64,000 nucleotides of DNA from an uncultured Candidatus Rokubacteria bacterium. GTDB taxonomy: Bacteria; Methylomirabilota; Methylomirabilia; Rokubacteriales; CSP1-6. Under the pieces are notes generated by a model. That model did not search any database, was not told where the DNA came from, and saw only the letters and a list, made by a program, of their open reading frames with translations. Positions 1-64,000 of this stretch are shown piece by piece (position 1 is the first letter of the stretch; each line of letters begins with the position of its first letter). Where the stretch lies: NCBI GenBank assembly GCA_963771355.1, contig CAVYTA010000001.1, forward strand, positions 193,376 through 257,375. Reading direction: 5' to 3'. A program made the position numbers and the translations under genes.

Positions 1-952
1 GGCGGTAAAAGAGATCGCCGCGGAAGCTTCCCTCACGGATCATCCGGGCGAGATCGCGATTGGTGGCGGCCACGATGCGAACATTGGGCCGCTTGGGCTT
101 GACCGCTCCGATGGACCATACCTCGCCATCCTCGAGGAACCGGAGAAGCTTGACCTGGAGCCCGACCGGAAGATCCCCGATCTCGTTGAGGAGCAGCGTG
201 CCCATGTGCGCCAGCTCGACGAGGCCGGTCTTTCCCTTCGCGTCCGCTCCGGTGAAGGCGCCCTTGACGTAACCGAAGAGCTCGGCCTCGATCAGCCCCT
301 CGGGGATCGCGCCGCAGTTCACCTCGACGAAGGGACCGGCGCTCCTGGGTGACGACCGGTGAACCAGCCGGGCGAACACGCCCTTACCGGTGCCGGTCTC
401 GCCGAGCAACAGGACCGGTGAATCCACCGCCGCGTACTGGATCGCCTTGTCATGCTGCGTCCGCATCACCTCGCTCCGGAACACCGCCTCGGGCGTGGCC
501 AGCTCTCGGGTGTCGGAGCTGCCGGCGGGCCGGCGATACGATTCCGAAGGTCCGAAGGTTTCCTGCAACCGTTGCATGACGCGACTCATCCCGGTAGTGT
601 CGCGGAGGTTCAGGACGATGTGCCGGAGCTCGCCCATCTCGTCGCAGATCGGCGTGCCCGACACGAGAACTCGCCTGCCGTCGCCGAAGGTCTGCACCGC
701 GGTGACCGTGAGCTTTTGCTCCCGGACCTCGGCGATGACCGAGCTCTCGCGGCCGTTCCGGCTGAGCACGGTCGTGGCAGAGCGCCCGATCACGTCGGCC
801 CGGGTCACGTCGAGCATCTCGAGCGCGAGGCGATTGGCCTTGAGAATGACTCCGTCGGCGGTGAGAAGGCAAAGACCGTCCAGGGCTCCTTCGACTATAG
901 CGTCGAGCAGCCCCGTCTCCATTACGTTCCCGTTCACGATGAGTCGCTCCAT
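1..952 (-). CDS. PAS-domain sigma54-dependent transcriptional activator (bacterial enhancer-binding protein); 3' end runs off the window
   Basis: Not in the ORF track. Manual minus-strand translation from ATG 952 gives [40 protein letters not shown] (PAS-like), then [12 protein letters not shown] (Walker A), [26 protein letters not shown] (GAFTGA at 245-262), GTLLLNEIG and [12 protein letters not shown]...FRGDLFYR. Confidence 0.93.
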
Positions 953-1229
953 TCTCTCGTCAGCCTTTTCGCCGCCCGAGGTCCCGACTTCCGTCGTTAA
1001 AGAGCACAGTTAATGCCAGCCGATTCGCCCAAGTTCATACGCGCTGTTTCGCGTATTTGCGCTCGCTTTTCGGAAGTCGAATGACATTTCTCGACAAAGC
1101 GGAACCTACAATTCGTGAAGCGGCCGCCGCCCATTGTAGTTGCATGCACTCTTGGAGAGTCAGCCAAGGCTTGACGCTTGGGGTCGAAATTGGATCAGGC
1201 ATTCATTTTTGCATTGAGACGGCCTTTCA

Positions 1230-1258
1230 CTTCTAATTCAGCCACCTGAGTATGTCAA
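1230..1258 (-). promoter_or_regulatory. Possible sigma70-type promoter for the divergent activator gene
   Basis: Perfect TTGACA on the minus strand (1258-1253), a 17-nt spacer, then TAGAAG (imperfect -10), within an AT-rich intergenic region. Confidence 0.35.
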
Positions 1259-1405
1259 GCGCCTTTATTTGGTGCCGTTAATATCTAGGAACGGATTGAA
1301 ATACTGGGTAACACAATTCCGTAAGTTTCTCCGACATTGGCTGGAAACCTCTGAGTTCTATCGAGGGAGCCGTTCATCGAAAGCGACTTTTCCCCCGCAT
1401 CGCGC

Positions 1406-1421
1406 TGGCATGGTACGTGCT
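1406..1421 (+). promoter_or_regulatory. sigma54 (-24/-12) promoter upstream of the flp/tad operon
   Basis: TGGCATGGTACGTGCT = GG(1407-1408)-N10-GC(1419-1420), close to the consensus TGGCACG-N4-TTGCW. It lies downstream of an AT-rich region and is divergent from a GAFTGA activator. Confidence 0.75.
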
Positions 1422-1460
1422 GCCTATCCAGCCGGACAGCGTAAACGAACGGTGCCCGGA

Positions 1461-1754
1461 GTGAAGATCAATTGCTTTTTTGAACATTTGCAGGGAGACC
1501 GGACTCTGGGGCACGCGATCGTGGTGGTGAACGGAGCCGCGCGGGATGAGACGTCCCCCTCTGTTCACGAGGTTCTCGGTCAGCTTGGATTGGGGTTCGA
1601 TGCGGCCCAGGCGCCGTCCGGACCGGTCGATGGAAACGCGGTGGTCTTTCGAGTTCCACACGAGCGGCTGGCAGAAGTGGTGGTGGGGCTCGAGAGCTCT
1701 GGATTCGCGGATGTCCGGGCGTACGAAGGTCGTGATGTCCACCCGATCCCCTGA
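1461..1754 (+). CDS. Small hypothetical protein (97 aa), first ORF after the sigma54 promoter
   Basis: GTG 1461 lies in the 1269..1754 frame: VKINCFFEHLQGDRTLGHAIVVVNG...VVFRVPHERLAEVVVGLESSGFADVRAY. It has a protein-like alternating beta/alpha pattern. Confidence 0.55.
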   Translation: MKINCFFEHLQGDRTLGHAIVVVNGAARDETSPSVHEVLGQLGLGFDAAQAPSGPVDGNAVVFRVPHERLAEVVVGLESSGFADVRAYEGRDVHPIP

Positions 1755-1913
1755 GGGGCGAGTGGCCTCACGGGGGCGGCAGTAAGGAGCGCAACCCCGT
1801 TGGCGCGGAGCCGAGCCGGTTGGGCACGGCATGCAGCTGGGGTTACGGCGGAAGGTGGGCTTCCGCTGACACGCAGTGCACGGGCGAGCAGTGAACGACA
1901 AAAGGAGAAGCAG

Positions 1914-2093
1914 ATGAAGCGACTTATCGGTTACGTCAAGGACGAGCGGGGCGTGGAGACGCTTGAGTGGATCGTCGTCGGCGCCCTCATCGTGGCCGTC
2001 GGCATCGCGGTGTATACGGGCGCCCTCCAGGGCCAGCTCGTCACCGCCGTCAACGCGATCGGCTCGCGGATCTCGGGTCTCGCCAGCTCGTAA
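1914..2093 (+). CDS. flp: Flp family type IVb/IVc pilin (probable major pilin)
   Basis: SD AAGGAG, then MKRLIGYVKDERG|VETLEWIVVGALIVAVGIAVY...GLASS. Class III signal peptide with G|xxxxE and a hydrophobic helix. Confidence 0.93.
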   Translation: MKRLIGYVKDERGVETLEWIVVGALIVAVGIAVYTGALQGQLVTAVNAIGSRISGLASS

Positions 2094-2101
2094 CGACGGA
2101 C

Positions 2102-2143
2102 CACGACGCGGGTGCCCCGGGACTTCGGGGCGCCCGCGTCGTG
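2102..2143 (+). terminator. Strong GC-rich stem-loop between flp1 and flp2 (mRNA stabiliser or partial terminator)
   Basis: CACGACGCGGGTGCCCCGG-GACT-TCGGGGCGCCCGCGTCGTG: a 19-bp stem with two G-U pairs and no U-tract. Confidence 0.7.
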
Positions 2144-2173
2144 AAATCTCAAACCAACGGGAGGAGGAAAAGC

Positions 2174-2357
2174 GTGTTCAAGACGGCTTGGTCGTACATC
2201 AGCAATGAGCGTGGGGTCGAGACGCTGGAGTGGATCGTCGTGGGGGCGCTCATCGTCGCGATCGGTATCGCGATCTATCCGGGTACGCTTCAAACCCAGC
2301 TGACCACCGCGATCAACGCGATCGGTGCAACAGGTTACCGGCTTGGCGAGCTCCTGA
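2174..2357 (+). CDS. flp: Second Flp pilin; one apparent +1 frameshift near 2329
   Basis: SD GGAGG, then VFKTAWSYISNERG|VETLEWIVVGALIVAIGIAIY... Removing one base near 2329 restores GAQVTGLASS-stop (TGA 2355-2357), matching the GSRISGLASS end of flp1. Confidence 0.88.
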
Positions 2358-2394
2358 ACCTTCTCTGCGGTGCCCTGCACCATTGGATGCCACC

Positions 2395-2793
2395 ATGAAA
2401 CTAGTGCGAAAGCTCGTCAATAGCCGCGGGACGTCGACCCTCGAGTTCGTGGTCGTACTCCCGGTGCTCCTTTTCGTTCTCTTCTCGATCGTGGAGCTGA
2501 GCCGGGCCTGGCTCACGCTCAATCTGGCCACCGCCGCCGCGCGCGAAGGCGTGCGCGCGGGCGTCGTCGCGCCGGCCGACTCGGTGAGCACGGCGGGCGA
2601 TGCCAAGATCAATTCGATCCTCGGCAACGGCACGTGGACGGGCGGTGTCACCTGTGCGGCGTCCCCCTGTGCGCCTGACCAAGTCGTGTCAGCCACGGTC
2701 ACGCTTCAGTTCCAGACCGTCGTCCCGCTGATCCTTCCCGCGATGTTCGGGAACATGAACATCACCCAGACCGCATCCATGCGGTACGAATAG
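2395..2793 (+). CDS. tadE: TadE-like minor pilin
   Basis: MKLVRKLVNSRG|TSTLEFVVVLPVLLFVLFSIVEL...AAAREGVR, a typical TadE motif. Confidence 0.9.
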   Translation: MKLVRKLVNSRGTSTLEFVVVLPVLLFVLFSIVELSRAWLTLNLATAAAREGVRAGVVAPADSVSTAGDAKINSILGNGTWTGGVTCAASPCAPDQVVSATVTLQFQTVVPLILPAMFGNMNITQTASMRYE

Positions 2794-2805
2794 GATCGTG
2801 CAGCC

Positions 2806-3726
2806 ATGAATCGTCGACTCGTGATGGTACTGGTATTCGCCGCGATCGTGGGGCTCATCGCCAGCTTCTTCGTCTACCAGGTGGTGCGCCAGCTGGCGAT
2901 GGCGGGCGGCCCCGAAGCGACCGAGCCGGTAGTGGTGGCGGCCGTCAACATGAGCATGGCCGAATCGGTGACGAGTCAGCACGTCAAGGTCGCGCAATGG
3001 CCCAAGGGCGCGATTCCCGCGGGAGCGATCCGCACCCTGGCCAACGCGGAAGGGCGCGTGGTGCGTAGCGCCATCGTGGCGGGCGAGCCACTCCTCGAGT
3101 CGAGGCTGGCGCCCGAGCTGGCGGGGCGCGGCGGCGTCATGGCGATGCTGGTTCCCGAAGGGCAGCGCGGTGTCTCGATCAGTGTGGACCAGGCGATTCG
3201 CGAGAGCGGGTTCATCCTCCCCAATAGCCGCGTCGACGTGCTGGTGAGCATGGCCAAGCCTGGGTCCCAGAACGAGAAGATCGCCAAGGTGATCCTCCAG
3301 GACGTCCTGATCCTGGCCGCCGGCCAGACGGTGGAGATGCGCGACAACAAGCCGATCACCGTGACGACCGTCACCCTCGCGCTGACCCCCGAGCAGACCG
3401 AGCGGCTCGCGGTGGCGCAGAGCGAGGGGCGGATCACGCTGACGACCCGCAACCTGAGGGACAACCAGCTCGTCAGGACGCCGGGAGCCACCCAGGCGAC
3501 CCTGCTGAGCGACATGGCGCGCCCCGCGGTGGCAACGGGTCCGACCGCGACGGCGCCGGTGGCGCGGCGAACGACCGCGGCCGCGGCGCCGCTCCCGGCC
3601 CCCGCCGTCGAGGGCCATACGGTGTCGGTGCTGCGCGGGTCGCGGCTCAGCGAGCAGCAGTTCATCAAGCTGGGCGACCGGGGCTGGATGGAGCGGCAGC
3701 AAGCGCAGCAGGCGGAGCGGCGGTGA
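2806..3726 (+). CDS. cpaB: Flp pilus assembly protein CpaB/RcpC
   Basis: N-terminal TM helix, SAF domain (VVVAAVNM...GEPLLESRL), RcpC domain (GFILPNSRVDVLV...ILQDVLILAAGQ...VTLALTPEQ...RNLRD). Confidence 0.93.
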   Translation: MNRRLVMVLVFAAIVGLIASFFVYQVVRQLAMAGGPEATEPVVVAAVNMSMAESVTSQHVKVAQWPKGAIPAGAIRTLANAEGRVVRSAIVAGEPLLESRLAPELAGRGGVMAMLVPEGQRGVSISVDQAIRESGFILPNSRVDVLVSMAKPGSQNEKIAKVILQDVLILAAGQTVEMRDNKPITVTTVTLALTPEQTERLAVAQSEGRITLTTRNLRDNQLVRTPGATQATLLSDMARPAVATGPTATAPVARRTTAAAAPLPAPAVEGHTVSVLRGSRLSEQQFIKLGDRGWMERQQAQQAERR

Positions 3727-4181
3727 GCCCCGTGCTCGGCGCACTCCTGCTCGGCCTCGCGATGCTGCTCGGCGCGGCGGTGGGATCGGCCGGCGCCCAG
3801 GAGCCGTTCGCGCTCTTCGTCGCCTCGGACCAGGCCAATGTCCTCACCGTGGGTCCCGATCCACTGACGAAGGTGGTGGTCGCGAATCCCAATGTGGCGG
3901 ACGTCCAGGTGCTCAACCCGACCCAGCTCCTCCTCACGGGGAAGGCCGTGGGCCGGACCTCGCTGCTCCTGATCTTCGCCGGCAACAAGCAGCGCCAGTA
4001 CGATCTCGTCGTCCACCCTGGTGCCGCACTGCCCTCGACGTCGGCTCCGGTGAGCCCGGAGCCGCATTCGGTCCTCGTGCATCGGGGCGAACAGGTGAGC
4101 CAGCGCTTCTTCCTGCGCGACAAGTCAGAACTCTGGATCGAGCTGGGCACGGTGAAGGACGCCGAGCCCGTGAAGAAGTGA
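3723..4181 (+). CDS. Stand-alone pilus-formation/secretin N-terminal domain protein
   Basis: Signal peptide, then KVVVANPNVADVQVLNPTQLLLTGKAVGRTSLLL, paralogous to the N-domain of the adjacent secretin. GTGA overlap with cpaB. Confidence 0.8.
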   Translation: MSPVLGALLLGLAMLLGAAVGSAGAQEPFALFVASDQANVLTVGPDPLTKVVVANPNVADVQVLNPTQLLLTGKAVGRTSLLLIFAGNKQRQYDLVVHPGAALPSTSAPVSPEPHSVLVHRGEQVSQRFFLRDKSELWIELGTVKDAEPVKK

Positions 4182-5640
4182 ACCAGACGATGGGACGGAA
4201 AGGCGATCGAATGCGCTATGCGGCCGGGCAGGGGTGGGCACGAGTCATGGTGGGGCTCCTGCTGGGAGTGCTGGGCCTCGCGATGGGCGCGCTGCCCGCG
4301 CACGCCAACGAGCAGGGGGTCATCCGGCTCGAGGTCACCATCGGGAAGTCGCAGGTCGTAGAGCTGAAGGAGCCGTTCACGCGGGTCTCGGTGACCAACC
4401 CGGCCATCGCAGACGTGTTCGTCGTCACTCCCAACCAGATCCTGGTGAGCGGCAAGGCGGTAGGGACGACGTCCCTCATCGTGTTCTACCCGCGCCAGAC
4501 GGTCTTCTTCGATCTCCTGGTGCAGACGGACCTCGCGCTGCTGCGCGAGCGGCTCAAGCACGTCGCGCCCAAGGACGAGATCGAGGTTCAAGCCGCGCAG
4601 GAGTCGCTCATCCTCACGGGGACCAGCACGAGCGAGCAGGTGATGGCGGGGGCGATCGAGGTGGCGTCGGTATTCGCGCCCAAGGGCAAGGTGATCAGCC
4701 TGCTGAGCGTCACTGACGTCAAGCCCCAGCAGGTGCTCGCTGCAAGTCCATGTGGCGGAGGCCACGCGCGAGGCGCTGAGAGAGCTCGGCTTCAGCATTC
4801 GTGCCTTCGGCGACACCCTCCAGGCGGCCGCAATGCCGGGCAACGCCTTTTTCCCGGGCCTGGGCACCCTGGGCGCGGTCGCCGCGCGGGGATTGGCCGA
4901 CTATGCGGTCGGCCAGAACACGCCGGAATTCGCGTTCCCCGGGAGCAACTTCTTCCTGTCCTCGGGGGCGCGGGATTACGCCGGGCTGGTTCGCGCCCTC
5001 GCCGAGCGGAACCTCTTCCGCACGCTCGCGAAGCCGAACCTCATCACCCAGAGCGGCAAGCAGGCGAAATTCATTTCCGGGGGTGAGTTCCCGTACCCGG
5101 TCGCTCAGGAGGGACAACAGGGTCACGATCGAATTCAAGGAGTTTGGCATCGGGCTGCTCTTCACGCCGGTGGTCGTCGACGGCGACACGATCAACCTCA
5201 AGCTCAGTCCCGAGGTCTCGAGCCTCGACTTCAGCCAGGGCCTCGTCTCCGCCGGCTTCAGCATCCCCGTGATCCGGAAGAACCAGGCCGCTACCAATGT
5301 CAGCCTGAAAGACGGCGAGACCTTCGCGATTGCCGGCCTGATCAACAACGAGGTGCGCCAGGCGGTGGCGAAGATTCCGCTCCTGGGGGACATTCCGATC
5401 CTGGGCGCGCTCTTCCGCAGCGCGCGCTTCCAGAACAATGAGACCGAGCTCCTGTTCCTCGTCACCGTGAAGGTCGTGAAGCCCGAGCCGGTGGGCTCGC
5501 CTGGCGTTCCCGAGGCCGCCAAGATGCTCGAGCTTCGCCCGAAGGAGAAGTCCGAATTCACCCTTCTCCCGGGGATCCCGGGCGTCGGCGAGGTCATGGA
5601 CCGCCCATTCGGCCAGAGCGGCCTTCCGACCCCAAAGTGA
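4178..5640 (+). CDS. cpaC: Tad secretin RcpA/CpaC; two apparent +1 frameshifts (~4739, ~5111)
   Basis: Three consecutive frames join into the N-domain (RVSVTNPAIADV...GKAVGTTSL), QQVLLQVHVAE, LAKPNLITQSGKQAKFISGGEFPYPV, TIEFKEFGIGLLFTP and KIPLLGDIPILGALFRS...ETELLFLVT. Confidence 0.92.
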
Positions 5641-5653
5641 CCCAGGCCTGACC

Positions 5654-6886
5654 ATGCCCAACGTGCTCCGTATCGTCGTCGTCGACTCCGATCCCGAGTC
5701 CCGATCCTCCCTGCGCAAGATCCTGGGCGGGACGCCGGGAGCAGTCGTGGTGGGGGAATTCGGTGAAGTCCGGCAAGCGATGCTCGAGACCCCGGATCGC
5801 CGCCCGGATCTTCTGCTCATCGAGGTGCCGTCGCCGGCCGCGGGCCGGGACGGCGACGCCTCCGGCGAGACCATCCGGAAGTTCGCGGAGGCGCTGCCCG
5901 AAGCGGCCATCCTGGCCATGGGAACGGACGTCTCGGCCGAGACCGTGATCAAGGTCATCCGCGCGGGAGCCTTCGAGTTCCTTCCCCGGCCGGTGGAGCG
6001 CGGCGACCTGACGGCGGCGCTCGAGAAGATCACGCGCGTGCGGCGGGGACCGGCGCCGAACGCCCGGAAGACCGGCCGCGTGGTCTCGGCGTTCTCGACC
6101 AAGGGTGGTCTCGGCGTGACCACGGTGGCGATCAACCTCGCGGTCTGCCTGGCCGAGAAGGCGCCGGACAACACGCTCCTGATCGAGCTCGACACGCGGC
6201 AGTCCGACATCGCGACCTTCCTCGACTTGCGCCCGACCTACTCGGTGCTCGACGCCTTCGAGAACATCGACCGCCTCGATGAGTCGTTCCTCCGCGGGCT
6301 CCTCACGCGGCACTCGAGCGGGCTCTGGGTGCTGCCCGGCCCGCTCCGGATGGAGCGGACCCAGCTCAACGGGGAGCAGGTCAGGGCCGGGCTCGAGATC
6401 ATCCGCTCGCACTTCGACAACGTGGTGCTCGACCTCCGGCACGACACCTCCCCGGGGACCTTCGCGGGGCTCGAGGCCTCCGACGCGATCATGTTCCTCA
6501 CCAGCCTCGAGGTCTCGGCGCTGCGGTCCGGTGCGGCCGGGCTCGCCGGGTTCCGTCTGCTCGGGCTCGATCCCCACAAGATCAAGGTGGTGGTGATGCG
6601 GGAGGACACGGGCGAGGACGTGACCCTGAAGCACGCCCGCGAGGCCCTCGGCGTACCCGTGTACTGGCGGACACCCAGCGACTATCAGGCGGTGGTATCG
6701 GCGATCAACTCGGGCAAGCCCGTGGTGACTGCCTCCCCGCGCTCGAAGTTCGCTCGCAACCTCAGACAGCTCGCGGACATGCTCACCGCTGCCGGGCCCG
6801 GGCCCAAGGGGGGCGCGCCCGCCTCGAAACGTTCGACCTCATTGCTGGGGATGGTCTGGAATCCCAAGAGCCTCCCAGGAGCGTAA
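5654..6886 (+). CDS. cpaE: CpaE/TadZ: receiver-like domain plus MinD/ParA-like ATPase
   Basis: N-terminal receiver fold (IVVVDSD...RAGAFEFLPRP), deviant P-loop STKGGLGVTT, located between the secretin and tadA. Confidence 0.9.
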   Translation: MPNVLRIVVVDSDPESRSSLRKILGGTPGAVVVGEFGEVRQAMLETPDRRPDLLLIEVPSPAAGRDGDASGETIRKFAEALPEAAILAMGTDVSAETVIKVIRAGAFEFLPRPVERGDLTAALEKITRVRRGPAPNARKTGRVVSAFSTKGGLGVTTVAINLAVCLAEKAPDNTLLIELDTRQSDIATFLDLRPTYSVLDAFENIDRLDESFLRGLLTRHSSGLWVLPGPLRMERTQLNGEQVRAGLEIIRSHFDNVVLDLRHDTSPGTFAGLEASDAIMFLTSLEVSALRSGAAGLAGFRLLGLDPHKIKVVVMREDTGEDVTLKHAREALGVPVYWRTPSDYQAVVSAINSGKPVVTASPRSKFARNLRQLADMLTAAGPGPKGGAPASKRSTSLLGMVWNPKSLPGA

Positions 6887-6889
6887 TAC

Positions 6890-8260
6890 ATGGCACTTTT
6901 CCAGCGACGGCGCGGCCCCGAGCCCGCCCCGGTTATGACGACGACGAACGGCGCCGCCCGCGAGCCCCAGCGCGCCGGTGAGTCGGCGTACTTCGACCTC
7001 AAGACCCGGATCCACCGCCAGCTCATCGAGCGCCTCGACCTGACGAAGCTCGCCCTGCTGCCCCACGAAGCCGTTCAGCAGCAGATCCAGCGCATCGTGG
7101 AAGACATGCTGGCGACCGACGACACGCCGCTGAGCCGGCAGGAGCGCGAGCAGCTCGTGGTCGAGGTCCAGCACGAGACCTTCGGCCTCGGCCCCATCGA
7201 GCCGCTCATGCAGGACCCGACGGTGTCCGACATCCTCGTCAACGGGCCCCGCTCCGTCTACGTCGAGCGACGCGGGAAGCTCGAGCGCACCCGCGTCGTC
7301 TTCCGCGATGACACGCACCTCCTCCAGGTCATCGAGCGCATCGTGTCGGCGGTGGGCCGGCGCGTGGACGAGTCGTCCCCCATGGTGGATGCGCGGCTGC
7401 CCGACGGCTCGCGTATCAACGCGATCATCCCGCCGCTGGCCCTGGACGGCCCCGTGCTCTCGATCCGCCGTTTCGCGGTGGACCCGCTCAAGACGGAGGA
7501 CCTGCTCGAGCTGGGCACCTGGACGCCCGCGCTGTCCGAGATCATCCGGGCCGCGGTCAAGTCCCGCCTGAACATCCTGATCTCGGGAGGAACGGGCTCG
7601 GGGAAGACGACCCTCCTCAACGTCATTTCCGAGGCCATCCCGAACCACGAGCGCATCGTCACCGTGGAGGACTCGGCCGAGCTCCAGCTCCAGCAGGAGC
7701 ACAAGGTCCGTCTCGAGACGCGCCCGGCCAACGTGGAAGGGGCCGGGAACGTGACCCAGCGGGACCTCGTGCGCAACGCGCTCCGGATGCGGCCCGACCG
7801 GATCATCCTCGGCGAGGTGCGCGGGGCCGAGGTGCTGGACATGCTGCAGGCCATGAACACCGGCCATGACGGCTCGCTGTCCACCGTGCACGCGAACTCG
7901 ACCCGTGATGCCCTGGCCCGGCTGGAGACCATGATCCTACTCTCGGGGATCTCGCTCCCGGTGCGGGCGATGCGCGACTATATCGCATCGGCGCTCGACG
8001 TCGTGATCCACCTCTCCCGGCTGAGCGACGGAACCCGGAAGATTCTCCGGCTCACCGAGGTCGTCGGCATGGAAGAGGACGTGGTGACCACCCAGGACAT
8101 CTTCGTCTTCGAGCAGGAGGGCATCGACAAGGACGGCAAGGTCATCGGTTACCACCGCGCCACCGGGGTCCGGCCGAAGTTCGCCGACCGTCTCCGCCGG
8201 GCCGGCATCGAGCTGCGCCCGGACATGTTCGACCCCACCAAGCGCCAGGCGACGCGCTGA
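6890..8260 (+). CDS. tadA: Tad pilus assembly ATPase TadA/CpaF
   Basis: [63 protein letters not shown]. Confidence 0.97.
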
Positions 8261-9198
8261 TGCCGCTGGTCGTTGCTGCGCTGACCTTTCTGCTCGTGGT
8301 GGCCCTCATCGCCGGCATCACCTGGTCCTTCGAGGGCACCCGTCGTCTCCGCCAGCGTCTCGTGGCGGGGTCGTCCGCGGGACTAGGCGTCGAGGGCGAT
8401 CTCCTCCGGGTCGAAGCGGGACGTGGGGCCGATGGGGAACCGCGCCGGGCCGCCCTCCGCGATCGTCTGGCGCGCCTTGCCGACCAGGCGGGCTATCCCG
8501 CACTGGCCGATACCATCTTCCTCTATATCGGCGGCTGTGCCTTCCTCGGCTTCTTGCTGGGATTGATGCGGACGGGCGAGCTCATCTGGGGGATCGGGGC
8601 GGCCGCCGTCGTGGGCTCCGCTCCTCTCGTGTTCCTCGCCTGGAAGCGGCAGAAGCGCATGCAGCAGTTCGAGACACAGTTCCCCGACGGGCTCGACGCC
8701 ATGGCGCGCGCCATCCGAGCCGGAAACGCCCTCAGCACCGCTATCCAGCTCGTCGCTGAAGAGATGGCCGATCCCATCGGGGGCGAGTTCCGCCGGGTAT
8801 TCGAGGAAACGAAGCTCGGCATGGATCCCGGCGAGGCGCTTTCACGGCTGTCCGAGCGTACGCCGACGGACGACGTCCGTTTCTTCTGCACCGCCGTCGC
8901 CATCCAGCGCGGCTCGGGCGGGAACCTCGCGGAGATTCTGGACCGGCTGAGCGAAGTGATACGCGAGCGTTTCAGGATCCTGAGCCATGCTCGTGCCCTG
9001 TCGGCCCAGCATCGCTGGTCCGCCATCTGTGTGGGGGTCAGCCCGGCGGCCTTCGCGCTCATTCTCGAGCTGCTGAACCCCGGGTACTTCACACCCATGA
9101 TGGAGTCCCCCCTGGCGCCGCTGCTCCTCGGCGCGGGCTTCGTCATGGAGGCCATCGGCTTCCTCATGGTATGGCGCATCGCCAAGATCAAGGTATGA
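8260..9198 (+). CDS. tadB: Tad inner-membrane platform protein TadB
   Basis: QFPDGLDAMARAIRAG...GGNLAEILDRLSEVIRER (T2SSF domain). Confidence 0.93.
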   Translation: MPLVVAALTFLLVVALIAGITWSFEGTRRLRQRLVAGSSAGLGVEGDLLRVEAGRGADGEPRRAALRDRLARLADQAGYPALADTIFLYIGGCAFLGFLLGLMRTGELIWGIGAAAVVGSAPLVFLAWKRQKRMQQFETQFPDGLDAMARAIRAGNALSTAIQLVAEEMADPIGGEFRRVFEETKLGMDPGEALSRLSERTPTDDVRFFCTAVAIQRGSGGNLAEILDRLSEVIRERFRILSHARALSAQHRWSAICVGVSPAAFALILELLNPGYFTPMMESPLAPLLLGAGFVMEAIGFLMVWRIAKIKV

Positions 9199-9205
9199 GA
9201 CGAGC

Positions 9206-10141
9206 ATGAACCCACTCACGTACGCGATCGTCACCTTCGTCGTGGTGCTCGGGGTCACTCTCGTCAGCGCGCTGATCATTCTGCGGCTCTGGCCGGCAAT
9301 CGGACGTGACCGGCTCACTCCGGCGACCACGGCAGGCGGGGCCGAATCGATCCTGCGATTCGGGAACGAGCCGGCGACGGGGCTGCAGCGCACCATCGAG
9401 AAGATCGGCCGGAACGTCATCCCGAAGGACACGGTTCGACTCACACGCTACCGGACGCGGCTGGCGCAGGCCGGCATCCACGATCCCCGGGGCGTCGCCG
9501 TTCTCTGGGGCGCCAAGCTCGTCTGCGCGCTGATCGGGCTTTTCGCCTATCCGTTCTTCGGCTTTCTCGTCCAGCGGCTGCTCTCGAACATGCTGCTCAT
9601 ATCGCTCGCCTGCTTTGCGGTCGGGTTCCTCCTCCCGGACTTCTGGCTGTACAACCGGATCAAGGAGCGGCAGCGGGCGATCCTGAACACGCTGCCGGAC
9701 GTGCTCGACCTCTTGATGGTCTGCGTCGAGGCCGGGCTGGGCTTCGATTCGGCGGTGGCCCGCGTGGCCGAGCAGGAGGAGCTGGAGCGGAGCCCGCTCC
9801 ACCAGGAGCTCATGCGCATGCACCTGGAAGTCCGGGCGGGACGCCCGCGCGAGGAAGCCCTGCGCTCGCTGGGCGACCGCTGCGGCATCCAGGAAGTGCG
9901 ATCGATGGTGAGTGCGTTCATCCAGTCCGATCGGCTCGGCACGCCGCTCGGCAAGACGCTGCGTGTCCACGCCGAGTCGGCGCGCGTCCAGCGCCGGCAC
10001 CGCGCGGAAGAGCGGGCGTCCCTCGCGCCGCTGAAGATGATCTTCCCCACCGTGCTGTTTCTCATGCCGGCGTTCTTCCTGGTGGCGATGGCCCCCTCTC
10101 TCCTCGGCCTCATCAAGTCGTTCAGGAGCCTAGTACAATGA
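9206..10141 (+). CDS. tadC: Tad inner-membrane platform protein TadC
   Basis: LPDVLDLLMVCVEAGLGFD...IQSDRLGTPLGKTLR...KMIFPTVLFLMPA. Confidence 0.93.
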   Translation: MNPLTYAIVTFVVVLGVTLVSALIILRLWPAIGRDRLTPATTAGGAESILRFGNEPATGLQRTIEKIGRNVIPKDTVRLTRYRTRLAQAGIHDPRGVAVLWGAKLVCALIGLFAYPFFGFLVQRLLSNMLLISLACFAVGFLLPDFWLYNRIKERQRAILNTLPDVLDLLMVCVEAGLGFDSAVARVAEQEELERSPLHQELMRMHLEVRAGRPREEALRSLGDRCGIQEVRSMVSAFIQSDRLGTPLGKTLRVHAESARVQRRHRAEERASLAPLKMIFPTVLFLMPAFFLVAMAPSLLGLIKSFRSLVQ

Positions 10142-10743
10142 CGCAGCCCCTGGCCTCTCTCGTGCGAGTCGGTGCCGTGCTGGTCTCATGCCTTGCGCTC
10201 TGGGCCACGCCGTCGGCGGCCCAGGACACGAGTGCGGAGGTGCGGACCTGGGCCGGTCAGTCCTGGCGCCTGGCGCAGCCCTCCCTCGAGATCTTCTACA
10301 CGATCCCGGCGCCGGCCAAGGGCGCCACCGAGTCGTATGGCGCGGCCCCGGCCGGCGGCGCGGGCACGGCGGGTAAATCGTCGCTATCCATGTCCGGTTC
10401 GGTCCAGGCGCTGGAAAGCTTCTTCGACTCGGGCGCGGAGCCGCGGCAGGGACGCCGCCAGGCCGAATACATCACCATCCGTCGCGGCGCGGTCGAGACG
10501 CGGCTGCCGCTCGCGAGCATCACGAGCCTCACGTTCACGCGGCAGCCGGTCTCGAACAGCTCGTTGCCGCCCTACCTGGTCAGTCGGCACTTCCGGTATG
10601 CCGCGACCGCGGTCATGACCGACGGCTCCCGGCTCGAGGGGGACTACATCAATCTCGGAACGCTGATCCTCCGGGGCCAGACGGCCGAGGGCCGCCTGGA
10701 CATCTCGTGGGAAGACATCGAGTCCGTCCGCTTCCAGCGCTAG
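10138..10743 (+). CDS. Secreted hypothetical protein
   Basis: Signal peptide ending SAAQ, beta-rich body, ATGA overlap with tadC. Confidence 0.7.
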   Translation: MTQPLASLVRVGAVLVSCLALWATPSAAQDTSAEVRTWAGQSWRLAQPSLEIFYTIPAPAKGATESYGAAPAGGAGTAGKSSLSMSGSVQALESFFDSGAEPRQGRRQAEYITIRRGAVETRLPLASITSLTFTRQPVSNSSLPPYLVSRHFRYAATAVMTDGSRLEGDYINLGTLILRGQTAEGRLDISWEDIESVRFQR

Positions 10744-10762
10744 TGACGAGGAGAACTACGTT

Positions 10763-11982
10763 ATGAGACTTCAATGGCTGCGTGACCGGCTGCACAACGA
10801 GCGAGGCAGCGTTCTCCTCTTCACGTTCACGCTGCTCGTTTTCCTGCTGGTGATGGGCGGGTTCGCGATGGACTTCGCCTTCCAGGCCGCCGCGCGCACC
10901 GAGCTGCAGCGGAGCATCGACGCCGCCGCCCTCGCCGGAGCCGGCAAGCTCGGCTTCGACGATACGGTGTTCCCCACCGCGCGCGCGTTCGCCCGTGACT
11001 ACGGGACCCGGAACCCCACTCGAACCGGTCCGGTGACCCTCAGCCTCAATACGCCCAATGATCCGGCCGGCAACATCGTGCTGGGTAGTCTGGAACGCGG
11101 GGAGCTTCAACCCGTCGCTCGCGGGCAACCAGGTCAACGCGGTCCGCTGCCAGATCCAGACCACGATCCCGACCTCGTTCCTGCGGCTGCTCGGAGTCAA
11201 TGACCTGCCCATCGCGGCCAACGCGATCGCCGTGTCCAACCCGCCGGCGCTGCCGGGGTGCGGCACGCCGATCCTGCCCATCGCGGTGACCCCCTGCGCG
11301 TTCTACGATGCGGGGACCGGGACAGTTCAACAACAGCAATGGCTGCGGCACCGGCCTGACCTGGATCTCGAGCAACCGGATCTGCGACAACTCGCCCGGC
11401 AGCGCGCAAGTCGTGCAACTCCGCGGCCTGGGCCAGTCTGGACGGTACCAACTGGACCAACGCTCAGCACCAGGGGGCCATCACGAACGCGGGCCTCGAC
11501 GAACCCGGCGTGCAATGCCACGGCGCCTGCCGGCACCAATACCTATCTCGACAACGGGATGGTCCAGCCGACCTTCAACCTGCTGCGCAATACCTTCGTC
11601 GCCGAGCGGACCTCGACCCTGGCCGGTGGAGACATCATGAAGATCGTGAACGGGATCTCCCGTCGTGGCGTACCCCGCCTAGTCGGGGGGCTGGGAGGTC
11701 GGCGTCATGATGGTGCAGAGCGCCTGCTCCGCCGGGGCCACTGACCGGCACGAGTCAGATCCCAACTACAGCAAGTTCGTGGTGACCCAGATCTTCGACC
11801 AGAACGCCGGCTGCGTCGTCTCGCCGAACATGGATCCGCAGGCGGCGGCCTATTGCGGCACGTCGGACCCCAGCCTCCGCGCGGTGTTCGGCTACTTCCT
11901 CTGCGACACTCTGGGCCAGGTGGCGACCCTCGACCCGGTTCCGCGCTCGGCTCTCGCGACCAGGCTCAGACTGGTTCGGTGA
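10763..11982 (+). CDS. tadG: TadG-like Cys-rich pilin/tip adhesin, broken by several apparent +1 frameshifts
   Basis: NERG|SVLLFTFTLLVFLLVMGGFAMDF...ELQRSIDAAALAGA (Tad domain). It continues by +1 shifts (~11087, ~11320, ~11410, ~11492, ~11657-11680 and later) through NAVRC..IPTSFLRLLG, ILPIAV and the C-terminal TRLRLVR. Confidence 0.8.
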
Positions 11983-12335
11983 CCGGCCGCTTCTGCGGGT
12001 CGCTTCTCGCCTGCTCGCTCGTGGTCGGTGGCGGCGCCAGCGCGGGGTTCGCTGAGGGTCAGCCGGCTGAGCGCCACATGGCGGTTGGCGTCTTGCCGCT
12101 CGCCGCGGGAGCTCGCAGCCTTTCCGAGCTGCCACCGACCGCGAATTCGCCCAGGGAGGCTGGGGTCGAGCGCGCCACGCCGCCGGCCGCCGTCGGGACG
12201 CTGCCCGTCGCATCCCCCGCTTCATTCGCCGATCGTGACGTCCCCGTTTCGAGCCCGGCGCTCGCCGGCTCGCCCGAGCGGGGAGACACCCTCAGGCGGG
12301 CCGGGGGGCTCTCGGACACACGCAGCAAGCCGTAG
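11979..12335 (+). CDS. Putative secreted low-complexity protein
   Basis: GTGA overlap with the tadG stop; VTGRFCGSLLACSLVVGGGASAGFA is signal-like. Confidence 0.4.
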   Translation: MTGRFCGSLLACSLVVGGGASAGFAEGQPAERHMAVGVLPLAAGARSLSELPPTANSPREAGVERATPPAAVGTLPVASPASFADRDVPVSSPALAGSPERGDTLRRAGGLSDTRSKP

Positions 12336-12368
12336 GCGAACGCCGGCACCCTCGGCAACAATGGACTC

Positions 12369-14853
12369 ATGACTGATCCGGGCCCCGCCTCTCATGGGCA
12401 TCCCGAGCCTTTGCCCATCGACACCGGGCGGGGCTCCCCAGCAGTGACGCGCGGCATCTGCATGTCGGGCTCGCTCGCAGTCCACGTCGTCGTGCTGGGC
12501 CTCATTGTCTGGCTCGTGAGCGTCCCTCCGGGAATGAGCGCTCTGGAGGTCTTCCCCGCGCAGGGGTCGCCGAGCCTGCTGAGCGAGGCGGCTCCTCCCG
12601 AGCCAGCACCGTCCACGCCCGTGGCGCAGCCGAGGCGAGTCGCGCCCTCGCGGGTGGACACCCCGGCAGCACCGCTGCCAGCCCCCGACCCCCGGTCTCC
12701 CACCGTGTCTCCCGACCCTCCGGCTCCCACCGCATCTCCCGATCCCCCCAAGCCGGCGATCGCCACGCCGCCGCCCGCGGCACCCGTCCCGCCGCCACCG
12801 GTCGCCCTCGCCGCCGCCGCCCGCGGCGCCTGTCCCGCCGCCACCGGTCCCCTCGCCGAGGGTTGAGCAAGCCCCGACTTCGCCGCCCCTGACCTGGTCC
12901 ACGCCAGAGCCGCCAAGAGAGCGAATACCGGCGGTTCCGGCAGAGCCGGAGGGCGGGACCACCCGTGGCTCCATGCCCGACGGGCCCTCGATTCCGCCAC
13001 CCCCCATGAAGCCCCGGGAGACCGAAGCGACTGCGGCTCTTCCCGTGCCTTCCCCGGCCCGACCGGCCGAGACAGTACGACCCGCGGAGGCTCTTCCGCC
13101 CGTCCCGAGGGCTCCACTGGCGGAGCCGGCGCCGTTGGCGGCTTCAGGGGAGCTCGTTGCGCGCGAGAGGCCCACGCCCGATCCGCCAGCGGCCGAGGCC
13201 GCGCCACGCCCCTCTCCCCCGGAGCCGATACCGGCGCCCCGGGTGGTTGCCCCTCCGCCCGCTGCCGTTGCGCAGCCTCAGGCGCCCCCGACGCCCGCTG
13301 CTCTCCCGCCAGCCCCCGTGCCCGTCGCGCCATCGCCCGTGATCGCCGCCGTGCCACCAGCGCCTCCCGCGGCACCCACCGAAGTTCAGGCTCCGCCGGT
13401 GCAGGCGGTACCCGCGCCGGTTGCTCCCGCGGCGCCGGTGGCGCCGATGCCCACACCGGTGGCCAGTGCGCCAGCTCCGGTACCGCCGGCCCCGACGGCC
13501 GTGGCCCCGGCACCAGGCCCAGTAGCCCCCGCGCCGGCGGCGCCCGCTGCGCCGGTGGCCTCGACGCCCGCACCCGTGCCCGCTGCGCCGGCGGCGCCCG
13601 TGGCCCCGGCCCCGGTGGCGATGGCTCCAGCACCAGGCCCCGTAGCTCCCGCGCGGCCGCAGGCTGCGCCGACGGCTCCGGTCGCCTCGGCACCGGTGGT
13701 GGCGGCCCCGGCCCCCGGGCCTGTGATCCCGGCACCGTCGGTCGGTGTTCCCACGCCTCCCGCCCCCCCTTCGGTCCCGCCCCGCCCCCCAGCGAGCGCC
13801 CCGACGGGCTCCCCCGTTGGGGTCGGCCTCGCGCGCGCCATCGTCCAGTTCCACGGCCCGCGTCACCGGGTCACGGAACGGGCCGTCGAGCCGCTGGCGG
13901 GACGGATCATCGGACCGTCGCCGGACCGGTTCACGCTCTACGTGAATGGCAGCCCACAACCGGTCACGGTGGAGGGCCGGAGCTTCGAGGCGTCGGTCGC
14001 GCTGTCGCCCGGGCTGAACCGAGTACGGGTAGTCGCGATCGGATCCGACGGCGTCGAGACGGAGGACTCGGTCACGGTGGAGTATGTCCCGCCGGTGCCG
14101 AAGAGCCAGATCGTGCTGCTCGCTCCCGCCGACGGATCGAGGCTCTCGCCCGATGACCCACCCTTCGTCGTGGTCGAGGGGAGGGTGGATGACAAGAGCA
14201 TCGGGAGCGTGTCGGTCGTGGTGAACGGCCGCCAGACCGTGGTCCCGGTCCGGGAGGGCCGGTTCCGGCACATCGCTCCCGCGACGGAACCCATCCTCAA
14301 GATCTGGGCGGAGGGCGCGGCGGCTGACGGCGTCAAGCAGCGAAGCGAGGCCGTCACCGTCTACGCGGAGGCGCCGGCCGGGTCGATCGGAATCCTCGTC
14401 GTCGACTGGCCTCCGCTCCTCGCCGGCGACCAGGTCGAGGTCAGCGGAAGCTGGAGAGGGGTTCCCGATAGAGTCGATGTCCCGACGCAGCCGCTGACCT
14501 TGAGAAGCGGAGGCGCGGCACCAAGTGGCGGGCGCCCGGAGGTGTTCTACCTGCGCAATCTCCGGCCCGGCGTCTACACGTTCGTCCTCCGCTACCGTAC
14601 CCCCCAGGCCGCCGGCGTCGCCCAGCCGGTTCTGTATCTGAGCGTCGGCGGCACGCTGGTGCCGCACGTGCTCAAGCCCGTGCCGATCCAGGGCACCGGC
14701 CGGGCGATCGTGGCGAAGGTCCTGCTACCCCAGGGTATTCTCTGGGAGCAGGACGACTGGTTCTCGGGACGCAGCGAGAGCGCCGAGACGGTGACGAAGT
14801 TCCGCCTGCCCGAAGGGATCACGTGGACCGAGCGAAAGAGCGACCTCCGTTGA
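12369..14853 (+). CDS. Membrane-anchored Pro/Ala-rich protein with C-terminal Ig-like domains (TonB/TolA-like N-terminus); +1 frameshift at ~12804
   Basis: TM segment GSLAVHVVVLGLIVWLV, then more than 400 aa of Pro/Ala-rich linker, then beta-sandwich-like repeats (FTLYVNG...SFEASVALSPGLNRVRVVA; VVVEGRVDD..VSVVVNG). The extra G is evident from the local repeat ccaccggtc(g)ccctcgccg versus ccaccggtcccctcgccg. Confidence 0.75.
13300..13800 (+). repeat. Degenerate coding repeats (PVAPAAP / APAPGPVAP)
   Basis: APAPGPV recurs near 13501, 13621 and 13701 with synonymous codon variation. Confidence 0.75.
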
Positions 14854-15740
14854 CGGCGGCTCTGCTCGCCGCCCAGGCCGCGGACGGCGGCTGGGGCGCC
14901 GAATCCGGCAAGCGGAGCAATACCGAGGCGACGGCACTCGCGGTCCTGGCGCTGGGAACGTCCCCCGACCCCGCCGCCTCCACGGCGCTACGCCGGGCGC
15001 TTGCCTGGCTGGTCGAGCAGCAGCGGCCGGACGGAGGGTGGCCTCTCGGAGTAGGGCACGACCAGAGCACCTGGCCGACTCCGCTGGCCGTTCTTGCCGT
15101 GCTGGGCCGGCCGGAGCTCCGCGATCGTGCCGTGGGGGGGCTCCGCTGGCTGGTCGGGCACGCCGGGATCGATCCCGGCTGGCTCATCAGGGTGCTCTAT
15201 CGAGTCTGGCCGGGCGCGCTGCCGGTCCGGATGAATCCCACCCTCAAGGGCTGGTCCTGGAACCCCGACGCCTTCAGCTGGGTCGAGCCCACGGCATACG
15301 CCCTGCTCGCGCTCAAGAAGGGACGCACCGTCCTCTCCGGACCGGACGTGGACGCCCGCATCCGGGAAGGCGAGGCGATGCTCTACGATCGCGTGTGCGA
15401 GGGCGGGGGCTGGAACTACGGGAACACGAACGTGTACGGCGTCAACGTCGCGCCCTACCCCGAGGTCACCGCGGTGGCTCTGCTCGGCCTCCAGGACCGG
15501 CGCGAGACGCCGGTCAACCGCTCGAGCGTCGAGGCGATGCGCCGGATGCTCCCTGAGGTGGATTCCGGCTTGGCGCTGAGCTGGGTCATCGCGTGCCTGG
15601 CCGTTCACGGTCAGGACACGGGCGCGGAGCGTCGGCGGCTGGCAGAAAGCTACACGCGGACGGGCTTTCTCGGCTCCACCCCGAGCCTCGCCCTGGCGCT
15701 CATCGCGTCGGGCTCACCCGAAAGGGTGTTCGGGCTGTGA
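14850..15740 (+). CDS. Prenyltransferase/squalene-oxidase repeat (QW-motif alpha/alpha barrel) protein
   Basis: LLAAQAADGGWG...TEATALAVLAL; WLVEQQRPDGGW; GWSW...SWVEPTAYALLAL; GGWNYGN...YPEVTAVALLGL. TTGA overlap with the upstream gene. Confidence 0.85.
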   Translation: MTAALLAAQAADGGWGAESGKRSNTEATALAVLALGTSPDPAASTALRRALAWLVEQQRPDGGWPLGVGHDQSTWPTPLAVLAVLGRPELRDRAVGGLRWLVGHAGIDPGWLIRVLYRVWPGALPVRMNPTLKGWSWNPDAFSWVEPTAYALLALKKGRTVLSGPDVDARIREGEAMLYDRVCEGGGWNYGNTNVYGVNVAPYPEVTAVALLGLQDRRETPVNRSSVEAMRRMLPEVDSGLALSWVIACLAVHGQDTGAERRRLAESYTRTGFLGSTPSLALALIASGSPERVFGL

Positions 15741-16732
15741 GCGGTCCCATGACGCGCCGGCACTTTCTCGGCGCGGCTGCCGCGGCGTCCGCCGCGGCCG
15801 GCTGCGGCCGGACGCCGGGCTGGGATCGCGCGGCCTATCGGAAGGCCGAGCGCTCGCGGGTCGCCATCCTCTCGGCCCGGGACTACGCGGTGCCGCTGAC
15901 GGACGTGGTGCTCCAGGGCATCCGGCAGTTCCGCCTCCCCGTGGTCGGGCGGAAGATCGTTCTCAAGCCGAACCTCGTCGAGTTCGACCCCGCGGGAGTG
16001 ATCAACACCCACCCGGCCGTCATCGCGGCCGCGGTGGAGGCTTTTCGCCGACTCGGCGCGCGCGAGGTGGTCGTCGCCGAGGGCCCGGGCCATCGGCGTG
16101 ACACCGAGCACCTCGTTGCCGCCTCCGGACTGTTCCGCACCCTCACGGACCTGGGCGCCCGGTATGTCGACCTCAATCACGATGACGTGCGGGCGGTGAC
16201 GCTTCGCAGCCAGTTCACCACGCTCGGCCGGCTCCACCTGCCCGAGACCATCCTCGGCGCGGACCTGATCGTCTCCATGCCCAAGCTCAAGACCCACCAC
16301 TGGGCGGGGGTGACGCTGTCGCTCAAGAACATGTTCGGGATCGTGCCGGGCATGATCTACGGCTGGCCGAAGAACGTCCTCCACTGGGCGGGCATCCATG
16401 AGAGCGTGGTCGACATCAACAGCTCGTTGCCGGCGCCCCAGTTCGCCATCGTCGACGGCATCGTCGGAATGGAAGGCAATGGCCCCATCCAGGGCGATGC
16501 GAAGCCGTGCGGCGCTCTCGTCTTCGGCGACGACCTCGTGGCCGTCGACGCGACGGCAGCGCGCCTCATGAGCATCGATCCGCGGAAGATCAAGTACCTC
16601 CAGCACGCGGCCCAATTCCTCGGGAACATCGAGTACGAGCAGATCGCGCAGATCGGCGAGCCCCTGGAGTCCCTGCGAAAGGAGTTCCGTGTGATTCAGC
16701 AATTCGAGAGCCTGAGAGGTGCCGGTGGCTAG
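15737..16732 (+). CDS. DUF362-domain protein with Tat lipoprotein-like signal
   Basis: MTRRHFLGAAAAASAAAGC; IVLKPNLVE, NTHP, SMPKLKTHHWAGVTLSLKNMFG, IVDGIVGMEGNGP, DLVAVDA. GTGA overlap. Confidence 0.9.
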   Translation: MSGPMTRRHFLGAAAAASAAAGCGRTPGWDRAAYRKAERSRVAILSARDYAVPLTDVVLQGIRQFRLPVVGRKIVLKPNLVEFDPAGVINTHPAVIAAAVEAFRRLGAREVVVAEGPGHRRDTEHLVAASGLFRTLTDLGARYVDLNHDDVRAVTLRSQFTTLGRLHLPETILGADLIVSMPKLKTHHWAGVTLSLKNMFGIVPGMIYGWPKNVLHWAGIHESVVDINSSLPAPQFAIVDGIVGMEGNGPIQGDAKPCGALVFGDDLVAVDATAARLMSIDPRKIKYLQHAAQFLGNIEYEQIAQIGEPLESLRKEFRVIQQFESLRGAGG

Positions 16733-17450
16733 CCGGCGCTCGCTCCTCGTGCTGCCGGTCCTCTTCGTCACCCTGCTGGGGGCGGCGCCGGGAGATCTCA
16801 ACGAAGCGGGCAAGAATGCCTATCAGCGGGGCGACTTTGCGGAGGCCGAGCGCCTCTTCACTCAGGCCTTGGCCCGGACGCCCAGCGACCCCTTGCTCCA
16901 CTACCACCGCGGCGCCGCTCTCACCCGGCTCGGACGCATCCGTGAAGCTACCGCCGCCTACGAGACGGCTCTGCGCCTGGATCCGCCGCCGGCGGTGGCC
17001 GCGGCGGCGCGGGACGGCCTCCGCGCCATCGGTGCGCTGGGCGCGCCCTCTCGACCCCGGCGGTCCGCCGATGAGACGGTCATTGCGCTGACGCGGATTC
17101 CGGGCGGCTGGCTGACCGAGGTCGTCGTCAACGGCGCGTGGACCGGGCCCCTCTTGCTGGATACGGGAGCGAGCGTGACGCTCGTCTCCCCCGCCGTGGC
17201 CCGCGCCGCCGGGATCTCGATCGGTCCCGACACCCAGATGGTAGAGGTCCAGGGGATCGCCGGCCGCACGCGTGGTCCCATCGTCACTCTGTCCTCGATC
17301 CAGGTCGGGGAGATCGAGGCGCGCGGGGTGCGCGCCGTGGTCGTCGAGCTTCCCATGGGATTGAACGGTCTGCTCGGCAACTCCTTCCTGGCCCGCTACA
17401 CCTTCACCCTCGATCCGCGCGAGGGAGCGCTCCGGCTGCAGCCTCGATGA
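16719..17450 (+). CDS. Exported TPR plus retropepsin-like aspartyl protease
   Basis: Signal peptide, TPR helices (AYQRGDFAEAERLFTQAL...YETALRLDP), catalytic LLDTGAS and GLLGNSFL motifs. Confidence 0.88.
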   Translation: MPVASRRSLLVLPVLFVTLLGAAPGDLNEAGKNAYQRGDFAEAERLFTQALARTPSDPLLHYHRGAALTRLGRIREATAAYETALRLDPPPAVAAAARDGLRAIGALGAPSRPRRSADETVIALTRIPGGWLTEVVVNGAWTGPLLLDTGASVTLVSPAVARAAGISIGPDTQMVEVQGIAGRTRGPIVTLSSIQVGEIEARGVRAVVVELPMGLNGLLGNSFLARYTFTLDPREGALRLQPR

Positions 17451-18769
17451 CGGGCGTCTCCGGCGCCGAGATGAGACCTCGTCTCCTCTCGGCGCTCGGC
17501 CGGACGGCGGTCATGCTCGCGTGTCTCGCGCTGCTCGGCTGGAATGTGGCGCTCGTCGTCGTGATGGAGCGGGGGATCGTCCGCAGCGACTTCGGGAAGC
17601 TCCACGCTTCCGCCCAGGCTTTTCTCGCCGGTCGCGACATGTATGACCTGGGGCCGGCCACGCTGAGTCCGGTGCGCGGGATGACCGATCAGGTCCTCCA
17701 CTACATCCCGTTCCTGAACCTCAACCCGCCCCACTTCCACCTCATTCTCCTGCCGCTGGCGCCACTCTCCCCTCGCTGGGCGCTCGTCGTCTGGGGCATC
17801 GTGAGCCTGGTCTGCCTGGCGTTCTCGCTCCGCCTCATCGCGCGTGAATCCGGTATCGTCCTGACCCGGTGGCGGCGCCGGCTCGCGGTGCTGGCCTTCC
17901 TGGGCTTCGCGGGGCTCGGGGCGGTAGCGCTGACCGGGCAGGTTTCATTCCTCCTCCTCCTTCCGGTGACGCTGGCGTGGATCCGCGCTCGAAGGGGGAA
18001 ATGGGCCGAGGCCGGCGTCTATCTCGGCCTGGCCATGAGCGTCAAACCCTTCCTCGCCATCTTCCTGCCCTATCTCGTCCTGCGGCGTCGGTTCGTCACG
18101 CTGGCGACCGCCGTTGGCGCGGGAACAGCGGCGTTCCTGGTCGGACTGGGCGTGTTCGGGTGGGACGCGCACCGATCGTGGATCGCCGGGCTCTCGGCGG
18201 TGAGCTGGGAGTGGGTGGCCATGAACGCGTCCGTGCTCGGCTTCCTCAAGCGCGTGCTCGCGCCGAGCCTGTACTACGAGCCGCTGCTCGAGGTGCCGGG
18301 GCTCATCGCGCCGGTCTGGCTTTTACTGTCCGGCGCCATCGGGGTCGTGACCCTCGCGGTGGCCGCCGCCGACTCGGACGAGCGGGCCGTCGACCGGGCC
18401 TTTGCCTTGCTCCTTCTCGCCGCCTTGCTGGTCTCGCCGCTCGGCTGGACGTATTACTGGTGGCTCGCACTGGGCCCGATGGTGGCGGTCGTCGCCTCCC
18501 GGTGGGGGCGGGATGCCCGGGATGCCCACGTGGAGCGGTGGCCGGCCTCGAACACGAGATGCTGGCGCCGCGCGTTGCTCCTCGTCGCGGTGCCGGGGCT
18601 GTTCTGGCCCTTGCCCGCGACCATTGCGTTCCAGCCGAGCGCCTGGGCGACGGTGTTTCTTGGTTCCGCGTACTTCTGGGCCACGCTGGCGCTCTGGGCC
18701 GCGTTGATCGCGGATTGGCGCGTGGCCGGCGGCCGCCTCAGTGCGGTCGCCGCCCTGCTGCGTCGCTAG
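17447..18769 (+). CDS. GT87/DUF2029-like polytopic membrane glycosyltransferase (GT-C)
   Basis: SDFGKLH...GRDMY, NLNPP, TGQVS, LAMSVKPF, NASV, LLVSPLGWTYY; about 10 TM segments; ATGA overlap. Confidence 0.85.
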   Translation: MTGVSGAEMRPRLLSALGRTAVMLACLALLGWNVALVVVMERGIVRSDFGKLHASAQAFLAGRDMYDLGPATLSPVRGMTDQVLHYIPFLNLNPPHFHLILLPLAPLSPRWALVVWGIVSLVCLAFSLRLIARESGIVLTRWRRRLAVLAFLGFAGLGAVALTGQVSFLLLLPVTLAWIRARRGKWAEAGVYLGLAMSVKPFLAIFLPYLVLRRRFVTLATAVGAGTAAFLVGLGVFGWDAHRSWIAGLSAVSWEWVAMNASVLGFLKRVLAPSLYYEPLLEVPGLIAPVWLLLSGAIGVVTLAVAAADSDERAVDRAFALLLLAALLVSPLGWTYYWWLALGPMVAVVASRWGRDARDAHVERWPASNTRCWRRALLLVAVPGLFWPLPATIAFQPSAWATVFLGSAYFWATLALWAALIADWRVAGGRLSAVAALLRR

Positions 18770-19443
18770 GAACGAGGCGCGGCCTGGTACTCGCGGAGCT
18801 GCTCCTCGGTGCGGGAGCTGCCTCGGCGCCAGACCCATTTGATGTAGGAGCGAACGTCGGGCGCGTACCAGTACTCGTTGCGATCGCCCTGGTCGCTCTC
18901 GTGCACTATCTTGAGCGCGGTGAAACGTCCCGCGGGGACCTCGACGACCTCGGACCCGAGGACGATGAAGGTGCCAGTTCGCTCGACGGCCCCGCTCGGG
19001 TCCTGGAGGGTCCCACGGTACGTCCATTGTCGTCCCGGCTCCAGCGGCCAGGTGAACCAGGGCAGCGGAGGACTCATCCGGCTCTCGATCTTCCGCTCGC
19101 GGGCATGTCCGGCCCACTGCAGCTGGGTGTTGTAGAAGTGCTCGAGCTCGCCGACCCGGACGATGTAGAAGAGGGCGCTGTTGATGTCCCGGATCTCGAC
19201 GACCTCGACGGTCTTGGTGCCGTGCTCGGTGCCGAGCAGCAACCCGTAGAGCCACCGGTCGCCTGGACGCCAGTCCGGGGCGGCCCGGGAGGCGGCGACC
19301 GTCTTGAAGGTGGAGTCGAGTGACGCCGGCTGGCTCGGCGGCGGCGCACCGGGTCGGAAGACACTGCATGCCTCGAGCACGATCCCGAGCGTCGAGGCGA
19401 GGAGCGCGAACCGTGCCACTCTCGTGAAACTCCGTCGCGTCAC
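18766..19443 (-). CDS. Putative lipoprotein with beta-rich domain
   Basis: Lipobox-like IVLEAC; PDWRPGDRWLY, WPLEPGRQW, EVVEVPAGRFTALKI, YWYAPDV motifs. Start uncertain. Confidence 0.75.
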   Translation of the reverse strand: MTRRSFTRVARFALLASTLGIVLEACSVFRPGAPPPSQPASLDSTFKTVAASRAAPDWRPGDRWLYGLLLGTEHGTKTVEVVEIRDINSALFYIVRVGELEHFYNTQLQWAGHARERKIESRMSPPLPWFTWPLEPGRQWTYRGTLQDPSGAVERTGTFIVLGSEVVEVPAGRFTALKIVHESDQGDRNEYWYAPDVRSYIKWVWRRGSSRTEEQLREYQAAPRS

Positions 19444-19642
19444 AGGCGGATGATCGCACGGCGGTTCGCGCCGGCGCAACGTTGTGGTTGGCGGGTAGCT
19501 CGCGGGGCCCCGGCGGTGCCGAAAACACCCATGAGCTTCCCGTGTCGCGTGTTAGAAGTATTTCGGTAGGGACCCCGGGCGCGGGTCGGTCGGGACCCGG
19601 GGCCCGGCCGCCGCGGCTAACCCTGAAAGGGAGGAAGTCGAC

Positions 19643-21435
19643 ATGAAGATCGTCGGAATGATCGCTATCCTATTGGGTATCGTCTGGCATTCTCTTGCCC
19701 TTCGTGAGCACTACGTACCAGGGTTCTTAGTTCATTGCCGTGATTCTGCTTGTTGGCGGGTTCTTCCTGTACCGGGGTCGGCTCGGGAGGTCTGGTCCGA
19801 AGTCTACCCCGCTAGGGAAGTTGGCTCGACCCTTCCCGCCATGGATGTCCGCCCGCTCGGCCGCGGTGACCACCGGCCCGGCGCGAGGCGGAGAGCGTCT
19901 CCCCCCGGTCTCCCTCGCGATAGTCGCCCTGGTGATGGGCCTGGGCCTGTATCAATTCGCCCGCACTCTCGCCGATCCGGACATCTGGGGACACATCGCG
20001 ATCGGCCGCCTCTACCATGAGACGGGCCGGATCCGGCAGCCCGACCCGTTTTCCTACGTGACCGCGGGCCACGAGTGGCTCAACTTCGAGTGGCTCTTCG
20101 AGGTCCTGCTCTTCCGGATCTTCGCCGCCTTGGGCCCGCCGGGGTTGATCGTCCTCAAGGTTGCCGTCGGGCTGCTCCTGCTCGGAATCGTCTACCGCCT
20201 CCTGTGGCGTCAGGGCCTTCCCCCGCTACGGGCCGGCATCGTCGTGGTGGCCGTCATCCACTTCCTCGCGCCCTTCTTCCTCACCGTGCGTCCCCACCTC
20301 GTCACGTACGCGTTCTTCCTCGTCGTCCTCCTGCTCCTCCGGACGATGGATCGAGGCGATGCGCGATGGCTCTACGCCGCTCCGGCGCTCTTCGCGCTCT
20401 GGGCGAACCTCCATCCGGGGTTCCTCGCCGGGCTGGGCGTGCTGGGGATCTGGACCGTCGTCGAGCTCGGGCGGCGCTGGCTCGAGAAGGGAAGCGCCCG
20501 CGGCGCCGGCGCGCCCATCGATGTGGACGGTCATCCCGATCCTGGTTGCCTGTGTGCTGGCCACCGGGCTCAATCCCTGGGGATTCCATCTCCTCCCATT
20601 CCTCTGGCGCACCGCGACGGTGCCGCGACCCGAGATCAGCGAGTGGCAGCCGTTGCTCCTCGTCAGCGGTCAAGGCATCACCTATCTGCTCCTGGCGGCG
20701 GCCGCGGCCGCGGGCTGGAGCTATAGCCGACGGCCCCGCAGCCTGCCCTTGCTGGGGGTGCTCGTGGTGTGCGGCCTGCTCCCACTGGTGGCCTGGCGGC
20801 ACGTGCCGCTCGCCGCGCTGGCGATCGCCGTGCTTGCCGGCGAGCATATCGGCGACGCCTGGGAGCGATGGTCGAGCGCGCGCTCGGCACGAAGCTCCGC
20901 GCCGTCGGCGGCCGTCGAGCGAGTCCTGGCCGCCGCGGCGACGGTAGGGGCCGTCCTGTTCGTGGTCCTGGCGGTGCCGCGCCTCGGCTGCATCGTCATC
21001 GACCCGCCGTCCGCCCTGGGCCAACCCGTGCGGGCGATCGGACTGCTCCGCGCGAGCGGGATCAGCGGCAATCTGGCGATCGATTTCGACTGGGGGCTCT
21101 ACGCCATGTACCACGTGGCGCCGGCCATCAAGATCTCGGTGGACGGGCGGCGGGAGACGGCCTACGACGATCGGGTCTACCACCAGAACCTCGACTTCAG
21201 GTTCGGCCAGGGCGACTGGGAGGCTCTGCTGCGCGAGCACGACACGCACCTCGCGCTCGTGCGCCGCTTCCTTCCCTCGGACAACTTGCTCCGCCTCAAG
21301 CCGGGCTGGACGCTGCTCTACGAGGATCCGCTGGCCGCGCTCTTCGGTCGCGCCGACCTCCCGTATCTGGACCGGATCCGCGCGACCCCGGCCCCGTCCG
21401 TCCCCTACGACGGGACGGGCCTCTGCATGCCCTGA
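19643..21435 (+). CDS. Polytopic membrane protein of probable GT-C glycosyltransferase type; two +1 frameshifts (~19730, ~20517)
   Basis: DPDIWGHIAIGR...PDPFSY...HEWLNFEWLFE, RPHLVTY, LWANLHPGF, LNPWG, ISEWQP, FDWGLY, VDGRRET. Many TM segments with an acidic first loop. Confidence 0.7.
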
Positions 21436-21516
21436 GGGTCACGTGCCCGGGCGATTCCGGAAGCGCTCCGGTGATATACACTGGGCGCACCCGAGCGCAC
21501 CGACGAGGAGGGGCAG

Positions 21517-22155
21517 ATGGGGACGAATGGCTTCCACAAGGTCGTGGCCTCCGAGCAACGGCTCCGCGAGATCTTGGGCCAGCCGGGAACGCGCGCGCTC
21601 CTGAAGGAGCAGGCGCGACTCGACGAGCACTTCCGCAACTTCATCGCCAGCTCGCCCTTCCTGTTGCTGGCCACCGCGAGCACCGCGGGTCGGTGCGACG
21701 TGTCGCCCAAGGGGGATGGGCCGGGCTTCGTCCAGGTGCTCGACGACACCCACCTCGCCATCCCGGACCGGATCGGGAACAATCGGCTCGACGGCATGCG
21801 GAACATCCTTGAGAATCCGCATGTCGGGATGATCTTTCTCATCCCCGGGCGAGAGGACACGCTCCGCGTCAACGGGAAGGCATGGATCGTCGAGGACGAC
21901 GCCATCCTTGACCGCATGGTCGTCCAGGGCAAGCGGCCGCCCTTCGCCATCGGGGTGGAGGTCGAGGAGGCGTACATGCACTGCCCGCGCGCCTTCATGC
22001 GTTCCGGGCTCTGGAAGCCCGAGCGCTGGCCCGACCCCAAGGCGGTGGCGTCGATGGCCAAGATCATGTGGGACCAGGTGCCGGACAGGTCCGGCTTCGC
22101 CTGCGTGGAGGATTACGAGGCGGACCGGAAGGAGAAGCTGCAGACCCTCTACTAG
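21517..22155 (+). CDS. Pyridoxamine 5'-phosphate oxidase-like FMN-binding protein (MSMEG_1061 type)
   Basis: FIASSPFLLLAT...CDVSPKGDGPGFV...IPDRIGNNRLDG...TLRVNG...YMHCPRAFMRSGLW. Confidence 0.88.
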   Translation: MGTNGFHKVVASEQRLREILGQPGTRALLKEQARLDEHFRNFIASSPFLLLATASTAGRCDVSPKGDGPGFVQVLDDTHLAIPDRIGNNRLDGMRNILENPHVGMIFLIPGREDTLRVNGKAWIVEDDAILDRMVVQGKRPPFAIGVEVEEAYMHCPRAFMRSGLWKPERWPDPKAVASMAKIMWDQVPDRSGFACVEDYEADRKEKLQTLY

Positions 22156-22165
22156 TTCGGCGCGC

Positions 22166-24172
22166 TCAGGCGGACTTGCGCCGCTTGGACCCCACGTAGT
22201 CCACCAGCACGTACTCGCCCAGCCGTTCCGGGGTCGCGAAGAAGGCCCGGCCGCGATTGATGCGCGCCATCTGCTCGACAAAGGCCATCAGCATCTCGCT
22301 CCGCTCGAGCATGAAGGTGTTGATGGTGATGCCCTCGCGGGTGCAGCGCTGCACTTCCTTGAGCGTCTCCTGGATGGTCCGCCGGGTGGGCGGGTAGGCG
22401 AACTCCGCCTCCGTGCCCTCCATGTGGGCGGTGGGCTCGCCGTCGGTCACCATGATGATCTGCTTGTTGCCACCCTTCTGTCGCCCCAGCAGCCGCCGCG
22501 CGAGCTGGAAGCCCGCGTGCATGTTGGTGCCCACGCTCCACTCGCTGGAGGCCAGCCCGGGAAGCTGCTCGGCGCGGAACTCGCGCGCGTAGAGGGAGAA
22601 GCCCACGATGTGGAGCTGGTCGCGGGGGAACTGGCCGCGGATCAGCGCGTTGAGCGCGAGCGTCACCTTCTTGGCGGCGAGGAAGCACCCGTTGAAGATC
22701 ATGGAGCGACTCATGTCGAGCATGACCACGGTGGCGGCCTGGGTGGACAGCTCGGTGCGGAACACCTCGAAGTCGGCGGGAACCAGGCGCAGCGGGGTGC
22801 CCGTGCCCTGCCGTTCCACCGCGTTCATGAGGGTCTCCCGCAGGTCGAGCAGGAACGGGTCGCCGAACTCGTAGGGCTTGGCGTCGTCGGTGCGGTCGCC
22901 GCCCGCGCCCCGCCGCTCCACCACGTGGCGGCCGAAGCGATCGCGCTTGAGGTGGGTGAAGATGTCGCGCAGCGCCTTGTCCCCGATCTTCCGTAGCGCG
23001 CGCGCGGTGAGCTCGAGCCGGTCGCCCTGGCGCTCGAGGTAGCCCGCCTCCTCCAGCTTCCGGGTCAGATCCTGGAGGCGCTCCAGCTCGCGGGCGGCCT
23101 GGTCGCCCAGGAGCCGCTCCACCTCCGCGGGGTCCAGCCCCTCCAGGTCCTTGGGGTCGCGCACGCGCTTGAGCTGGCGCTCCAGCTCGTCCATCCGCTG
23201 GAGCTCTTCCATGAGCTTCATCGCCTCGCGCAGCGTCACCTCGCGGTCGCCCTGGAAGTCGTAGCGGCGGGCCATCTCGTCGATGGGCATGAGGTCGGCG
23301 AGGTTCATGGCGAGCTGGGCCATCTCCGCCTCGAGGCGCTCGTCCTTCGCGAAGAGCGACTGCATCATGTCCTGGAGCTGGCGCCGCTGCCCCGGCGACA
23401 TGCTGTTGAGCAGCGACTGCATCTGCGCCGCCTGCTGCCCGAGCTGCTCGAGGAGCTGGTCGAGGCTTTCCGCGCCGGGGAAGTTCTGGCCCCACTTGTC
23501 CTTGAAGGCCTGGAAGTCGGGGTCTCCGCCCTCCGCCCGCTCGCGGAGCATCTGGTTGAGGTCGCGGAGCATCTCGCGCATCCGCGCCATGTCCTCGGGG
23601 CTCATGTTCTGGAGTCCCTGCTGCATGCCCTGCATGAAGGGCTGGAGCATCTGCTGCTGGAGGGACTGCATCAGCTCCCAGAACATCCGGTGCGCGTCGG
23701 GGTCCATGAACTCGTAGCCCTGCAGCCCGCGCACCCGCCCCCCGGGGTCCTTGGGCAAGGCGTCGAGGGCCTGCCGGCGCTGCGCCGCCATCTGCTCGAG
23801 CTGGCCCTGCTGCTCGGGCGTGATCTCGCCCTTCTCGCGGCGCTCGCGCGCGTCGGCGAGGCGGCGTTCCATGCCCTCGCGCTCGGTCTTGAGGATGTCG
23901 TCGAGCTTCTTCTTGATGTCCTCCAGCGCGGAGCCGAGGTCGTAGCGCTGGAGCTCCTGCTGCCGCCGCTTGCGGAGCTGATTGACGAGGTCCTGGAGGC
24001 CGGGCATCTTCGGCCCCTGCGGGGGCTGCGCGCCCTGCTGGAAGAGCCGGCGCAGCGCGCTCCAGAGGTCACCGTCCGACATGATGTCGTCGGACATGGC
24101 CTCCAGCAGGTCGTCGGCGTCCGGATCGGGGACGTCCTGCGAGCCGTCCCAGCGCGAGTAGCGGAAGAGCAC
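22166..24172 (-). CDS. VWA-domain protein
   Basis: FRYSRWDG N-terminus, coiled-coil body, MIDAS DMSRSM, GTNMHAG, IMVTDGEPTAH. Confidence 0.9.
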   Translation of the reverse strand: MLFRYSRWDGSQDVPDPDADDLLEAMSDDIMSDGDLWSALRRLFQQGAQPPQGPKMPGLQDLVNQLRKRRQQELQRYDLGSALEDIKKKLDDILKTEREGMERRLADARERREKGEITPEQQGQLEQMAAQRRQALDALPKDPGGRVRGLQGYEFMDPDAHRMFWELMQSLQQQMLQPFMQGMQQGLQNMSPEDMARMREMLRDLNQMLRERAEGGDPDFQAFKDKWGQNFPGAESLDQLLEQLGQQAAQMQSLLNSMSPGQRRQLQDMMQSLFAKDERLEAEMAQLAMNLADLMPIDEMARRYDFQGDREVTLREAMKLMEELQRMDELERQLKRVRDPKDLEGLDPAEVERLLGDQAARELERLQDLTRKLEEAGYLERQGDRLELTARALRKIGDKALRDIFTHLKRDRFGRHVVERRGAGGDRTDDAKPYEFGDPFLLDLRETLMNAVERQGTGTPLRLVPADFEVFRTELSTQAATVVMLDMSRSMIFNGCFLAAKKVTLALNALIRGQFPRDQLHIVGFSLYAREFRAEQLPGLASSEWSVGTNMHAGFQLARRLLGRQKGGNKQIIMVTDGEPTAHMEGTEAEFAYPPTRRTIQETLKEVQRCTREGITINTFMLERSEMLMAFVEQMARINRGRAFFATPERLGEYVLVDYVGSKRRKSA

Positions 24173-24181
24173 GGCGCCGCC

Positions 24182-25576
24182 CTACTGGCCCCGGTAACGG
24201 AAGCGGCCGGCGTGGATGTCCTTGTTGAGCTTGCGCGAGAGGTGGAGCCCCTCCAGGACGAACTCCACCGCGGAGGCGACGCCGGGCGGATCGGCGGCCC
24301 CGAGCTTCTTGGCCGCCGCGTGCAGCGGCCGGATCTCGCCGATCTGCCGCACGTAGTCCGCCGAGGGCATCTCGTCCGAGGCCTCCACCCGCAGGCCGCC
24401 CTGGAAGGCGGACACCACCTCGTCCAGCTCCCCGCCGGAGAAGCTCTTGTTGAAGACGTTGAGCACCGCGCGCTGGGCCAGCTTGGAGAGCACCTTCTCC
24501 TCGCCCGCGTCGCCCACCGTCTCCAGCTCGATCTTGCCGCTGGTGGACGCCACGATGGCGGAGAGGTCCGACACCCGCGGGGCCACCTGCTTCTCGCCCA
24601 GGCGGATGGCGCGCTTGAGCGCGTTGGAGAGCAGGTTCTCGTAGTTGCAGATGGTCACCCGCACCGAGACCCCGGAGCGCTGGCTGATCTCGGCCGACTT
24701 GCGGGCGAGATGGGTGAGCTCCGCCACCACCTGCTTCATGTACTCGGGGGCCCGCAACACGAAGCCGTCGGCGGAGAACTGGGTGCGCTCCGCCTCCATG
24801 ATGGCGATCTCGTCCTCGAGCCGGCGCGGGTAGTGGGTGCGGATCTGCGAGCCGAAGCGGTCCTTGAGCGGGGTGATGATGCGGCCGCGATTGGTGTAGT
24901 CTTCCGGGTTCGCGCTCGCCACCACGAAGAGGTCCAGCGCCAGCCGGACCTTGTAGCCGCGGATCTGGACGTCGCGCTCCTCCATGATGTTGAGCAGGCC
25001 CACCTGGATACGCTCGGCGAGGTCGGGCAGCTCGTTGATGGCGAAGACGCCGCGGTTGGTGCGCGGGAGCAGGCCGTAGTGGATGGTCAGCTCGTCGGAG
25101 AGATAGCGGCCCTCCGCCACCTTGATGGGATCCACCTCGCCGATGAGGTCGGCGATGGTGATGTCGGGGGTGGCGAGCTTCTCGCCGTAGCGCCGGTCGC
25201 GCGGGATCCAGGTCACCGGGGCGGCGTCGCCCTTCTCGCCGAGGAGCGCGCGCCCCGTGGCGGAGATGGGCGCGAAGGGATCGTCGTTGGTCTCGCAGCC
25301 GTCCAGCGCGGGTACTTCTTCGTCGAGCAGGCCCACCAGGAGCCGCGCCATGCGCGTCTTGGCCTGGCCGCGCTCGCCGAGGAAGACGATGTCCTGGCCG
25401 GAGAGGATGGCGTTCTCGATCTGCGGCACCACGCTGTCCTCGTAGCCGATGATGCCCGGGAACAGCGGCTTGCCGTCGCGGAGGCGCGCGATCAGGTTGT
25501 CGCGCAGCTCCTGCTTGACCGACTTCGGCGTGTATCCACTGTCGCGGAGCTCCTTGACCGTGCGCGCTCTGCCCAT
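24182..25576 (-). CDS. AAA+ ATPase, magnesium-chelatase/MoxR-like, partner of the VWA protein
   Basis: LGERGQAKT, FAINELPDL, ASANPEDYTNRGRIITPLKDRFGSQIRTHYP. Confidence 0.9.
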   Translation of the reverse strand: MGRARTVKELRDSGYTPKSVKQELRDNLIARLRDGKPLFPGIIGYEDSVVPQIENAILSGQDIVFLGERGQAKTRMARLLVGLLDEEVPALDGCETNDDPFAPISATGRALLGEKGDAAPVTWIPRDRRYGEKLATPDITIADLIGEVDPIKVAEGRYLSDELTIHYGLLPRTNRGVFAINELPDLAERIQVGLLNIMEERDVQIRGYKVRLALDLFVVASANPEDYTNRGRIITPLKDRFGSQIRTHYPRRLEDEIAIMEAERTQFSADGFVLRAPEYMKQVVAELTHLARKSAEISQRSGVSVRVTICNYENLLSNALKRAIRLGEKQVAPRVSDLSAIVASTSGKIELETVGDAGEEKVLSKLAQRAVLNVFNKSFSGGELDEVVSAFQGGLRVEASDEMPSADYVRQIGEIRPLHAAAKKLGAADPPGVASAVEFVLEGLHLSRKLNKDIHAGRFRYRGQ

Positions 25577-25702
25577 GCCGGCTCCTTGGACTGGAAGATT
25601 GACGCCACTATGCGACCCCGACGCTGGTGTGTCAACCGATGCGGTCCGATGTGGTGATTTCTCAGCGCCCGCTGGCGACGGCGAGCGCGTGTCCCCTGAA
25701 AA

Positions 25703-26521
25703 TCACGCCCGGGATGCGAGCGCCTCGGTGATCCGCTGGGCCATGAGCCGCACCCGCAGCGCCATGGCCCGGCGCGCGGTGCCCGCCCGCGCCGCCGCGG
25801 GCCAGCCAAAATAGCCCCGACCGCCGGGGTCCATCTGCTCGAAGCGCCGCACGCCACGGGCCAGCGCGGCGCGGAAGTCCACCCAGCGCGGCGGGAGCCG
25901 TCGTGCGATGGCCCGGCGCACGAGGTCCGGGCGCGCGTCGAGCATCAGCGCGGTCTCCAGCTCGCCGGCGTGCCACTCGCGTTCGGGCCGTGGGCTCCGC
26001 ATGAGGGAGAGCACCCGCGGGGTCAGCATGAGCGCCTGCTCGTCGGGATCGGGCGAGAAGCCGGCGACCAGCACCTGGAGGCGGCTCCGCGCGAGGGCCC
26101 GCCGGGCCGTCGCGATGGCGCGCAGATGCGCGGGATCGGCCTGGTAGTTGGTCAGGACGAAGCGCCGGAAGCCGTGGCCGGCGAGCCCCCGCACGATTTC
26201 GACGACCAGCCGGGAGAGCGTGGGCTCCGACAGCGACACCGTGCCCGGCCAGCGCTCGGCCAGCGGGCTCACGCCATACGGCAGGGACGGCGCCAGCAGG
26301 GGGCGCCAGCCCGCGCGGGCGAGGTGCGGGGCGAGGCGTCGCGCCAGCTCCTCGGCGCCCAGCCAGTCCACGAGCAGCGGCAGGTGCGGGCCGTGCTCTT
26401 CGAGGGCGCCGAGTGGGAGCAGCACGACCGTGCGGCGATGGCGCGCGTGGGCGCGCGCCTCCACCCAGGTGCACTCGGCGAAGCGGACGAGACGCGCGGC
26501 GGGACGGCGGCGGGTCTTCAC
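25703..26521 (-). CDS. Creatininase family amidohydrolase
   Basis: LPLGALEEHGPHLPLLVD, PGTVSL, HAGELETALML. Confidence 0.88.
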   Translation of the reverse strand: MKTRRRPAARLVRFAECTWVEARAHARHRRTVVLLPLGALEEHGPHLPLLVDWLGAEELARRLAPHLARAGWRPLLAPSLPYGVSPLAERWPGTVSLSEPTLSRLVVEIVRGLAGHGFRRFVLTNYQADPAHLRAIATARRALARSRLQVLVAGFSPDPDEQALMLTPRVLSLMRSPRPEREWHAGELETALMLDARPDLVRRAIARRLPPRWVDFRAALARGVRRFEQMDPGGRGYFGWPAAARAGTARRAMALRVRLMAQRITEALASRA

Positions 26522-26630
26522 GGGGCGATTCTATAGCGCGGGCGTATGGGCGCCACCCGGTGCGCACGTCTCCGCCGCCGCGCGCCGGCGCCGGGCCTCT
26601 CGGAAGGGGCCCCCCTCGGCGGATCCGTAG

Positions 26631-27839
<1,209 letters not shown>

Positions 27840-27855
27840 GGCGCCTATCTTACCA

Positions 27856-30800
27856 TCAGGGTCGATTGCCCCACGCGCCCTCCCACACCTCGCCGCGCGC
27901 CGGCTCCCACGCGGTGTCCGACACTTCCCGGAAGGCGCTGTGGGCGGTGAGGGCTCCGAGCGCGCGGTAGGACTCGAACTGATCGTCGTCGAAGAACTGG
28001 TCCCCGGTGGTCTGGTGGGGGAAGTCCGGATTGTCCTGGCAGTAGTTCAAGATGGGGACGGACTCGTCACCGATGAGCGACGACTTGAGCACTACCAGGA
28101 AGCCGGTCTCCACCGGCCGCAGCTCCGCGCCGGTGTCCGGGTCCACCACGCGCGGGTACCTGATGATGCCCACCGTGTGGTGGGCCTTGGTGCGCCCGGT
28201 GGCGGAATCGAGGCGGAGCTTGTCGAGGTTGAGGTCCACCGAGATGTTCTCGTCGATGTAGATCTGGCGCAGGGCCTCCGTCAGCGAGCCGAAGGCGTGA
28301 CGAGGATCGGCCTCGGCGTCGCTGGCCACGATGATGGCGCAGCGCCGCTTGAGCAGCGGGCAGATGCCGAGATTGTCCCCGGTATGGCCGCCGTCGGAGA
28401 TGTTGATGAGGCGCCGGTTGGCGTCGGTGGAGCCCAGCATCTCGCGCAGGAGGTAGAGCGGCCAGAACACACCGGTCTCGGTGCGGTGGGCGCGCCGGCC
28501 GCCCCGGAAGCGGGGATTCTCCAGCCACTGGCCGAGCCGCACGTTGAGGAGGGTGAGCGCGAAGGACTGGGCGAGGAAGGTCTGGTGCCCCATCGCCGCC
28601 GAGGCCGCCGCCCCGGAGATGGTCATGACCCGCGCGAGCTTGGTTTCGCCGTTCCGGTAATGCGGCGTCTCCATGTAGCCCGTGGTCTCCGACCCGCAGT
28701 GCAGCCGCGAGAAGACGAAGTAGTCGCTCTTCCGGTCGCGGCGCACCATGTCGCGGCTGGCGGTGAGGTTCAGGGCGCCGACGACCAAGTGGAACGGTGC
28801 GGCGGTGACGCAGGCGTCCTCGGCGCCGCCGTCCGCCACCCCGTGGAGATGGGTGAGGTGGATCTCGGCGTCATCCCGCACCAGCACCTGATAGCCCTCG
28901 CGGCGCTCGTCCGCGCGCGAGACATAGGTCTGGAGATAGGTTTCCACCAGCCGGTCGCGGTAGAAGTAGTGGAGCGAGAGCTTGTTGAAATCGAGCGAAA
29001 CGCCGAGGGTGCCGAAGAGCGCGAGGGCCACCAGGCCCGCGGTGAAGGGCAGGACATAGGGCGGCACCGGAGCGCCGGGATCCAGCGCGATGAGGGCGGC
29101 GCACACCAGCACCACCCCCCCGAGGACGATCACCACCACGCACACCGCCAGCAGGGCATTGCGGATACGCGCGGAGAGCTTGGTGAAGCCCGCCAGGAGC
29201 GAGCCCCCGGGGGCCGGCGGCCCGCCGCCCGCCCGCGCGAGGAAGCGGGCGGCGGCCACGCTGACGAGCCAGCCGCCCAGGACACGCAGCGGCGAGCCGG
29301 CGGTGTGCACCGAATAGGCCAGCCAGGGCAGGCAGAGCACCACCACCGAGATCGCCGTCATGTAGTTGTAGATCCCCTTGGCGGCGGCGAATCGGGAGCG
29401 GTCGTTGCGCTCGAAGCGGTCGGACATGGACACGAAGGGATGGAGGAGGAGGGCCACCGCCTGGCCGCCCACGTAGACGCCGAGCGGCAGCATGAGATAG
29501 CCGAGCCGCGGGCCCGTGACCACGACGTAGTAGATGGTGATCGCCGCGGCGGTGACGAGGGTCACGATGGTGATGGCCCAGAGGGAGAAGTACTCGCGGC
29601 TCTCCTCCACGGACTGGCCCTCCACGTAGAAGAGCCGGTCGGGAAGGACATAGGGCACGCGGCCGGCGATGAAGAGGCTCACCATGGTGGCGGCGGCGCC
29701 GATGCCGATCGCCCACAGGAGCGGATTGCCGCGCACCTCGCCGGCCAGCGGCCAGTCCAGGAGGGACCACAAATAGTCGGGCGCGGTCAGGAGGCTGACT
29801 TCGAGGAGCTCGGGGCCCGCCATGAGGGTCACGATGCCCCAGTAGGTCCCCGCCACGCCGACCAGGAAGAGCGCGAACAGGAACAGGTGGTAGAAGAGGC
29901 CGCCGAGGACGTTGCCGACCGCACGCAGGACCTCTCGAGAGAGCAGACGGTGCCTCACGATGATGAAGTCGCCGTGGGTGCGGAGGTGGCGGATCTCGTC
30001 CTGGCCGTTGAACTCGCGCATCGTGGGCTGCTCGGCCACATCGGGGTTGAAGGGCAGGGTGGCCGCCTTGGTGCCGAAGTAGGGGGTCTCCCCGGAGTCG
30101 AAGGTGTAAGCCTCCTGCCCGGTGCGGGGCTTTCCGGCGGGCCAGCTCTTGCGGTGCGAGAGCAGCGAGCTGAGGCAGGCGCCGATGTACCCGCCGCCCG
30201 AGACGGTGCTCAGGTAGTCGAAGCGTCGGAGGATGTCGAGCTGGGCCAGCGCCTGCAGCACGCCGAGATTGAACGTGGCCGACCGGATCCCGCCCCCCGA
30301 CAGGGCGAGCCCGATGGGACGCGCGCTCTCGGCGGCGGTGGGGGAGGCCGTCACCCCCGCCAGCACCCGCCGTCGCGCGAGATACCGCCGCTCCCCCGCG
30401 AGCACGCCCAAGAAGTTGAGCACGTGAGGATCCACGCGTCGGATGCGGTGGGGCAGGCGGCCGACGGCCCACGCGATGGCGATCAGCGTCTCCGCGAGCA
30501 GGATGATCTTGCTGGTACCGGCGACGCCACCGATCGCGGCCAGCAGCACGGACGGCTGCTCGGGCTCGGCCAGCATGCCCAGGACGCAGAGATTCTCGGC
30601 GACCCCGAGCAGGGCGCCGGCGAGCGGGAAGCAGAGCAGGACGGGGGCGAAGGAGCGCCGCTCGTAGCGGAGGAACCACATGAGGAGCAGGCCGGTGCAG
30701 GTGAGGAAGACGATGTAGGCGCCGAGCAGCCACCAGTCCGCGCGTACCGCGGCGTGCGCGGCCGGGATGAGCCCCCGCGCGCGCCACTCTCCGAGCACCG

Positions 30801-31011
30801 CGTACGCGGTCGACTCGCGGACGCTCACCCCCAGCCACCAGGTGCGCGGAGCGCCCGCGGCGGCCAGCCGCGACTGCGCTTCCCAGACGCGCAGGAAGGT
30901 CCACACCACCGCCGCTCCCGACAGCGCCATCACCGGCAGTAGCAGCGCGAGTCGCCAACGGGTCCCTTCGCCGGGCGGCGGACTGGCTCGTTCCTCGGTG
31001 CTTGGCGCCAT
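27856..31011 (-). CDS. Patatin/cPLA2-like phospholipase with many transmembrane segments
   Basis: [27 protein letters not shown] (catalytic Ser), [12 protein letters not shown] (catalytic Asp), [20 protein letters not shown]. Start inferred at MAPSTEER. Confidence 0.85.
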
Positions 31012-31093
31012 GGCCCATCTAAAGTCGGGCAATCGGCAGCCGAACGCAATCCGTCTCGCATGGTAGGCTGGCCCCGAGACCAAGGAGGCTGAC

Positions 31094-31507
31094 ATGGCCA
31101 AGGCCAAGACCGAGCAGACGTTCGAGATTACCAAGAGCGAGGCGGAATGGCGTCAGCGGCTCACCCCGGAGCAGTACCGGGTGCTGCGCGAGCACGGCAC
31201 CGAGCGCGCGGGGTCCAGCCCGCTGGACAAGGAGCATGGCAAGGGCACCTTCCTCTGCGCGGGGTGCGAGCTGGCGCTCTTCTCGTCGGACACGAAGTTC
31301 GACAGCCGGACCGGGTGGCCGTCCTTCTACGCGCCGCTGGACAACGCGGTGGGCACCACGTCGGACCGGAGCTTCTTCATGACACGCACCGAGGTGCACT
31401 GCCGGCGCTGTGGCGGCCACCTGGGCCATGTCTTCGACGACGGTCCGCAGCCTACCGGCCTGCGCTACTGCATGAACGGCGCCGCGCTCAAGTTCGCCCA
31501 GGAGTGA
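31094..31507 (+). CDS. msrB: Peptide-methionine (R)-S-oxide reductase
   Basis: GTERA, CAGC, KFDSRTGWPSF, CRRCGGHLGHVFDDGP..TGLRYCMN. Confidence 0.97.
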   Translation: MAKAKTEQTFEITKSEAEWRQRLTPEQYRVLREHGTERAGSSPLDKEHGKGTFLCAGCELALFSSDTKFDSRTGWPSFYAPLDNAVGTTSDRSFFMTRTEVHCRRCGGHLGHVFDDGPQPTGLRYCMNGAALKFAQE

Positions 31508-31541
31508 CCCGGCTCCTCCGGGAGCGCGGCGGTCTCGCGCG

Positions 31542-32081
31542 CTAGTCGCGCGGGGGCAGGAAATAGCCGACCAGGAAGGCGTTGAGGTGGAGGAGGAGCA
31601 GCTTGTTCCAGGCCACCGCGGCCTCGAACGCGGCCTCCGCGCTCGCCAGCTCCGCGCGCAGCACGCCCGCCAGGGCGGACTGGGTAATGCTCATGGTGGC
31701 CACCATCAGATGCGGCGGGATCTTGCCGCCCGGCCCGTACTCGCGGTGGCTGTGCGAGATGCCCACGCCGAGCAGGTAGTAGGCGAAGTCGTGGGTCAGC
31801 GCGGCCTCCGCGGTCTCCCGCAGCCACCGGCCCAGGCTGTGGCGCCTCCGCTCGATGCGGGCCGCGTCCGGCGTGCCGTCGGGCGCCAGGAAGAAACGCG
31901 CGGAAGCGGGGAACTTGAGGAAGTGCTCGTACACCGCCGCCGTCAGCGCGGCCTCGTGCTTGAGCACCGCGGGCGCGCTCGCCCGCACCGCCGCGCTCGC
32001 CGCCGCATCGAAGCCGACGAACTCGGCGAGCTCGCGGAGATAGCCTTCCATGTCCTGACCCGGGTGTCGGCGCTCCTCCAT
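31542..32081 (-). CDS. Stand-alone protoglobin/sensor-globin domain protein
   Basis: LAEFVGFD, VYEHFLKFP, RRHSLGRWL, YLLGVGISH (proximal His), AWNKLLLLHL. Start at 32081 or 32051. Confidence 0.78.
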   Translation of the reverse strand: MEERRHPGQDMEGYLRELAEFVGFDAAASAAVRASAPAVLKHEAALTAAVYEHFLKFPASARFFLAPDGTPDAARIERRRHSLGRWLRETAEAALTHDFAYYLLGVGISHSHREYGPGGKIPPHLMVATMSITQSALAGVLRAELASAEAAFEAAVAWNKLLLLHLNAFLVGYFLPPRD

Positions 32082-32158
32082 CTCGTGCGATAATACGCGC
32101 GCTCCGCGGGAGAACAAGGGATGAGGATCTCCATGGCCATCGAGGAGGAGCTCGCCGG

Positions 32159-33568
32159 ATGAATGCCACCGACCTCTGCTACACGCCCGCCACTCGCCTG
32201 GCCGCCATGATCCGGGCCAAGGAGATCTCCCCCGTCGAGCTGACACGGACGGTGCTCGAGCGCATCGACCGCGTGAATCCCAAGGTCAACGCCTTCTGCG
32301 TGGTGCTGGCGGAGCAGGCGCTGACCACCGCCCGCGCGGCGGAGGCGGCGGTGATGAAGGGCGGTGCGCTGCCGCCGCTGCTGGGGATCCCGTTCTCCAT
32401 CAAGGATCTCGCGATGACCAAGGGCGTGCGGACGACCGGCGGCTCCCACATCTATGCCGATCGCGTGCCCGACCACGACGCGCCCTTCGTGCGGCGGCTC
32501 AAGGCGGCGGGCGGAGTGTTTCTCGGCAAGACCACGTCCCCGGAGTTCGGATGGAAGGGGCTGAGCGATAGCCCCCTGCTCGGTATCACGCGCAATCCGT
32601 GGAACACTGCCATGACCACCGGCGGCTCCAGCGCGGGCGCGGGCGCGGCGGCGGCGACCGGGCTCGGCCCCCTCTGCCACGGCTCGGACGGCGCGGGCTC
32701 CATCCGCATCCCCTCCGCCTTCTGCGGCGTCTTTGGCCACAAGCCCTCCTACGGCCGCGTGCCGCAGTGGCCGGTGTCCAATAACGACTATCAGACGCAC
32801 AACGGCCCCATGACCCGCACGGTGGCGGACGCGGCGCTCATGCTGTCGGTGATGGCGGGACCGGATGACTGGGACAAGACCGCCCTCGATGCCCCGCCCG
32901 CGGACTACGTGGGCCTGCTCGACCGCGGGGTCAAGGGGCTGCGCATCGCCTATAGCCCGGACTTCGACACGCTCCGCGTGGATCCCGAGGTGGCGGACGT
33001 GGTGCGCCGCGCGGTGGGCGCCTTCACGGAGGCCGGCGCCACCGTTGAGGAAGTGAAGTGCAACTTCGCCGACAGCCACGACATGATTCGCGTCACCTGG
33101 GCCGCCCACGAGGCGGGCATCTACGGGGAGCACCTGCCCAAGTGGCGTGAAAAGATGGATCCGGGGCTCGTCGCCTGCATCGAGGACGGCTACCGCTGCA
33201 CCATGGAGCAGTACATCCAGATTCGCAACCGCAAGCTCGCCTACTGGGACAGCGTGCGCCCGCTCTTCGAGAAGTACGATCTCCTGCTCTCTCCCAGCCT
33301 GTCGGTGGCGGCTTTCCCGGTGATGCGGCTGAACCCGGAGCACTGGCCCCAGCACGTGTGGGACTGGATCCCCTGGGCGTCCTTTTCCTACCCATTCAAT
33401 TTCACGGGGCAGCCCGCTTCCAGCGTGCCCTGCGGCTTCACGCCGTCCGGGCTGCCGGTGGGACTGCAGATCGTGGGCCGCTTGCGCGACGATCTCACCG
33501 TGCTGCAGGCCTCGGCCGCCTTCGAGAAGGCGCGGCCCTGGGCGGCCAAGCGCCCGGCGGTGGACTGA
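32159..33568 (+). CDS. Amidase-signature family enzyme
   Basis: GIPFSIKD, GGSSAGAG, GSDGAGSIRIPS (Ser-cisSer-Lys triad). Confidence 0.95.
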   Translation: MNATDLCYTPATRLAAMIRAKEISPVELTRTVLERIDRVNPKVNAFCVVLAEQALTTARAAEAAVMKGGALPPLLGIPFSIKDLAMTKGVRTTGGSHIYADRVPDHDAPFVRRLKAAGGVFLGKTTSPEFGWKGLSDSPLLGITRNPWNTAMTTGGSSAGAGAAAATGLGPLCHGSDGAGSIRIPSAFCGVFGHKPSYGRVPQWPVSNNDYQTHNGPMTRTVADAALMLSVMAGPDDWDKTALDAPPADYVGLLDRGVKGLRIAYSPDFDTLRVDPEVADVVRRAVGAFTEAGATVEEVKCNFADSHDMIRVTWAAHEAGIYGEHLPKWREKMDPGLVACIEDGYRCTMEQYIQIRNRKLAYWDSVRPLFEKYDLLLSPSLSVAAFPVMRLNPEHWPQHVWDWIPWASFSYPFNFTGQPASSVPCGFTPSGLPVGLQIVGRLRDDLTVLQASAAFEKARPWAAKRPAVD

Positions 33569-33572
33569 CGCC

Positions 33573-33752
33573 ATGGCCCCAGACATCACGGTGGATCTCC
33601 GCGCCCGCTTCGACGCCGAGCTCGCCGCTGCCGGGCTCACCATCACCGGCCGCGACTACGATCTCCTCTTCGCGATGTGGAAGGAACACCTGCCTCAGCG
33701 CGAGGCCCTGCGCGCGGCCGCGCCGGCACTGGAGGACGAGCCATGGCGGTGA
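33573..33752 (+). CDS. Small 59-aa protein, possible GatC/AtzG-like amidase partner subunit
   Basis: Not in the ORF track. MAPDITVDLRARFDAELAAAGLTITGRDYDLLFAMWKEHLPQREALRAAAPALEDEPWR fills the gap between the two amidases and overlaps the second start. Confidence 0.7.
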   Translation: MAPDITVDLRARFDAELAAAGLTITGRDYDLLFAMWKEHLPQREALRAAAPALEDEPWR

Positions 33753-35164
33753 GCGGCTCCTGGGTCTGTGATCTCGATCTACGCGGCGTCAGCGAGGCGC
33801 TCGCCGCCGGCAAGGTCACCTCGGTGGAGGCCACCGAGGCCTATCTCGACCGCATCGCCCGCCACGACGGCGTGCTGCGCTCTTACATCACCGTGATGGG
33901 CGAGGCGGCCCGGGCCCGCGCCCGCGCCGCCGACGCCGAGCAGGCGGCCGGCCGGCGCCGCGGCCCTCTCCACGGTGTGCCCATCGCGCTCAAGGATCTC
34001 ATCGCGGTGGGCGGCGTGCGCATGACCGGCGGCTCCGAGATGCTGGCCGATCACGTGCCGGCGCGCGACGCCTTCGTCACCGAGCGGCTCCATGCCGCCG
34101 GCGCGGTGATCCTCGGCAAGCTCGCCATGCACGAGTTCGCCTTCGGCCGGCCCGCGCTGGACGGGCCCTTTCCCACCGGGCGCAATCCCTGGGACATCCG
34201 CCGCGCGCCCGCCGGCTCCTCCTCGGGCTCGGGCGTGGCCGCGGCCGCCGGACTCTGCGCGGGCGCGCTGGGCTCGGACACGGGCGGCTCCATCCGCGGT
34301 CCCGCGGCCATGTGCGGGCTGGTCGGCCACAAGCCGACCTACGGGCTCGTGAGCCGTAGCGGGGTGCTCACCATGGACTGGTCGCTCGATCACGTGGGAC
34401 CGATGACACGCTCGGTGTGGGACGCGGCGGTGATGCTGCAGGCCATCGCGGGGCACGACCCCGCCGACACCAGCAGCCTGGCCGCGCCGGTGCCGGACTA
34501 CCTCGCGCATCTGGAGGACGGCGCGCGCGCCCTCAAGCTGGGCCTGCTCCGCCGCTTCTACGTGGACTGGCCGGGGCTCGACGCCGAGGTGCGCGCCGCT
34601 GCCCTGGCCGCCTTCGACGTCCTCACGCGCGAAGGAGCCACGGTCAGTGATGTCGACGCGCCCACCCTGGACCTCGCGCCCGCCATCTGGACCTGCTTCC
34701 TCGCCGAGATGTACGAGTACCATCGGGAGATGTCGCGCCGCGCGCCCGAGAAGTACCGCGAGGGCACCCGCGTCCGCCTCTACATGGGGGCGCTGGTCTC
34801 CGCCCAGGATTTCCTCCGCGCCCAGCGCCTGCGCGTGCGCTTCCAGCGCGAGATCGAGGCGCTCCTCGACACGGTGGACGTGCTCGTCTTCCCCGGCCAG
34901 GCCGGCCCCGCCCAGCGCTTCGAGGACATCTCGAGCCTCGAGGTGATGGCGCCCGGCGGCCGCTACACGAGCCCGTGGAATCTCCTCGGCCTGCCTGCGG
35001 TGTCGGTGCCGGCCGGCTTCACGCGCGCGGGGCTGCCGGTGTCCATCCAGCTCGTGGGGCGTATGGGCGACGACGCCACCGTGCTGCGCGTGGCGCGCGC
35101 CTACGAGCGCGCCACCGACTGGCACACGCGGCGGCCCGATCCCGCGGGCTGGCGGCTGGCGTGA
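33743..35164 (+). CDS. Amidase-signature family enzyme (GatA/AtzE-like)
   Basis: GPLHGVPIALKD, GKLAMHEFA, AGSSSGSG, GSDTGGSIRGPA; SD GGAGG before ATG 33743. Confidence 0.93.
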   Translation: MAVSGSWVCDLDLRGVSEALAAGKVTSVEATEAYLDRIARHDGVLRSYITVMGEAARARARAADAEQAAGRRRGPLHGVPIALKDLIAVGGVRMTGGSEMLADHVPARDAFVTERLHAAGAVILGKLAMHEFAFGRPALDGPFPTGRNPWDIRRAPAGSSSGSGVAAAAGLCAGALGSDTGGSIRGPAAMCGLVGHKPTYGLVSRSGVLTMDWSLDHVGPMTRSVWDAAVMLQAIAGHDPADTSSLAAPVPDYLAHLEDGARALKLGLLRRFYVDWPGLDAEVRAAALAAFDVLTREGATVSDVDAPTLDLAPAIWTCFLAEMYEYHREMSRRAPEKYREGTRVRLYMGALVSAQDFLRAQRLRVRFQREIEALLDTVDVLVFPGQAGPAQRFEDISSLEVMAPGGRYTSPWNLLGLPAVSVPAGFTRAGLPVSIQLVGRMGDDATVLRVARAYERATDWHTRRPDPAGWRLA

Positions 35165-35883
35165 GCGCCTCCCGTCTGGCCGGGGTCAAGGCGCTCGGCT
35201 TCGACGTGTTCGGCACCGTGGTGGACTGGCGGGCGAGCATCATCCGCGAGGGGCACGCGCTGGGCCGTGCCAAGGGTCTCGACGTGGACTGGGAGGCCTT
35301 CACCGATGCCTGGCGTGGCCTCTACCAGCCCGCGCTGGAGAAGGTGCGCAGCGGCGCGATGCCGTGGACGCGCCTCGACGATCTCCACCGCATGAGCCTC
35401 GACCGGCTGCTGGAGGACTTCAAGATCGAGGGGCTCAGCGCCGCCGAGATCGAGCATCTCAACCACGTCTGGCATCGCCTCGATCCGTGGCCGGACTCGG
35501 TACCGGGCCTCACGCGCCTCCGCAAGAAGTACGTCCTCGCCACGCTCTCCAACGGAAACATCGCGCTCATGGTCAACATGGCCAAGCGGGCGGGACTTCC
35601 CTGGGACGCGGTGCTCGGGGCCGAGCCGGCGCGCGCCTACAAGCCGCAGCCCGAGGCCTATCTTCGCACCGCCGACTTCCTCGGCCGGCTTCCCGAGGAA
35701 TGCATGCTGGTGGCCGCGCACAACTCGGACCTCGCCGCCGCCGCACGGGTGGGGTTCCGCACCGCCTTCGTGCGGCGGCCCACCGAGTACGGCCCCACGC
35801 AGACGCGCGATCTCCGCGCCGACCAGTCCTGGGACGCGGTGGCGGAGAGCATGATCGACCTGGCCGACAAGCTCGGCTGCTGA
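35161..35883 (+). CDS. Haloacid dehalogenase type II (HAD family)
   Basis: FDVFGTVVDWR, WHRLDPWPD, LSNGN, YKPQPEAY, MLVAAHNSDL; GTGA overlap. Confidence 0.9.
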   Translation: MSASRLAGVKALGFDVFGTVVDWRASIIREGHALGRAKGLDVDWEAFTDAWRGLYQPALEKVRSGAMPWTRLDDLHRMSLDRLLEDFKIEGLSAAEIEHLNHVWHRLDPWPDSVPGLTRLRKKYVLATLSNGNIALMVNMAKRAGLPWDAVLGAEPARAYKPQPEAYLRTADFLGRLPEECMLVAAHNSDLAAAARVGFRTAFVRRPTEYGPTQTRDLRADQSWDAVAESMIDLADKLGC

Positions 35884-35893
35884 CGGCGGGAGC

Positions 35894-36763
35894 GTGACCG
35901 CTCCCCGCTGGCTCGACCTCGCCGAATATCCCTTCACCTCCAAGTGGCTGACACTGTCCTCGGGGCGCCTGCACTACGTGGACGAGGGGCAGGGCCGGCC
36001 GCTGGTGTTCGTCCACGGCACGCCCGACTGGTCCTTTCTCTGGCGCGGCCTCATCAAGGCCCTGGCCCCGCACTACCGATGCGTGGCGCCGGACCATCTG
36101 GGCTTCGGCCTCTCCGACCGGCCGCATGGCTCCTGGTATCTGCCCGAGAACCAGGCCGCCAATCTCCGCACCCTCATCGAGCGGCTCGAGCTGCGCGACG
36201 TGACCCTGGTGCTCCACGACTTCGGCGGGCCTTTCGGCCTCTCGTACGCGCTGGAGCGGCCCGACAATGTCCGCAGCCTCGTGCTCATGAACACGTGGAT
36301 GTGGTCGCTCCGCGGCGACCGGCACTTCGAGTGGGCCGGCCGCTTCGTCGCGGGGCGGCTCGGTCGGTTCCTCTACCTCCGCCACAATTTCGCGGCCCGA
36401 GTCATGCTGAAGTACTCCTTCGCCGACCGCGCGCGCCTGCCTCCCCGCATCCATGCCCAGTATCTCGGTCCCTTCCCCACCCCCGAGTCGCGGGCCGCTA
36501 CCTGGGCCTATGCGCGGTCCCTCCTTGGCGGGAGCGAGTGGTACGAGTCGCTGTGGCGGCGGCGCGAGCGGCTGCGCGACAAGCCCACCCTCATCGTCTG
36601 GGGAATGAAGGACCGGGCCTTCCGCGAGAAGGAGCTGACACGGCTGGAGAGCGTCTTCGCGCGCCGCGAGGTCATCCGGCTGGACGGGGTCGGTCACTTC
36701 CCGCCCGAGGAGGCGCCCGAGGCCGTGAGCATGCTCGTGCGCGGGTTCCTGGAGCGGGCGTAG
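35894..36763 (+). CDS. Alpha/beta-fold hydrolase (haloalkane-dehalogenase-like subfamily)
   Basis: FVHGTPDWS, APDHLGFGLSD, LHDFGGP (Asp nucleophile), GHFPPEE. Confidence 0.88.
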   Translation: MTAPRWLDLAEYPFTSKWLTLSSGRLHYVDEGQGRPLVFVHGTPDWSFLWRGLIKALAPHYRCVAPDHLGFGLSDRPHGSWYLPENQAANLRTLIERLELRDVTLVLHDFGGPFGLSYALERPDNVRSLVLMNTWMWSLRGDRHFEWAGRFVAGRLGRFLYLRHNFAARVMLKYSFADRARLPPRIHAQYLGPFPTPESRAATWAYARSLLGGSEWYESLWRRRERLRDKPTLIVWGMKDRAFREKELTRLESVFARREVIRLDGVGHFPPEEAPEAVSMLVRGFLERA

Positions 36764-36767
36764 GGCC

Positions 36768-37556
36768 GTGGCGGCGCCGCGCGAGTGGTTCCGGGGCTTC
36801 TTCGACGCCACCTACCTGGCGACGGACGGGCCCGCCATGCAGAAGCGCGCGCGGGCGGAGATCGACTTCGTGACCCGGGTGCTCGCGCTCCGGCCCGGCG
36901 CGCGTGTCCTCGACGTGCCCTGCGGCTTCGGGCGACATTCCAGCGAGCTTGCCCGGCGCGGCTACGCGGTGGTCGGCGTGGACCTCTCGCCCACCATGCT
37001 CCGTGCCGCCCGCCGAGCACATCGCGAAAACGCGCGGCTTCGCTTCGTCCGCGGCGACATGCGCCGAATCGCCTACCGCGCCGAGTTCGACGCCGTCGTC
37101 TGCCTCTTCACGAGCTTCGGCTACTTCAGCGAGCGGGAGAACGTCCACACCCTCGGGAAGATGGCGCGCGCGCTCGGGCCGGGTGGACGCATCCTCATCG
37201 ATCACCGCAATCCCGCATACGACGCGGAGCTCCCCACGCACTCGTGGCGCCAGCCCCGGCCCGGGCTCTACGTGCTGTGGACGCTCGAGATCGACCGGCG
37301 GACCAACGTGCACGAGGCCACGTGGCAGATCCTCCGGCGCGGCGACCGGCGCGTGATCCGGAAGGCGTTCCGCCTCCGCCTCTGGACCCTCGCCCAGTGG
37401 CGGCGGCGTCTGCGTGAGGCGGGGCTGCGCCTCGTCCGCGCCTACGGAGATTTCAAGGGACGGCCGTTCCGCCGCGCGTCGGGTCGCCTGCTCATCCTGG
37501 CCGAGCGGGTGACGGAGCGCCGGGGGCGGCGGGGGGCATCGCGGCCGCGGCCTTGA
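36768..37556 (+). CDS. Class I SAM-dependent methyltransferase
   Basis: VLDVPCGFGRH, GVDLS, GDMR, FTSFGYF. Confidence 0.9.
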   Translation: MAAPREWFRGFFDATYLATDGPAMQKRARAEIDFVTRVLALRPGARVLDVPCGFGRHSSELARRGYAVVGVDLSPTMLRAARRAHRENARLRFVRGDMRRIAYRAEFDAVVCLFTSFGYFSERENVHTLGKMARALGPGGRILIDHRNPAYDAELPTHSWRQPRPGLYVLWTLEIDRRTNVHEATWQILRRGDRRVIRKAFRLRLWTLAQWRRRLREAGLRLVRAYGDFKGRPFRRASGRLLILAERVTERRGRRGASRPRP

Positions 37557-39147
37557 GCACATCGTCCAGCGTGCCGGTGAAGTAGAACGCCTGCTCCGGC
37601 AGGGCGTCGACCTCTCCATCGAGAATGGCGCGGCACCCGCGAAGCGCCTCGGCGCGGGAGACATGGAGCCCCGGCCGCTTGGTGTAGGGCTCGGCCACGA
37701 AGAAGGGCTGGGCGAAGAACCGCCGAAGCTTGCGCGCCCGCGCCCGCATGGGCTCCTCGCCCTCCGGCACTGGCTGATCGGGCGGAAGATCGAGCAAGGC
37801 CAGCGCCTCGCGGGCGCGCGTCGCGATCTCGAGGTGCTCGCGCTCGACCAGCCGGGCGTCGAGGAGCCGTGAGCGCGAGCCGAGGGGATCCACGGTGGGG
37901 TAGATCCCGAGCTGCGCGAGCGCGGTGGAGAGACGGATCACCGAGTCCACGCCGCGGAGCGCCGAGATCTCCTCACTCGTCCACGGCCCCTCTTCCCGGA
38001 GGAAGTAGAAGGCCTGGAGGGGGCCCACGGTGCCCCCGCTATAGCCTTCCTTCTCCCAGACTTCCTCGAAGGATGTGGTCATGGGCCCGGGCACGAGCGC
38101 GAAGATCGACAGGCGATCATTCCCGGCGCCGAGCCGCCGCGCCAGCTCCTCCACCACCACCAGGGTCCCCGCGCGGAACTCGCCGGCCACCGCCACCGTG
38201 CCGCCCGCCACCAGCGGGCACATCACGTCCACGACCTTGATCCCGGTCTCGAGGAGCCGCGCTCCGCCGTCCCCATCGGGCATGGGGTCGGCCAGGAGCT
38301 GGACGATGCGCTCGAAGCCCACGCGGTTCAGCGGCGTCTGGACATGGCGCCCCTCGCTCAGCACGGACATGCCCGGCGCGAATCCTTCGGTTGGCGTGGT
38401 GGCCACTGCTCGCACGACTCCGTCCGGCAGGCGCTGGATCACCTGCACGGAGATGGCCCGCTGCCCGGCGTCGTCGCTCACCGTCAGCTCGGTCAGCACG
38501 TCGGGCAGCGCGGAGGGGTCGAAGCGCGCCTCGATGACACGCTCGCGCGCCCGCACGATGCGCCCGATGCGGGCGGCGAAGTCGTCGGGGAGGGGATGGG
38601 ATTCGAGCGTGTCCTTGACCATGGTGAGGTTCCTCCGCTTGAGCTGAGCGCGCGCCGCATGCAGGCGGTTGTTGACGGTCGAGACCGGCACCCCCAGAAA
38701 GGTCGCGATGTCCTGCTGCGAGCAGTCGTGCACGTAGAAGAGCGTGACGACCTCGCGGAGGGGCCGCGGCAGCCCGCCGACGGCGGCGAGCACGGCGCCG
38801 TACTGCTGCCGCCGCTCCATGCGGCGCTCGGGGCTCATTTCCCCGGAGAACATCCCGTCGGCCTCCATGAGGGGCCGGGAAACCGGTGGCGTTCGCCGGA
38901 GCTGGCGATGGGCCTGATGCCGCACGATGCCCCGGAGCCAGCCCGGGAAGGCGGCGGGGTCCTCCAGCGTGGGCAGGGAGAACCAGGCGGCGACGAAGGA
39001 TTCCTGCACGATGTCCTCGGCGTGCTGCAGGTCGCGCACGAAGGACAGCGCGTAGCCGAAGGCCATGTGCTGGAAGCGCCGGGTGAGCTCGGCAAACGCC
39101 TCCAGGTCGCCGTGCCTTGCCTGCCGGGTCAGCGCTTCGAGGTCCAT
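37492..39147 (-). CDS. ECF sigma70 factor fused to a degenerate F1-ATP-synthase beta-subunit-like domain
   Basis: aa 1-172: sigma2 (GDLEAFAEL...AEDIVQESF...AAFPGWL) and sigma4 (LREVVTLFY...SQQDIATFLGVPVSTVNNRLHAAR). aa ~194-535: AtpD-like motifs GRIV, LETGIKVVD, GIYPTVDPL, RARKLRRFFAQPFFVAE, LPEQAFY. SD GGAGG upstream. Confidence 0.92.
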   Translation of the reverse strand: MDLEALTRQARHGDLEAFAELTRRFQHMAFGYALSFVRDLQHAEDIVQESFVAAWFSLPTLEDPAAFPGWLRGIVRHQAHRQLRRTPPVSRPLMEADGMFSGEMSPERRMERRQQYGAVLAAVGGLPRPLREVVTLFYVHDCSQQDIATFLGVPVSTVNNRLHAARAQLKRRNLTMVKDTLESHPLPDDFAARIGRIVRARERVIEARFDPSALPDVLTELTVSDDAGQRAISVQVIQRLPDGVVRAVATTPTEGFAPGMSVLSEGRHVQTPLNRVGFERIVQLLADPMPDGDGGARLLETGIKVVDVMCPLVAGGTVAVAGEFRAGTLVVVEELARRLGAGNDRLSIFALVPGPMTTSFEEVWEKEGYSGGTVGPLQAFYFLREEGPWTSEEISALRGVDSVIRLSTALAQLGIYPTVDPLGSRSRLLDARLVEREHLEIATRAREALALLDLPPDQPVPEGEEPMRARARKLRRFFAQPFFVAEPYTKRPGLHVSRAEALRGCRAILDGEVDALPEQAFYFTGTLDDVLKAAAAMPPAAPGAPSPARPG

Positions 39148-39196
39148 CGCCCCTCCTTCACCCCATAGGTGCCAGAAAGGGAGGCCGAGCTTTGGC

Positions 39197-40489
39197 CTAT
39201 TTCGTCTCGCGCGTGACGCCCTCGCGAAGCAGGTCGGCCACCTCCCCGGCAGTGAAGCCCAGCTCGGCGAGGATGTCCCGGGTCTCGGTGCCGAAGGGGC
39301 GGGTGGCGGGGGAGTGCCGGAAGCCGGCGTCGTCCAGCTTGACCGGATTGGACACCACCCGCACCGGGCCGAGGGCCGGGTGGTCCAGATCGTGGAGCAT
39401 CTCGTTGGCGAGGACCTGCTCGTCGTCCATCAGCTCCACGGGCAGCCGCACCCCGGCGGCGGGGAGCCCATGCGCGTCGCAGGCCGCTTGCCACCCGGCC
39501 GTGGTCCGCGTCTTCATGAGCGCCTCCATGGCGGCCCCCAGCGCGTCGTAGTGCCGCTGCTGCTCGGCGGGGTCCGCGATGGGGCGCTCGTGGGCGAGGT
39601 CCTTCATGCCCGTCGCGCGCATGAAGGCCCGCTGGAGCCCCGCGCTCACGCAGGCGACCGCCAGCGCGGCGTCCTTCGTGGCGTAGGTGCGGTAGTACAC
39701 GCGCACCATGCCGGGCGTGCGGATATTGGGCAGGAGCTCGGCCTGCTCGGTGTACGGCGCGCCCGCGGCGCGCAGCTCGGCCAGGCGCTCGAGGAGATCG
39801 CGGCGCGGGGCGGCGTCCGTCCGCTCCACGCGCACCATGCCGTTGTTCTGCACCACCAGGGCGGCGGCGAGCAACGCCACGTCCACCTCGCCGCCCCGGC
39901 CGGTGGTCGCCCGACGATAGAGCGCGGATGCCACTCCGAAGGCCAGGCTCATCGCGCACATGTAGTCGGCGACGGGCGGATCGCCGGCGGCGGGATTGCC
40001 ATCCACGATGCGCCCGTTGGAGGCCATGAGCCCGCTCCGCGCCTGGACCACGAGGTCCATGCCCGCCAGCATGGCGTCGGGGCCGCGCTGGCCGAAGGCG
40101 GTGACATTGCCCACGATGAGCCGGGGGTAGCGCGGGGCCAGCGTGGCGTGGTCGAGCCCCAGCTCGCGGGCCAGCCCGGGCCGGAAATTGGTGAGCACCA
40201 CGTCCGCGCGCGCGAGGAGGGCCTCGATCACCCGCGAAGCCGAGGGGTGCTTGAGGTTGAGCGGCAGCGAGTGCTTCCCCCGGTTGCGCGAGAGGAAGTG
40301 GCGCGTCTCCCCCGGCGCGAGGGGGTTGAGCGTGCGCACCGGGTCGCCCTCCAGCGCCTCGATCTTGATGACGTGCGCCCCGCCGTCGGCGAGGAGCTGC
40401 GCGCAGTACGGCACCGCGATGAACTGGCCGAACTCAACGATTTCAATACCCTCGAAGGGCTGGGGGCGGGGACCTCGGATCTCTCCCAT
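39197..40489 (-). CDS. CaiB/BaiF family III CoA-transferase
   Basis: IAVPYCAQLLADGGAHVIKIE, NRGKHSL, NFRPG, DLVVQARSGLM. Confidence 0.92.
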   Translation of the reverse strand: MGEIRGPRPQPFEGIEIVEFGQFIAVPYCAQLLADGGAHVIKIEALEGDPVRTLNPLAPGETRHFLSRNRGKHSLPLNLKHPSASRVIEALLARADVVLTNFRPGLARELGLDHATLAPRYPRLIVGNVTAFGQRGPDAMLAGMDLVVQARSGLMASNGRIVDGNPAAGDPPVADYMCAMSLAFGVASALYRRATTGRGGEVDVALLAAALVVQNNGMVRVERTDAAPRRDLLERLAELRAAGAPYTEQAELLPNIRTPGMVRVYYRTYATKDAALAVACVSAGLQRAFMRATGMKDLAHERPIADPAEQQRHYDALGAAMEALMKTRTTAGWQAACDAHGLPAAGVRLPVELMDDEQVLANEMLHDLDHPALGPVRVVSNPVKLDDAGFRHSPATRPFGTETRDILAELGFTAGEVADLLREGVTRETK

Positions 40490-40523
40490 CTCGCCAGATT
40501 CTAAACCGAGTTATATAGATGGG

Positions 40524-42614
40524 GTGACTGCGATCGGCTCCTCCCCGTCCCTGCTGACCTCCCCGAGCGTCCGGCCGCCGGTCGCCCGTCGGGACCCGCG
40601 TGTCGACATCGTCCATGGGGACCGCCGCGTGGACGACTACTTCTGGCTCCGCCGCAAGGAGGACCCGGAGGTCACCGCCTACCTGGACGCCGAAAACGCC
40701 TATACCGACGCGGCGATGAAGGACACCGAGGCCTTCCAGGCCAGCCTGTACGACGAGATGCTGGCCCGCATCAAGGAAGACGACGCCTCCGTCCCCTATC
40801 GCCGGGGCGGCCACTTCTACTACGTGCGCACGGAGACCGGCAAGCAGTACCCGATCTACTGCCGCAAGGCGGGCAGCCTCGAGGCGCCGGAAGAGATCAC
40901 GCTGGATCTCAACGGGCTCGCCGTCGGCCACCCCTTCCTGGCCCTGGGCCTCTACACGGTGTCGGACGACGGCCACCTCCTGGCCTATAGCCTCGACACC
41001 ACCGGCTTCCGCGAGTACACGCTCTACGTGAAAGACCTCCGCTCGGGCGCGCTGCTGAGCGACCGGATCGAGCGGGTGTCCTCGGCGGCCTGGGCGGCGG
41101 ACTCGGCCACGCTCTTCCACGTGACCGAGGACGACGCCAAGCGCGCCTTTCGCCTGTGGCGGCATCAGCTGGGCGACCCCGACGACACCCTCCTGTGGGA
41201 GGAGCCGGACGAGCTGTTCCGGCTCGGCGTCTGGCGCTCGCGCAGCCACACGCTCCTCTTCTGCGCCTCGCGCTCGTTCACCACCACCGAGTACCGCTAC
41301 GTCTCCGCCCACGACATCACGGCGCCCTGGCGGATGCTGCTGGCGCGCGAGCACGACCACGAGTACGAGGTCGATCACGGCGCCGGCCTCTTCTACATCC
41401 GCACCAATGCCGGCGGCCGCCGCAACTTCCGGCTGGTGACCGCACCCGAGGACGACCCCCGCCCGGAGCGCTGGACCGAGCTCATCCCCCACCGCGAGGA
41501 CGTGATGCTCGAGGAGGTGGACGTCTTCGCGGGTCATTACGTCGTCCTCGAGCGGGCGGGCGGGCTCAACCGGCTCCGCGTCGTGCGGTTCGACGACGGG
41601 ATCGCGCGCTACGTGGAGTTTCCCGAGCCCGCCTACGACGTGGAGGCCGAGGCCAACCCCGAGTTCGATACGCCCGCCTACCGCTTTCACTACCAGTCCT
41701 TCATCACCCCGCCCACCGTGTACGACTACGAGGTGGCGGGGGGCACCCTCCGCGCCCTCAAGCGCCAGGAGGTGCTGGGCGACTACGATCCCGCCCTCTA
41801 CAGGGTGGAACGGCTCCATGCCGAGGCGGGCGACGGGACCCGGGTGCCGATCTCGTTCGTCTCCCGCAAGGACTCGCCCCGCGACGGCTCGAGCCCGCTG
41901 GTGCTGATCGGCTACGGCGCCTACGGCATCGTGGCCTCGCCGGTGTTCTCGTCGAACCGGCTCAGCCTGCTGGATCGGGGAGTGTCCTTTGCCATCGCGC
42001 ACGTGCGCGGGGGCGGAGACCTGGGCAAGCGGTGGCACGACGAGGGCCGCATGCTCCGGAAGTGCAACACGTTCACCGACTTCATCGCCGGCGCCGAATT
42101 CCTGGTGGCGGCGGGTCTGACGTCTCCCGATCGCCTCCTCATCGAGGGCGGCAGCGCGGGCGGGCTCCTCATCGGGGCGGTGGTGAACATGCGGCCGGAG
42201 CTCTTCCGAGGCGCGCTGCTCCGCGTGCCCTTCGTGGACGTGATCAACACCATGCTCGACGAGTCGCTGCCGCTGACGGTGGGCGAGTTCGAGGAGTGGG
42301 GCAACCCCAAGATCCGCGCGCACTACGAGTACATGAAGACCTATTGCCCGTACACCAACCTGGCCGAGCGTCCGTATCCCGCCATCCTCGTGCGTACCGC
42401 GCTCAACGACAGCCAGGTCATGTACTGGGAGCCCGCCAAGTGGGTGGCGCGGCTGCGCGCGCTGGACATGCCCCGCGACGCGGCCCGAGGTCCGCTGCTC
42501 TTCAAGATCAACATGGCGGCGGGACATGGCGGCGCCTCCGGCCGCTACGACTTCCTCCGCGAGATCGCCTTCGACTACGCGTGGTCGCTGGCCGTGGTCG
42601 GCCGCGCGGCGTGA
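40524..42614 (+). CDS. ptrB: S9A peptidase, oligopeptidase B
   Basis: DDYFWLR, GYGAYG, HVRGGG, GGSAGG (catalytic Ser), EEWGNP, DSQVMYWEPAKW, GHGGASGR. Start approximate. Confidence 0.92.
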   Translation: MTAIGSSPSLLTSPSVRPPVARRDPRVDIVHGDRRVDDYFWLRRKEDPEVTAYLDAENAYTDAAMKDTEAFQASLYDEMLARIKEDDASVPYRRGGHFYYVRTETGKQYPIYCRKAGSLEAPEEITLDLNGLAVGHPFLALGLYTVSDDGHLLAYSLDTTGFREYTLYVKDLRSGALLSDRIERVSSAAWAADSATLFHVTEDDAKRAFRLWRHQLGDPDDTLLWEEPDELFRLGVWRSRSHTLLFCASRSFTTTEYRYVSAHDITAPWRMLLAREHDHEYEVDHGAGLFYIRTNAGGRRNFRLVTAPEDDPRPERWTELIPHREDVMLEEVDVFAGHYVVLERAGGLNRLRVVRFDDGIARYVEFPEPAYDVEAEANPEFDTPAYRFHYQSFITPPTVYDYEVAGGTLRALKRQEVLGDYDPALYRVERLHAEAGDGTRVPISFVSRKDSPRDGSSPLVLIGYGAYGIVASPVFSSNRLSLLDRGVSFAIAHVRGGGDLGKRWHDEGRMLRKCNTFTDFIAGAEFLVAAGLTSPDRLLIEGGSAGGLLIGAVVNMRPELFRGALLRVPFVDVINTMLDESLPLTVGEFEEWGNPKIRAHYEYMKTYCPYTNLAERPYPAILVRTALNDSQVMYWEPAKWVARLRALDMPRDAARGPLLFKINMAAGHGGASGRYDFLREIAFDYAWSLAVVGRAA

Positions 42615-42636
42615 GCGCGAGTCCGGGCCCGGCCGC

Positions 42637-43681
42637 GTGATCGACGGCGCGCGGCTCCTCGACTACCTGAGGAAGGACACGGGGGCGCCCGGCCTCGGGC
42701 TGGCCGAGCCGCCCGCGCCGGTATCCGGCGGGTTCGACACGCGCATCTACACGTTCCACCTCGTGGGCGCGCCGCCCGCGCTGTCCGGACCGCTCATCCT
42801 CCGCGTGCTCGCCGCGCACCCCGATCCCCGTCGCGCGCTGCGCGAGCAGGCCATCCAGAACGCGCTGGCCGACCAAGGCTATCCGGCGCCGCGCGCGCAG
42901 CTGGCCTGCGCCGATCCCGCCGCGCTGGGTGCCGGCTTCCTCGTCATGGAGCGCCGGCCCGGCCGCCCCCTGCTGGAGCGGCGCGGGCTGGGCATGGCCG
43001 GCGTGCTGGTTCGCGCCCAGCGCCGCCTCCACGGCCTGGATGCGGAGGCGGTGCGCCGGGCCATCGAGGCCGCGGTGCCCGGCGGCGGTGCCGCGCACAC
43101 GGTGGACGGGCTTCTCGCCCAGATGGAGACCCGCATCGTGCGCGGCGTCGCTCCTGGGGCTCGTGCCCGCGCTGGGCTGGCTGCGCGCGAATCGCCCCAC
43201 GCTGGAGGGCCCGCCCGTCGTGTGCCACGCGGACTTCCACCCGCAGAACGTCCTCGTGGATGAGCGTCATGAGGTGACCGGGGTGCTCGACTGGCCCAAT
43301 ATGCTGCTCGCCGACCGGGCCTGCGACGTGGCGGCCACTCGCGTCATTCTCCGCTACACGCCCGTGGGCGTCACGGGCGTGCCGCGCCACCTCCGCTGGC
43401 TGCTCCGCGCGGCCCGCGCCGTGCTGGTCCGGCGCTTCATGGCGGGGCACCGCCGCGCCCAGCCCCTGGACCGGGCCACGCTCCGGTACTATGAGGCCCT
43501 GGCGTGCATGCGCGGGCTGGTGCGCGTGGCGGAGAACCGCACCGCCGCGGGTACGAGGGGTGGCGCGGTCCTGACCGTGCTGGACACCTCCCGCTTCGGC
43601 GAGCGGCTCGCGCGCCGCTTCGCCAAGCTGAGCGGGATCACGCCGAGGCTGCCAAAGGTGGAGGAGAGACGGGCCCCGTGA
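42637..43681 (+). CDS. Aminoglycoside-phosphotransferase-like kinase; +1 frameshift at ~43146
   Basis: GGFDTRIY, LILR, RE, FLVMERRPG, then in the next frame CHADFHPQNVLV and VLDWP. Confidence 0.82.
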
Positions 43682-43715
43682 GCTGGCGCTTGATGTGGGC
43701 CGGCGGAGGACGACG

Positions 43716-44768
43716 ATGACTGAGCCGAGAGAGACGTATCGACGGGGGGGCGGCCTGACGCTCGTCGCCGTGACGTGCAGCCTGGCCCTCTGGCCGGCTG
43801 GCCCCAGCGACGCACAGACCGTCCGCGAGGTGTTCCAGAAGGCGGTGCCATCCGTGGGAGTGATCCGGGCCCGAGGCCGGGACGTGGAAGCGGGGGGCGA
43901 GACGCGCTTCGCGGAGACCGGGTCCGGGGTCCTGATCTCGGCGGACGGCAAGATGATGACGGCCGCGCACGTCGTCCACGGCATGGATGAGATCTCGGTC
44001 GAATTCCTCGGCGGCGAGACGGTCTCGGCCCGCGTGGTGGGCTCCGAGCCGGCGGCCGACCTTTCGCTGCTGCAGCTCGATCAGGTGCCCAAGGGAGCGA
44101 GAGTGGCGCCGATGGCGGACTCGCGCGCGGTGCAGGTGGGCGATCCAGTTGTCATCGTGGGGGCTCCCTACGGTTTGAGCTACTCGCTGAGCGCCGGGTA
44201 CATCAGCGCGCGCTGGGCGCCCAACACTGTGTACAAGACGATGCCCATGGCCGAGTTCTTTCAGACCGACGCGACCATCAATACCGGGAACTCGGGTGGC
44301 CCCATGTTCAACATGAAGGGCGAGCTCATCGGGATCGTCAGCCACAACATCTCCAAGGGCGGTGGAAGCGAAGGGCTCGGCTTCGTGGTGACCTTGAACA
44401 CGGCCAAGCAGCTCCTGCTCGAGAAACGCTCGTTCTACGGCGGTCTGGAGGGCGTGTTTCTGAGCGACGAGGTGGCCGATCTCCTGAACGTGCCGGAAGG
44501 AGCCAGCGGCTTCATCGTCAAGACGGTGGCGAAGGGCTCGCCCGGCGACCAGATCGGCCTGCGGGGCGGCCGGACCGTCGTGAGGATCGGCGGCCTGGAC
44601 GTGCCGCTGGGGGGCGACATCATCATGTCGATCGAGGGCGTGGCGATGTCACCCGCGAACTCCGCCAGGATCCGTGACATGATCGGGCGCTTGCCCGCGG
44701 GCGCGCCCTTCAAGGCCTCGGTCCTGCGCGCGGGACGGGTGCTGGAGCTGACGGGGAAGGCCCCGTGA
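43716..44768 (+). CDS. HtrA/DegP-like trypsin serine protease with PDZ domain
   Basis: GSGVLI, TAAHVV, DLSLLQL, QTDATINTGNSGGP; signal peptide. Confidence 0.92.
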   Translation: MTEPRETYRRGGGLTLVAVTCSLALWPAGPSDAQTVREVFQKAVPSVGVIRARGRDVEAGGETRFAETGSGVLISADGKMMTAAHVVHGMDEISVEFLGGETVSARVVGSEPAADLSLLQLDQVPKGARVAPMADSRAVQVGDPVVIVGAPYGLSYSLSAGYISARWAPNTVYKTMPMAEFFQTDATINTGNSGGPMFNMKGELIGIVSHNISKGGGSEGLGFVVTLNTAKQLLLEKRSFYGGLEGVFLSDEVADLLNVPEGASGFIVKTVAKGSPGDQIGLRGGRTVVRIGGLDVPLGGDIIMSIEGVAMSPANSARIRDMIGRLPAGAPFKASVLRAGRVLELTGKAP

Positions 44769-44802
44769 GGCGTCGGCGACGCCTCGCCCTCACGCCGACA
44801 CC

Positions 44803-46899
44803 ATGAGCTGGCGCATCGGGGTGGACATCGGCGGCACCTTCACCGACGTGGTGGTGGCGGACGAGGCGCGCGGGACCCTGGAGGTGGTGAAGGTCCCCAC
44901 CACACCGCGCGATTTCGCTCAGGGCGTGCTGGACGCGCTCGCCACCGCCGCCCGCGCCCACGGTGTGCGGCCGGCCGACGTCTCCCTGCTGGCCCATGCC
45001 ACCACCGTGGTGACCAATGCGCTGCTCGAGGGCAAGGGCGCGCGCACGGCGCTCCTCACCACCCAGGGGATGCGCGACGTGCTCGAGCTGCGTCGCTCCG
45101 CCCGCGCCAGCCTCTACGACCTCTTCCAGGACGGGCCCCGCGTGCTGGTGCCGCGCCATGCGCGCCTCGAGGTGCGCGAGCGCCTGGACGCCCAGGGGCA
45201 GGTGGTGACGCCGCTGGCCATGGAGGACGTGGACGCCGCGGTGGACTTCATCCGGCGCCACGAGATCCAGGCGGTCGCGGTGTGCTTCCTCTACTCCTTC
45301 CTCGACGACACGCACGAGCGCCGCGTGGGCGAGCGCCTGCGCGCGGCGCTCCCCGGCCTGCCCGTCTTTCTCTCCAGCGAGGTGCTGCCGGAGATCCGCG
45401 AGTTCGAGCGCACCAGCACCACCGCGGTGTGCGCGTACGTGGGGCCGATCCTGGCGTCCTATCTGGAGCGGCTGGAGACGGCGGTGACGAAGCAGGGCTT
45501 TCCCGCGCCCTACGTGATGGGCTCCTCGGGCGGCGTCTTCACGGTGGCGGAGGGGGTGCGCATGCCGGCCATGGCGGTGGAGTCGGGCCCCGCCGCCGGC
45601 GTCATCGCGACCCAGCTCATCGGGCGCCGGCTCGGGCTGCCGAATCTCCTCTCCTTCGACATGGGTGGGACGACGGCGAAGGCCAGCCTCATCGAGGGGG
45701 GCCAGATCAACACCACCAGCGAATACGAGGTGGGCGGCGGGACGAATGCCCGGCGGTGGATGCACGGCACCGGGCATCCGATCCGGGTGCCGGTGATCGA
45801 CCTCGCCGAGGTCAGTGCGGGGGGCGGCAGCATCGCGTGGATCGACCCGGGCGGGGCGCTGCGCGTGGGACCGGAGTCGGCGGGCGCGGAGCCCGGGCCG
45901 GTGTGCTACGGCCAGGGCGGCGAGCAGCCCACCGTCACCGACGCGGATCTGGTGCTGGGCTATCTCAACCCGGTGGCGCTGCTGGGCGGCGGGCTTCCGG
46001 TGCACCTGGACCGCGCGCGCGCCGCCATCGAGACGCGCGTGGCGCGGCCGCTCAAGCAGGGCGTGCTCGAGGCCGCCGCCGGCATCGTGGACGTGGTGAC
46101 GGCGGGCATGGCGGCCGCACTTCGAATCGTCTCCGTGGAGCGCGGGCATGACCCGCGCGAATTCGCCCTGGTGGCCTTCGGCGGCGCCGGCCCGGTGCAC
46201 GCGGCGCGGCTGGCGCAAGAGCTCGAGATCCCCGAGGTGATCGTGCCGCCCATCCCCGGCGGCTTCTCCGCGCTGGGCCTGGTTGCCTCCGACTTCCGCC
46301 GCGACTACGTGAAGACCTTCTACACGCGGCTGGACGAGGCGCGGCTCGAGGAAGTGGCCGCGGTGTACGCGCGGATGGAAGCGGCGGGCCGCGAGGTGCT
46401 CCGCGCGGCCGGCGTGCCCGAGGACCGGTGGGAGCTGACGCGCGCCGCCGACTGCCGCTACGGCCGCCAGGCCTATGAGCTCACGGTGCCGGTGGCGCCC
46501 GGGCCCGTGACGGAGAAGACCCTCGCGCGCCTGGCTGCCGACTTCCACGACCGCCATCGCCAGACCTATGGTCACGCGAGCCCCGACGAGGCGGTCCAGT
46601 GCGTGAACCTGCGCCTGGCCGCGGTGGGGCATCAGGCGGGCCTCGAGCTCTCGCGAAGGCCCGATGGGGGCGCCCTGCCGCGTACCGTGGAAACGCGCGA
46701 GGCCTACTTCAAGGAGACCGGCCTCGTCCGCTGCGACGTGCTGCCGCGCGAGGCGCTGCCGCCGGGCACGCGCCGCGCGGGTCCGCTGGTCATCGAAGCC
46801 ATGGACACCACCGTCGTCGTCCCACCCGGCTGGTACTGTCGCGTGGACGAGGGCGGCTTCATCCGTCTCACCCAGACGCCCCCGGAGACGAGCCGATGA
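44803..46899 (+). CDS. Hydantoinase A/5-oxoprolinase family subunit
   Basis: IGVDIGGTFTD, HATTVVTNALLE, ESGPAAG, DMGGTT, AGGGSIA, GPESAGAEPGP, FGGAGP. Confidence 0.94.
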   Translation: MSWRIGVDIGGTFTDVVVADEARGTLEVVKVPTTPRDFAQGVLDALATAARAHGVRPADVSLLAHATTVVTNALLEGKGARTALLTTQGMRDVLELRRSARASLYDLFQDGPRVLVPRHARLEVRERLDAQGQVVTPLAMEDVDAAVDFIRRHEIQAVAVCFLYSFLDDTHERRVGERLRAALPGLPVFLSSEVLPEIREFERTSTTAVCAYVGPILASYLERLETAVTKQGFPAPYVMGSSGGVFTVAEGVRMPAMAVESGPAAGVIATQLIGRRLGLPNLLSFDMGGTTAKASLIEGGQINTTSEYEVGGGTNARRWMHGTGHPIRVPVIDLAEVSAGGGSIAWIDPGGALRVGPESAGAEPGPVCYGQGGEQPTVTDADLVLGYLNPVALLGGGLPVHLDRARAAIETRVARPLKQGVLEAAAGIVDVVTAGMAAALRIVSVERGHDPREFALVAFGGAGPVHAARLAQELEIPEVIVPPIPGGFSALGLVASDFRRDYVKTFYTRLDEARLEEVAAVYARMEAAGREVLRAAGVPEDRWELTRAADCRYGRQAYELTVPVAPGPVTEKTLARLAADFHDRHRQTYGHASPDEAVQCVNLRLAAVGHQAGLELSRRPDGGALPRTVETREAYFKETGLVRCDVLPREALPPGTRRAGPLVIEAMDTTVVVPPGWYCRVDEGGFIRLTQTPPETSR

Positions 46900-48590
46900 C
46901 CGCGCTGGCTGCCACCGATCCCGCGACGTTCGAGGTCGTGAAGAACGCGCTCTACTGCGCCGCCGAGGAGATGAAGGTGGTGCTGGCCAAGACCGCCTAC
47001 TCGCCGCTGCTCAAGGTGGCGGGCGACTACTCCTGCGGCCTCTTCGACGTGGCCGGCGAGATGGTCGCGCAGGGGCCCGATCTTCCCATTCATCTCGGCT
47101 CGATGCCGCTCGCGGTGAAGGCCGTCATCCGCGCCTTCCCCGCCTTCGAGCCCGGCGACGTCTTCATCCACAACGATCCCTACTTCGGCGGGAGCCATCT
47201 CCCCGACGTCAACGTGGTCATGCCCGCCTTCCACGAGGACACCCTGCTGGGGTTCGCCTGCGTGCGTGCCCACTGGCCCGACATCGGCAGCAATACCCCC
47301 GGCTCCTACGGCACCGCCACCGAGATCTACGGGGAGGGCCTGCGGCTGCCGCCGGTGCGCCTGGCCCGCGCCGGCGTCACCAACGCGGACGTGGAAGCCA
47401 TCATCTTCACCAATGTCCGCACCCCCGAGGAGCGGAGAGGTGACTTGCGGGCACAAGTCGCGGCAAATCTACGTGGGATTACGCGGCTCCAGGAGCTGGC
47501 GCGGAAGCACGGGGTGGGCCGCCTGCTCAAGGTGATGCAGGAGGTGATGGACTACTCCGAGCGCATGATGCGCGCCATGCTCACCGCGCTGCCCGACGGC
47601 ACCGCCAGCTTCGAGGAGCTCTGCGACGGCGACGGCGTGCTCGAGGAGGGCGAGACCGAGGACCGCCCCTTCAAGATCCGCATGACGGTGACCAAGCGCG
47701 CCGACACGCTCGCGGTGGACTTCGCCGGCACCGACCGCCAGGTGGCCGGCCCCATGAACGCCCCGCTGAACGTCACCGCCTCCGGCATCTACTGCGCCAT
47801 CAAGATGGTGGCCGACCCCACCGATCTGGTCCCGCCCAACTCCGGCTGCTGGCGCCCGGTGGAGCTCACCGCCGAGCCCGGCACCGTGGTGCATGCGCAG
47901 TCGCCCGCGCCGGTGGTCTTCGCCAACCACGAGATCTCGCACCGCGTGGCCGACATGCTCTTCGGTGCCCTCGCGCAGCTCTGCCCCACGCGCGTGATGG
48001 CCTGCTCCCAGGGCACCTCCGCCATCCTCACCGTGGGCGGCGTGGACTACCGCAACGGGGCCCGCTACGTCTCCTACGAGACCATCAAGGGCGGCTTCGG
48101 CGCCCGGCCCATCAAGGACGGCGTCAACGGGATGTCCAGCGGCATCTCCAACACCATGAACACGCCCATCGAGATCCTCGAGATGTCCTTCCCCGTGCGC
48201 GTGGAGCGCTACGCGATCCTGCCGGACTCGGGCGGGGTGGGGAAGTACCGCGGCGGCTGCGGCGTGGAGCGCGTCTGGCGCATCCTGGGGCTGCCGGCGC
48301 AGATCAGCGTCTGCATGGAGCGCGGCGTCACCCCGCCCTTCGGCCTGGCCGGCGGCGGCCCCGGCGGGGGTTCTCGCGTGAGCCTGATCTATCCCGACGG
48401 CCGCGAGCGGCGGCTGAACACCAAGGGCACGCTCACCGCGCCCGCCGACGCGCGGGTGGTGATGCATGCGCCCGGCTCCGGCGGCTACGGCGAAGCGAAC
48501 GAGCGGGATTCAGCCCGGGCGCGAGAGGATCGGGTCAACGGGTATGTCACGGACGAAGACTCGGTGTCCGCCTGCCCGGCCTGTAGCTGA
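46896..48590 (+). CDS. Hydantoinase B/5-oxoprolinase family subunit
   Basis: AEEM...TAYSP, DYSCG, PIHLG, NDPYFGGSHLPD, HWPDIG, NTPIE, DSGGVGKYRGG; ATGA overlap. Confidence 0.94.
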   Translation: MTALAATDPATFEVVKNALYCAAEEMKVVLAKTAYSPLLKVAGDYSCGLFDVAGEMVAQGPDLPIHLGSMPLAVKAVIRAFPAFEPGDVFIHNDPYFGGSHLPDVNVVMPAFHEDTLLGFACVRAHWPDIGSNTPGSYGTATEIYGEGLRLPPVRLARAGVTNADVEAIIFTNVRTPEERRGDLRAQVAANLRGITRLQELARKHGVGRLLKVMQEVMDYSERMMRAMLTALPDGTASFEELCDGDGVLEEGETEDRPFKIRMTVTKRADTLAVDFAGTDRQVAGPMNAPLNVTASGIYCAIKMVADPTDLVPPNSGCWRPVELTAEPGTVVHAQSPAPVVFANHEISHRVADMLFGALAQLCPTRVMACSQGTSAILTVGGVDYRNGARYVSYETIKGGFGARPIKDGVNGMSSGISNTMNTPIEILEMSFPVRVERYAILPDSGGVGKYRGGCGVERVWRILGLPAQISVCMERGVTPPFGLAGGGPGGGSRVSLIYPDGRERRLNTKGTLTAPADARVVMHAPGSGGYGEANERDSARAREDRVNGYVTDEDSVSACPACS

Positions 48591-48600
48591 ACGAAGCCGA

Positions 48601-48993
48601 TCAGAGGCGCCAGACCCGAAGCCCGCGGGCTCGGGCTGCCGCGCGCAGACGCTCGTCGATACTGGCCAGAGGCGCTCCGCGTTCTTCCGCGAGCACGAGA
48701 TAAACGCAGTCGTAGACAGGATGGTTGATCTCGACCGCGAGCCGCACGGCACGCTCGAGCAGGGTCAGGGTCGGGACCAGGGTGATGTCAGAGGCAAGGA
48801 TGCGAGTGACCGCCGGTTGCAAGTCAGCCGCCGGCACATCCCCGTGGCGCACCTTCTTCCAGAGGGCGTTCGCGACTTCCAGCGGCATGATGTCCGGCGC
48901 GACGAGCGGCTGGTTGCCTTCCACGAGGGCAGCGGAGGCTTCCGAACCGGGCTCGCGCGCGAACCACTGCACGGCGACCGATGCGTCCACCAC
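48601..48993 (-). CDS. vapC: PIN-domain toxin (VapC/FitB-like)
   Basis: VVDASVAVQWF, EVANALWK, VYDCVYLVLA, LASIDERL. Start approximate. Confidence 0.9.
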   Translation of the reverse strand: MVDASVAVQWFAREPGSEASAALVEGNQPLVAPDIMPLEVANALWKKVRHGDVPAADLQPAVTRILASDITLVPTLTLLERAVRLAVEINHPVYDCVYLVLAEERGAPLASIDERLRAAARARGLRVWRL

Positions 48994-49040
48994 GATCGGA
49001 CCGACGCCGGCCGGTCGCTCACGAACGGCGCGACGCCGGC

Positions 49041-49268
49041 TCAGCGGGTCCGATCCTCTCGAATGAGATCAACCGCTCGGGTCTTGTTTGGACGCTGGCG
49101 CGCTCGCATCGCCGCTGCCTCCGCCGCGAATTGCTGCCGCGTGAGCCGAGTGCCTTCCGCAAGGAGTCGGCGCGCCTCTTCCTCGATCGAGATGCCCTTG
49201 AGCTTCGCCTGAAGGCGTAGGCGCTCAGCGACCTGATCCTCCAGGTTTCGAATGAGCAGAGTAGCCAT
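49041..49268 (-). CDS. FitA-like ribbon-helix-helix antitoxin
   Basis: MATLLIRNLEDQVAERLRLQAKLKGISIEEEARRLL...DLIREDR, immediately upstream of the PIN toxin. Confidence 0.9.
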   Translation of the reverse strand: MATLLIRNLEDQVAERLRLQAKLKGISIEEEARRLLAEGTRLTRQQFAAEAAAMRARQRPNKTRAVDLIREDRTR

Positions 49269-49270
49269 GG

Positions 49271-49304
49271 CGATATCATAACTCGATATCAGTGACATCG
49301 TCCA
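49271..49304 (-). promoter_or_regulatory. Toxin-antitoxin promoter with overlapping operator repeats
   Basis: Minus strand TGGACG-N18-TATGAT, 6 nt before the ATG. CGATATCA at 49271-49278 and 49284-49291, plus the inverted near-copy TGACATCG at 49293-49300. Confidence 0.7.
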
Positions 49305-49332
49305 GCGCTAGCGCGAGCCCCTCTCGGTTAAC

Positions 49333-50794
49333 ATGTCGCTCATGACGCAAGGCTTTGACACCCTGATCACGGGCGGCCACCTCCTCACCATGGCCGGGGA
49401 GGGCGTCGGCTTCGTGGAGGACGGCGCCGTCGGCATCCGCGGCCGGAAGATCGTCGCGGTGGGGCCACGCGACCAGGTGGAGGCGCAGGGGCCCGCGGCC
49501 ACCACCATCGACGCGCGCGATCGCCTCGTTCTGCCCGGGCTGATCGACGCCCACATGCACTCGGCGGCGGTGCTGGGCCGAGGCTGGGCGCAGGAGGTCG
49601 AGCAGTGGATGGACGCGGCCTATGGGCCGCTGCTGCGCAACGCGGACCCGGCCGACGCGCCCCTGGGCACGCTCTGGGCCCTGATGGAAGGCGTGGCCAA
49701 CGGGACCACCACCTTCGCCGACTACACGCGCCCGATGGGGGAGCTGGTCAGGAGCCACGCGCGCCTGGGCAGCCGTGGTGTGGTCTGCGACAGCATCAGC
49801 GAGCGGAACTTCGCCAACCGCGAGCAGTGGATCGCGCAGGGCTGGAAGCCGGGCGATCCCACGCCGCTGGACCCGGAGGCGGGTCAAGCCTCGCTGGAGC
49901 GCTCGCTTCGCCTCTTCGACGAGTGGGACGGGCACGACGAGGGGCGCATCCGGGTGATCTTCGGCCCGCATGCGGCGGACTTCCTCTCCAAGGAGATGCT
50001 GCTGCGGGTGCAGGCGGAGGCGCGCAAGCGCGAGCGCCGGCTGCATCTGCACGTGGCGCAGGACCCGCGGGAGAACAACGCGACACTGCAGCGGTTCGGC
50101 CTCCGCGCCATTCCCTACCTCGAGTCCATCGGAATTCTCGCCTCCGACTTGATCGCGGTCCATCTCTCAACCGCAACCGAAGCGGAGGTGGAGACGGTGG
50201 TGCGGAGCGGGGCAGGCATGGTCTGCTGCGCCAACTCGATCGGCATCATCGACGGGGTGATGCCGCCGGCGGCGGCTTTCAAGCGCTTCGGCGGGCGCGT
50301 GGCGCTGGGGTCGGACCAGGCCCCGGGCAATAACTCGCACAATATCTTCAGCGAGATGCGTGCCACCGCGATGTACGCCAAGATCCGCGCGGAGAGCCCC
50401 CTGGCCATCCCCTCCTGGCAGGTGCTGCGGAGCGCCACCATCGAGGGCGCGGAGGTGCTGGGCGTGGCCGACCGCGTGGGCTCGCTCGAGGTGGGCAAGG
50501 AGGCTGACCTCATCCTGCTCGACCTCACGCACCCGCCCCTGGCGCCGGTGCTGCTGCGCCCGGCGCGGAACCTCGTGGCCAATCTCGTCTACGGCGAAAC
50601 GGGGAGGAACGTGGTCGCTGTCCATGGTCGCGGGCAAGGTCATCTATCGCGACGGGCGCTTCGCCAACGTGGATGCGGACCAGGTGCGGCGCGACGTGCA
50701 GGCGGCGGCGGACCGGCTCCAGCAGGCCACCGCCGCGGACGAGCGTACCCGCGACCTGCCCATCGTGGACTTGACCCGACGCGGACTGGCCTGA
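49333..50794 (+). CDS. Metal-dependent amidohydrolase (MtaD/AtzA-like deaminase family); +1 frameshift at ~50614
   Basis: PGLIDAHMH, GTTT, GPHA, HLHVAQ, AVH, LGSD, GSLEVGKEADL. The C-terminus MVAGKVIYRDG lies in the next frame. Confidence 0.88.
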
Positions 50795-50844
50795 CGTTCT
50801 TGTATCCTGGTTTTCACGGGAGGCCCCCAGCGGGGTTTAACCTC

Positions 50845-50872
50845 CGGGGCCAATCTTTCGGGGCCAATCTTT
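50845..50872 (+). repeat. Perfect 14-bp tandem duplication
   Basis: CGGGGCCAATCTTT x2, just upstream of the SD of the next gene. Confidence 0.85.
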
Positions 50873-50887
50873 CTGGGGAGGACACCG

Positions 50888-51340
50888 ATGAGCGTCGACC
50901 GTAGCTATATCGCCGAGAACAAGACCCAGCTCACCCGGCTCCAAGCTCTCCTCGCGGGCCGGAGCGACGCCGACCTGGCGCGCCCGATGGCGGCGGGGTG
51001 GACCGTGGCGGGTGTGCTCGGGCATCTCGCCTTCTGGGACCAGCGTGCCCTCATCCTGCTCGAGCACTGGGAAAAGAAGGGCACGGCGCCGCCCGCGAAC
51101 AACGAGGAGGACGTCGACTGGATGAACGACGCGGCCAAGCCCATGCTCCTGGCGGTGCCGCCGCGCCGCGCCGCCGAACTCTGGCTGTCCATCGCGCAGG
51201 CGGTGGATGCGAAAGCGGCGGGCTTCAGCGACGATCTGGTGGCACGGAACGCGGCCGCGGGGACGCCGGTCAGCCTCAACCGCGGCGCCCACCGTCTGGA
51301 TCACCTCCCGGATCTCGAGCGGGCGCTGCAGGGTCGCTAA
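50888..51340 (+). CDS. DinB/maleylpyruvate-isomerase N-terminal-like protein
   Basis: GWTVAGVLGHLAFWD...HRLDHL, a DinB His-triad pattern. Confidence 0.8.
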   Translation: MSVDRSYIAENKTQLTRLQALLAGRSDADLARPMAAGWTVAGVLGHLAFWDQRALILLEHWEKKGTAPPANNEEDVDWMNDAAKPMLLAVPPRRAAELWLSIAQAVDAKAAGFSDDLVARNAAAGTPVSLNRGAHRLDHLPDLERALQGR

Positions 51341-51345
51341 CGGGC

Positions 51346-51894
51346 GTGGCCCGGCGCGTCCACATTCTCGGCGCGTCGGGGTCGGGGACCACCACCCTGG
51401 CGCAGGCGCTGGGGGCGCAGCTGGGTTGCCGGCACCACGACGTCGACGACTACTTCTGGCTGCCGAGTGAGCCGCCGTTCCAGCATATCCGGGACCGCGA
51501 GGCCCGGCGCGCGCTGCTGAGCGCCGATCTCGAGAAGCCCGGAGGCTGGGTGCTGTCGGGCTCTCTCTGCGGCTGGGGCGATATCTATGTCCCGCTCTTC
51601 GACCTGGTGGTGTTTCTCTGGATCCCGCACGAGCTGCGGATGGCGCGGCTGGCGGCCCGCGAGGTGGCCCGCTATGGGGCCGAGACGATCGCGCCGGGCG
51701 GGGCGATGCACACCGGGTCCGTGGCTTTCATGAAATGGGCGGCCGCCTACGACGAGGGCGGACTCGAGATCCGCAGCCTCCGCCTTCACCACGACTGGCT
51801 GGCCACCTTGCCCGGCCCGGTGTTGCGCCTCGAGGGCGAGGCCTCCGTGGAGGCGAATCTGGCGGCGGTGCTCCGCGCCCTGCCGGACGGTTGA
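51346..51894 (+). CDS. P-loop nucleotide-kinase-like protein (adenylate kinase-related)
   Basis: RVHILGASGSGTTTL, DDYFW, WVLSGS, FDLVVFL. Confidence 0.85.
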   Translation: MARRVHILGASGSGTTTLAQALGAQLGCRHHDVDDYFWLPSEPPFQHIRDREARRALLSADLEKPGGWVLSGSLCGWGDIYVPLFDLVVFLWIPHELRMARLAAREVARYGAETIAPGGAMHTGSVAFMKWAAAYDEGGLEIRSLRLHHDWLATLPGPVLRLEGEASVEANLAAVLRALPDG

Positions 51895-51924
51895 TCGGGC
51901 GTTCGAGCGTTACGCCCTCGCGCC

Positions 51925-52812
51925 TCAGGCCGCCGGCGGCGGGACGACCACGTCCTCGTAGCGGTGGCGCTTCGTGATGAGGCCCGCGTGCTGGAAGACG
52001 TCGAGCGTGACCTCGAAGGCGGGGCGGGTGATCTCCACGTGCGGCGTCCAGCAGCCGAGCTTCTGGTAGTAGGCGATGGTAGCGGTCAACACCGCCTGGT
52101 CGATCTCCGGGAAGAAAGGCGCCTCCGCCTGGGCCACGCGGGCGGCCGGGGTGGCGAGGAGCCAGGCGCGCGCCTTACGGTAGGCGCGCATGAAGCGCCG
52201 CGCCGCGTCCGTCTTGAGCCAGTCACGCGTGGCGGCCAGGCTCGAGAAGGCGCAGGGCCCGATGGCCTCGCCCACCGAGGACACCACGTGGCCCACGCCA
52301 TCGTGCTCGAGCTGCTGCGGCGCCGGCCCCTGCTGGTGAATATAGTCGCCCTCGCCCTTGCGGAACGCCGCGTCCATCTGACCGCTGGGAATGTCGCGCG
52401 CCCGGATCGCGTTGAAATCGAGGCCTTGCTTGTAGCAGGCGAACTTGAACATGGCCAGCGGCTGGCCGCCGTGATCCACCAGCACCGTCTTGCCGTCGAG
52501 CGTTTCCCAGGTGAAGGCGGGGTCGGGGGCGCGGCCGGTGAGGAAGAAGCCGTCCTTCTCGTTGATCTGCGCGAAGTGGACGGCGGGCGGGACCTGTCCC
52601 TTCTCGAGCGGACCGAAGCCCTGGGACGGCGCCGACTGGCAGACGTGCACGGTACCCGCCACCACCCCCTCGATGGCCGACTTGCCGGGCGGGGCGATCG
52701 AGTGCTTCGGGGTGAAGCCTTCTTCCTTCAGAAAGCCGCCCGCGATGGTCGCGATCAGGGGCGAGTAAAAGGCCGAGAAGCGCGTGAACTGAATGCTGAT
52801 CTCGTCGCTCAT
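51925..52812 (-). CDS. NMT1/THI5-like substrate-binding-fold protein without signal peptide
   Basis: MSDEISIQFTRFSAFYSPL...FAQINEKDGFFL...QPLAM...QGPAPQQLE; SD GAGGAG. Confidence 0.82.
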   Translation of the reverse strand: MSDEISIQFTRFSAFYSPLIATIAGGFLKEEGFTPKHSIAPPGKSAIEGVVAGTVHVCQSAPSQGFGPLEKGQVPPAVHFAQINEKDGFFLTGRAPDPAFTWETLDGKTVLVDHGGQPLAMFKFACYKQGLDFNAIRARDIPSGQMDAAFRKGEGDYIHQQGPAPQQLEHDGVGHVVSSVGEAIGPCAFSSLAATRDWLKTDAARRFMRAYRKARAWLLATPAARVAQAEAPFFPEIDQAVLTATIAYYQKLGCWTPHVEITRPAFEVTLDVFQHAGLITKRHRYEDVVVPPPAA

Positions 52813-54601
52813 GGAAGCTCCTCTGGGATCGGCGAAGGCCCAGCTCGCGCGCCAGGGCCCGCGCCTGCTCCACGTAGACGGGGGCCCGCAGCTCGCGCTC
52901 CTCGCGCCGTCCCACGAAGGCGGTCCGATAGCCGGCGGCGGCCGCGCCCGTCTCGTGCCCGCGCAGCGCATGCACCACCGCGCCGCCCGGTCCCGGGGCC
53001 GGCACCCGCGCGAGGTCAAAGTGACGGGCGAGGAAGCCGACCGCGGCGTCGCTCACCGCGATGACGCCATCGCCGACCGCCTCGGAGAGCCCGTCGAGCA
53101 ACTCCAGCGCGCGCCGCTGGGCGTCGGAGTCGATCTCGATACCGTCGCGCGTCTCGGCCAGCTCGACCTGGTCGGAGTGCAGGGCCAGGCGCACCGGCGG
53201 CACCTCGGGACTCTCACGGCGGGCCCGCTCCGCCGCGGAGGCCATGGCAATCGCCGCATGGGCAGCGCGCCGGCTCACATCCTCCATCGGCTCGGCGCCG
53301 AACACGGCGAGGAAGCCCAGCGGGCTGAGCGCCGCGAGCCGCCCGCCGAAGGCCTCGAGCTTGTCCACGAAGGATTCGGCGAGGCGGCTCCAGCCATAGC
53401 TGTCGTCCCGGCGCTCGCCCACCGCACGGACGCGCAGGAAGGTCACCCGGCGCGAGATCCAGCGCAGCGGGCGCACCGGCCGCCGGGCCACCGACGGACC
53501 AGGCTCCGCGATGGCCGGAATCTTCTGCGGCTCGGCGGGCAGGGCCGGCGCCAGCGGCAGGGGCTCCGGCTCGGGGGGATCGGGGTGGGGGGGCAACCCG
53601 GGGGAGCGCAGCTCGTAGCGCGCGATCCGCGCGCGCACGGTATTCCGCGTGATGCCGAGCCGCCGCGCGGTGACGGAGATGTTCCAGCCCGTCTCCTCGA
53701 GCGCCGACAGGAGCTGGTGCCGGGCCGCGTCGTCCGCGGTGAGCGGCGCGGGCGCTCCTGCCGCCGACCCGTCGGCGGACGCCCGGCCGGGGCCCAGCTC
53801 CAGCATCCGGGCGCTCACGGCGGCGGCATCGGTCAGGAGCGCGACGCGCTCCATCACGTTCGCGAGCTCGCGGACATTGCCGGGCCAGGGATAGGCGCGC
53901 AGGCGCGCGCGCGCGTCGGCGTCCAGGGTCTTCGGCGGCAGCCCGTACTCGCGACAGGCGCGCTCGAGGAAGGCCTCCGCCAGCACCACGATGTCGCCGC
54001 CGCGCTCCCGGAGGGGCGGCAGCATGAGCGTCACCACCGCCAGACGATGATAGAGGTCCTCGCGGAAACGCCGCTCGCGGGCGGCCGCCTCCAGGTCGAG
54101 ATTGCTGGCGGCGATGATGCTCACGTCCACCGCCTCGCCCCGGGTAGCGCCAAGCCGGCGCACGACGCGCTCCTCGAGGGCGGTCAGCAGCTTGGCCTGA
54201 GCGGGCTCGTGCAAGAGCCCGATCTCGTCGAGGAAGAGGGTGCCGCCGCCGGCGATCTCGAAGAGCCCGGGCTTGGCCCGCCGCGCGTCCGTGAATGCGC
54301 CCGGCTCGAAGCCGAACAGCTCGGCCTCCACGAGATGCTCGGGCAAGGCGGCGCAGTTGATGGCCTGGAACGGCCCGGTCGCCCGGGGGCCCGCGCGGTG
54401 AATGGCCCGCGCGAGCAGACCCTTGCCGGTGCCGGTCTCGCCCACGAGCAGGATGGCCGGTAGCCGCCGCGCGCTCGACTGCATCTGGACGAGGCGGCGG
54501 ACCTGGGCCCGCAGCGCCACCATGGCCGTGCTCTCGCCCATGAGCTCGGCGAGCGGGTCGATCAAGCGCGCCGGTCCGCCGTCACTGGAGGCATCGACCA
54601 T
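52809..54601 (-). pseudogene. sigma54-interaction AAA+ / Fis-HTH / degenerate cyclase-like regulator, apparently internally deleted
   Basis: [32 protein letters not shown] (WNISVTARRLGITRNTVR), cyclase-like segment (FLAVFGAEPMED), then FVGRREE directly followed by ARALARELGL. As sequenced, the ORF runs on out of frame to 52223 across the next gene. Confidence 0.7.
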
Positions 54602-54663
54602 CTTTACCTTCTACGCTGCCGGGACGTGCTCTTCAAGCGCGCGTGTCACGCGCGGATGTCGGC

Positions 54664-56226
54664 TCACGGACGCTTGAGCCGGAGGTCCTCATAGGGCGCG
54701 GAGTAGGCATGGCCCGGGATGAGGGACAGGCCCGACTCCTCCACGCGCGGGCCGACCGCCCACAGAAAGGCCGACTCCATCAGGGGCGCATGGGTGACGC
54801 GGTCGTGGATGAGGCGCTGGATCTGATGCAGCATCGCCTCGCGCTTCTTCCGGTCCAGCTCGCGCGACTGCCGCGCGTAGAGATCCTCGGCCTCGGGGAT
54901 GGCGCTATAGGAGTAGAAGCCGTCGCGCGTGACGAAGGGCTCGAGCCGCGTGGCAGCATTGCCCGACGGCGCCACCAGCGCCATGATCACGCCGGGGATC
55001 TTCTTCTCGCGCCAGGCGGTGAGAAAGGCCGCGCGCTCCATGTTCTTGATGCGGGTGCGGATGCCGGCCGCGCGCAGGAAGTTGGCGACGGCCTCGCCCA
55101 TCGAATTGTAAGGGGGGAAGGGCGTGAAGTCGCCGCCGTCGAGGCCGCCCGGATAGCCGGCCTCGGCGAGGAGCGCCCGGGCCCGCGCGGGGTCATAGGG
55201 ATGCGGCGGCAGCTCCAGCGCGAACTCCAGCGCCCTGGGCACGATGTTGCCGCTCGGGCGCGCGAAGCCGAGCCACTCCGCCTCGCTCACCGCCTTCCGG
55301 TCCACCGCGAGGCTCGCTGCCAGCCGCACGCGCCGGTCGTGCCACGGCGACTTCGAGTCGCCCTGCTCGGGGAAGTCGAGCCAGAACTGGCCGACCGACG
55401 GGAGCGGCGAGGCCACCTTGAAGCCCGGCGTGCGCTTGAGCTCCTCGGCCACCGGACCCGACACGAGATAGATGAGATCCACCTCGCCCCGCTTCACCGC
55501 GGCGGCGCGCGTGGTCTCGTCGGTGATGGTGCGGAGGACCAGCCGCTTGATGGCGGGGGGCTTGCGCCAGTAGCCCTCGAAGGCCTCGAGCACCAGCTCG
55601 ATGCCCGGATTGAAGGACACCAGCTTGTAGGGCCCCGCGCCGATGGGCGCCTTCTTGAAGCCCTCCTCGCCCACCCGCTCGACGTATTTCCTCGGCACCA
55701 CCCAGGCCGCGCCCGACGCGGTGGTCCCGTAGAAGGTCATGAAGTCGGGCCAGGGCTCCTTCAAGACGATGCGCACGCGACCGGGATCCGGGGTCTGGAC
55801 CTCCTTGACGCGGTCCTTGAGGAGCTTGGACGCCGCGCCCCGATAGCGCTCGAAGGAGAACTTCACGTCGTCGGCGGTGACCGGGGAGCCGTCGTGGAAG
55901 CGCGCATTCTTGCGCAGCACGAACTCGTAGACGAGCCCGTCGCGCGACACCGTCCACGACTCGGCCAGGCTGGGGCCGGACATGGCGCCGGTCATGGGCT
56001 TCACCACCGCGTCGTGGATGGCGTACAGCACCATGAACGGCGTGACCAGCGCCTCCGTCTCCGCCGGGTCCAGCCAGCGCGAGGCGAGCGTCACGTGGAC
56101 GCCCCAGGTCATGGTGCCCTCCGGCGCGGCGCCGGCGCGTTCGGCGACGGCGAACGCGAGCGCGGGCGCGAGGACGCCGGCGAGGAGCAGCGAGCGCAGC
56201 GAGCGAGGGATGGGGGCGAGGGGCAT
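54664..56226 (-). CDS. ABC transporter substrate-binding protein, family 5 (peptide/nickel)
   Basis: Signal peptide; LAESWTVS, FHDGSPVTADDVKFSF, PIGAGPY, RVRLAASLAVDR, YDPARARALLAEAGY. Confidence 0.93.
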   Translation of the reverse strand: MPLAPIPRSLRSLLLAGVLAPALAFAVAERAGAAPEGTMTWGVHVTLASRWLDPAETEALVTPFMVLYAIHDAVVKPMTGAMSGPSLAESWTVSRDGLVYEFVLRKNARFHDGSPVTADDVKFSFERYRGAASKLLKDRVKEVQTPDPGRVRIVLKEPWPDFMTFYGTTASGAAWVVPRKYVERVGEEGFKKAPIGAGPYKLVSFNPGIELVLEAFEGYWRKPPAIKRLVLRTITDETTRAAAVKRGEVDLIYLVSGPVAEELKRTPGFKVASPLPSVGQFWLDFPEQGDSKSPWHDRRVRLAASLAVDRKAVSEAEWLGFARPSGNIVPRALEFALELPPHPYDPARARALLAEAGYPGGLDGGDFTPFPPYNSMGEAVANFLRAAGIRTRIKNMERAAFLTAWREKKIPGVIMALVAPSGNAATRLEPFVTRDGFYSYSAIPEAEDLYARQSRELDRKKREAMLHQIQRLIHDRVTHAPLMESAFLWAVGPRVEESGLSLIPGHAYSAPYEDLRLKRP

Positions 56227-56346
56227 GGAGTCCTCCGTGGCGGCAGAGTACGCGGCGCCCGCGCGCCTGTCCAGGCCGACGCGATGGACGTATTCGTGTC
56301 GCCGCCGGAAGGCTTCCCCGCGGCTCCTTCGGTGTAGCATCGGGCG

Positions 56347-57568
56347 GTGCGCAACCGGCACCTCGGGCTGGCCTCGGGTCTCGCGCTGGCCTATTCGCTG
56401 GCGCTCCTCGGCGACCAGATGCTCTACGTCTACCTGCCCTCGCACCCGGTGGCGGCGGGCATCGCGACGGCGAGCCTCGGCCTGGTTCTCAGCGCGAACC
56501 GCTTCGTGCGGCTGGCCGCCAACTCGCTGGCCGGGCTCCTCTCCGATCGGCTGGGCCGCCGGCAGCCCTATCTCCTCGGCATGCTGCTGGCTCTCGTCTC
56601 CACCACCGGCTACCTCGTCTCGGACGGCTTCTGGCCCCTCCTCCTCTCGCGCGTCGTCTGGGGCATCGCCTTCGCGCTCATCCACGTGGTCGGAGCCGCC
56701 ATCATCCTCGACGTATCGACCGACGAGGATCGCGGGCGCACCGTGGGCTCGTACTCGTCGCTGGCCCAGTGCGGGACGCTGATCGGCCTCGTGCTCTCGG
56801 GCTTTCTCACCGACCTCCTCGGCTACCGCGGCACTCTCGTCGATCTACGTCCCGCTGGCCGCGCTGGGGATCCTCGTCGCCGTCCTCGTGCTTCGCCACC
56901 GCGACGACGGGCCCGTCCGCCGACCGGCGGCGGCCCCGGGCGGGCTCGGCATCCCGGCGACCTTGCGCCGGCTCGATCCCCGCCTCCTCGCGCCGGCCTA
57001 CGTCAACTTCGTGAGCCTCTTCGCCGGGAGCGGCGTGGTGGCGGCGACGCTCGGTCTCTACCTCAGGCAGCTGGCGTCCGATCCGGACGCGAGCTTCGCG
57101 GTGCCCATCGCCTCGCTCACCGGCATCCTCCTCGCGGTGCGCCGCCTCGCGGGCATGGTGGAGGCGCCCATCGCCGGCCAGCTCCTGGACCGATTCGGCG
57201 ACCGGCGCGCCGTCGCCGCGCTGGGCGCGCTGGTGAGCCTGGGGGGCTTCACGGTTCTCGCGACGGGGCAAAGCGTGGGCTTGGTGATCGCCGGCGTGGT
57301 GCTCATCTCGATCGGCGAGGGATTCATCGGGCCGGCGGTGGTGGTATGGACGGGGGACAATGCGCCGCCGCATCTTCGCGGGGCGGTGATGGGTGGGCTC
57401 GCCACCACGGGAGACCTGGGCGCGGCGATCGGCCCCCTCGTGGGCTACGCCCTGCTCGAGTCGGGTGGCCTCCGTGTTGCCTACGCGCTCTGCGTGGCCC
57501 TCATGGTCTCGGCGCTGCTGGTGCTCGCCTTCGTGCGCGGCGCCTCCCCCATGGCCCGCCGCACCTAG
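56347..57568 (+). CDS. MFS transporter; +1 frameshift at ~56842
   Basis: GLLSDRLGRR and GQLLDRFGDR motif-A copies; about 12 TM segments across two frames. Confidence 0.88.
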
Positions 57569-57608
57569 CGCCCGTGGAGCACGGTGCGGGTGAGCACCGG
57601 ACCGCCGC

Positions 57609-58148
57609 CTACTCGGGCGCCACCCCGAGGCCCTCGCCCACGCGATTGGTGTAGTTGAAGTAGCCGGTGAGCAGCGCCACCTCGAACACCTCCGCCTCGG
57701 AGAGTCCCGCCACGCGGAGCGAGGCCACGTCGTCCGCGGTCATGGCCCGGGGCGTGCGGGTGAGCTTCAGCGCGTAGCGGAGGATGGCGGCGTCGGCGCC
57801 GGTGACGGCACCCGCGTCGAGCGCCGCGCCGGGGTCGGCGGCGAGCGCCGCCACCACGCTCTCCTCCACCTTGTGGGCGCGGAGAAAGCCCGCGTGGAGG
57901 CCGGTGCAGTGGCGGCAGCCGTTCTCGGCGGAGACCGCCACCGCGATCAGCTCCTTCCGCTTCTTCGAGAGCGCGCCGATGCGACCGAGCCGCTCGTAGA
58001 AGTCCAGGTGCGCGTCGAGATGCGCGGGGCTCACGCTGTAGGCCCGGTAGAAGGGGATCACGCGGCCCAGCGCGCGGACGATGCGCGCGTACGCGTCCTT
58101 GAGCGGGCCCTCCGCGGCGTCCTCATGCGTCTCGGCGATCCAGGTCAT
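57609..58148 (-). CDS. AhpD/carboxymuconolactone-decarboxylase-like peroxidase-related protein
   Basis: ELIAVAVSAENGCRHCTGLH, YALKLTRTP, FNYTNR. Confidence 0.88.
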   Translation of the reverse strand: MTWIAETHEDAAEGPLKDAYARIVRALGRVIPFYRAYSVSPAHLDAHLDFYERLGRIGALSKKRKELIAVAVSAENGCRHCTGLHAGFLRAHKVEESVVAALAADPGAALDAGAVTGADAAILRYALKLTRTPRAMTADDVASLRVAGLSEAEVFEVALLTGYFNYTNRVGEGLGVAPE

Positions 58149-58190
58149 GCGGGGCTCCTCCCGTGAGGAAGCAGTATATAGTGATCGTCC

Positions 58191-59216
58191 ATGAAGGTCG
58201 TGCTCATCCCCGGCGACGGCATCGGGCCGGAGGTGGCGGCGGCGGCGCGGGAGGTCGTGGCGGCCACCGGCGTGGCCATCGACTGGGTGGTCGCCCATGC
58301 CGGCGCCGCCGCCGCCGAGCGCTTCGGCGACCCGCTGCCCGAGGCTACCCTGGCCCTCGTGCGCGAGCATCGCGTGGCGCTCAAGGGGCCCTGCACCACT
58401 CCCATCGGCGAGGGCTTCCGCTCCATCAACGTGCGCATGCGCCAGGCGCTCGACCTCTTCGCCAGCGTGCGGCCGGTGCGGACGCTGCCCGGAGTCAAGG
58501 TGCCCTTCGAGCGCGTGGACCTCGTGGTGGTGCGCGAGAACACCGAGGGTCTCTACTCCGGCCTCGAGCACGTGGTGGTGCCCGGCGTCATCGAGGGGTT
58601 GCGCATCGTCACCCGCGCCGCCGCCGAGCGCATCGTGCGCTTCGCCTTCGAGCTGGCGCGGCGCGAGGGACGGCGGCGGGTGACCTTCTGCCACAAGGTG
58701 GACGTGCTCCGGCTCTCCGACGGCCTGTTCCTCGACTCCGCCCGGACGGTGGCGGAGGAATTCCCCTTCATGGAGTTCGAGGAGCGGCGCATCGACAACC
58801 TCTGCATGGAGCTGGCGCTGGATCCCTCCCGCTTCGACGTGCTGGTGATGGAGAACCTCTTCGGCGACGTCATCAGCGACCTGTGCGCCGGGCTGGTGGG
58901 CGGGCTGGGCCTCGTGCCCGGGGCCAATATCGGCGGGCGCTACGCCGTGTTCGAGGCCGTGCACGGGAGCGCGCCCGATATCGCGGGCAAGGGGCTGGCC
59001 AACCCCATCGCGGTGATCCGCTCCGCCGCGCTGCTCCTCGACCACGTGGGCCAGCGCGCGGCGAGCCGGCGCATCGAGACGGCGGTGATGCGCGCGCTCG
59101 AGCGCGGGCGGGGGCTCACCCGCGATCTGGGCGGCGACGGGACCACGCGGACCCTCACCGAGGCCATCATCGAGAGCCTGCCCCGGGCGAGTCAGCCATC
59201 GGCGGGCGCGGCCTGA
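58191..59216 (+). CDS. NAD-dependent isocitrate/isopropylmalate dehydrogenase family, catalytic-type subunit
   Basis: IPGDGIGPE, RSINVRMR, RENTEGLY, NLFGDVISD, EAVHGSAPDIAGKGLANP. Confidence 0.92.
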   Translation: MKVVLIPGDGIGPEVAAAAREVVAATGVAIDWVVAHAGAAAAERFGDPLPEATLALVREHRVALKGPCTTPIGEGFRSINVRMRQALDLFASVRPVRTLPGVKVPFERVDLVVVRENTEGLYSGLEHVVVPGVIEGLRIVTRAAAERIVRFAFELARREGRRRVTFCHKVDVLRLSDGLFLDSARTVAEEFPFMEFEERRIDNLCMELALDPSRFDVLVMENLFGDVISDLCAGLVGGLGLVPGANIGGRYAVFEAVHGSAPDIAGKGLANPIAVIRSAALLLDHVGQRAASRRIETAVMRALERGRGLTRDLGGDGTTRTLTEAIIESLPRASQPSAGAA

Positions 59217-59232
59217 GTGCGGCGGCCGGTCC

Positions 59233-60234
59233 ATGATCCGGCGCATCATCCTCATCCAGGGGGGCGGGGTCGGCCTCGACGAGGAAGCGGCCGCGCGCCT
59301 GGTGGTGGCCGCCGCCGGCGTGGAGGTGGAGTGGGAGGTGTTCCCGGCCGGCCTGGCCGCGATGGAGCGGGGGCTGCCGCCGCTGCCGCCGGCCATGCTG
59401 GAAGCGGTGCGCGGCGCGGGCGTCGCGCTGAAGACCAAGCTCCTCAATCCTCCCGAAGGTCAGGAGACCAACTTCAACGTGGGGCTGCGGCGGGCGCTGG
59501 GCCTCTTCGCCTCGGTGCGCCCCCTCCGGAACCTGCCCGGCATTCCCGCCCGGTTCCGCGACGTGGACATCCTGCTCGTGCGCGAGATCACCGAGGATCT
59601 CTATGCGGCGGGCGAGCACGAGATCGTGCCGGGGGTGGTCCAGAGCATCAAGGTGGTCACCGAGGCCGCCTGCCGCCGCGTCTGCGGCTTCGCCTTCGAC
59701 CTGGCCCGCGCGCGGGGCCGGCGTACCATCCACTGCGTGCACAAGGCGAACATCCTCAAGCTGGCCGACGGGCTGTTCCTCGAGTGCTTCCGCCGGATCG
59801 CGCGCGACTTCCCCACCATCCAGACGCGCGAGATGATCGTGGACAACTGCTGCATGCAGCTGGTCACCAATCCCGCGCAGTTCGACATGCTGGTGACGGG
59901 CAACCTCTACGGCGACCTTCTGAGCGACCTGGGCGCGGGCCTGGTGGGCGGGATCTCCGCCGCCGTGGGTATCAATCACGGGACCGGCGTCCGCGTCTAC
60001 GAGTCCATACACGGAGCGCCCCGCGAGGTGGTGGGCGTGGACCGGGCCAATCCGCTCCCCATCATCTTCGCCGCCGCGGCGCTGCTGGAGGATCAGGGCG
60101 AGGAAGGGGCGGCGCAGCGCATCCGCGCCGCCACCGAGCAGGTGCTGACCGAGGGGCGCGTGCGCACGCCGGACCTCGGCGGGCGGGCGGGCACGGTCGA
60201 GATGGCGGCGGCCATCGCGGCCGCGATGCGGTGA
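59233..60234 (+). CDS. Isocitrate/isopropylmalate dehydrogenase family paralog with degenerate coenzyme loop
   Basis: REITEDLY, HKANIL, IVDN and NLYGDLLSD are retained, but the N-terminal motif is IQGGGVGLD and the coenzyme loop is ESIHGAPREVVG. Confidence 0.88.
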   Translation: MIRRIILIQGGGVGLDEEAAARLVVAAAGVEVEWEVFPAGLAAMERGLPPLPPAMLEAVRGAGVALKTKLLNPPEGQETNFNVGLRRALGLFASVRPLRNLPGIPARFRDVDILLVREITEDLYAAGEHEIVPGVVQSIKVVTEAACRRVCGFAFDLARARGRRTIHCVHKANILKLADGLFLECFRRIARDFPTIQTREMIVDNCCMQLVTNPAQFDMLVTGNLYGDLLSDLGAGLVGGISAAVGINHGTGVRVYESIHGAPREVVGVDRANPLPIIFAAAALLEDQGEEGAAQRIRAATEQVLTEGRVRTPDLGGRAGTVEMAAAIAAAMR

Positions 60235-60238
60235 CGGC

Positions 60239-61105
60239 GTGAGCGAGGCGACGCCCGCGGTGGTGATCGGAGCCTTCGCCGACGCGGAGCAGGCGGTGGC
60301 GGCGCTGGGCGCCGATGCGGGCGCTCGGCGCGCCGCGGTGTTGCCGCGCGCGGCGGTGTCCGACGGCGCGCGGCTGGCGCTGCGCGACGCCGGCATCGAG
60401 TGCCTGACCACGCTCGAGGGCGGCGGCCTCGCCGAGGCGCGCGGGCTCGCCCGCGAGCTGGCCGAGGTGCAGGGCTGGCGGCTGGTGGAGGGCGGCCCGG
60501 ACGGCGCCGCCGCGGGGGCTCCCGGCGATCTGATCGGCTGGTACGAGCTGCGCATCGCGCGCGCCCTCACCACCGATCGGCCCATCACGCGGCTCCACGG
60601 CGCGCGCCAGTACATCGCCTCCTTCAACCTGCTGGGCCAGGGGCGGCTCAATCAGCGCTGCGGCGAGCTCCTCTACGAGCGGCTGATGGACGAGGGCATC
60701 GCCCCCGAGGCGGCCTTCGACACGGTGGTGTGCTCGGAGTCCAAGGCGGTGGGGATGGTGCAGGTGCTGGTGGAGTCCTTCGGCGGCGACCGCTACGTGG
60801 TGCTGCGCAAGGGCCTCAAGAACTACATGCCGCGGGCGCCGCGGGGCCCGCTGGTCGAGGAGGTCTCGAGCATCACCACCGCGGGCGCGCAGTCGCTGGT
60901 GCTCGATCCGCTGGACTGGGCGCTCATCGAGGGCCGCCGCGTGCTCCTCGTGGACGACGTGATCGCCACCGGCGGCACCGTGCGCGCCGCGCACCGGCTG
61001 CTCGAGAAAGCCGGCGCCACCGTGGCGGCCACCGCCGCCATCCTGCTCAAGGGCCCGGAGCCGCCGGTGTCACGCTTGGTGGTCCTGGCCCGCCCCCTGC
61101 TCTGA
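60239..61105 (+). CDS. Type I phosphoribosyltransferase (Apt-like) with N-terminal extension
   Basis: YIASFNLLG, ESKAV, YVVLRK, SITT..Q.LVLD, PRPP motif VLLVDDVIATGGT. Confidence 0.85.
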   Translation: MSEATPAVVIGAFADAEQAVAALGADAGARRAAVLPRAAVSDGARLALRDAGIECLTTLEGGGLAEARGLARELAEVQGWRLVEGGPDGAAAGAPGDLIGWYELRIARALTTDRPITRLHGARQYIASFNLLGQGRLNQRCGELLYERLMDEGIAPEAAFDTVVCSESKAVGMVQVLVESFGGDRYVVLRKGLKNYMPRAPRGPLVEEVSSITTAGAQSLVLDPLDWALIEGRRVLLVDDVIATGGTVRAAHRLLEKAGATVAATAAILLKGPEPPVSRLVVLARPLL

Positions 61106-61118
61106 AACGAAAGGACCC

Positions 61119-61592
61119 ATGCGCTATTTCGAGGATTTCAAGGTCGGCGAGGTGATCGAGAGCGGCACGCGCACGATCAACAAGGACGAGATCATGGCCT
61201 TCGCGCGCGAGTTCGACCCGCAGCCCTTCCACACCGACGAGGCGGCCGCGCGCGGGACCATGTACGGCGGCCTCATCGCCAGCGGCTGGCATTCGGGGTC
61301 GCTGATGATGCGCCTCTTCTACGAGTCGCTCTTCCGCGACTGCGCCTCCATGGGCTCGCCCGGCATCGACGAGCTGCGCTGGCTCAAGCCCGTCCGCCCC
61401 GGCGACACGCTGCGCCTGCGCACCACCGTGCTGGAGGTGATCGAGTCGCGGTCCAAGCCGGACCGCGGCCTGGTCCGCAACTTCTGCGAGCTGCTCAATC
61501 AGGCGGGCGAGGTGGTGATGACGCTCAAGCCGGTGAACTTCGTCGCCCGGAGGCCGGCGGGGCACGCCGGCGCGTCGGGTCAGACGCGGTAG
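61119..61592 (+). CDS. MaoC family dehydratase
   Basis: YFEDF, FAREFDPQPFHTD, GLIASGWH, LRWLKPVRPGDTL. Confidence 0.92.
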   Translation: MRYFEDFKVGEVIESGTRTINKDEIMAFAREFDPQPFHTDEAAARGTMYGGLIASGWHSGSLMMRLFYESLFRDCASMGSPGIDELRWLKPVRPGDTLRLRTTVLEVIESRSKPDRGLVRNFCELLNQAGEVVMTLKPVNFVARRPAGHAGASGQTR

Positions 61593-62356
61593 ACGTACTC
61601 CCGGCCGGGCTCCCGCTCGCAGTCGGGCGGGAAGCTGCGCCGCTTGTCGGCGTAATAGCGGACCCGGTGATCGCCGTCGGCCCGCCGGTTGTAGGTGACG
61701 TAGAGCACGCGCCGGGGCGCCGCCGTCGCGTTCGGCTCCGAGCGGTGGGGCACGTAGGAGTCGAAGAACACCGCGTCGCCCGGTCGCGTGGGGCAGGCCT
61801 CGAAGCGCATCCCCGCCATCTCCGCCTCACCCAGCGGCTTCCATTCCGCGCCCACCAGCCCGCGCCGGTGATGCCCGGCCGCCAGCTCGAGGCAGCCGTT
61901 CTCTCGCGTGGCGGCGTCGATGCTGACCAGCGCGGTGACGAAGAGCGGGGCATAGGTGGACCAGCCCGCCTGCTGATCCTGGTGCGGCTCGAAGCCCTCG
62001 CCGCCCGGCATCTTGAAGTTGATCTTGTCCTTGAAGAGGACGGCGGGGCCCTCCAGCAGCGCCGCCGCCACCGCCGCGAGCGGCCCCGTGTCGAAGGCGG
62101 CGCGGAAGCCCGCGTGGTAGGGATGGAAGTTCTCGATGCGGCTCCGCACGCGCCGGCCGGGCTCCTGCCGGTGCGCTTCCCAGTACACCATGTGCCGGCC
62201 CGGCACCTCCGGCCACGCAGTGATCTCGTCGGTCCACGCGGCGAGGCGCGCGGCCTGGGCGGGATCGAAGAGGCCGCGGAGGACCAGATAGCCGTCGCGG
62301 GCGTAGGAGGCGAGCTGCGCGGGCGTGACCGTGGAAGAGGCGACCGTCGGATCCAT
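61580..62356 (-). CDS. Phytanoyl-CoA dioxygenase family Fe(II)/2-oxoglutarate oxygenase
   Basis: YARDGYLVL, FKDKINFKMPGG, HQD, ENGCL, GDAVFF..YVPHRS..N...RR. Confidence 0.9.
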   Translation of the reverse strand: MDPTVASSTVTPAQLASYARDGYLVLRGLFDPAQAARLAAWTDEITAWPEVPGRHMVYWEAHRQEPGRRVRSRIENFHPYHAGFRAAFDTGPLAAVAAALLEGPAVLFKDKINFKMPGGEGFEPHQDQQAGWSTYAPLFVTALVSIDAATRENGCLELAAGHHRRGLVGAEWKPLGEAEMAGMRFEACPTRPGDAVFFDSYVPHRSEPNATAAPRRVLYVTYNRRADGDHRVRYYADKRRSFPPDCEREPGREYVYRV

Positions 62357-62669
62357 GCGGCTCAGTATACGTGAGGCCCCGCGGCTCACACCTTTTCGAC
62401 GCGTACCTCGATCTTCGGCCGGGCGGCGAGACGCGCCGCGTACCACGCGCCGATGAGGCCGCCGCCCAGCGCGAAGAGCGTCTCCGTGCCGAGCTGCCAG
62501 AGAATATTGGGAGCGTCGCCGGCGAAGGCGACCCAGTCTACCTGCTGGCCGCCGCGCCGCGCTCGCTGCTGCACGTGATATGCCACGACGCCACGCTGTG
62601 GAGCATGGGCGCGGCGGCGCGGAAGATGAGGCGCTCCAGCTGGGCCGCGTCCACGCGTTGGGATTCAAA

Positions 62670-64000
62670 TCACTGCGCTGGCACCCGCCAGAAAGGCCCT
62701 GCGATGTGTTCGAGGGGCCGGCCGGGCTCGTTGGGCCGTAGGCCGTACCGCAACAGCGCGATGATGTCGGCGCTCGCGTGCGGATTCGACGTGAAGTAGC
62801 TGTGGCCGAAAAAGTCGCTCGTCCCGCTCACCTGGATGATGTCGACCGCCTGCAACAAGGCGATTGCTTCGATTTGCTCAGCGCTGAAGATGATGGCGTC
62901 GATCCGCCCGAGCCGGACGATGCTGCCGAACAGCCAGCTCGCCGCCGCGAGCGCCTTGTCGTCGGGCGACACGTAGAGTGTGACCCTGAGGCCGGGTGAA
63001 GGGGGCATGATGGCGCCCGGGTCCGGTTTCCCGCCGAACGGCAAGTCAGGATCGGAGAAGACTTTGAAGATCTTGGTCAGCGCGACGTCGCCATCAATGT
63101 CGGGAGCGACGAGGACGACATTGCCGATGTGGAACTCGCGACCCGGCGAGCTCTGCAGTGCGTAGGCTTCGGCGCTGAGCGCGGCCAGCGCCGATGTGAG
63201 AGTGTCCGTGCCGCGGCTATGCGCGATGAGGTGGAGACGCTCCACGCCCGGCGTCCGGGCGACGATCCGGATCGCCTTCAACAGGTCCTCGATCGCATAT
63301 TCGCTTGACTCGCGGTCTATGTCGTAGCCGAACAGAATGCCGCGCCGTCCGCCCGCGGGCCAGGTGAAGATGCCGCACACGAACTCCCGACCAAGGAAAT
63401 GGCACAGCTCGCCCATCGTCAGGGCTGCACTCGCGAAGCTGCTGCGGTACCCGTGCACGAACAGCACGATTTCCTTGCGGCGAGCGATAGCGAGCCGCTT
63501 CGCAATCTCGGCTTGCAGCTGCTGCTTCGCCTTTTCGTGTGCCTCGACGACCGCGGGCGCACGTCTTATGCCATCCGGAGCGACCGTGACTTCATACGGC
63601 ATGGCCGGAAAGCGACCGAGCTCCGTGGTCGCCCCGAGCTTGAGCCGCAGTGGATTAACGCGTTGCGTCGCGGTGCTTTCCTTAACCAGTACGTCCCAGG
63701 AGACGTCTTCGCCGAACTCGATGATCGCCGATCCGAACGCCATCGAACGCGATCGGCCCGCGGTATAGGGCAAGTCACCGGCTTGGTCTGCCGGTGCGCG
63801 ATCGGTGATGAACAGCAGATCGAGAGACGGCCGGCGACCGTCGCTCGACAACTGAGTGAAAAGCGGCCTCGCATTCGCCCCTGTGTAGAGCACCGGGGTC
63901 GGCATCATCAGGTGGTTCGTCGCACAGCCCGTCAGGACGAATGCGATGGCGGCGATGACAATGGCTGATCGCGCTCGGGGCGAGAACGTCCTTGCGATGC
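62670..64000 (-). CDS. DUF900-like alpha/beta hydrolase lipoprotein; 5' end runs off the window
   Basis: The frame is open to the window edge with AIVIAAIAFVLTGC (lipobox); FITDR, LFVHGY, FTWP, IAHSRG, LVAPDID, GHSYF. Confidence 0.85.
   Translation of the reverse strand, partial: IARTFSPRARSAIVIAAIAFVLTGCATNHLMMPTPVLYTGANARPLFTQLSSDGRRPSLDLLFITDRAPADQAGDLPYTAGRSRSMAFGSAIIEFGEDVSWDVLVKESTATQRVNPLRLKLGATTELGRFPAMPYEVTVAPDGIRRAPAVVEAHEKAKQQLQAEIAKRLAIARRKEIVLFVHGYRSSFASAALTMGELCHFLGREFVCGIFTWPAGGRRGILFGYDIDRESSEYAIEDLLKAIRIVARTPGVERLHLIAHSRGTDTLTSALAALSAEAYALQSSPGREFHIGNVVLVAPDIDGDVALTKIFKVFSDPDLPFGGKPDPGAIMPPSPGLRVTLYVSPDDKALAAASWLFGSIVRLGRIDAIIFSAEQIEAIALLQAVDIIQVSGTSDFFGHSYFTSNPHASADIIALLRYGLRPNEPGRPLEHIAGPFWRVPAQ

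What the first reader, a model, noticed from the sequence alone, without database searches (positions are those of the whole stretch)
14850..18769. Translationally coupled enzyme tail on the tad operon: prenyltransferase-repeat + Tat DUF362 + TPR-aspartyl protease + GT87
Seen: four enzyme genes chained to the Pro-rich gene by overlaps (TTGA 14850-53, GTGA 15737-40, a 14-nt overlap at 16719-32, ATGA 17447-50), on the same strand as tad with no evident terminator. The DUF362 protein has a twin-arginine lipoprotein-type signal, implying export of a folded, possibly cofactor-loaded protein. The QW-repeat protein has no signal and might be co-exported. Inference: an undescribed extracytoplasmic pilus or envelope modification module.
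Basis: partly seen in the sequence, partly recalled or inferred. Interest (0 to 1): 0.7.

Follow-up and report, generated by a model that had tools for sequence, protein, structure and literature searches.

The report
Pilus-linked candidate nickel-pincer enzyme pair
Two of the four genes form a fixed pair that sits beside Tad pilus genes in six bacterial phyla and likely encodes an undescribed nickel-cofactor enzyme, predicted to be exported and likely to convert a lipid-linked sugar used to coat the pilus or cell surface, while the protease and the sugar transferase are separate local additions.

Summary
The four genes are real, but they are not one module. The QW-repeat barrel and DUF362 are a fixed pair: adjacent in 34 of 34 genome loci and 65 of 66 metagenome loci with room, and fused in 117 of 120 long homologues. 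The pair is tad-linked in six phyla, including 20 of 25 split planctomycete loci, three inside the operon, but 8 of 22 other loci lack tad. The DUF362 model has the lactate-racemase (LarA) N-domain fold (Z 15-17) and conserved His/Lys at the cofactor positions; 16 of 35 fused genes abut larC. It is therefore likely a nickel-pincer enzyme; cofactor, export, complex and substrate are untested. The TPR-retropepsin travels with the Pro-rich gene, and GT87 is a late addition; tad loci of relatives lack the pair. The TTG start at 14850 is probably wrong (GTG 14823). The scan noted this pair at tad loci of Acidobacteria before (e1-3949573, e1-3037650); the nickel-pincer link, fusion and larC adjacency were not in the lines shown.

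The parts
14823..15740 (+). QW-repeat (prenyltransferase/squalene-cyclase-like) single alpha/alpha barrel, 305 aa from GTG 14823, no signal peptide, no DxDD, central amphipathic helix; fixed partner of DUF362
   Evidence: Pfam/NCBIfam weak cyclase-repeat hits; model pLDDT 95.7; Foldseek top hits monodomain cyclases 8pak, 8paj, MstE and thioester domains, TM 0.5-0.6; invariant E35, W144, T157, G196-W197-N198 in 135 sequences; start
15737..16732 (+). DUF362 protein with LarA N-domain fold; likely nickel-pincer enzyme subunit (327 aa from ATG 15749; residue numbers in this report count from there)
   Evidence: PF04015 170.5 bits; model pLDDT 88.1; Z 14.8-17.0 to 12 LarA-family entries, next unrelated 6.8; K73, N75, K179, H183, K193, N194, H212 in 143 of 143 and H115 in 142 of 143
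15749..15805 (+). Twin-arginine signal (MTRRHFLG...) ending in a lipobox-like AAAGC
   Evidence: TIGR01409 over cut-off; strict RR motif in 98 of 108 split homologues against 0 of 35 fusion linkers; Cys after the motif in 71 of 108
16719..17450 (+). Signal peptide + TPR + retropepsin-type (clan AA) aspartic protease with a DTG motif; belongs to the older tad tail with the Pro-rich gene, not to the pair
   Evidence: Pfam; TIGR02281 56.2 bits, just under its cut-off of 57.95; follows the Pro-rich gene without the pair in G006 and G013
17447..18769 (+). GT87 membrane glycosyltransferase, only copy in this genome; late addition at this locus
   Evidence: PF09594; present in the tail of G000, G001, G002, G004, G007, absent from G024, G006, G013, G039
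12369..14853 (+). Pro-rich gene: N-terminal membrane segment, long Pro/Ala linker, C-terminal Ig-like region; frameshifted in this assembly (context)
   Evidence: Glucodextran_B; intact 868-aa orthologue in G004, 22% Pro; C-terminal region present in all 9 readable tails of relatives
1914..11982 (+). tad/flp operon: two flp pilins, tadE, cpaB, pilus-N protein, cpaC, cpaE, cpaF, tadB, tadC, an unknown gene, tadG (context)
   Evidence: Pfam; synteny with G002, G004, G007, G024; cpaC and tadG split by frameshifts
18766..19479 (-). Convergent gene of unknown function that closes the tail in relatives with and without the pair (context)
   Evidence: No Pfam hit; homologues in L022, L024, L025, L027, L104, L106, L109
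19920..21435 (+). Frameshifted polytopic membrane gene, likely a second GT-C-type transferase (context)
   Evidence: 80-82% identical in two frames to L027:6412-7926; that orthologue has no Pfam or NCBIfam hit; nearest named Atlas clusters STT3/PMT_2 at 0.92, a lead only

Best explanation
The QW-barrel gene and the DUF362 gene are a fixed pair, kept beside Tad pilus genes in six phyla and fused in one planctomycete group, that likely forms one two-part nickel-pincer (LarA-type) enzyme, predicted to be exported through Tat and likely to epimerise a lipid-linked sugar that membrane glycosyltransferases would then put on the pilus or cell surface. Shown: the pairing, the fusion, the tad linkage, the LarA N-domain fold of the model, the conserved His/Lys residues, the adjacency of larC to fused genes. 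Inferred, with my odds: the two proteins form one complex (0.8); DUF362 carries the nickel-pincer nucleotide on Lys193 with His212 as nickel ligand and His115/His183 as acid-base residues (0.7); the split form is loaded in the cytoplasm by LarB/E/C and exported folded by Tat, taking the signal-less barrel along (0.55); the barrel stands in for LarA's missing C-terminal substrate domain and binds a prenyl chain at the membrane (0.5); the product serves Tad pilus or surface glycosylation, as DprE1/DprE2 supply TfpW in Pseudomonas (0.35). The TPR-retropepsin is an older part of the tad tail and likely cuts the Pro-rich protein or another periplasmic target; GT87 was added later in one subgroup and would be a user of the sugar donor.
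For: Pairing: adjacent in 34 of 34 non-planctomycete genome loci with room (36 examined), 65 of 66 metagenome loci with room (80 examined), 25 of 25 split planctomycete loci; separate profile searches of the same 251 genomes gave the same 5 genomes, genes side by side; 0 of 20 loci of other DUF362 subfamilies have the barrel; 117 of 120 long homologues are barrel-DUF362 fusions. Tad link: 14 of 22 non-planctomycete loci with 5 kb on both sides, 20 of 25 split planctomycete loci; between cpaE and cpaF in L252, L253, L259, directly after tadC in L041, L042, divergent from flp in L036, L239-L242, after tadG in L033, L037 and here. Nickel-pincer: Foldseek's first 14 listed rows are LarA-family; Z 14.8-17.0, rmsd 2.9-3.6 over 208-219 residues, mostly chain residues 33-300; H183 and K193 fall on H173 and K183 of a LarA homologue that map to His174 and Lys184 of 5huq/6c1w; larC lies head-to-head with 16 of 35 fused genes; larC found in 30 of 32 pair-carrying genomes tested; this genome has larE-larB-larC. 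Sugar link: GT87 directly after DUF362 in L036 and L238 and convergent in L215; PF03901 in L235, PMT_2 in L206, GT2 and GtrA genes in L213-L215; PMT-like gene directly before the barrel in L037. Export: strict RR motif 98 of 108 split forms.
Against: No substrate evidence at all; known LarA-family reactions are on free 2-hydroxy acids (PMC11770544, passages). The profile-profile match to LarA is not significant (probability 0.9%); H115/His108 and H212/His200 are matched by eye from motif and spacing, not from a superposition, and no Arg stands at the Arg75 position. larC is common where the background was measured (154 of 251; 36 of 41), two carriers lacked it (G044, G868), and this genome has another client, an orthologue of NF052515. 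All fusions are one clade and the larC adjacency lies in one subclade, so it counts as about one event. The fused proteins have no signal peptide, so the enzyme can probably work without export. Only 1 of 25 split and 1 of 35 fused planctomycete loci had a GT-C-like gene within 5 kb, and 10 of 22 elsewhere, with queries taken from my own loci. Tad loci exist without the pair (G006, G013, G039) and the pair without tad (8 of 22; 34 of 35 fused), so it is accessory, not core pilus machinery.
Confidence: 0.35

Rival explanations
1. The pair is a nickel-pincer enzyme complex, but its substrate is a membrane lipid or prenylated small molecule (hopanoid, glycolipid head group, quinone-like compound), and it remodels the envelope where pili are made; no pilin sugar is involved.
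For: The barrel's closest solved folds are class II terpene cyclases; invariant E35 aligns with the DxDD acid position of a drimenyl-diphosphate synthase; neighbours in non-tad loci include PAP2_3 (L209, L213, L216), an acyltransferase (L203), a squalene-epoxidase-like FAD protein (L212) and UbiD (L241); GT-C genes are rare beside planctomycete pairs.
Against: DxDD is present in 2 of 135 barrels; the lipid-type neighbours differ from locus to locus, whereas GT87 recurs beside DUF362 in four phyla.
Confidence: 0.27
2. DUF362 keeps the LarA fold but uses another cofactor or none, stays on the cytoplasmic face of the membrane, and the tad link reflects shared regulation rather than chemistry on the pilus.
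Against: His/Lys residues at the cofactor positions are kept in 143 of 143; larC head-to-head with 16 of 35 fused genes; RR consensus in 98 of 108 split forms against 0 of 35 linkers; insertion inside the tad operon in three loci.
Confidence: 0.18
3. The pair acts directly on pilus proteins: it epimerises a residue or an already attached sugar on Flp/TadE/TadG pilins, or the barrel adds or holds a lipid on them.
For: Repeated closeness to flp, and to N-methyl pilin genes in tad-free loci L203 and L142; the lack of LarA's C-terminal lid would leave room for a macromolecular substrate.
Against: 34 of 35 fused loci have no tad gene in the fetched flanks; no protein-prenyltransferase among the 50 Foldseek ranks shown.
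Confidence: 0.12
4. One reading: all four genes are one dedicated module for pilus or envelope modification, inherited together with tad.
For: All four are chained on one strand here and in G001, G002, G004, G007; contigs of RNA libraries from relatives cross the Pro-rich/QW and QW/DUF362 junctions (one study, contigs only, not proof of one transcript).
Against: Three layers with different ranges: protease in 8 of 9 readable tails, pair in 6 of 9, GT87 in 5 of 9; no orthologue of the protease directly beside the pair outside this lineage's gene order.
Confidence: 0.08

Closest known systems
LarA lactate racemase superfamily (DUF2088/PF09861; nickel-pincer nucleotide enzymes; PDB 5huq, 6d6z, 9eid)
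   Same: N-domain fold; His...Lys motif with 10-residue spacing on His174/Lys184; same Pfam clan CL0471 as stated in PMC11770544 (passages read); cofactor genes present in carrier genomes and adjacent to fused genes.
   Different: About 100 residues shorter, largely without the C-terminal domain that PMC12611868 (passages read) assigns to substrate binding; no Lar_N match; no Arg75; Tat signal; fixed barrel partner; tad linkage; no activity known.
TfpW with DprE1/DprE2 and a GtrA-like protein: D-arabinofuranose glycosylation of Pseudomonas aeruginosa group IV pilins
   Same: Proposed logic: an epimerised lipid-linked sugar feeds a GT-C enzyme that modifies pilins (bioRxiv 10.1101/2020.04.19.049825, passages read).
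   Different: No sequence or fold relation of the pair to DprE1/E2 was found or tested directly; that system serves type IVa pili, uses FAD/NAD enzymes (own knowledge), and its DprE1 was found in the cytoplasm in that paper.
Monodomain class II terpene cyclases (MstE; 8pak, 8paj) and the squalene-hopene cyclase repeat family
   Same: Single alpha/alpha barrel with QW repeats.
   Different: No DxDD motif (2 of 135); TM-score only 0.5-0.6, not clearly above thioester-domain barrels; always tied to DUF362.
PerP-type retropepsin-like periplasmic aspartic proteases (TIGR02281)
   Same: Clan AA domain with DTG and a signal peptide; PerP cuts PodJ in Caulobacter (reference title seen in PMC4140852; its role in pilus assembly is recalled).
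   Different: Has an N-terminal TPR; just under the TIGR02281 cut-off; target unknown; no PodJ homology tested.

Membership tests
DUF362 (PF04015) | Profile score over the curated cut-off | tested here: met
   170.5 bits, cut-off 24
LarA family (PF09861 / NCBIfam LarA models) | Sequence match to Lar_N or a LarA model | tested here: not met
   No match; lowers 'is a LarA', not 'works like LarA'
LarA-type nickel-pincer enzymes | LarA N-domain fold | tested here: met
   Z 14.8-17.0, rmsd 2.9-3.6, 208-219 residues, on a predicted model
LarA-type nickel-pincer enzymes | Cofactor Lys184 and catalytic His174 | tested here: met
   K193 and H183 in register (the profile match itself is not significant), 143 of 143 conserved
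LarA-type nickel-pincer enzymes | His108, His200 and Arg75 | tested here: inconclusive
   H115 (142 of 143) and H212 (143 of 143) are candidates by motif and spacing; no Arg at the Arg75 position (K73, N75 invariant); no residue-level superposition was available
LarA-type nickel-pincer enzymes | C-terminal substrate-binding domain | tested here: inconclusive
   10 of 12 LarA rows end at chain residue 261-327 of 393-480; two rows reach 423; the protein is too short for the whole domain
LarA-type nickel-pincer enzymes | larB, larC, larE in the genome | tested here: met
   Operon at G000 C6:874610-877339; larC only was tested in other carriers, 30 of 32; high background
LarA-type nickel-pincer enzymes | Bound cofactor and hydride-transfer activity | not testable with these tools
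   Needs intact-mass spectrometry and assays
Class II terpene cyclases | QW-repeat alpha/alpha barrel | tested here: met
Class II terpene cyclases | DxDD general-acid motif | tested here: not met
   Absent here; 2 of 135 homologues have any D.DD; invariant E35 may take that place
Tat lipoproteins | RRxFL signal and lipobox Cys | tested here: met
   TIGR01409 over cut-off; Cys19 in at least 90% of alignment A1, 71 of 108 in the wider set
Tat lipoproteins | Export and lipidation in cells | not testable with these tools
   Needs fractionation in tat+ and tat- cells
GT87 (PF09594) | Profile score over cut-off | tested here: met
   88.4 bits, cut-off 25
TIGR02281 clan AA protease | Profile score over cut-off | tested here: inconclusive
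   56.2 against 57.95; Pfam retropepsin models are over cut-off
Core Tad machinery | Present in every tad locus | tested here: not met
   Pair absent from tad tails of G006, G013, G039

The most novel reading that the evidence does not exclude
The first nickel-pincer enzyme that works outside the cytoplasm: a DUF362 subunit is loaded with the cofactor, exported folded by Tat with a signal-less terpene-cyclase-like barrel riding along, and epimerises a polyprenyl-linked sugar in one active site (the job that takes DprE1 plus DprE2 elsewhere) to supply glycosylation of Tad pili in at least six phyla; this would also give the large DUF362 family a cofactor and explain part of the larBCE genomes without LarA.
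Probability: 0.2. Interest if true: 0.87.

Novelty: new variant of a known kind. Interest (0 to 1): 0.72.

Why it matters
PMC13524815 (passages read) counts only 12 known nickel enzymes and notes hundreds of genomes that make the nickel-pincer cofactor without a LarA. A DUF362 subfamily with the fold, the His/Lys residues and a conserved larC neighbour is a directly testable new client: one intact-mass experiment (+450 Da) decides it. Its fixed barrel partner, Tat signal and tie to Tad pili would link nickel chemistry to the cell envelope and to pilus modification in abundant, mostly uncultured soil and sediment bacteria, and cultured planctomycetes carry the split, tad-linked form (L241 lies in the genome whose record is titled Novipirellula sp. 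SH528).

Tried and rejected
Complex prediction for the pair was not available, so binding is neither supported nor opposed by a model. The VIA second look at the barrel model never ran; only Foldseek is reported for it. Sequence search of solved structures with DUF362 found nothing (1 hit, E 1.3). The promoter/terminator scan has no power at 70% GC. RNA runs are contigs of one study at mostly 88-99% identity, cannot show strand or a single transcript, and I laid no silent control stretch: weak, not counted as proof of co-transcription. My first loose RR pattern matched 108 of 108 split forms but also 4 of 35 fusion linkers; the stricter pattern is the one to use. The idea that larEBC in this genome is explained by DUF362 alone was rejected: a group-22 nickel-pincer isomerase orthologue is present. 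The GT-C neighbour count by tblastn is circular (queries from the same loci) and has no background; only Pfam hits are used as evidence. Phylum searches scored only 3-14 candidates per genome, so carrier counts (5 of 251, 4 of 201, 6 of 151, 6 of 251, 167 of 381) are lower bounds. The tree is the quick search, SH-aLRT only, midpoint-rooted, 96 rows, metagenome rows left out; no order of events was tested statistically. A tad background in the same phylum samples was not measured. Literature: DUF362 (14 papers), COG2006/PF04015/IPR007160 (13), nickel-pincer nucleotide (21), larC+tad+Flp+nickel pincer+Planctomycetes (0), Tad/Flp/glycosylation/GT-C (2, listing only), Rokubacteria+tad (listing only) showed no description of this pair; most subscription papers are not searched, and 5 supplementary files of PMC13524815 were not searched (12 were, no hit).

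Full report
Setting. The window is G000 C1:193376-257375, a 5.5-Mb, 70% GC genome; a same-genus genome carries a record title naming Rokubacteria (L029). The + strand holds a tad operon from two flp genes to tadG, a small gene, a Pro-rich gene and the four genes of the finding. cpaC, tadG, the Pro-rich gene and the gene at 19920-21435 are frameshifted against intact orthologues; contigs of related organisms lack single bases at several of these places, so these are likely assembly errors. The four genes themselves are intact.

Observation. The ORFs, domains and junction letters are as described. One detail changes: TTG 14850 is CTG in 6 of 8 close loci, while GTG 14823 is kept in 8 of 8, so the barrel gene probably starts at 14823 with a 31-nt overlap. 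Coupling and co-transcription are untested; RNA-library contigs of relatives cross two junctions, but they come from one study and cannot show a single transcript.

The tail is three layers. Among 41 genomes of this order, 11 have cpaB and 6 a full-length barrel. Nine tails could be read. G039 has the Pro-rich gene and none of the four; G006 (same genus) and G013 have Pro-rich gene then protease; G024 has Pro-rich gene, barrel, DUF362, protease; G000, G001, G002, G004 and G007 add GT87. Contigs of G005, G021 and G028 end before the tail. The simplest reading (inference, not tested on a tree) is an older Pro-rich plus protease tail, a barrel-DUF362 cassette between them, and GT87 last.

The pair is fixed. 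Barrel and DUF362 are adjacent, in that order, in 34 of 34 non-planctomycete genome loci with at least 300 bases of room (36 examined), 65 of 66 metagenome loci with room (80 examined; the exception has 648 bases) and 25 of 25 split planctomycete loci. Separate profile searches of one sample of 251 genomes (phylum of L041, titled Acidobacteria) returned the same 5 genomes. Twenty loci of other DUF362 subfamilies have no barrel. Of the 120 best long homologues, 117 are barrel-DUF362 fusions of about 640 aa without a signal peptide; those with a taxon name are Gemmataceae. In 381 genomes of the class of L067 (titled Schlesneria), 167 matched a fusion protein, and 66 listed matches span it without a stop (my count).

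The pair is tied to tad, but not strictly. Outside planctomycetes, 14 of 22 loci with 5 kb on both sides have tad genes within 10 kb. In the 17 loci newly found by phylum-wide sampling, 8 do (seven by tblastn, L214 by Pfam TadE and Tad). Gene orders differ: after tadG, directly after tadC, divergent from flp, upstream of flp on the same strand, inside the operon. With one tad locus in 5.5 Mb, chance closeness would be under 1% per locus; kin are not independent, but the link survives several rearrangements in six phylum-level groups. Tad-free settings include gatA-gatB (L038), an acyl-CoA-dehydrogenase-like neighbour (L039, L040; labels from memory) and N-methyl pilin genes (L142, L203).

DUF362 looks like a nickel-pincer enzyme. 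The model (pLDDT 88.1) matches 12 LarA-family entries at Z 14.8-17.0 and rmsd 2.9-3.6 over 208-219 residues; the next unrelated fold scores 6.8. The match covers LarA's N-domain. PMC11770544 (passages) names Arg75, His108, His174, Lys184 and His200 in LarA1 and uses DUF362 only as an outgroup of the same clan; PMC12611868 (passages) assigns cofactor binding to the N-domain and substrate binding to the C-domain. H183 and K193 align with His174 and Lys184 (the profile match has only 0.9% probability). H115 and H212 are candidates for His108 and His200 by motif and spacing; no Arg75 counterpart is seen. K73, N75, K179, H183, K193, N194 and H212 are kept in 143 of 143 full-length pair members, H115 in 142. 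larC stands head-to-head with 16 of 35 fused genes, within one subclade of a single fusion clade (SH-aLRT 95 and 98, quick tree), so this is about one event that was kept. larC was found in 30 of 32 carriers tested (20 of 20; 4 of 6; 6 of 6), but the background is 154 of 251 (one unpublished genome in that tally) and 36 of 41. This genome has larE-larB-larC, no Lar_N match, one DUF362 and an orthologue of a group-22 nickel-pincer isomerase, so the operon does not depend on DUF362 for a purpose.

The barrel. The model (pLDDT 95.7) is one alpha/alpha barrel; best Foldseek hits are monodomain terpene cyclases, closely followed by thioester domains and sugar enzymes (TM 0.5-0.6). DxDD is missing (2 of 135); invariant E35 aligns with the acid position of a drimenyl-diphosphate synthase in one of several repeat alignments. 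A central amphipathic helix (residues about 113-130) suggests membrane contact (inference). A strict RR motif occurs in 1 of 125 barrel N-termini, in 98 of 108 split DUF362 proteins and in 0 of 35 fusion linkers.

Sugar link. GT87 follows DUF362 directly in L036 (Myxococcota) and L238 (planctomycete), faces it in L215, and follows after the protease here; PF03901, PMT_2, GT2 and GtrA genes occur in L235, L206 and L213-L215; the gene before the barrel in L037 resembles PMT_2/GT39 clusters. Against this, GT-C-like genes were seen within 5 kb in only 2 of 60 planctomycete loci and 10 of 22 others, with an insensitive and circular query set. The TfpW system, where DprE1/DprE2 make a lipid-linked arabinose for pilin glycosylation (bioRxiv 10.1101/2020.04.19.049825, passages), is the model for my reading, not evidence for it.

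Mechanism. Most likely: LarB/E/C make the cofactor; DUF362 binds it; the barrel binds DUF362 and replaces LarA's substrate domain with a prenyl-binding, membrane-facing module; the split form leaves by Tat with the barrel riding along; the enzyme inverts a hydroxyl on a lipid-linked sugar by hydride transfer; GT-C enzymes use the product on Tad pilins or other surface acceptors. Pairing, fold, residues and neighbourhoods are shown; complex, cofactor, export and substrate are inferred, the last weakly (whole chain 0.35). A lipid substrate (0.27), a cofactor-free cytoplasmic role (0.18), direct action on pilins (0.12) and a single four-gene module (0.08) are the rivals.

Novelty. My searches of the held library found no description of the pair, its fusion or a function for DUF362 (PMC7583248 and PMC13524815 have no DUF mention in the main text; 12 of 17 supplementary files of the latter searched without a hit). 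The scan itself noted the pair at acidobacterial tad loci earlier. I rate it a new variant of a known kind (LarA-fold nickel-pincer enzymes), interest 0.72.

Noticed in passing
G000 C6:874610-877339 (L102, L103, L112): Complete larE-larB-larC operon in a genome with no Lar_N match; a group-22 nickel-pincer isomerase orthologue lies at C6:1866588-1867826.
   Followed up: partly
larC is in 36 of 41 genomes of this order and 154 of 251 genomes of the phylum of L040 (titled Gemmatimonadota), while Lar_N is over cut-off in only 16 of 41: many unexplained cofactor makers.
   Followed up: no
window 1914-19479; L104:17756-18262; L106:17869-18357: This tad locus has no A24 prepilin peptidase; the genome's only PF01478 match is at C6:2109765, whereas G006 and G013 have one on the opposite strand after the protease, where GT87 lies here.
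   Followed up: partly
window about 4739, 5113, 11192-11499, 11654, 12806, 20495: Frameshifts in cpaC, tadG, the Pro-rich gene and the GT-C-like gene; relatives are intact, so likely assembly errors.
   Followed up: partly
window 12369-14853; L023: The Pro-rich protein has an N-terminal membrane segment with a Ser-x-x-x-His pattern like TonB/TolA anchors (recalled) and an Ig-like C-terminal region; it is in all nine readable tad tails of this order.
   Followed up: no
window 11979-12335: A small ORF with a signal-like start overlaps the tadG stop (GTGA); G004 has a 113-aa ORF at the same place, but tblastn found no match between them at E 1e-5.
   Followed up: partly
window 19920-21435; L027:6412-7926; L041:605-2284; L208; L215; L216: An unnamed family of about 500-aa polytopic membrane proteins without Pfam or NCBIfam hit recurs near tad loci and the pair; Atlas leads point to PMT/STT3-like transferases.
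   Followed up: partly
P0392; L217:7738-9225: One long homologue joins DUF362 to an FAD oxidoreductase (PF01593), and the same kind of gene faces DUF362 in L217; the join may be a sequence error.
   Followed up: no
L283-L302: Other DUF362 subfamilies of this order keep the His...Lys-Asn motif but lack H115 and the barrel; some also have RR signals (L283, L285, L286, L294).
   Followed up: partly
L031 / G001: The record title says Verrucomicrobiia although the genome is placed in the window's own genus.
   Followed up: no
L033, L034, L037 and several metagenome loci: A SurA-N plus DsbA-like thioredoxin gene sits between tadG and the pair in these loci.
   Followed up: no
L105:203-9001 (G006): Very long ORFs downstream of the G006 tad locus that look like a Tc/RHS-type toxin region (label from memory).
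   Followed up: no

Follow-up and report, generated by a model that had tools for sequence, protein, structure and literature searches.

ECF sigma factors that carry an extension at the C-terminus are already known. In ECF41 (SnoaL), ECF42 (TPR) and ECF238 (Cys-rich), the sigma factor and its regulator are found in one protein, and regulation is described as conformational or partner-driven (PMC8999054). ECF264 has no anti-sigma factor and carries a C-terminal extension of approximately 350 amino acids, which is a DUF1835 domain and is found in Firmicutes only (Casas-Pastor et al. 2021, PMC7826278). TipAL/TipAS (PMC7762955) and AlbA/AlbAS are each made from a single autoregulated gene with two start codons, giving a full-length activator and a free ligand-binding domain; these proteins are MerR activators with antibiotic-binding domains, and their isoforms have been demonstrated. 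An extension derived from the beta subunit of F1-ATP synthase is not among the ECF groups described in the literature searched. It is not listed in the section on extensions of the 2022 ECF review (PMC8999054), and the ECF reclassification, in its available text, has no mention of ATP synthase or ATPase in the main part and two unrelated mentions of ATP synthase in the supplement (PMC7826278). The literature searched, with subscription journals mostly outside its reach, yielded no paper on an ECF–F1-beta fusion, in agreement with the initial annotation of this locus, which knew of no such group.

The fusion described here lies in a window (the whole stretch of DNA analysed) of 64,000 nucleotides from an uncultured Candidatus Rokubacteria bacterium (GCA_963771355.1, CAVYTA010000001.1:193376-257375). 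The genome comprises 8 contigs at 70% GC, and the fusion gene is single-copy. This one gene is an ECF sigma factor joined to an F1-beta-derived part, referred to as pseudo-beta, and the fusion is real. Its parts, in coordinates of the window, are as follows.

37492..39147, minus strand: fusion gene, ECF sigma plus pseudo-F1-beta, 551 aa (ORF, Pfam, NCBIfam and PDB sequence matches)
38893..39084, minus strand: sigma2 domain, aa 22-85 (PF04542, E 8e-12, over the Pfam cut-off)
38638..38796, minus strand: sigma4 domain, aa 118-170 (PF08281 at aa 118-169, E 1e-14, over the Pfam cut-off)
38566..38622, minus strand: junction module, aa 176-194, M..L...LPDDFA.RIG, present in altered form in sister sigmas with other cargos
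38344..38565, minus strand: F1-beta N-terminal beta-barrel, aa 195-268 (PDB sequence matches, Pfam, AlphaFold model)
37858..38259, minus strand: reduced nucleotide domain, aa 297-430, without the catalytic Glu/Arg, Walker B and PSAVGY loop; Y416 (bovine beta Y345) is kept
38161..38184, minus strand: degenerate P-loop GEFRAGTL (GGAGVGKT in AtpD), with Lys and Thr both missing
37537..37857, minus strand: C-terminal helical domain, aa 431-537, lacking DELSEED; its lid, QPFFVAEPYT, includes Y488 (beta F424)

The initial annotation had described one uninterrupted ORF of 551 aa, with a complete sigma2 plus sigma4 ECF in aa 1-172 and a series of AtpD-like motifs behind it. The ORF has no internal stops, each of the quoted motifs is present in the translation, and PF04542, PF08281 and TIGR02937 (ECF; 70.9 against a cut-off of 42.9 in NCBIfam) are all over their cut-offs. 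The protein has the domain content that defines ECF (group 4), i.e. sigma2 and sigma4 with a short linker and no sigma3. For the C-terminal part, PF00006 scores 33.6 bits against a cut-off of 29.5 in the Pfam scan, and the best 58 matches in a PDB sequence search are all F1-beta or beta-like chains (top E 5e-45); PF02874 is weak at aa 203-264, below the Pfam cut-off, and TIGR01039 (atpD) reaches 170.6 bits over three stretches, under its curated cut-off of 462.85, whereas the genome's own AtpD scores 841.

A CoA-transferase III gene lies upstream of the fusion and a convergent methyltransferase gene downstream. No anti-sigma or atp gene is present in the six neighbouring ORFs scanned with Pfam, as had been claimed from the sequence, and Rfam gives no match within the window. 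An ordinary atpF-H-A-G-D-C run sits separately on contig C3 of the same genome (gene names assigned from ORF starts and the atpD model), and the fusion is found outside the atp operon. Like ECF264, it is an ECF without an anti-sigma factor and with an extension of similar length, but this extension is derived from F1-beta (PMC7826278). DUF1835 is absent among the 11 Pfam families found at E<=0.1. In contrast to ECF41, ECF42 and ECF238, the extension is a dead rotary-motor subunit and there is no conserved partner gene (PMC8999054). The fusion protein also differs from TipAL and AlbA in being a sigma factor with a pseudo-ATPase and a predicted isoform; neither the MerR HTH nor the TipAS domain is found in it by Pfam.

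An assembly chimera near 38620 can be rejected on the basis of bridging contigs, even codon-position GC and homologues of the same architecture. Contigs from two DNA studies span this position with one mismatched letter each (X1, 38475-39340; X2, 37690-38743), and a contig from an RNA library (38450-38669) bridges it as well. GC3 is 0.93 and 0.90 in the two halves of the gene, with similar GC by codon position. Sigma2, sigma4 and PF00006 occur together in 119 of the 120 best homologues listed, at 61-99% identity and with the window's own cluster counted among the 120. The chimeric join that the initial annotation had named as a possible artefact is not found, and the architecture that it had proposed to look for elsewhere is common among these homologues. 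Pieces of the gene are recovered from RNA runs only as contigs with even, DNA-like depth, and hence give no sign of transcription. A natural split gene, with sigma and pseudo-beta apart, was considered and rejected: none occurs among the 120 best short matches, whose ends are scattered or frameshifted, and stops do not accumulate at the joint. Four proteins (P0127, P0131, P0218 and P0220) begin at Met176; they come without DNA context and may be contig-cut.

Pseudo-beta shares with AtpD the barrel, the P-loop fold, the adenosine pocket, the lid and the C-terminal helices, and differs from it in having no catalytic Glu/Arg, Walker B, Walker A Lys-Thr, PSAVGY loop or DELSEED. The genome's own AtpD was used as the reference, to which pseudo-beta is approximately 30% identical. 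Colinearity with AtpD over three domains, as initially annotated, is seen; however, 124 of 473 AtpD residues have no equivalent in pseudo-beta, and the nucleotide domain is therefore about half gone. What is missing comprises a portion of the arm (109-129), the catalytic segment with GERTRE (189-220), everything from Walker B to the PSAVGY loop (245-294), and the beginning of the DELSEED loop. Neither the DELSEED nor the PSAVGY motif occurs in any of 120 aligned rows. Across 72 deep representatives of the family, the last Gly of the P-loop is kept in all 72, an upstream Gly in 62 and a Lys or Arg at the position of the Walker A Lys in 59, and the Mg-binding Thr is nearly always replaced by a hydrophobic residue. 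Lys or Arg followed by Ser or Thr is found in only 2 of 120 rows. In the window's own lineage, Thr stands at the P-loop Lys in 96 of 121 close homologues, and Glu323 is present in 120 of 121. Since the P-loop Lys is lost in the fusion protein, phosphate binding may be nil.

In the pocket for the adenosine moiety, Y416 and Y488 occupy the positions of Y345 and F424 in F1-beta (bovine numbering, transferred by motif); an aromatic residue is found at position 345 in 71 of the 72 deep representatives and at position 424 in 58, and P417, E334 and G327 are invariant (72/72). Equivalents of F418, A421 and T425, which we take to be the residues beside the adenine base, are kept in 61, 63 and 60 of the 72. 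The set of catalytic and Mg-binding residues is lost in pseudo-beta and the adenosine pocket is kept. In yeast F1, Mg-free ADP is reported to stay between Y345 and F424 after T164, E189, R190 and D256 have moved away (PMC3603450), and this is the residue set that is missing in pseudo-beta. The pocket residues may instead be conserved for the stability of the fold.

The AlphaFold model of the full-length protein, built on the 120-row alignment, has a pLDDT of 89.2 and a pTM of 0.78. Residues 193-540 of this model align with F1-beta chain 4xd7_D over 308 residues with a Z of 24.7 and an rmsd of 10.4 A. Modelled alone, aa 295-540 (the reduced nucleotide domain and C-terminal part) reach a pLDDT of 95.6 and a pTM of 0.92. 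The full-length pTM is above a rough ceiling of 0.59-0.68 estimated for undocked sigma domains, which is indirect evidence from modelling that the sigma domains may be docked on pseudo-beta.

The spread of the family is patchy. A profile search gave 150 clusters at 50% identity, of which 76 have the sigma, barrel, P-loop and C-terminal parts and 30 keep the sigma, P-loop and C-terminal parts with the barrel undetected; the remaining clusters are fragments. Identity within the family ranges from 27 to 54%. Ankyrin repeats follow the sigma part in 13 of 14 long or barrel-less proteins scanned (P0200 and following), and in such related forms they take the place of the beta-barrel. Few of the best 120 homologues are named, and those are Methylomirabilota/Rokubacteria, as are most named records of another search. 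In a sample of the phylum, 19 of 151 genomes match, all from the taxonomic family of the window (18 of 93 excluding G000). A sample of an alphaproteobacterial class gave 1 of 301 genomes, namely the centre genome (Xanthobacteraceae-labelled), and in that genome's family there are 3 carriers in 301, two of them frame-broken. A 139-member cluster of the ESM Atlas scores 0.98, with Thermomicrobiota as the commonest phylum among the 32 members with a record. At least 3 beta fusions occur among the 80 loci listed in a metagenome scan with one generic ECF pattern. None of 718 matching plasmid records reaches 80% coverage of the fusion protein. No partner gene is conserved across the family, and no neighbour is common to more than 7 of 32 distinct loci; a free ankyrin gene lies just upstream in 4 loci of one genus and is missing at that spot in the window. 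Among sister sigmas whose junction is similar, the cargo is a ClpX zinc finger, GNAT or ankyrin. In a tree of 86 sequences and 228 columns (omitting P0221, P0267, E. coli alpha, L044 and L046), a comparison with true AtpD that the initial annotation had suggested, five true betas form one clade (0.998) away from the long-branched pseudo-betas; they nest inside the pseudo-betas when the tree is rooted on one alpha.

A predicted bipartite promoter, of the kind expected before an ECF (group 4) gene, lies upstream of the fusion gene.

39190..39194, minus strand: predicted -35 element CAAAG (A[AG]AG, always spaced by 16 nt, in 29/29 unique upstream sites)
39167..39173, minus strand: predicted -10 element GGCACCT (GGCAC invariant in 29/29 unique sites)

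The motif A[AG]AG-N16-GGCAC(C/T)T is found before the gene in 36 of the 38 loci that match at the N-terminus; 29 of these are unique, the spacer is 16 nt in every one, and the other two loci have no usable start. These counts were made in the same upstream regions from which the motif was derived. The motif is also present at four of four additional loci, including one relative at 40% identity. The sigma factor likely transcribes its own gene from this promoter. Within this genome, the own site scores 28.8 bits and is the only strong copy, the runner-up scoring 18.8; three of the other sites were inspected individually. Contig C3, which carries the atp genes, has no match among the 17 best sites of the genome. 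The 19 carrier genomes contain 75 exact matches, 18 of them directly before the fusion gene; the other 57 (0.57/Mb) compare with 41 in 20 non-carriers (0.48/Mb) and with 144 for a reversed control. A wider regulon was rejected on these counts, as exact sites show no excess over non-carriers or over the reversed control, in genomes that are kin and not independent and with degenerate targets being possible. The -10 element of ECF264, GGCACATT, is close to GGCAC(C/T)T in that the GGCAC core matches, but the next base is C or T in the fusion family and not A; its -35 element is GTAACCTT, as compared with (C/T)AAAG (PMC7826278). The upstream CoA-transferase gene has the same orientation at a gap of 49 bp, and no terminator-like site is found on the gene's strand between the two, so that read-through may supplement or replace the own promoter. 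The candidate autoregulatory promoter and the internal start described below went unnoticed in the initial annotation.

The gene also contains an internal Shine-Dalgarno (SD) sequence followed by an in-frame ATG at the boundary between the two parts.

39152..39158, minus strand: Shine-Dalgarno AAGGAGG of the full-length protein (from the sequence)
38632..38636, minus strand: internal Shine-Dalgarno GGAGG, within rare CGG-AGG Arg codons (codon usage and conservation)
38620..38622, minus strand: in-frame ATG, Met176, predicted second start, which would give a free pseudo-beta of 376 aa

The internal SD and ATG are a conserved sequence signal. Codons 170-176 read AAG CGG AGG AAC CTC ACC ATG, and 120 of 121 close homologues have Met at position 176 or 177, with GTG at the matching locus in the remaining one. 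Among the 72 deep rows, 64 have a Met somewhere in 171-180, as compared with 13% of other 10-residue windows, and Met176 is replaced by Leu in only 2 of the 72 (23 for Met28, 38 for Met309). AGG and AGA account for 28 of 46 Arg codons just upstream of Met176 as compared with 60 of 1454 elsewhere (30 unique genes), and CGGAGG encodes 49 of 4883 Arg-Arg pairs genome-wide (1%). Scored against the genome's own anti-SD, an SD-like 5-mer precedes the ATG in 21 of 32 unique loci, as opposed to 581 of 15104 internal ATGs genome-wide (3.8%); the other 11 loci have no strict 5-mer. From this pattern a second product, free pseudo-beta starting at Met176, is probably made. The review's section on ECF extensions does not name an internal start as a mechanism (PMC8999054).

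For this second-protein step only, an unlikely alternative is that the signal is the fossil remnant of an ancient gene fusion, or marks a place at the domain boundary where ribosomes pause, and that the fusion alone is made. Extensions have been proposed to arise by fusion of an ECF with a downstream anti-sigma gene (PMC8999054), and the 9-nt distance between internal SD and ATG is long. The pairing is also weaker than that of the main SD (median -5.6 vs -9.4 kcal/mol), with weak values in some relatives (-3.8 to -6.8 kcal/mol), and the natural split form is absent among the best 120 short proteins. However, a fossil would be expected to decay to CGC/CGG in a genome of 70% GC, and a pause site does not need a Met, yet the Met is kept or swapped for GTG. 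In several loci where the Met is one codon later, the SD-like pairing likewise reaches one codon further, and a distant relative without the junction helix still has AAGGAG 6 nt before the ATG at the start of the barrel.

The reading that we prefer, tentatively and at slightly less than an even chance, is that the gene encodes a self-activating adenine-nucleotide sensor that also produces free pseudo-beta, similar to TipAL/TipAS. The stripped F1-beta would likely bind adenine nucleotide but not hydrolyse it, and binding would toggle the fused sigma factor. Pseudo-beta would act outside F1 as a monomer or small oligomer that grips the sigma domains by direct contact. A ligand in the cleft between P-loop and lid could then move the C-terminal domain, as in the open/closed change of beta, and release sigma2 and sigma4 to RNA polymerase. 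In the window's lineage, without the P-loop Lys and with Glu323 fixed, a low-phosphate ligand (ADP or AMP) would be likelier than Mg-ATP. As the own promoter is the only clear target, the output would be more fusion protein and more free pseudo-beta, and the latter may mop up the ligand or bind sigma in trans, ending the response as TipAS does for TipAL. The initial annotation had proposed that an ATP synthase subunit was repurposed as a sensor or anti-sigma module. The part of this proposal that is supported is the dead F1-beta as a built-in regulator; of the three inputs suggested with it, nucleotide level appears to be the best fit to conservation, given the kept adenosine pocket, and F1 assembly fits poorly.

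Resistance by decoy is another way to read the same circuit, which we judge quite unlikely. Here, pseudo-beta would mimic the target of an outside ATP synthase inhibitor (an adenosine-like antibiotic or an attacking protein), the binding of which would switch the gene on, and the free form would sequester the inhibitor. A gene with only itself as clear target and with a likely free ligand-binding isoform follows the logic of TipA (PMC7762955), which AlbA shares, and the patchy spread in the taxonomic family (the 18 of 93 genomes given above) and the sister sigma bearing a ClpX-type zinc finger, likewise a component of housekeeping machinery, are consistent with it. A decoy would nevertheless be expected to track the host beta, yet their identity is as low as noted, and the best known of the inhibitor sites confined to beta is not conserved. 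The aurovertin hot spots on beta are R412, Y458 and Q411 (PMC9615146), which are found in 26, 11 and 18 of 72 deep rows; a decoy for aurovertin specifically was rejected on account of this poor conservation.

It is similarly improbable that pseudo-beta is a ligand-free scaffold, i.e. a stable fused anti-sigma that would be released by proteolysis or by a protein partner such as an ankyrin protein, in the way suggested for ECF42 and IutY. Partner and proteolytic mechanisms are described for other extensions (PMC8999054), and the missing P-loop Lys in the window's lineage, the related forms with fused ankyrin, the free upstream ankyrin gene in four same-genus loci and a junction module common to sister sigmas regardless of cargo would all suit such a scaffold. 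It leaves unexplained why the adenosine pocket and the P-loop glycine and basic residue stand out at 27-54% identity, however, and the window has no ankyrin gene at that place, nor is any neighbour shared widely among the loci. The last alternative, put forward in the initial annotation, is very unlikely, namely that pseudo-beta is an F1 assembly sensor that captures free alpha or gamma and so links transcription to the assembly of ATP synthase: all three beta domains are represented, including the barrel, 116 of 121 close homologues retain R427 (beta R356) and the host has a normal F1 operon, but the DELSEED and PSAVGY motifs are missing throughout the aligned members, the 124 deleted residues include the arm (PMC5097049), the rmsd to F1-beta chains is about 10 A, the barrel is undetected in the 30 otherwise complete representatives and replaced by ankyrin in related forms, the atp contig is without the promoter motif among the best genome sites, and R427 is found in only 41 of 72 deep rows.

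In a broader form, which we regard as doubtful, the sensor reading would have the sigma factor read the adenylate state through a de-catalysed ATP synthase subunit, in a one-gene circuit that the internal start supplies with its own nucleotide sponge or anti-sigma. The fusion would then be one cargo of a wider sigma platform, the junction of which takes up housekeeping pieces (F1-beta, ClpX zinc finger) as sensors or baits. Fragments of the family are labelled 'F0F1-type ATP synthase beta subunit' by their sources and can contaminate atpD marker sets. Promoter, second start and pocket residues have each been defined, so the one-gene system is testable in a laboratory strain. Pseudo-beta provides a natural minimal beta (approximately 250 aa with P-loop, pocket and lid) that separates the open/closed hinge of beta from catalysis. 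If the nucleotide-sensor reading is true, the fusion would be a rare instance in which a core subunit has been taken from the rotary ATP synthase and reused as a pseudo-enzyme in signalling, and would provide a new route by which a sigma factor can respond to a nucleotide signal with no anti-sigma gene involved.

The last 65 bp of the fusion gene (window 37492-37556) also belong to the methyltransferase gene that converges on it, a neighbour that same-genus relatives have as well. At the other end of the gene, the predicted -35 element is overlapped by a terminator-like hairpin on the + strand (window 39182-39198). Two copies of the sigma/pseudo-F1-beta family occur in one genome, G051, where a second exact promoter motif was also observed at locus L030 (contig C157, G051:C157:18031-18056), approximately 860 bp upstream of the family gene's own motif.

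Reading frames are broken in the assemblies of relatives L017, L001/L022, L165 and L166, reflecting either error or decay. The family fragments P0273, P0275, P0278, P0411 and P0416 carry the source name ATP synthase beta subunit.

Elsewhere in the window, GC content falls to 0.58 within positions 1001-2000, as against approximately 0.70 in the rest, and one further reading frame was listed:

window 27856-31134, (-) strand: an ORF of 1092 aa that contains membrane segments and resembles a patatin, its GxSxG-type motifs read by eye

Same-genus relatives (L006:5272-5919, L016, L023:939-1457 and L037) carry a free ankyrin-repeat gene between the CoA-transferase gene and the promoter; this gene is absent from the window between the CoA-transferase gene and the fusion-gene promoter. 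Ankyrin also occurs as a fused part in other members of the family.

A module similar to the junction that follows sigma4 in the fusion gene is found in seven related sigmas, whose cargos differ:

L052: ClpX C4 zinc finger
L055: GNAT
L056 and L061: ankyrin only
L057 and L059: short Cys-rich tail
L064: Kelch-like repeats, as read by eye

Follow-up and report, generated by a model that had tools for sequence, protein, structure and literature searches.

We describe here an unusual sigma factor gene on the minus strand of the window, by which we mean the whole 64,000-nucleotide stretch of DNA that was analysed, from an uncultured Candidatus Rokubacteria bacterium. Its 551-residue product (P0001) joins an ECF sigma factor to a domain resembling the beta subunit of F1-ATPase, and the gene and its elements are arranged as follows.

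37492..39147, minus strand: the whole gene, coding for an ECF sigma factor plus a deleted, non-catalytic F1-beta-like domain (551 aa, P0001)
39190..39193, minus strand: -35-like element AAAG, with a 16-nt spacer to the -10-like element
39167..39173, minus strand: -10-like element GGCACCT of a candidate autoregulated ECF promoter
39152..39157, minus strand: Shine-Dalgarno-like sequence of the full-length start (ATG 39147-39145), read from the sequence
38893..39084, minus strand: sigma-70 region 2 (aa 22-85), PF04542, 45.3 bits against a cut-off of 24
38641..38796, minus strand: sigma-70 region 4 (aa 118-169), PF08281, 54 bits against a cut-off of 25.7
38620..38636, minus strand: internal Shine-Dalgarno GGAGG (38636-38632) and in-frame ATG of Met176 (38622-38620), the predicted start of a free beta-like protein
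38344..38568, minus strand: N-terminal beta-barrel of the F1-beta-like domain (about aa 194-268), from a weak PF02874 match, alignments and the model
38227..38247, minus strand: motif TGIKVVD (aa 301-307), in which G and K do not vary across the deep alignment
38161..38184, minus strand: degenerate P-loop GEFRAGTL (aa 322-329), GGAGVGKT in host AtpD
38086..38112, minus strand: strand LSIFALVPG (host SVFAGVG); next, the former catalytic Glu position is Pro355
38035..38085, minus strand: 17-residue helix and loop across a deletion of about 89 residues that removes Walker B and the Pi-binding Arg
38005..38034, minus strand: strand GTVGPLQAFY (host GSITSVQAIY)
37897..37908, minus strand: GIYP, with Y416/P417 equivalent to adenine-pocket Y345/P346
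37750..37788, minus strand: loop LPPDQPVPEGEEP at the DELSEED position, replacing host MEELSDED
37681..37710, minus strand: QPFFVAEPYT (QPFFVAE at 37710-37690), with F482, A485, Y488 and T489 equivalent to F418, A421, F424 and T425

The motifs to which the preliminary description drew attention were all recovered on the minus strand within the 37492-39147 open reading frame (GEFRAGTL at 38184-38161, LSIFALVPG at 38112-38086, GTVGPLQAFY at 38034-38005, and GIYP at 37908-37897); they are real, although several of them fall outside the interval 38000..38190 in which they had been placed. The sigma part has the ECF (group 4) layout, with sigma2 and sigma4 and without sigma3, and the fusion scores 70.9 bits against a cut-off of 42.9 in a profile search with TIGR02937. 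Residues 186-537 align with F1-ATPase beta as three separate blocks (best E value 5e-45 with solved beta chains, far beyond chance), Foldseek and VIA both rank beta first, and the ESM Atlas returns an unnamed cluster (0.96; 142 members) together with F1 beta clusters. The host genome has a single copy of the fusion, and its atpD is separate and intact, encoding a canonical AtpD in its own atp operon; two further PF00006 matches of about 100 bits in that genome (C4:101926-102549 and C6:2243106-2243720) are possibly Rho-like. A convergent class I methyltransferase ORF (36768-37556, plus strand) overlaps the 3' end of the fusion gene by 65 bases, and a family III CoA-transferase gene (39197-40489, minus strand) ends 49 bases upstream of it, just before the promoter motif; a similar arrangement is present in L007 and absent from most other loci. 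Gene neighbours, as judged from crude ORF calls, are not conserved between fusion loci and offer no clue to a ligand; the upstream genes differ from locus to locus, and a conserved operon was rejected.

Alignment with host AtpD gives 27-34% identity in the aligned blocks and locates what has been lost. Between the helix-B Glu and the YP motif the fusion has 81 residues and host AtpD has 170, a loss of about 89 residues that corresponds approximately to host positions 207-297 and takes out the Walker B D252 and R256; a second deletion, of about 21 residues relative to host AtpD, lies between the barrel and TGIK. SIFALVPGPMTTSFEEVWEK pairs with SVFAGV-GERTREGNDLYHE of host AtpD, after which the chain jumps to GSITSVQ. 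The preliminary description had proposed an in-frame loss of about a hundred residues carrying both the catalytic Glu and Walker B, which is correct for Walker B, but the Glu is better described as substituted than as deleted, because the pairwise alignment sets P355 opposite host E190 and the next helix is still there. Replacement of the DELSEED loop, here by LPPDQPVPEGEEP, was also seen correctly, and a DELSEED-like remnant (L[ST]x[ED][ED]) persists in 36 of 287 homologues.

These features recur throughout a set of 386 collected proteins that includes 288 fusions, of which 278 could be parsed for motifs and 270 measured for the Glu-to-YP distance. Neither GER nor the Walker-B pattern hhhxDN occurs in any of the 278 parsed fusions, GxxxxGK[ST] occurs in three, and the Glu-to-YP distance is 68-90 in all 270 measurable fusions, so that the deletion is common to all; the concern that homologues might have intact Walker motifs is thereby answered (0/278 with GER or Walker B). 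As had been stated, GEFRAGTL lacks both the P-loop Lys and Thr, but the Lys loss does not extend across the family: the parsed fusions have T at the Lys position 105 times, K 93 times, and R 26 times, and of 53 distant representatives 44 carry K or R there and two retain the following Thr. Since the distant representatives keep K or R, the Lys loss is a trait of the window's clade only, and it is largely one clade-level event and not many independent ones. The window's clade has R or K at P-loop position 4 instead (101/118 in alignment A1), and a basic residue at position 4 or 7 is present in 245 of 287 homologues.

Among the matches listed in the first homologue search, 120 were 61-99% identical and 118 full-length sequences were aligned, the close homologues bearing Rokubacteria or Methylomirabilota names. 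The best 150 representatives after 50% clustering comprise 66 ECF fusions, 10 canonical beta subunits, and 74 beta-like-only sequences, many of which are fragments or begin at an internal Met. Judged by names and genome records, the fusions come from Methylomirabilota, Alpha- and Gammaproteobacteria, Chloroflexota (Herpetosiphonaceae and Thermomicrobiales), and Armatimonadota (Chthonomonadaceae), a four-phylum spread by source names, and the distribution is patchy, with the fusion in 27 of 200 genomes of its own phylum, all from one family. At a strict threshold, P0133 had a match in one of 401 Chloroflexota genomes, P0132 had none in 301 genomes of the phylum of G210, and the barrel-less P0262 had none in 401 genomes, the latter two results meaning not found and not absence. 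Scanning metagenome loci with a TGIK pattern returned mostly canonical-length atpD, with three of 80 family-like by match span. In a quick tree the canonical AtpD proteins form a starred group (support 97), and a possible single origin of the deleted beta-like family has a support of 59.

Related architectures were encountered alongside the fusions. P0388-P0392 are variants with an extra C-terminal ClpS domain, a hint of a link to proteolysis; ClpS is present in five of 15 longer homologues by precomputed Pfam, and is C-terminal in both that were scanned (P0388 563-638 and P0390 556-632). P0401 has a second architecture, with an ECF sigma factor, ankyrin repeats, and a barrel-less degenerate beta-like domain, and in P0190 the deleted beta-like domain of the fusions follows a hydrophobic N-terminal region that takes the place of sigma. 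Stand-alone barrel-less degenerate beta-like proteins with smaller deletions (P0262, P0267, P0235, P0246, and P0268) were also found, one cluster being named from Herpetosiphonaceae; P0235, P0262, and P0267 lie outside the canonical group in the quick tree and are possibly intermediates. P0270 joins a MerR HTH to an F1 beta that looks intact and has GGAGTGKT, GER, and Walker B, and at L023:4929-6239 a related ECF sigma factor carries a phenylalanyl-tRNA synthetase catalytic-like domain (PF01409), another housekeeping enzyme serving as a sigma tail. Truncated or frameshifted fusion copies at L011, L013, L019, and L082 are either real breaks or assembly errors.

Both parts of the protein evolve under constraint. 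The dN/dS values (NG86) for 10 informative pairs are 0.13-0.35 for the beta-like part and 0.11-0.25 for the sigma part, 11 of the 20 pairs submitted having been computed (three loci were unparsed) and one identical pair dropped, and the beta value for the window and L082 takes in a frameshifted tail. A ratio of about 1 had been named beforehand as one that would speak for decay, and the range of 0.13-0.35 in the beta-like domain together with the shared deletion leads us to reject neutral decay. The proposal of a pseudo-enzyme under selection is supported by this range and by homologues that are not intact, and the ligand binding that goes with it is something we infer. By these sequence measures the fusion is real, selected, and not a decayed allele.

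AlphaFold2 predicts the beta-like domain alone with a pLDDT of 95 and a pTM of 0.93, folding as a single unit, and the whole protein with values of 85 and 0.73 and one continuous helix running from sigma4 into the linker. The model of the whole domain has F1 beta as its top structural match (4q4l; Z 23.5, rmsd 10.8 A, 277 aligned), and with the barrel left out the core aligns with an A/V-type B subunit over 201 residues at 3.7 A. Homology and model agree on a three-domain beta fold, and our reading of the comparison, which involves a model and different targets, is that the barrel has shifted into space left by the deletions; such a shift speaks against a place for the domain in an F1 ring. 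Prediction of a complex of sigma (1-176), the beta-like domain (187-540), and ADP, run without controls, gave a score of 0.00, which we count neither for nor against an interaction.

The peak of conservation in the beta-like domain involves residues equivalent to those of the adenine site, which in beta is lined by Tyr345, Phe424, V165, P346, and F418 (PMC5608556, in part). The equivalents are kept in nearly all of the 287 homologues, with G327 in 286, V330 in 275, an aromatic residue at 416 in 286, P417 in 287, F482 in 265, A485 in 277, an aromatic residue at 488 in 275, and T or S at 489 in 277. We take A421, T425, and G161 to be further adenine-pocket positions of beta. In a deep alignment of 56 sequences the eight pocket positions have a mean grouped conservation of 0.93, compared with 0.56 for all columns and 0.60 for 220 core-like ones, and random column sets match the pocket once in 100,000 in each control, a comparison in which the pocket set was picked after the alignment was seen and burial was uncontrolled. 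Retention of GIYP and QPFFVAE as adenine-pocket motifs, noted from the start, is thus upheld, with pocket columns far better conserved than others. The structural motifs TGIK..D..P, E334, and D420 are as conserved as the pocket or more so, and therefore fold stability could account for part of the pocket signal. The retained pocket is likely to bind an adenine-containing ligand, and phosphate binding may be weak or absent given the loss of both P-loop Lys and Thr in the window's clade. True beta in isolation binds nucleotide and closes up with no catalysis (PMC10273367, in part), and a beta-like domain on its own could therefore, in principle, act as a switch. We also note that the column at P0001 residue 356, just past the former catalytic strand, is acidic in distant members (E in 34 and D in 13 of 53), and that it could be a retained metal- or ligand-contacting residue.

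Upstream of the gene, the pattern AAAG-N16-GGCAC(C/T)T recurs about 25 bases before the start, despite the differing upstream genes between loci. It was parsed in its strict form in 22 of 29 loci, with three more showing the motif, two a variant, and two without it; in a second set, drawn partly from the same genomes, it was parsed in 15 of 17 loci and the other two end in GGCACTA. The motif is also present in the distant members L120 and L211. When the host genome was scanned with a position weight matrix (PWM), the gene's own site scored 28.7 and the next, which lies inside a coding sequence (G000 C7), scored 20.0. Matches above 13, 15, 17, 19, and 21 bits numbered 70, 29, 11, 4, and 1 in the genome compared with 138-151, 54-68, 19-23, 6-11, and 2-5 in two shuffles, such that at all thresholds the counts were at or below those of the shuffles and no site in the host genome except the gene's own promoter rose above chance. 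Exact matches occur only at the fusion gene itself in G004, G006, and G007, with two more each in G000 and G002, and among 397 matches of a relaxed pattern in the host genome, 20 of them near a start with a Shine-Dalgarno sequence, none was convincing except that at the own gene. Because the motif was learned from own-gene upstream sites, divergent target promoters would be missed. The simplest reading of these patterns is that the motif is an autoregulated promoter with its own gene as the main target. ECF264 promoters have a -35 of GTAACCTT and a -10 of GGCACATT (PMC7826278, in part); the GGCACCT of the fusion resembles GGCACATT, whereas its AAAG differs from GTAACCTT. Upstream of 4992 in L020, a related Nitrospiraceae ECF with another, Pfam-unassigned tail has the near-identical motif AAAG-N16-GGGACTA. 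Metatranscriptome contigs from four of the 14 runs listed cover the fusion gene and its neighbours alike, in short patches, coverage that is no measure of expression, start or level.

A second candidate start lies between the sigma and beta-like parts. Met176 is kept in 233 of 287 homologues, and a Shine-Dalgarno-like sequence precedes its position in 30 of 34 distinct loci compared with 18 of 214 other internal ATGs, in a test that used six permissive patterns and left four of the 34 rows without a signal; since related genomes are not independent, any P value attached to this difference would be inflated. The Arg four codons before Met176 is encoded by AGG in 22 of 23 instances, compared with 66 of 1754 Arg codons elsewhere in these genes. 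We therefore consider it likely that translation from Met176, as predicted from the internal Shine-Dalgarno sequence, releases a free beta-like domain. A similar combination of Shine-Dalgarno sequence and Met was seen in four of 10 sister ECF loci with other tails that were inspected, the Poribacteria tailed ECFs at L025, L027, L033, and L035, in which AAGGAGA is followed by an in-frame ATG about 30 codons past sigma4; the combination is thus not confined to the fusions. As these Poribacteria tails are unrelated, the arrangement may be a relic, or a feature, that tailed ECFs have in general, and nested short products may be common among them.

There are several models for how such a protein might work. 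The promoter motif and the internal start, neither of which figures in the preliminary description, alter the mechanism that is likely. We tentatively favour, with a probability of roughly 0.4, a one-gene sense-and-sequester circuit for an adenine-type ligand, resembling that of tipA, which uses two start codons to make both an activator and a short form that sequesters (PMC7762955, in part); a self-targeting sigma factor and a free C-terminal domain from the same gene match this logic. The stripped beta-like domain would bind the ligand, neither hydrolysing it nor coordinating Mg; most likely the ligand is a nucleotide or a toxin or antibiotic that resembles a nucleoside and targets ATP-binding sites. 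Binding would move the domain from open to closed, the movement would pass via the conserved linker helix to sigma4 and switch sigma on, and the activated sigma would transcribe its own gene. The free domain made from the internal start would then sequester the ligand, providing negative feedback as in TipAL/TipAS. That soil bacteria have repurposed the catalytic subunit of ATP synthase as a target-mimic receptor, with a miniaturised, dead F1-beta in a one-gene ECF circuit that detects a nucleotide-like toxin or antibiotic directed at ATP-binding sites, induces itself, and fills the cell with free mimic as a sponge, is a speculative proposition that we regard as unlikely.

The pocket conservation on which the sense-and-sequester circuit draws, including that of the P-loop Gly (G327, 286/287), would serve equally in a direct sensor of energy charge, in which the fused domain reads ATP, ADP, or AMP and acts as an anti-sigma in cis, the short form, if made, is a damper in trans, and the regulon takes in other genes that have divergent promoters. 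K or R at the P-loop in 44/53 distant representatives fits such a sensor, as do the closure of isolated beta on binding nucleotide (PMC10273367, in part) and the precedent of ECF tails that act by ligand-driven conformational change (PMC8999054, in part). However, nothing in the host genome but the own promoter scores above chance, the N-terminal sequences of the 20 relaxed candidates reveal no recognisable atp gene, and a pure sensor of this kind with itself as sole target would give little output, and we consider it a somewhat unlikely solution. Another role for the free form would be as an excess decoy, with the domain mimicking beta to catch an F1-directed inhibitor, an unassembled F1 subunit, or an assembly factor; the predicted free form suits titration, the barrel and the C-terminal helical domain are both kept, and there is an ankyrin-containing relative (P0401). 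In F1 structures, though, a large part of the surface that contacts alpha/beta and gamma belongs to the deleted segment, most members have lost DELSEED, the barrel is displaced in the model (10.8 A over 277 compared with 3.7 A over 201, with different targets), and conservation peaks at a small-molecule pocket, all of which make capture of a protein quite improbable.

A ligand may not be needed if the tail is a structural anti-sigma element freed by proteolysis and the pocket residues only stabilise the fold. Proteolysis-activated tailed ECFs are known (PMC8999054, in part) and ClpS occurs in five of the 15 longer homologues, but few members take the ClpS form, the linker is predicted to be a helix and is conserved, unlike a variable cleavage loop, and the internal Shine-Dalgarno sequence is left unexplained; we give this scheme little credence. 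Least probable by far, and already largely refuted, is a decaying or accidental fusion, or a still-active ATPase. Truncated or frameshifted copies (L011, L013, L019, and L082), the patchy occurrence in 27/200 genomes of the phylum, and the fortuitous capture of ECF tails described in Planctomycetes (PMC7671368, in part) could be cited in support of decay or accident, but the beta-like part is under purifying selection and the deletion is shared across phyla, and an active enzyme is at odds with the lack of a catalytic base and Walker B and the near absence of intact Walker A.

The fusion adds to the tailed ECFs a proposed type of sensor that is a pseudo-enzyme carved from ATP synthase beta. 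It also provides a natural, predicted-stable minimal F1-beta fold without two central strands, in which the roles of adenine pocket and hinge can be studied apart from catalysis, and the mapped promoter motif and internal start make the system directly testable with a reporter in a laboratory strain. The ligand could reveal the first direct nucleotide-sensing ECF or a new soil compound aimed at ATP-binding sites, and a receptor that mimics the target of a toxin would, if real, point to a new class of soil antimicrobials or signalling nucleotides. The family of ECF sigma-pseudo-F1-beta fusions is apparently undescribed in the literature searched, where neither ECF-beta fusions nor pseudo-F1 regulators were found; a search of the main text of PMC7826278 gave 0 matches for ATP synthase or ATPase, and a search of the PMC7671368 supplement gave 0 matches.

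Three groups of known systems bear comparison with the fusion. Like F1 beta it runs from a barrel through a RecA-like core to a helical C-terminal domain and keeps the adenine-pocket residues, but it is without the Walker A Lys/Thr, catalytic Glu, Walker B, and DELSEED, has about 89 and 21 residues deleted, has a sigma factor attached, and sits outside the atp operon; membership in AtpD was rejected, as it scores 170.6 bits with TIGR01039 against a cut-off of 462.85 and shows departures at Walker A, the GER Glu, Walker B, and DELSEED. With the tailed ECF sigma factors it shares the sigma2 and sigma4 core, a soluble tail of about 350 aa, and no conserved anti-sigma neighbour, but its tail is F1-beta-derived and not DUF1835, SnoaL, TPR, WD40, or Cys-rich, and its hosts are, by source names, Methylomirabilota, Proteobacteria, Chloroflexota, and Armatimonadota and not Firmicutes or Planctomycetes. 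ECF264 was rejected because the Pfam scan found no DUF1835 and the homologue names are not those of Firmicutes (Paenibacillaceae). ECF57 is a Planctomycetes group with about two transmembrane helices in the tail and a Cys pair in sigma2 and sigma4 (PMC7826278, in part), and it was rejected because these defining features are lacking; the best 19-residue hydropathy of the fusion is 1.73, inside the globular core, and among the 287 homologues, 143 have A and 138 have C at position 79, and 147 have C at position 142. A parallel in design is with TipA (TipAL/TipAS; PMC7762955, in part) and AlbA (AlbA/AlbAS), which join a DNA-directed N-terminal module to a C-terminal ligand domain and have two starts and self-regulation, as predicted here. 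Membership with TipA was rejected, since the Pfam scan found no MerR HTH or TipAS-type domain, and the likeness seen is one of predicted design: the output of the fusion is an ECF sigma factor and not a MerR HTH, and its proposed sensor is a pseudo-enzyme derived from a housekeeping ATPase.
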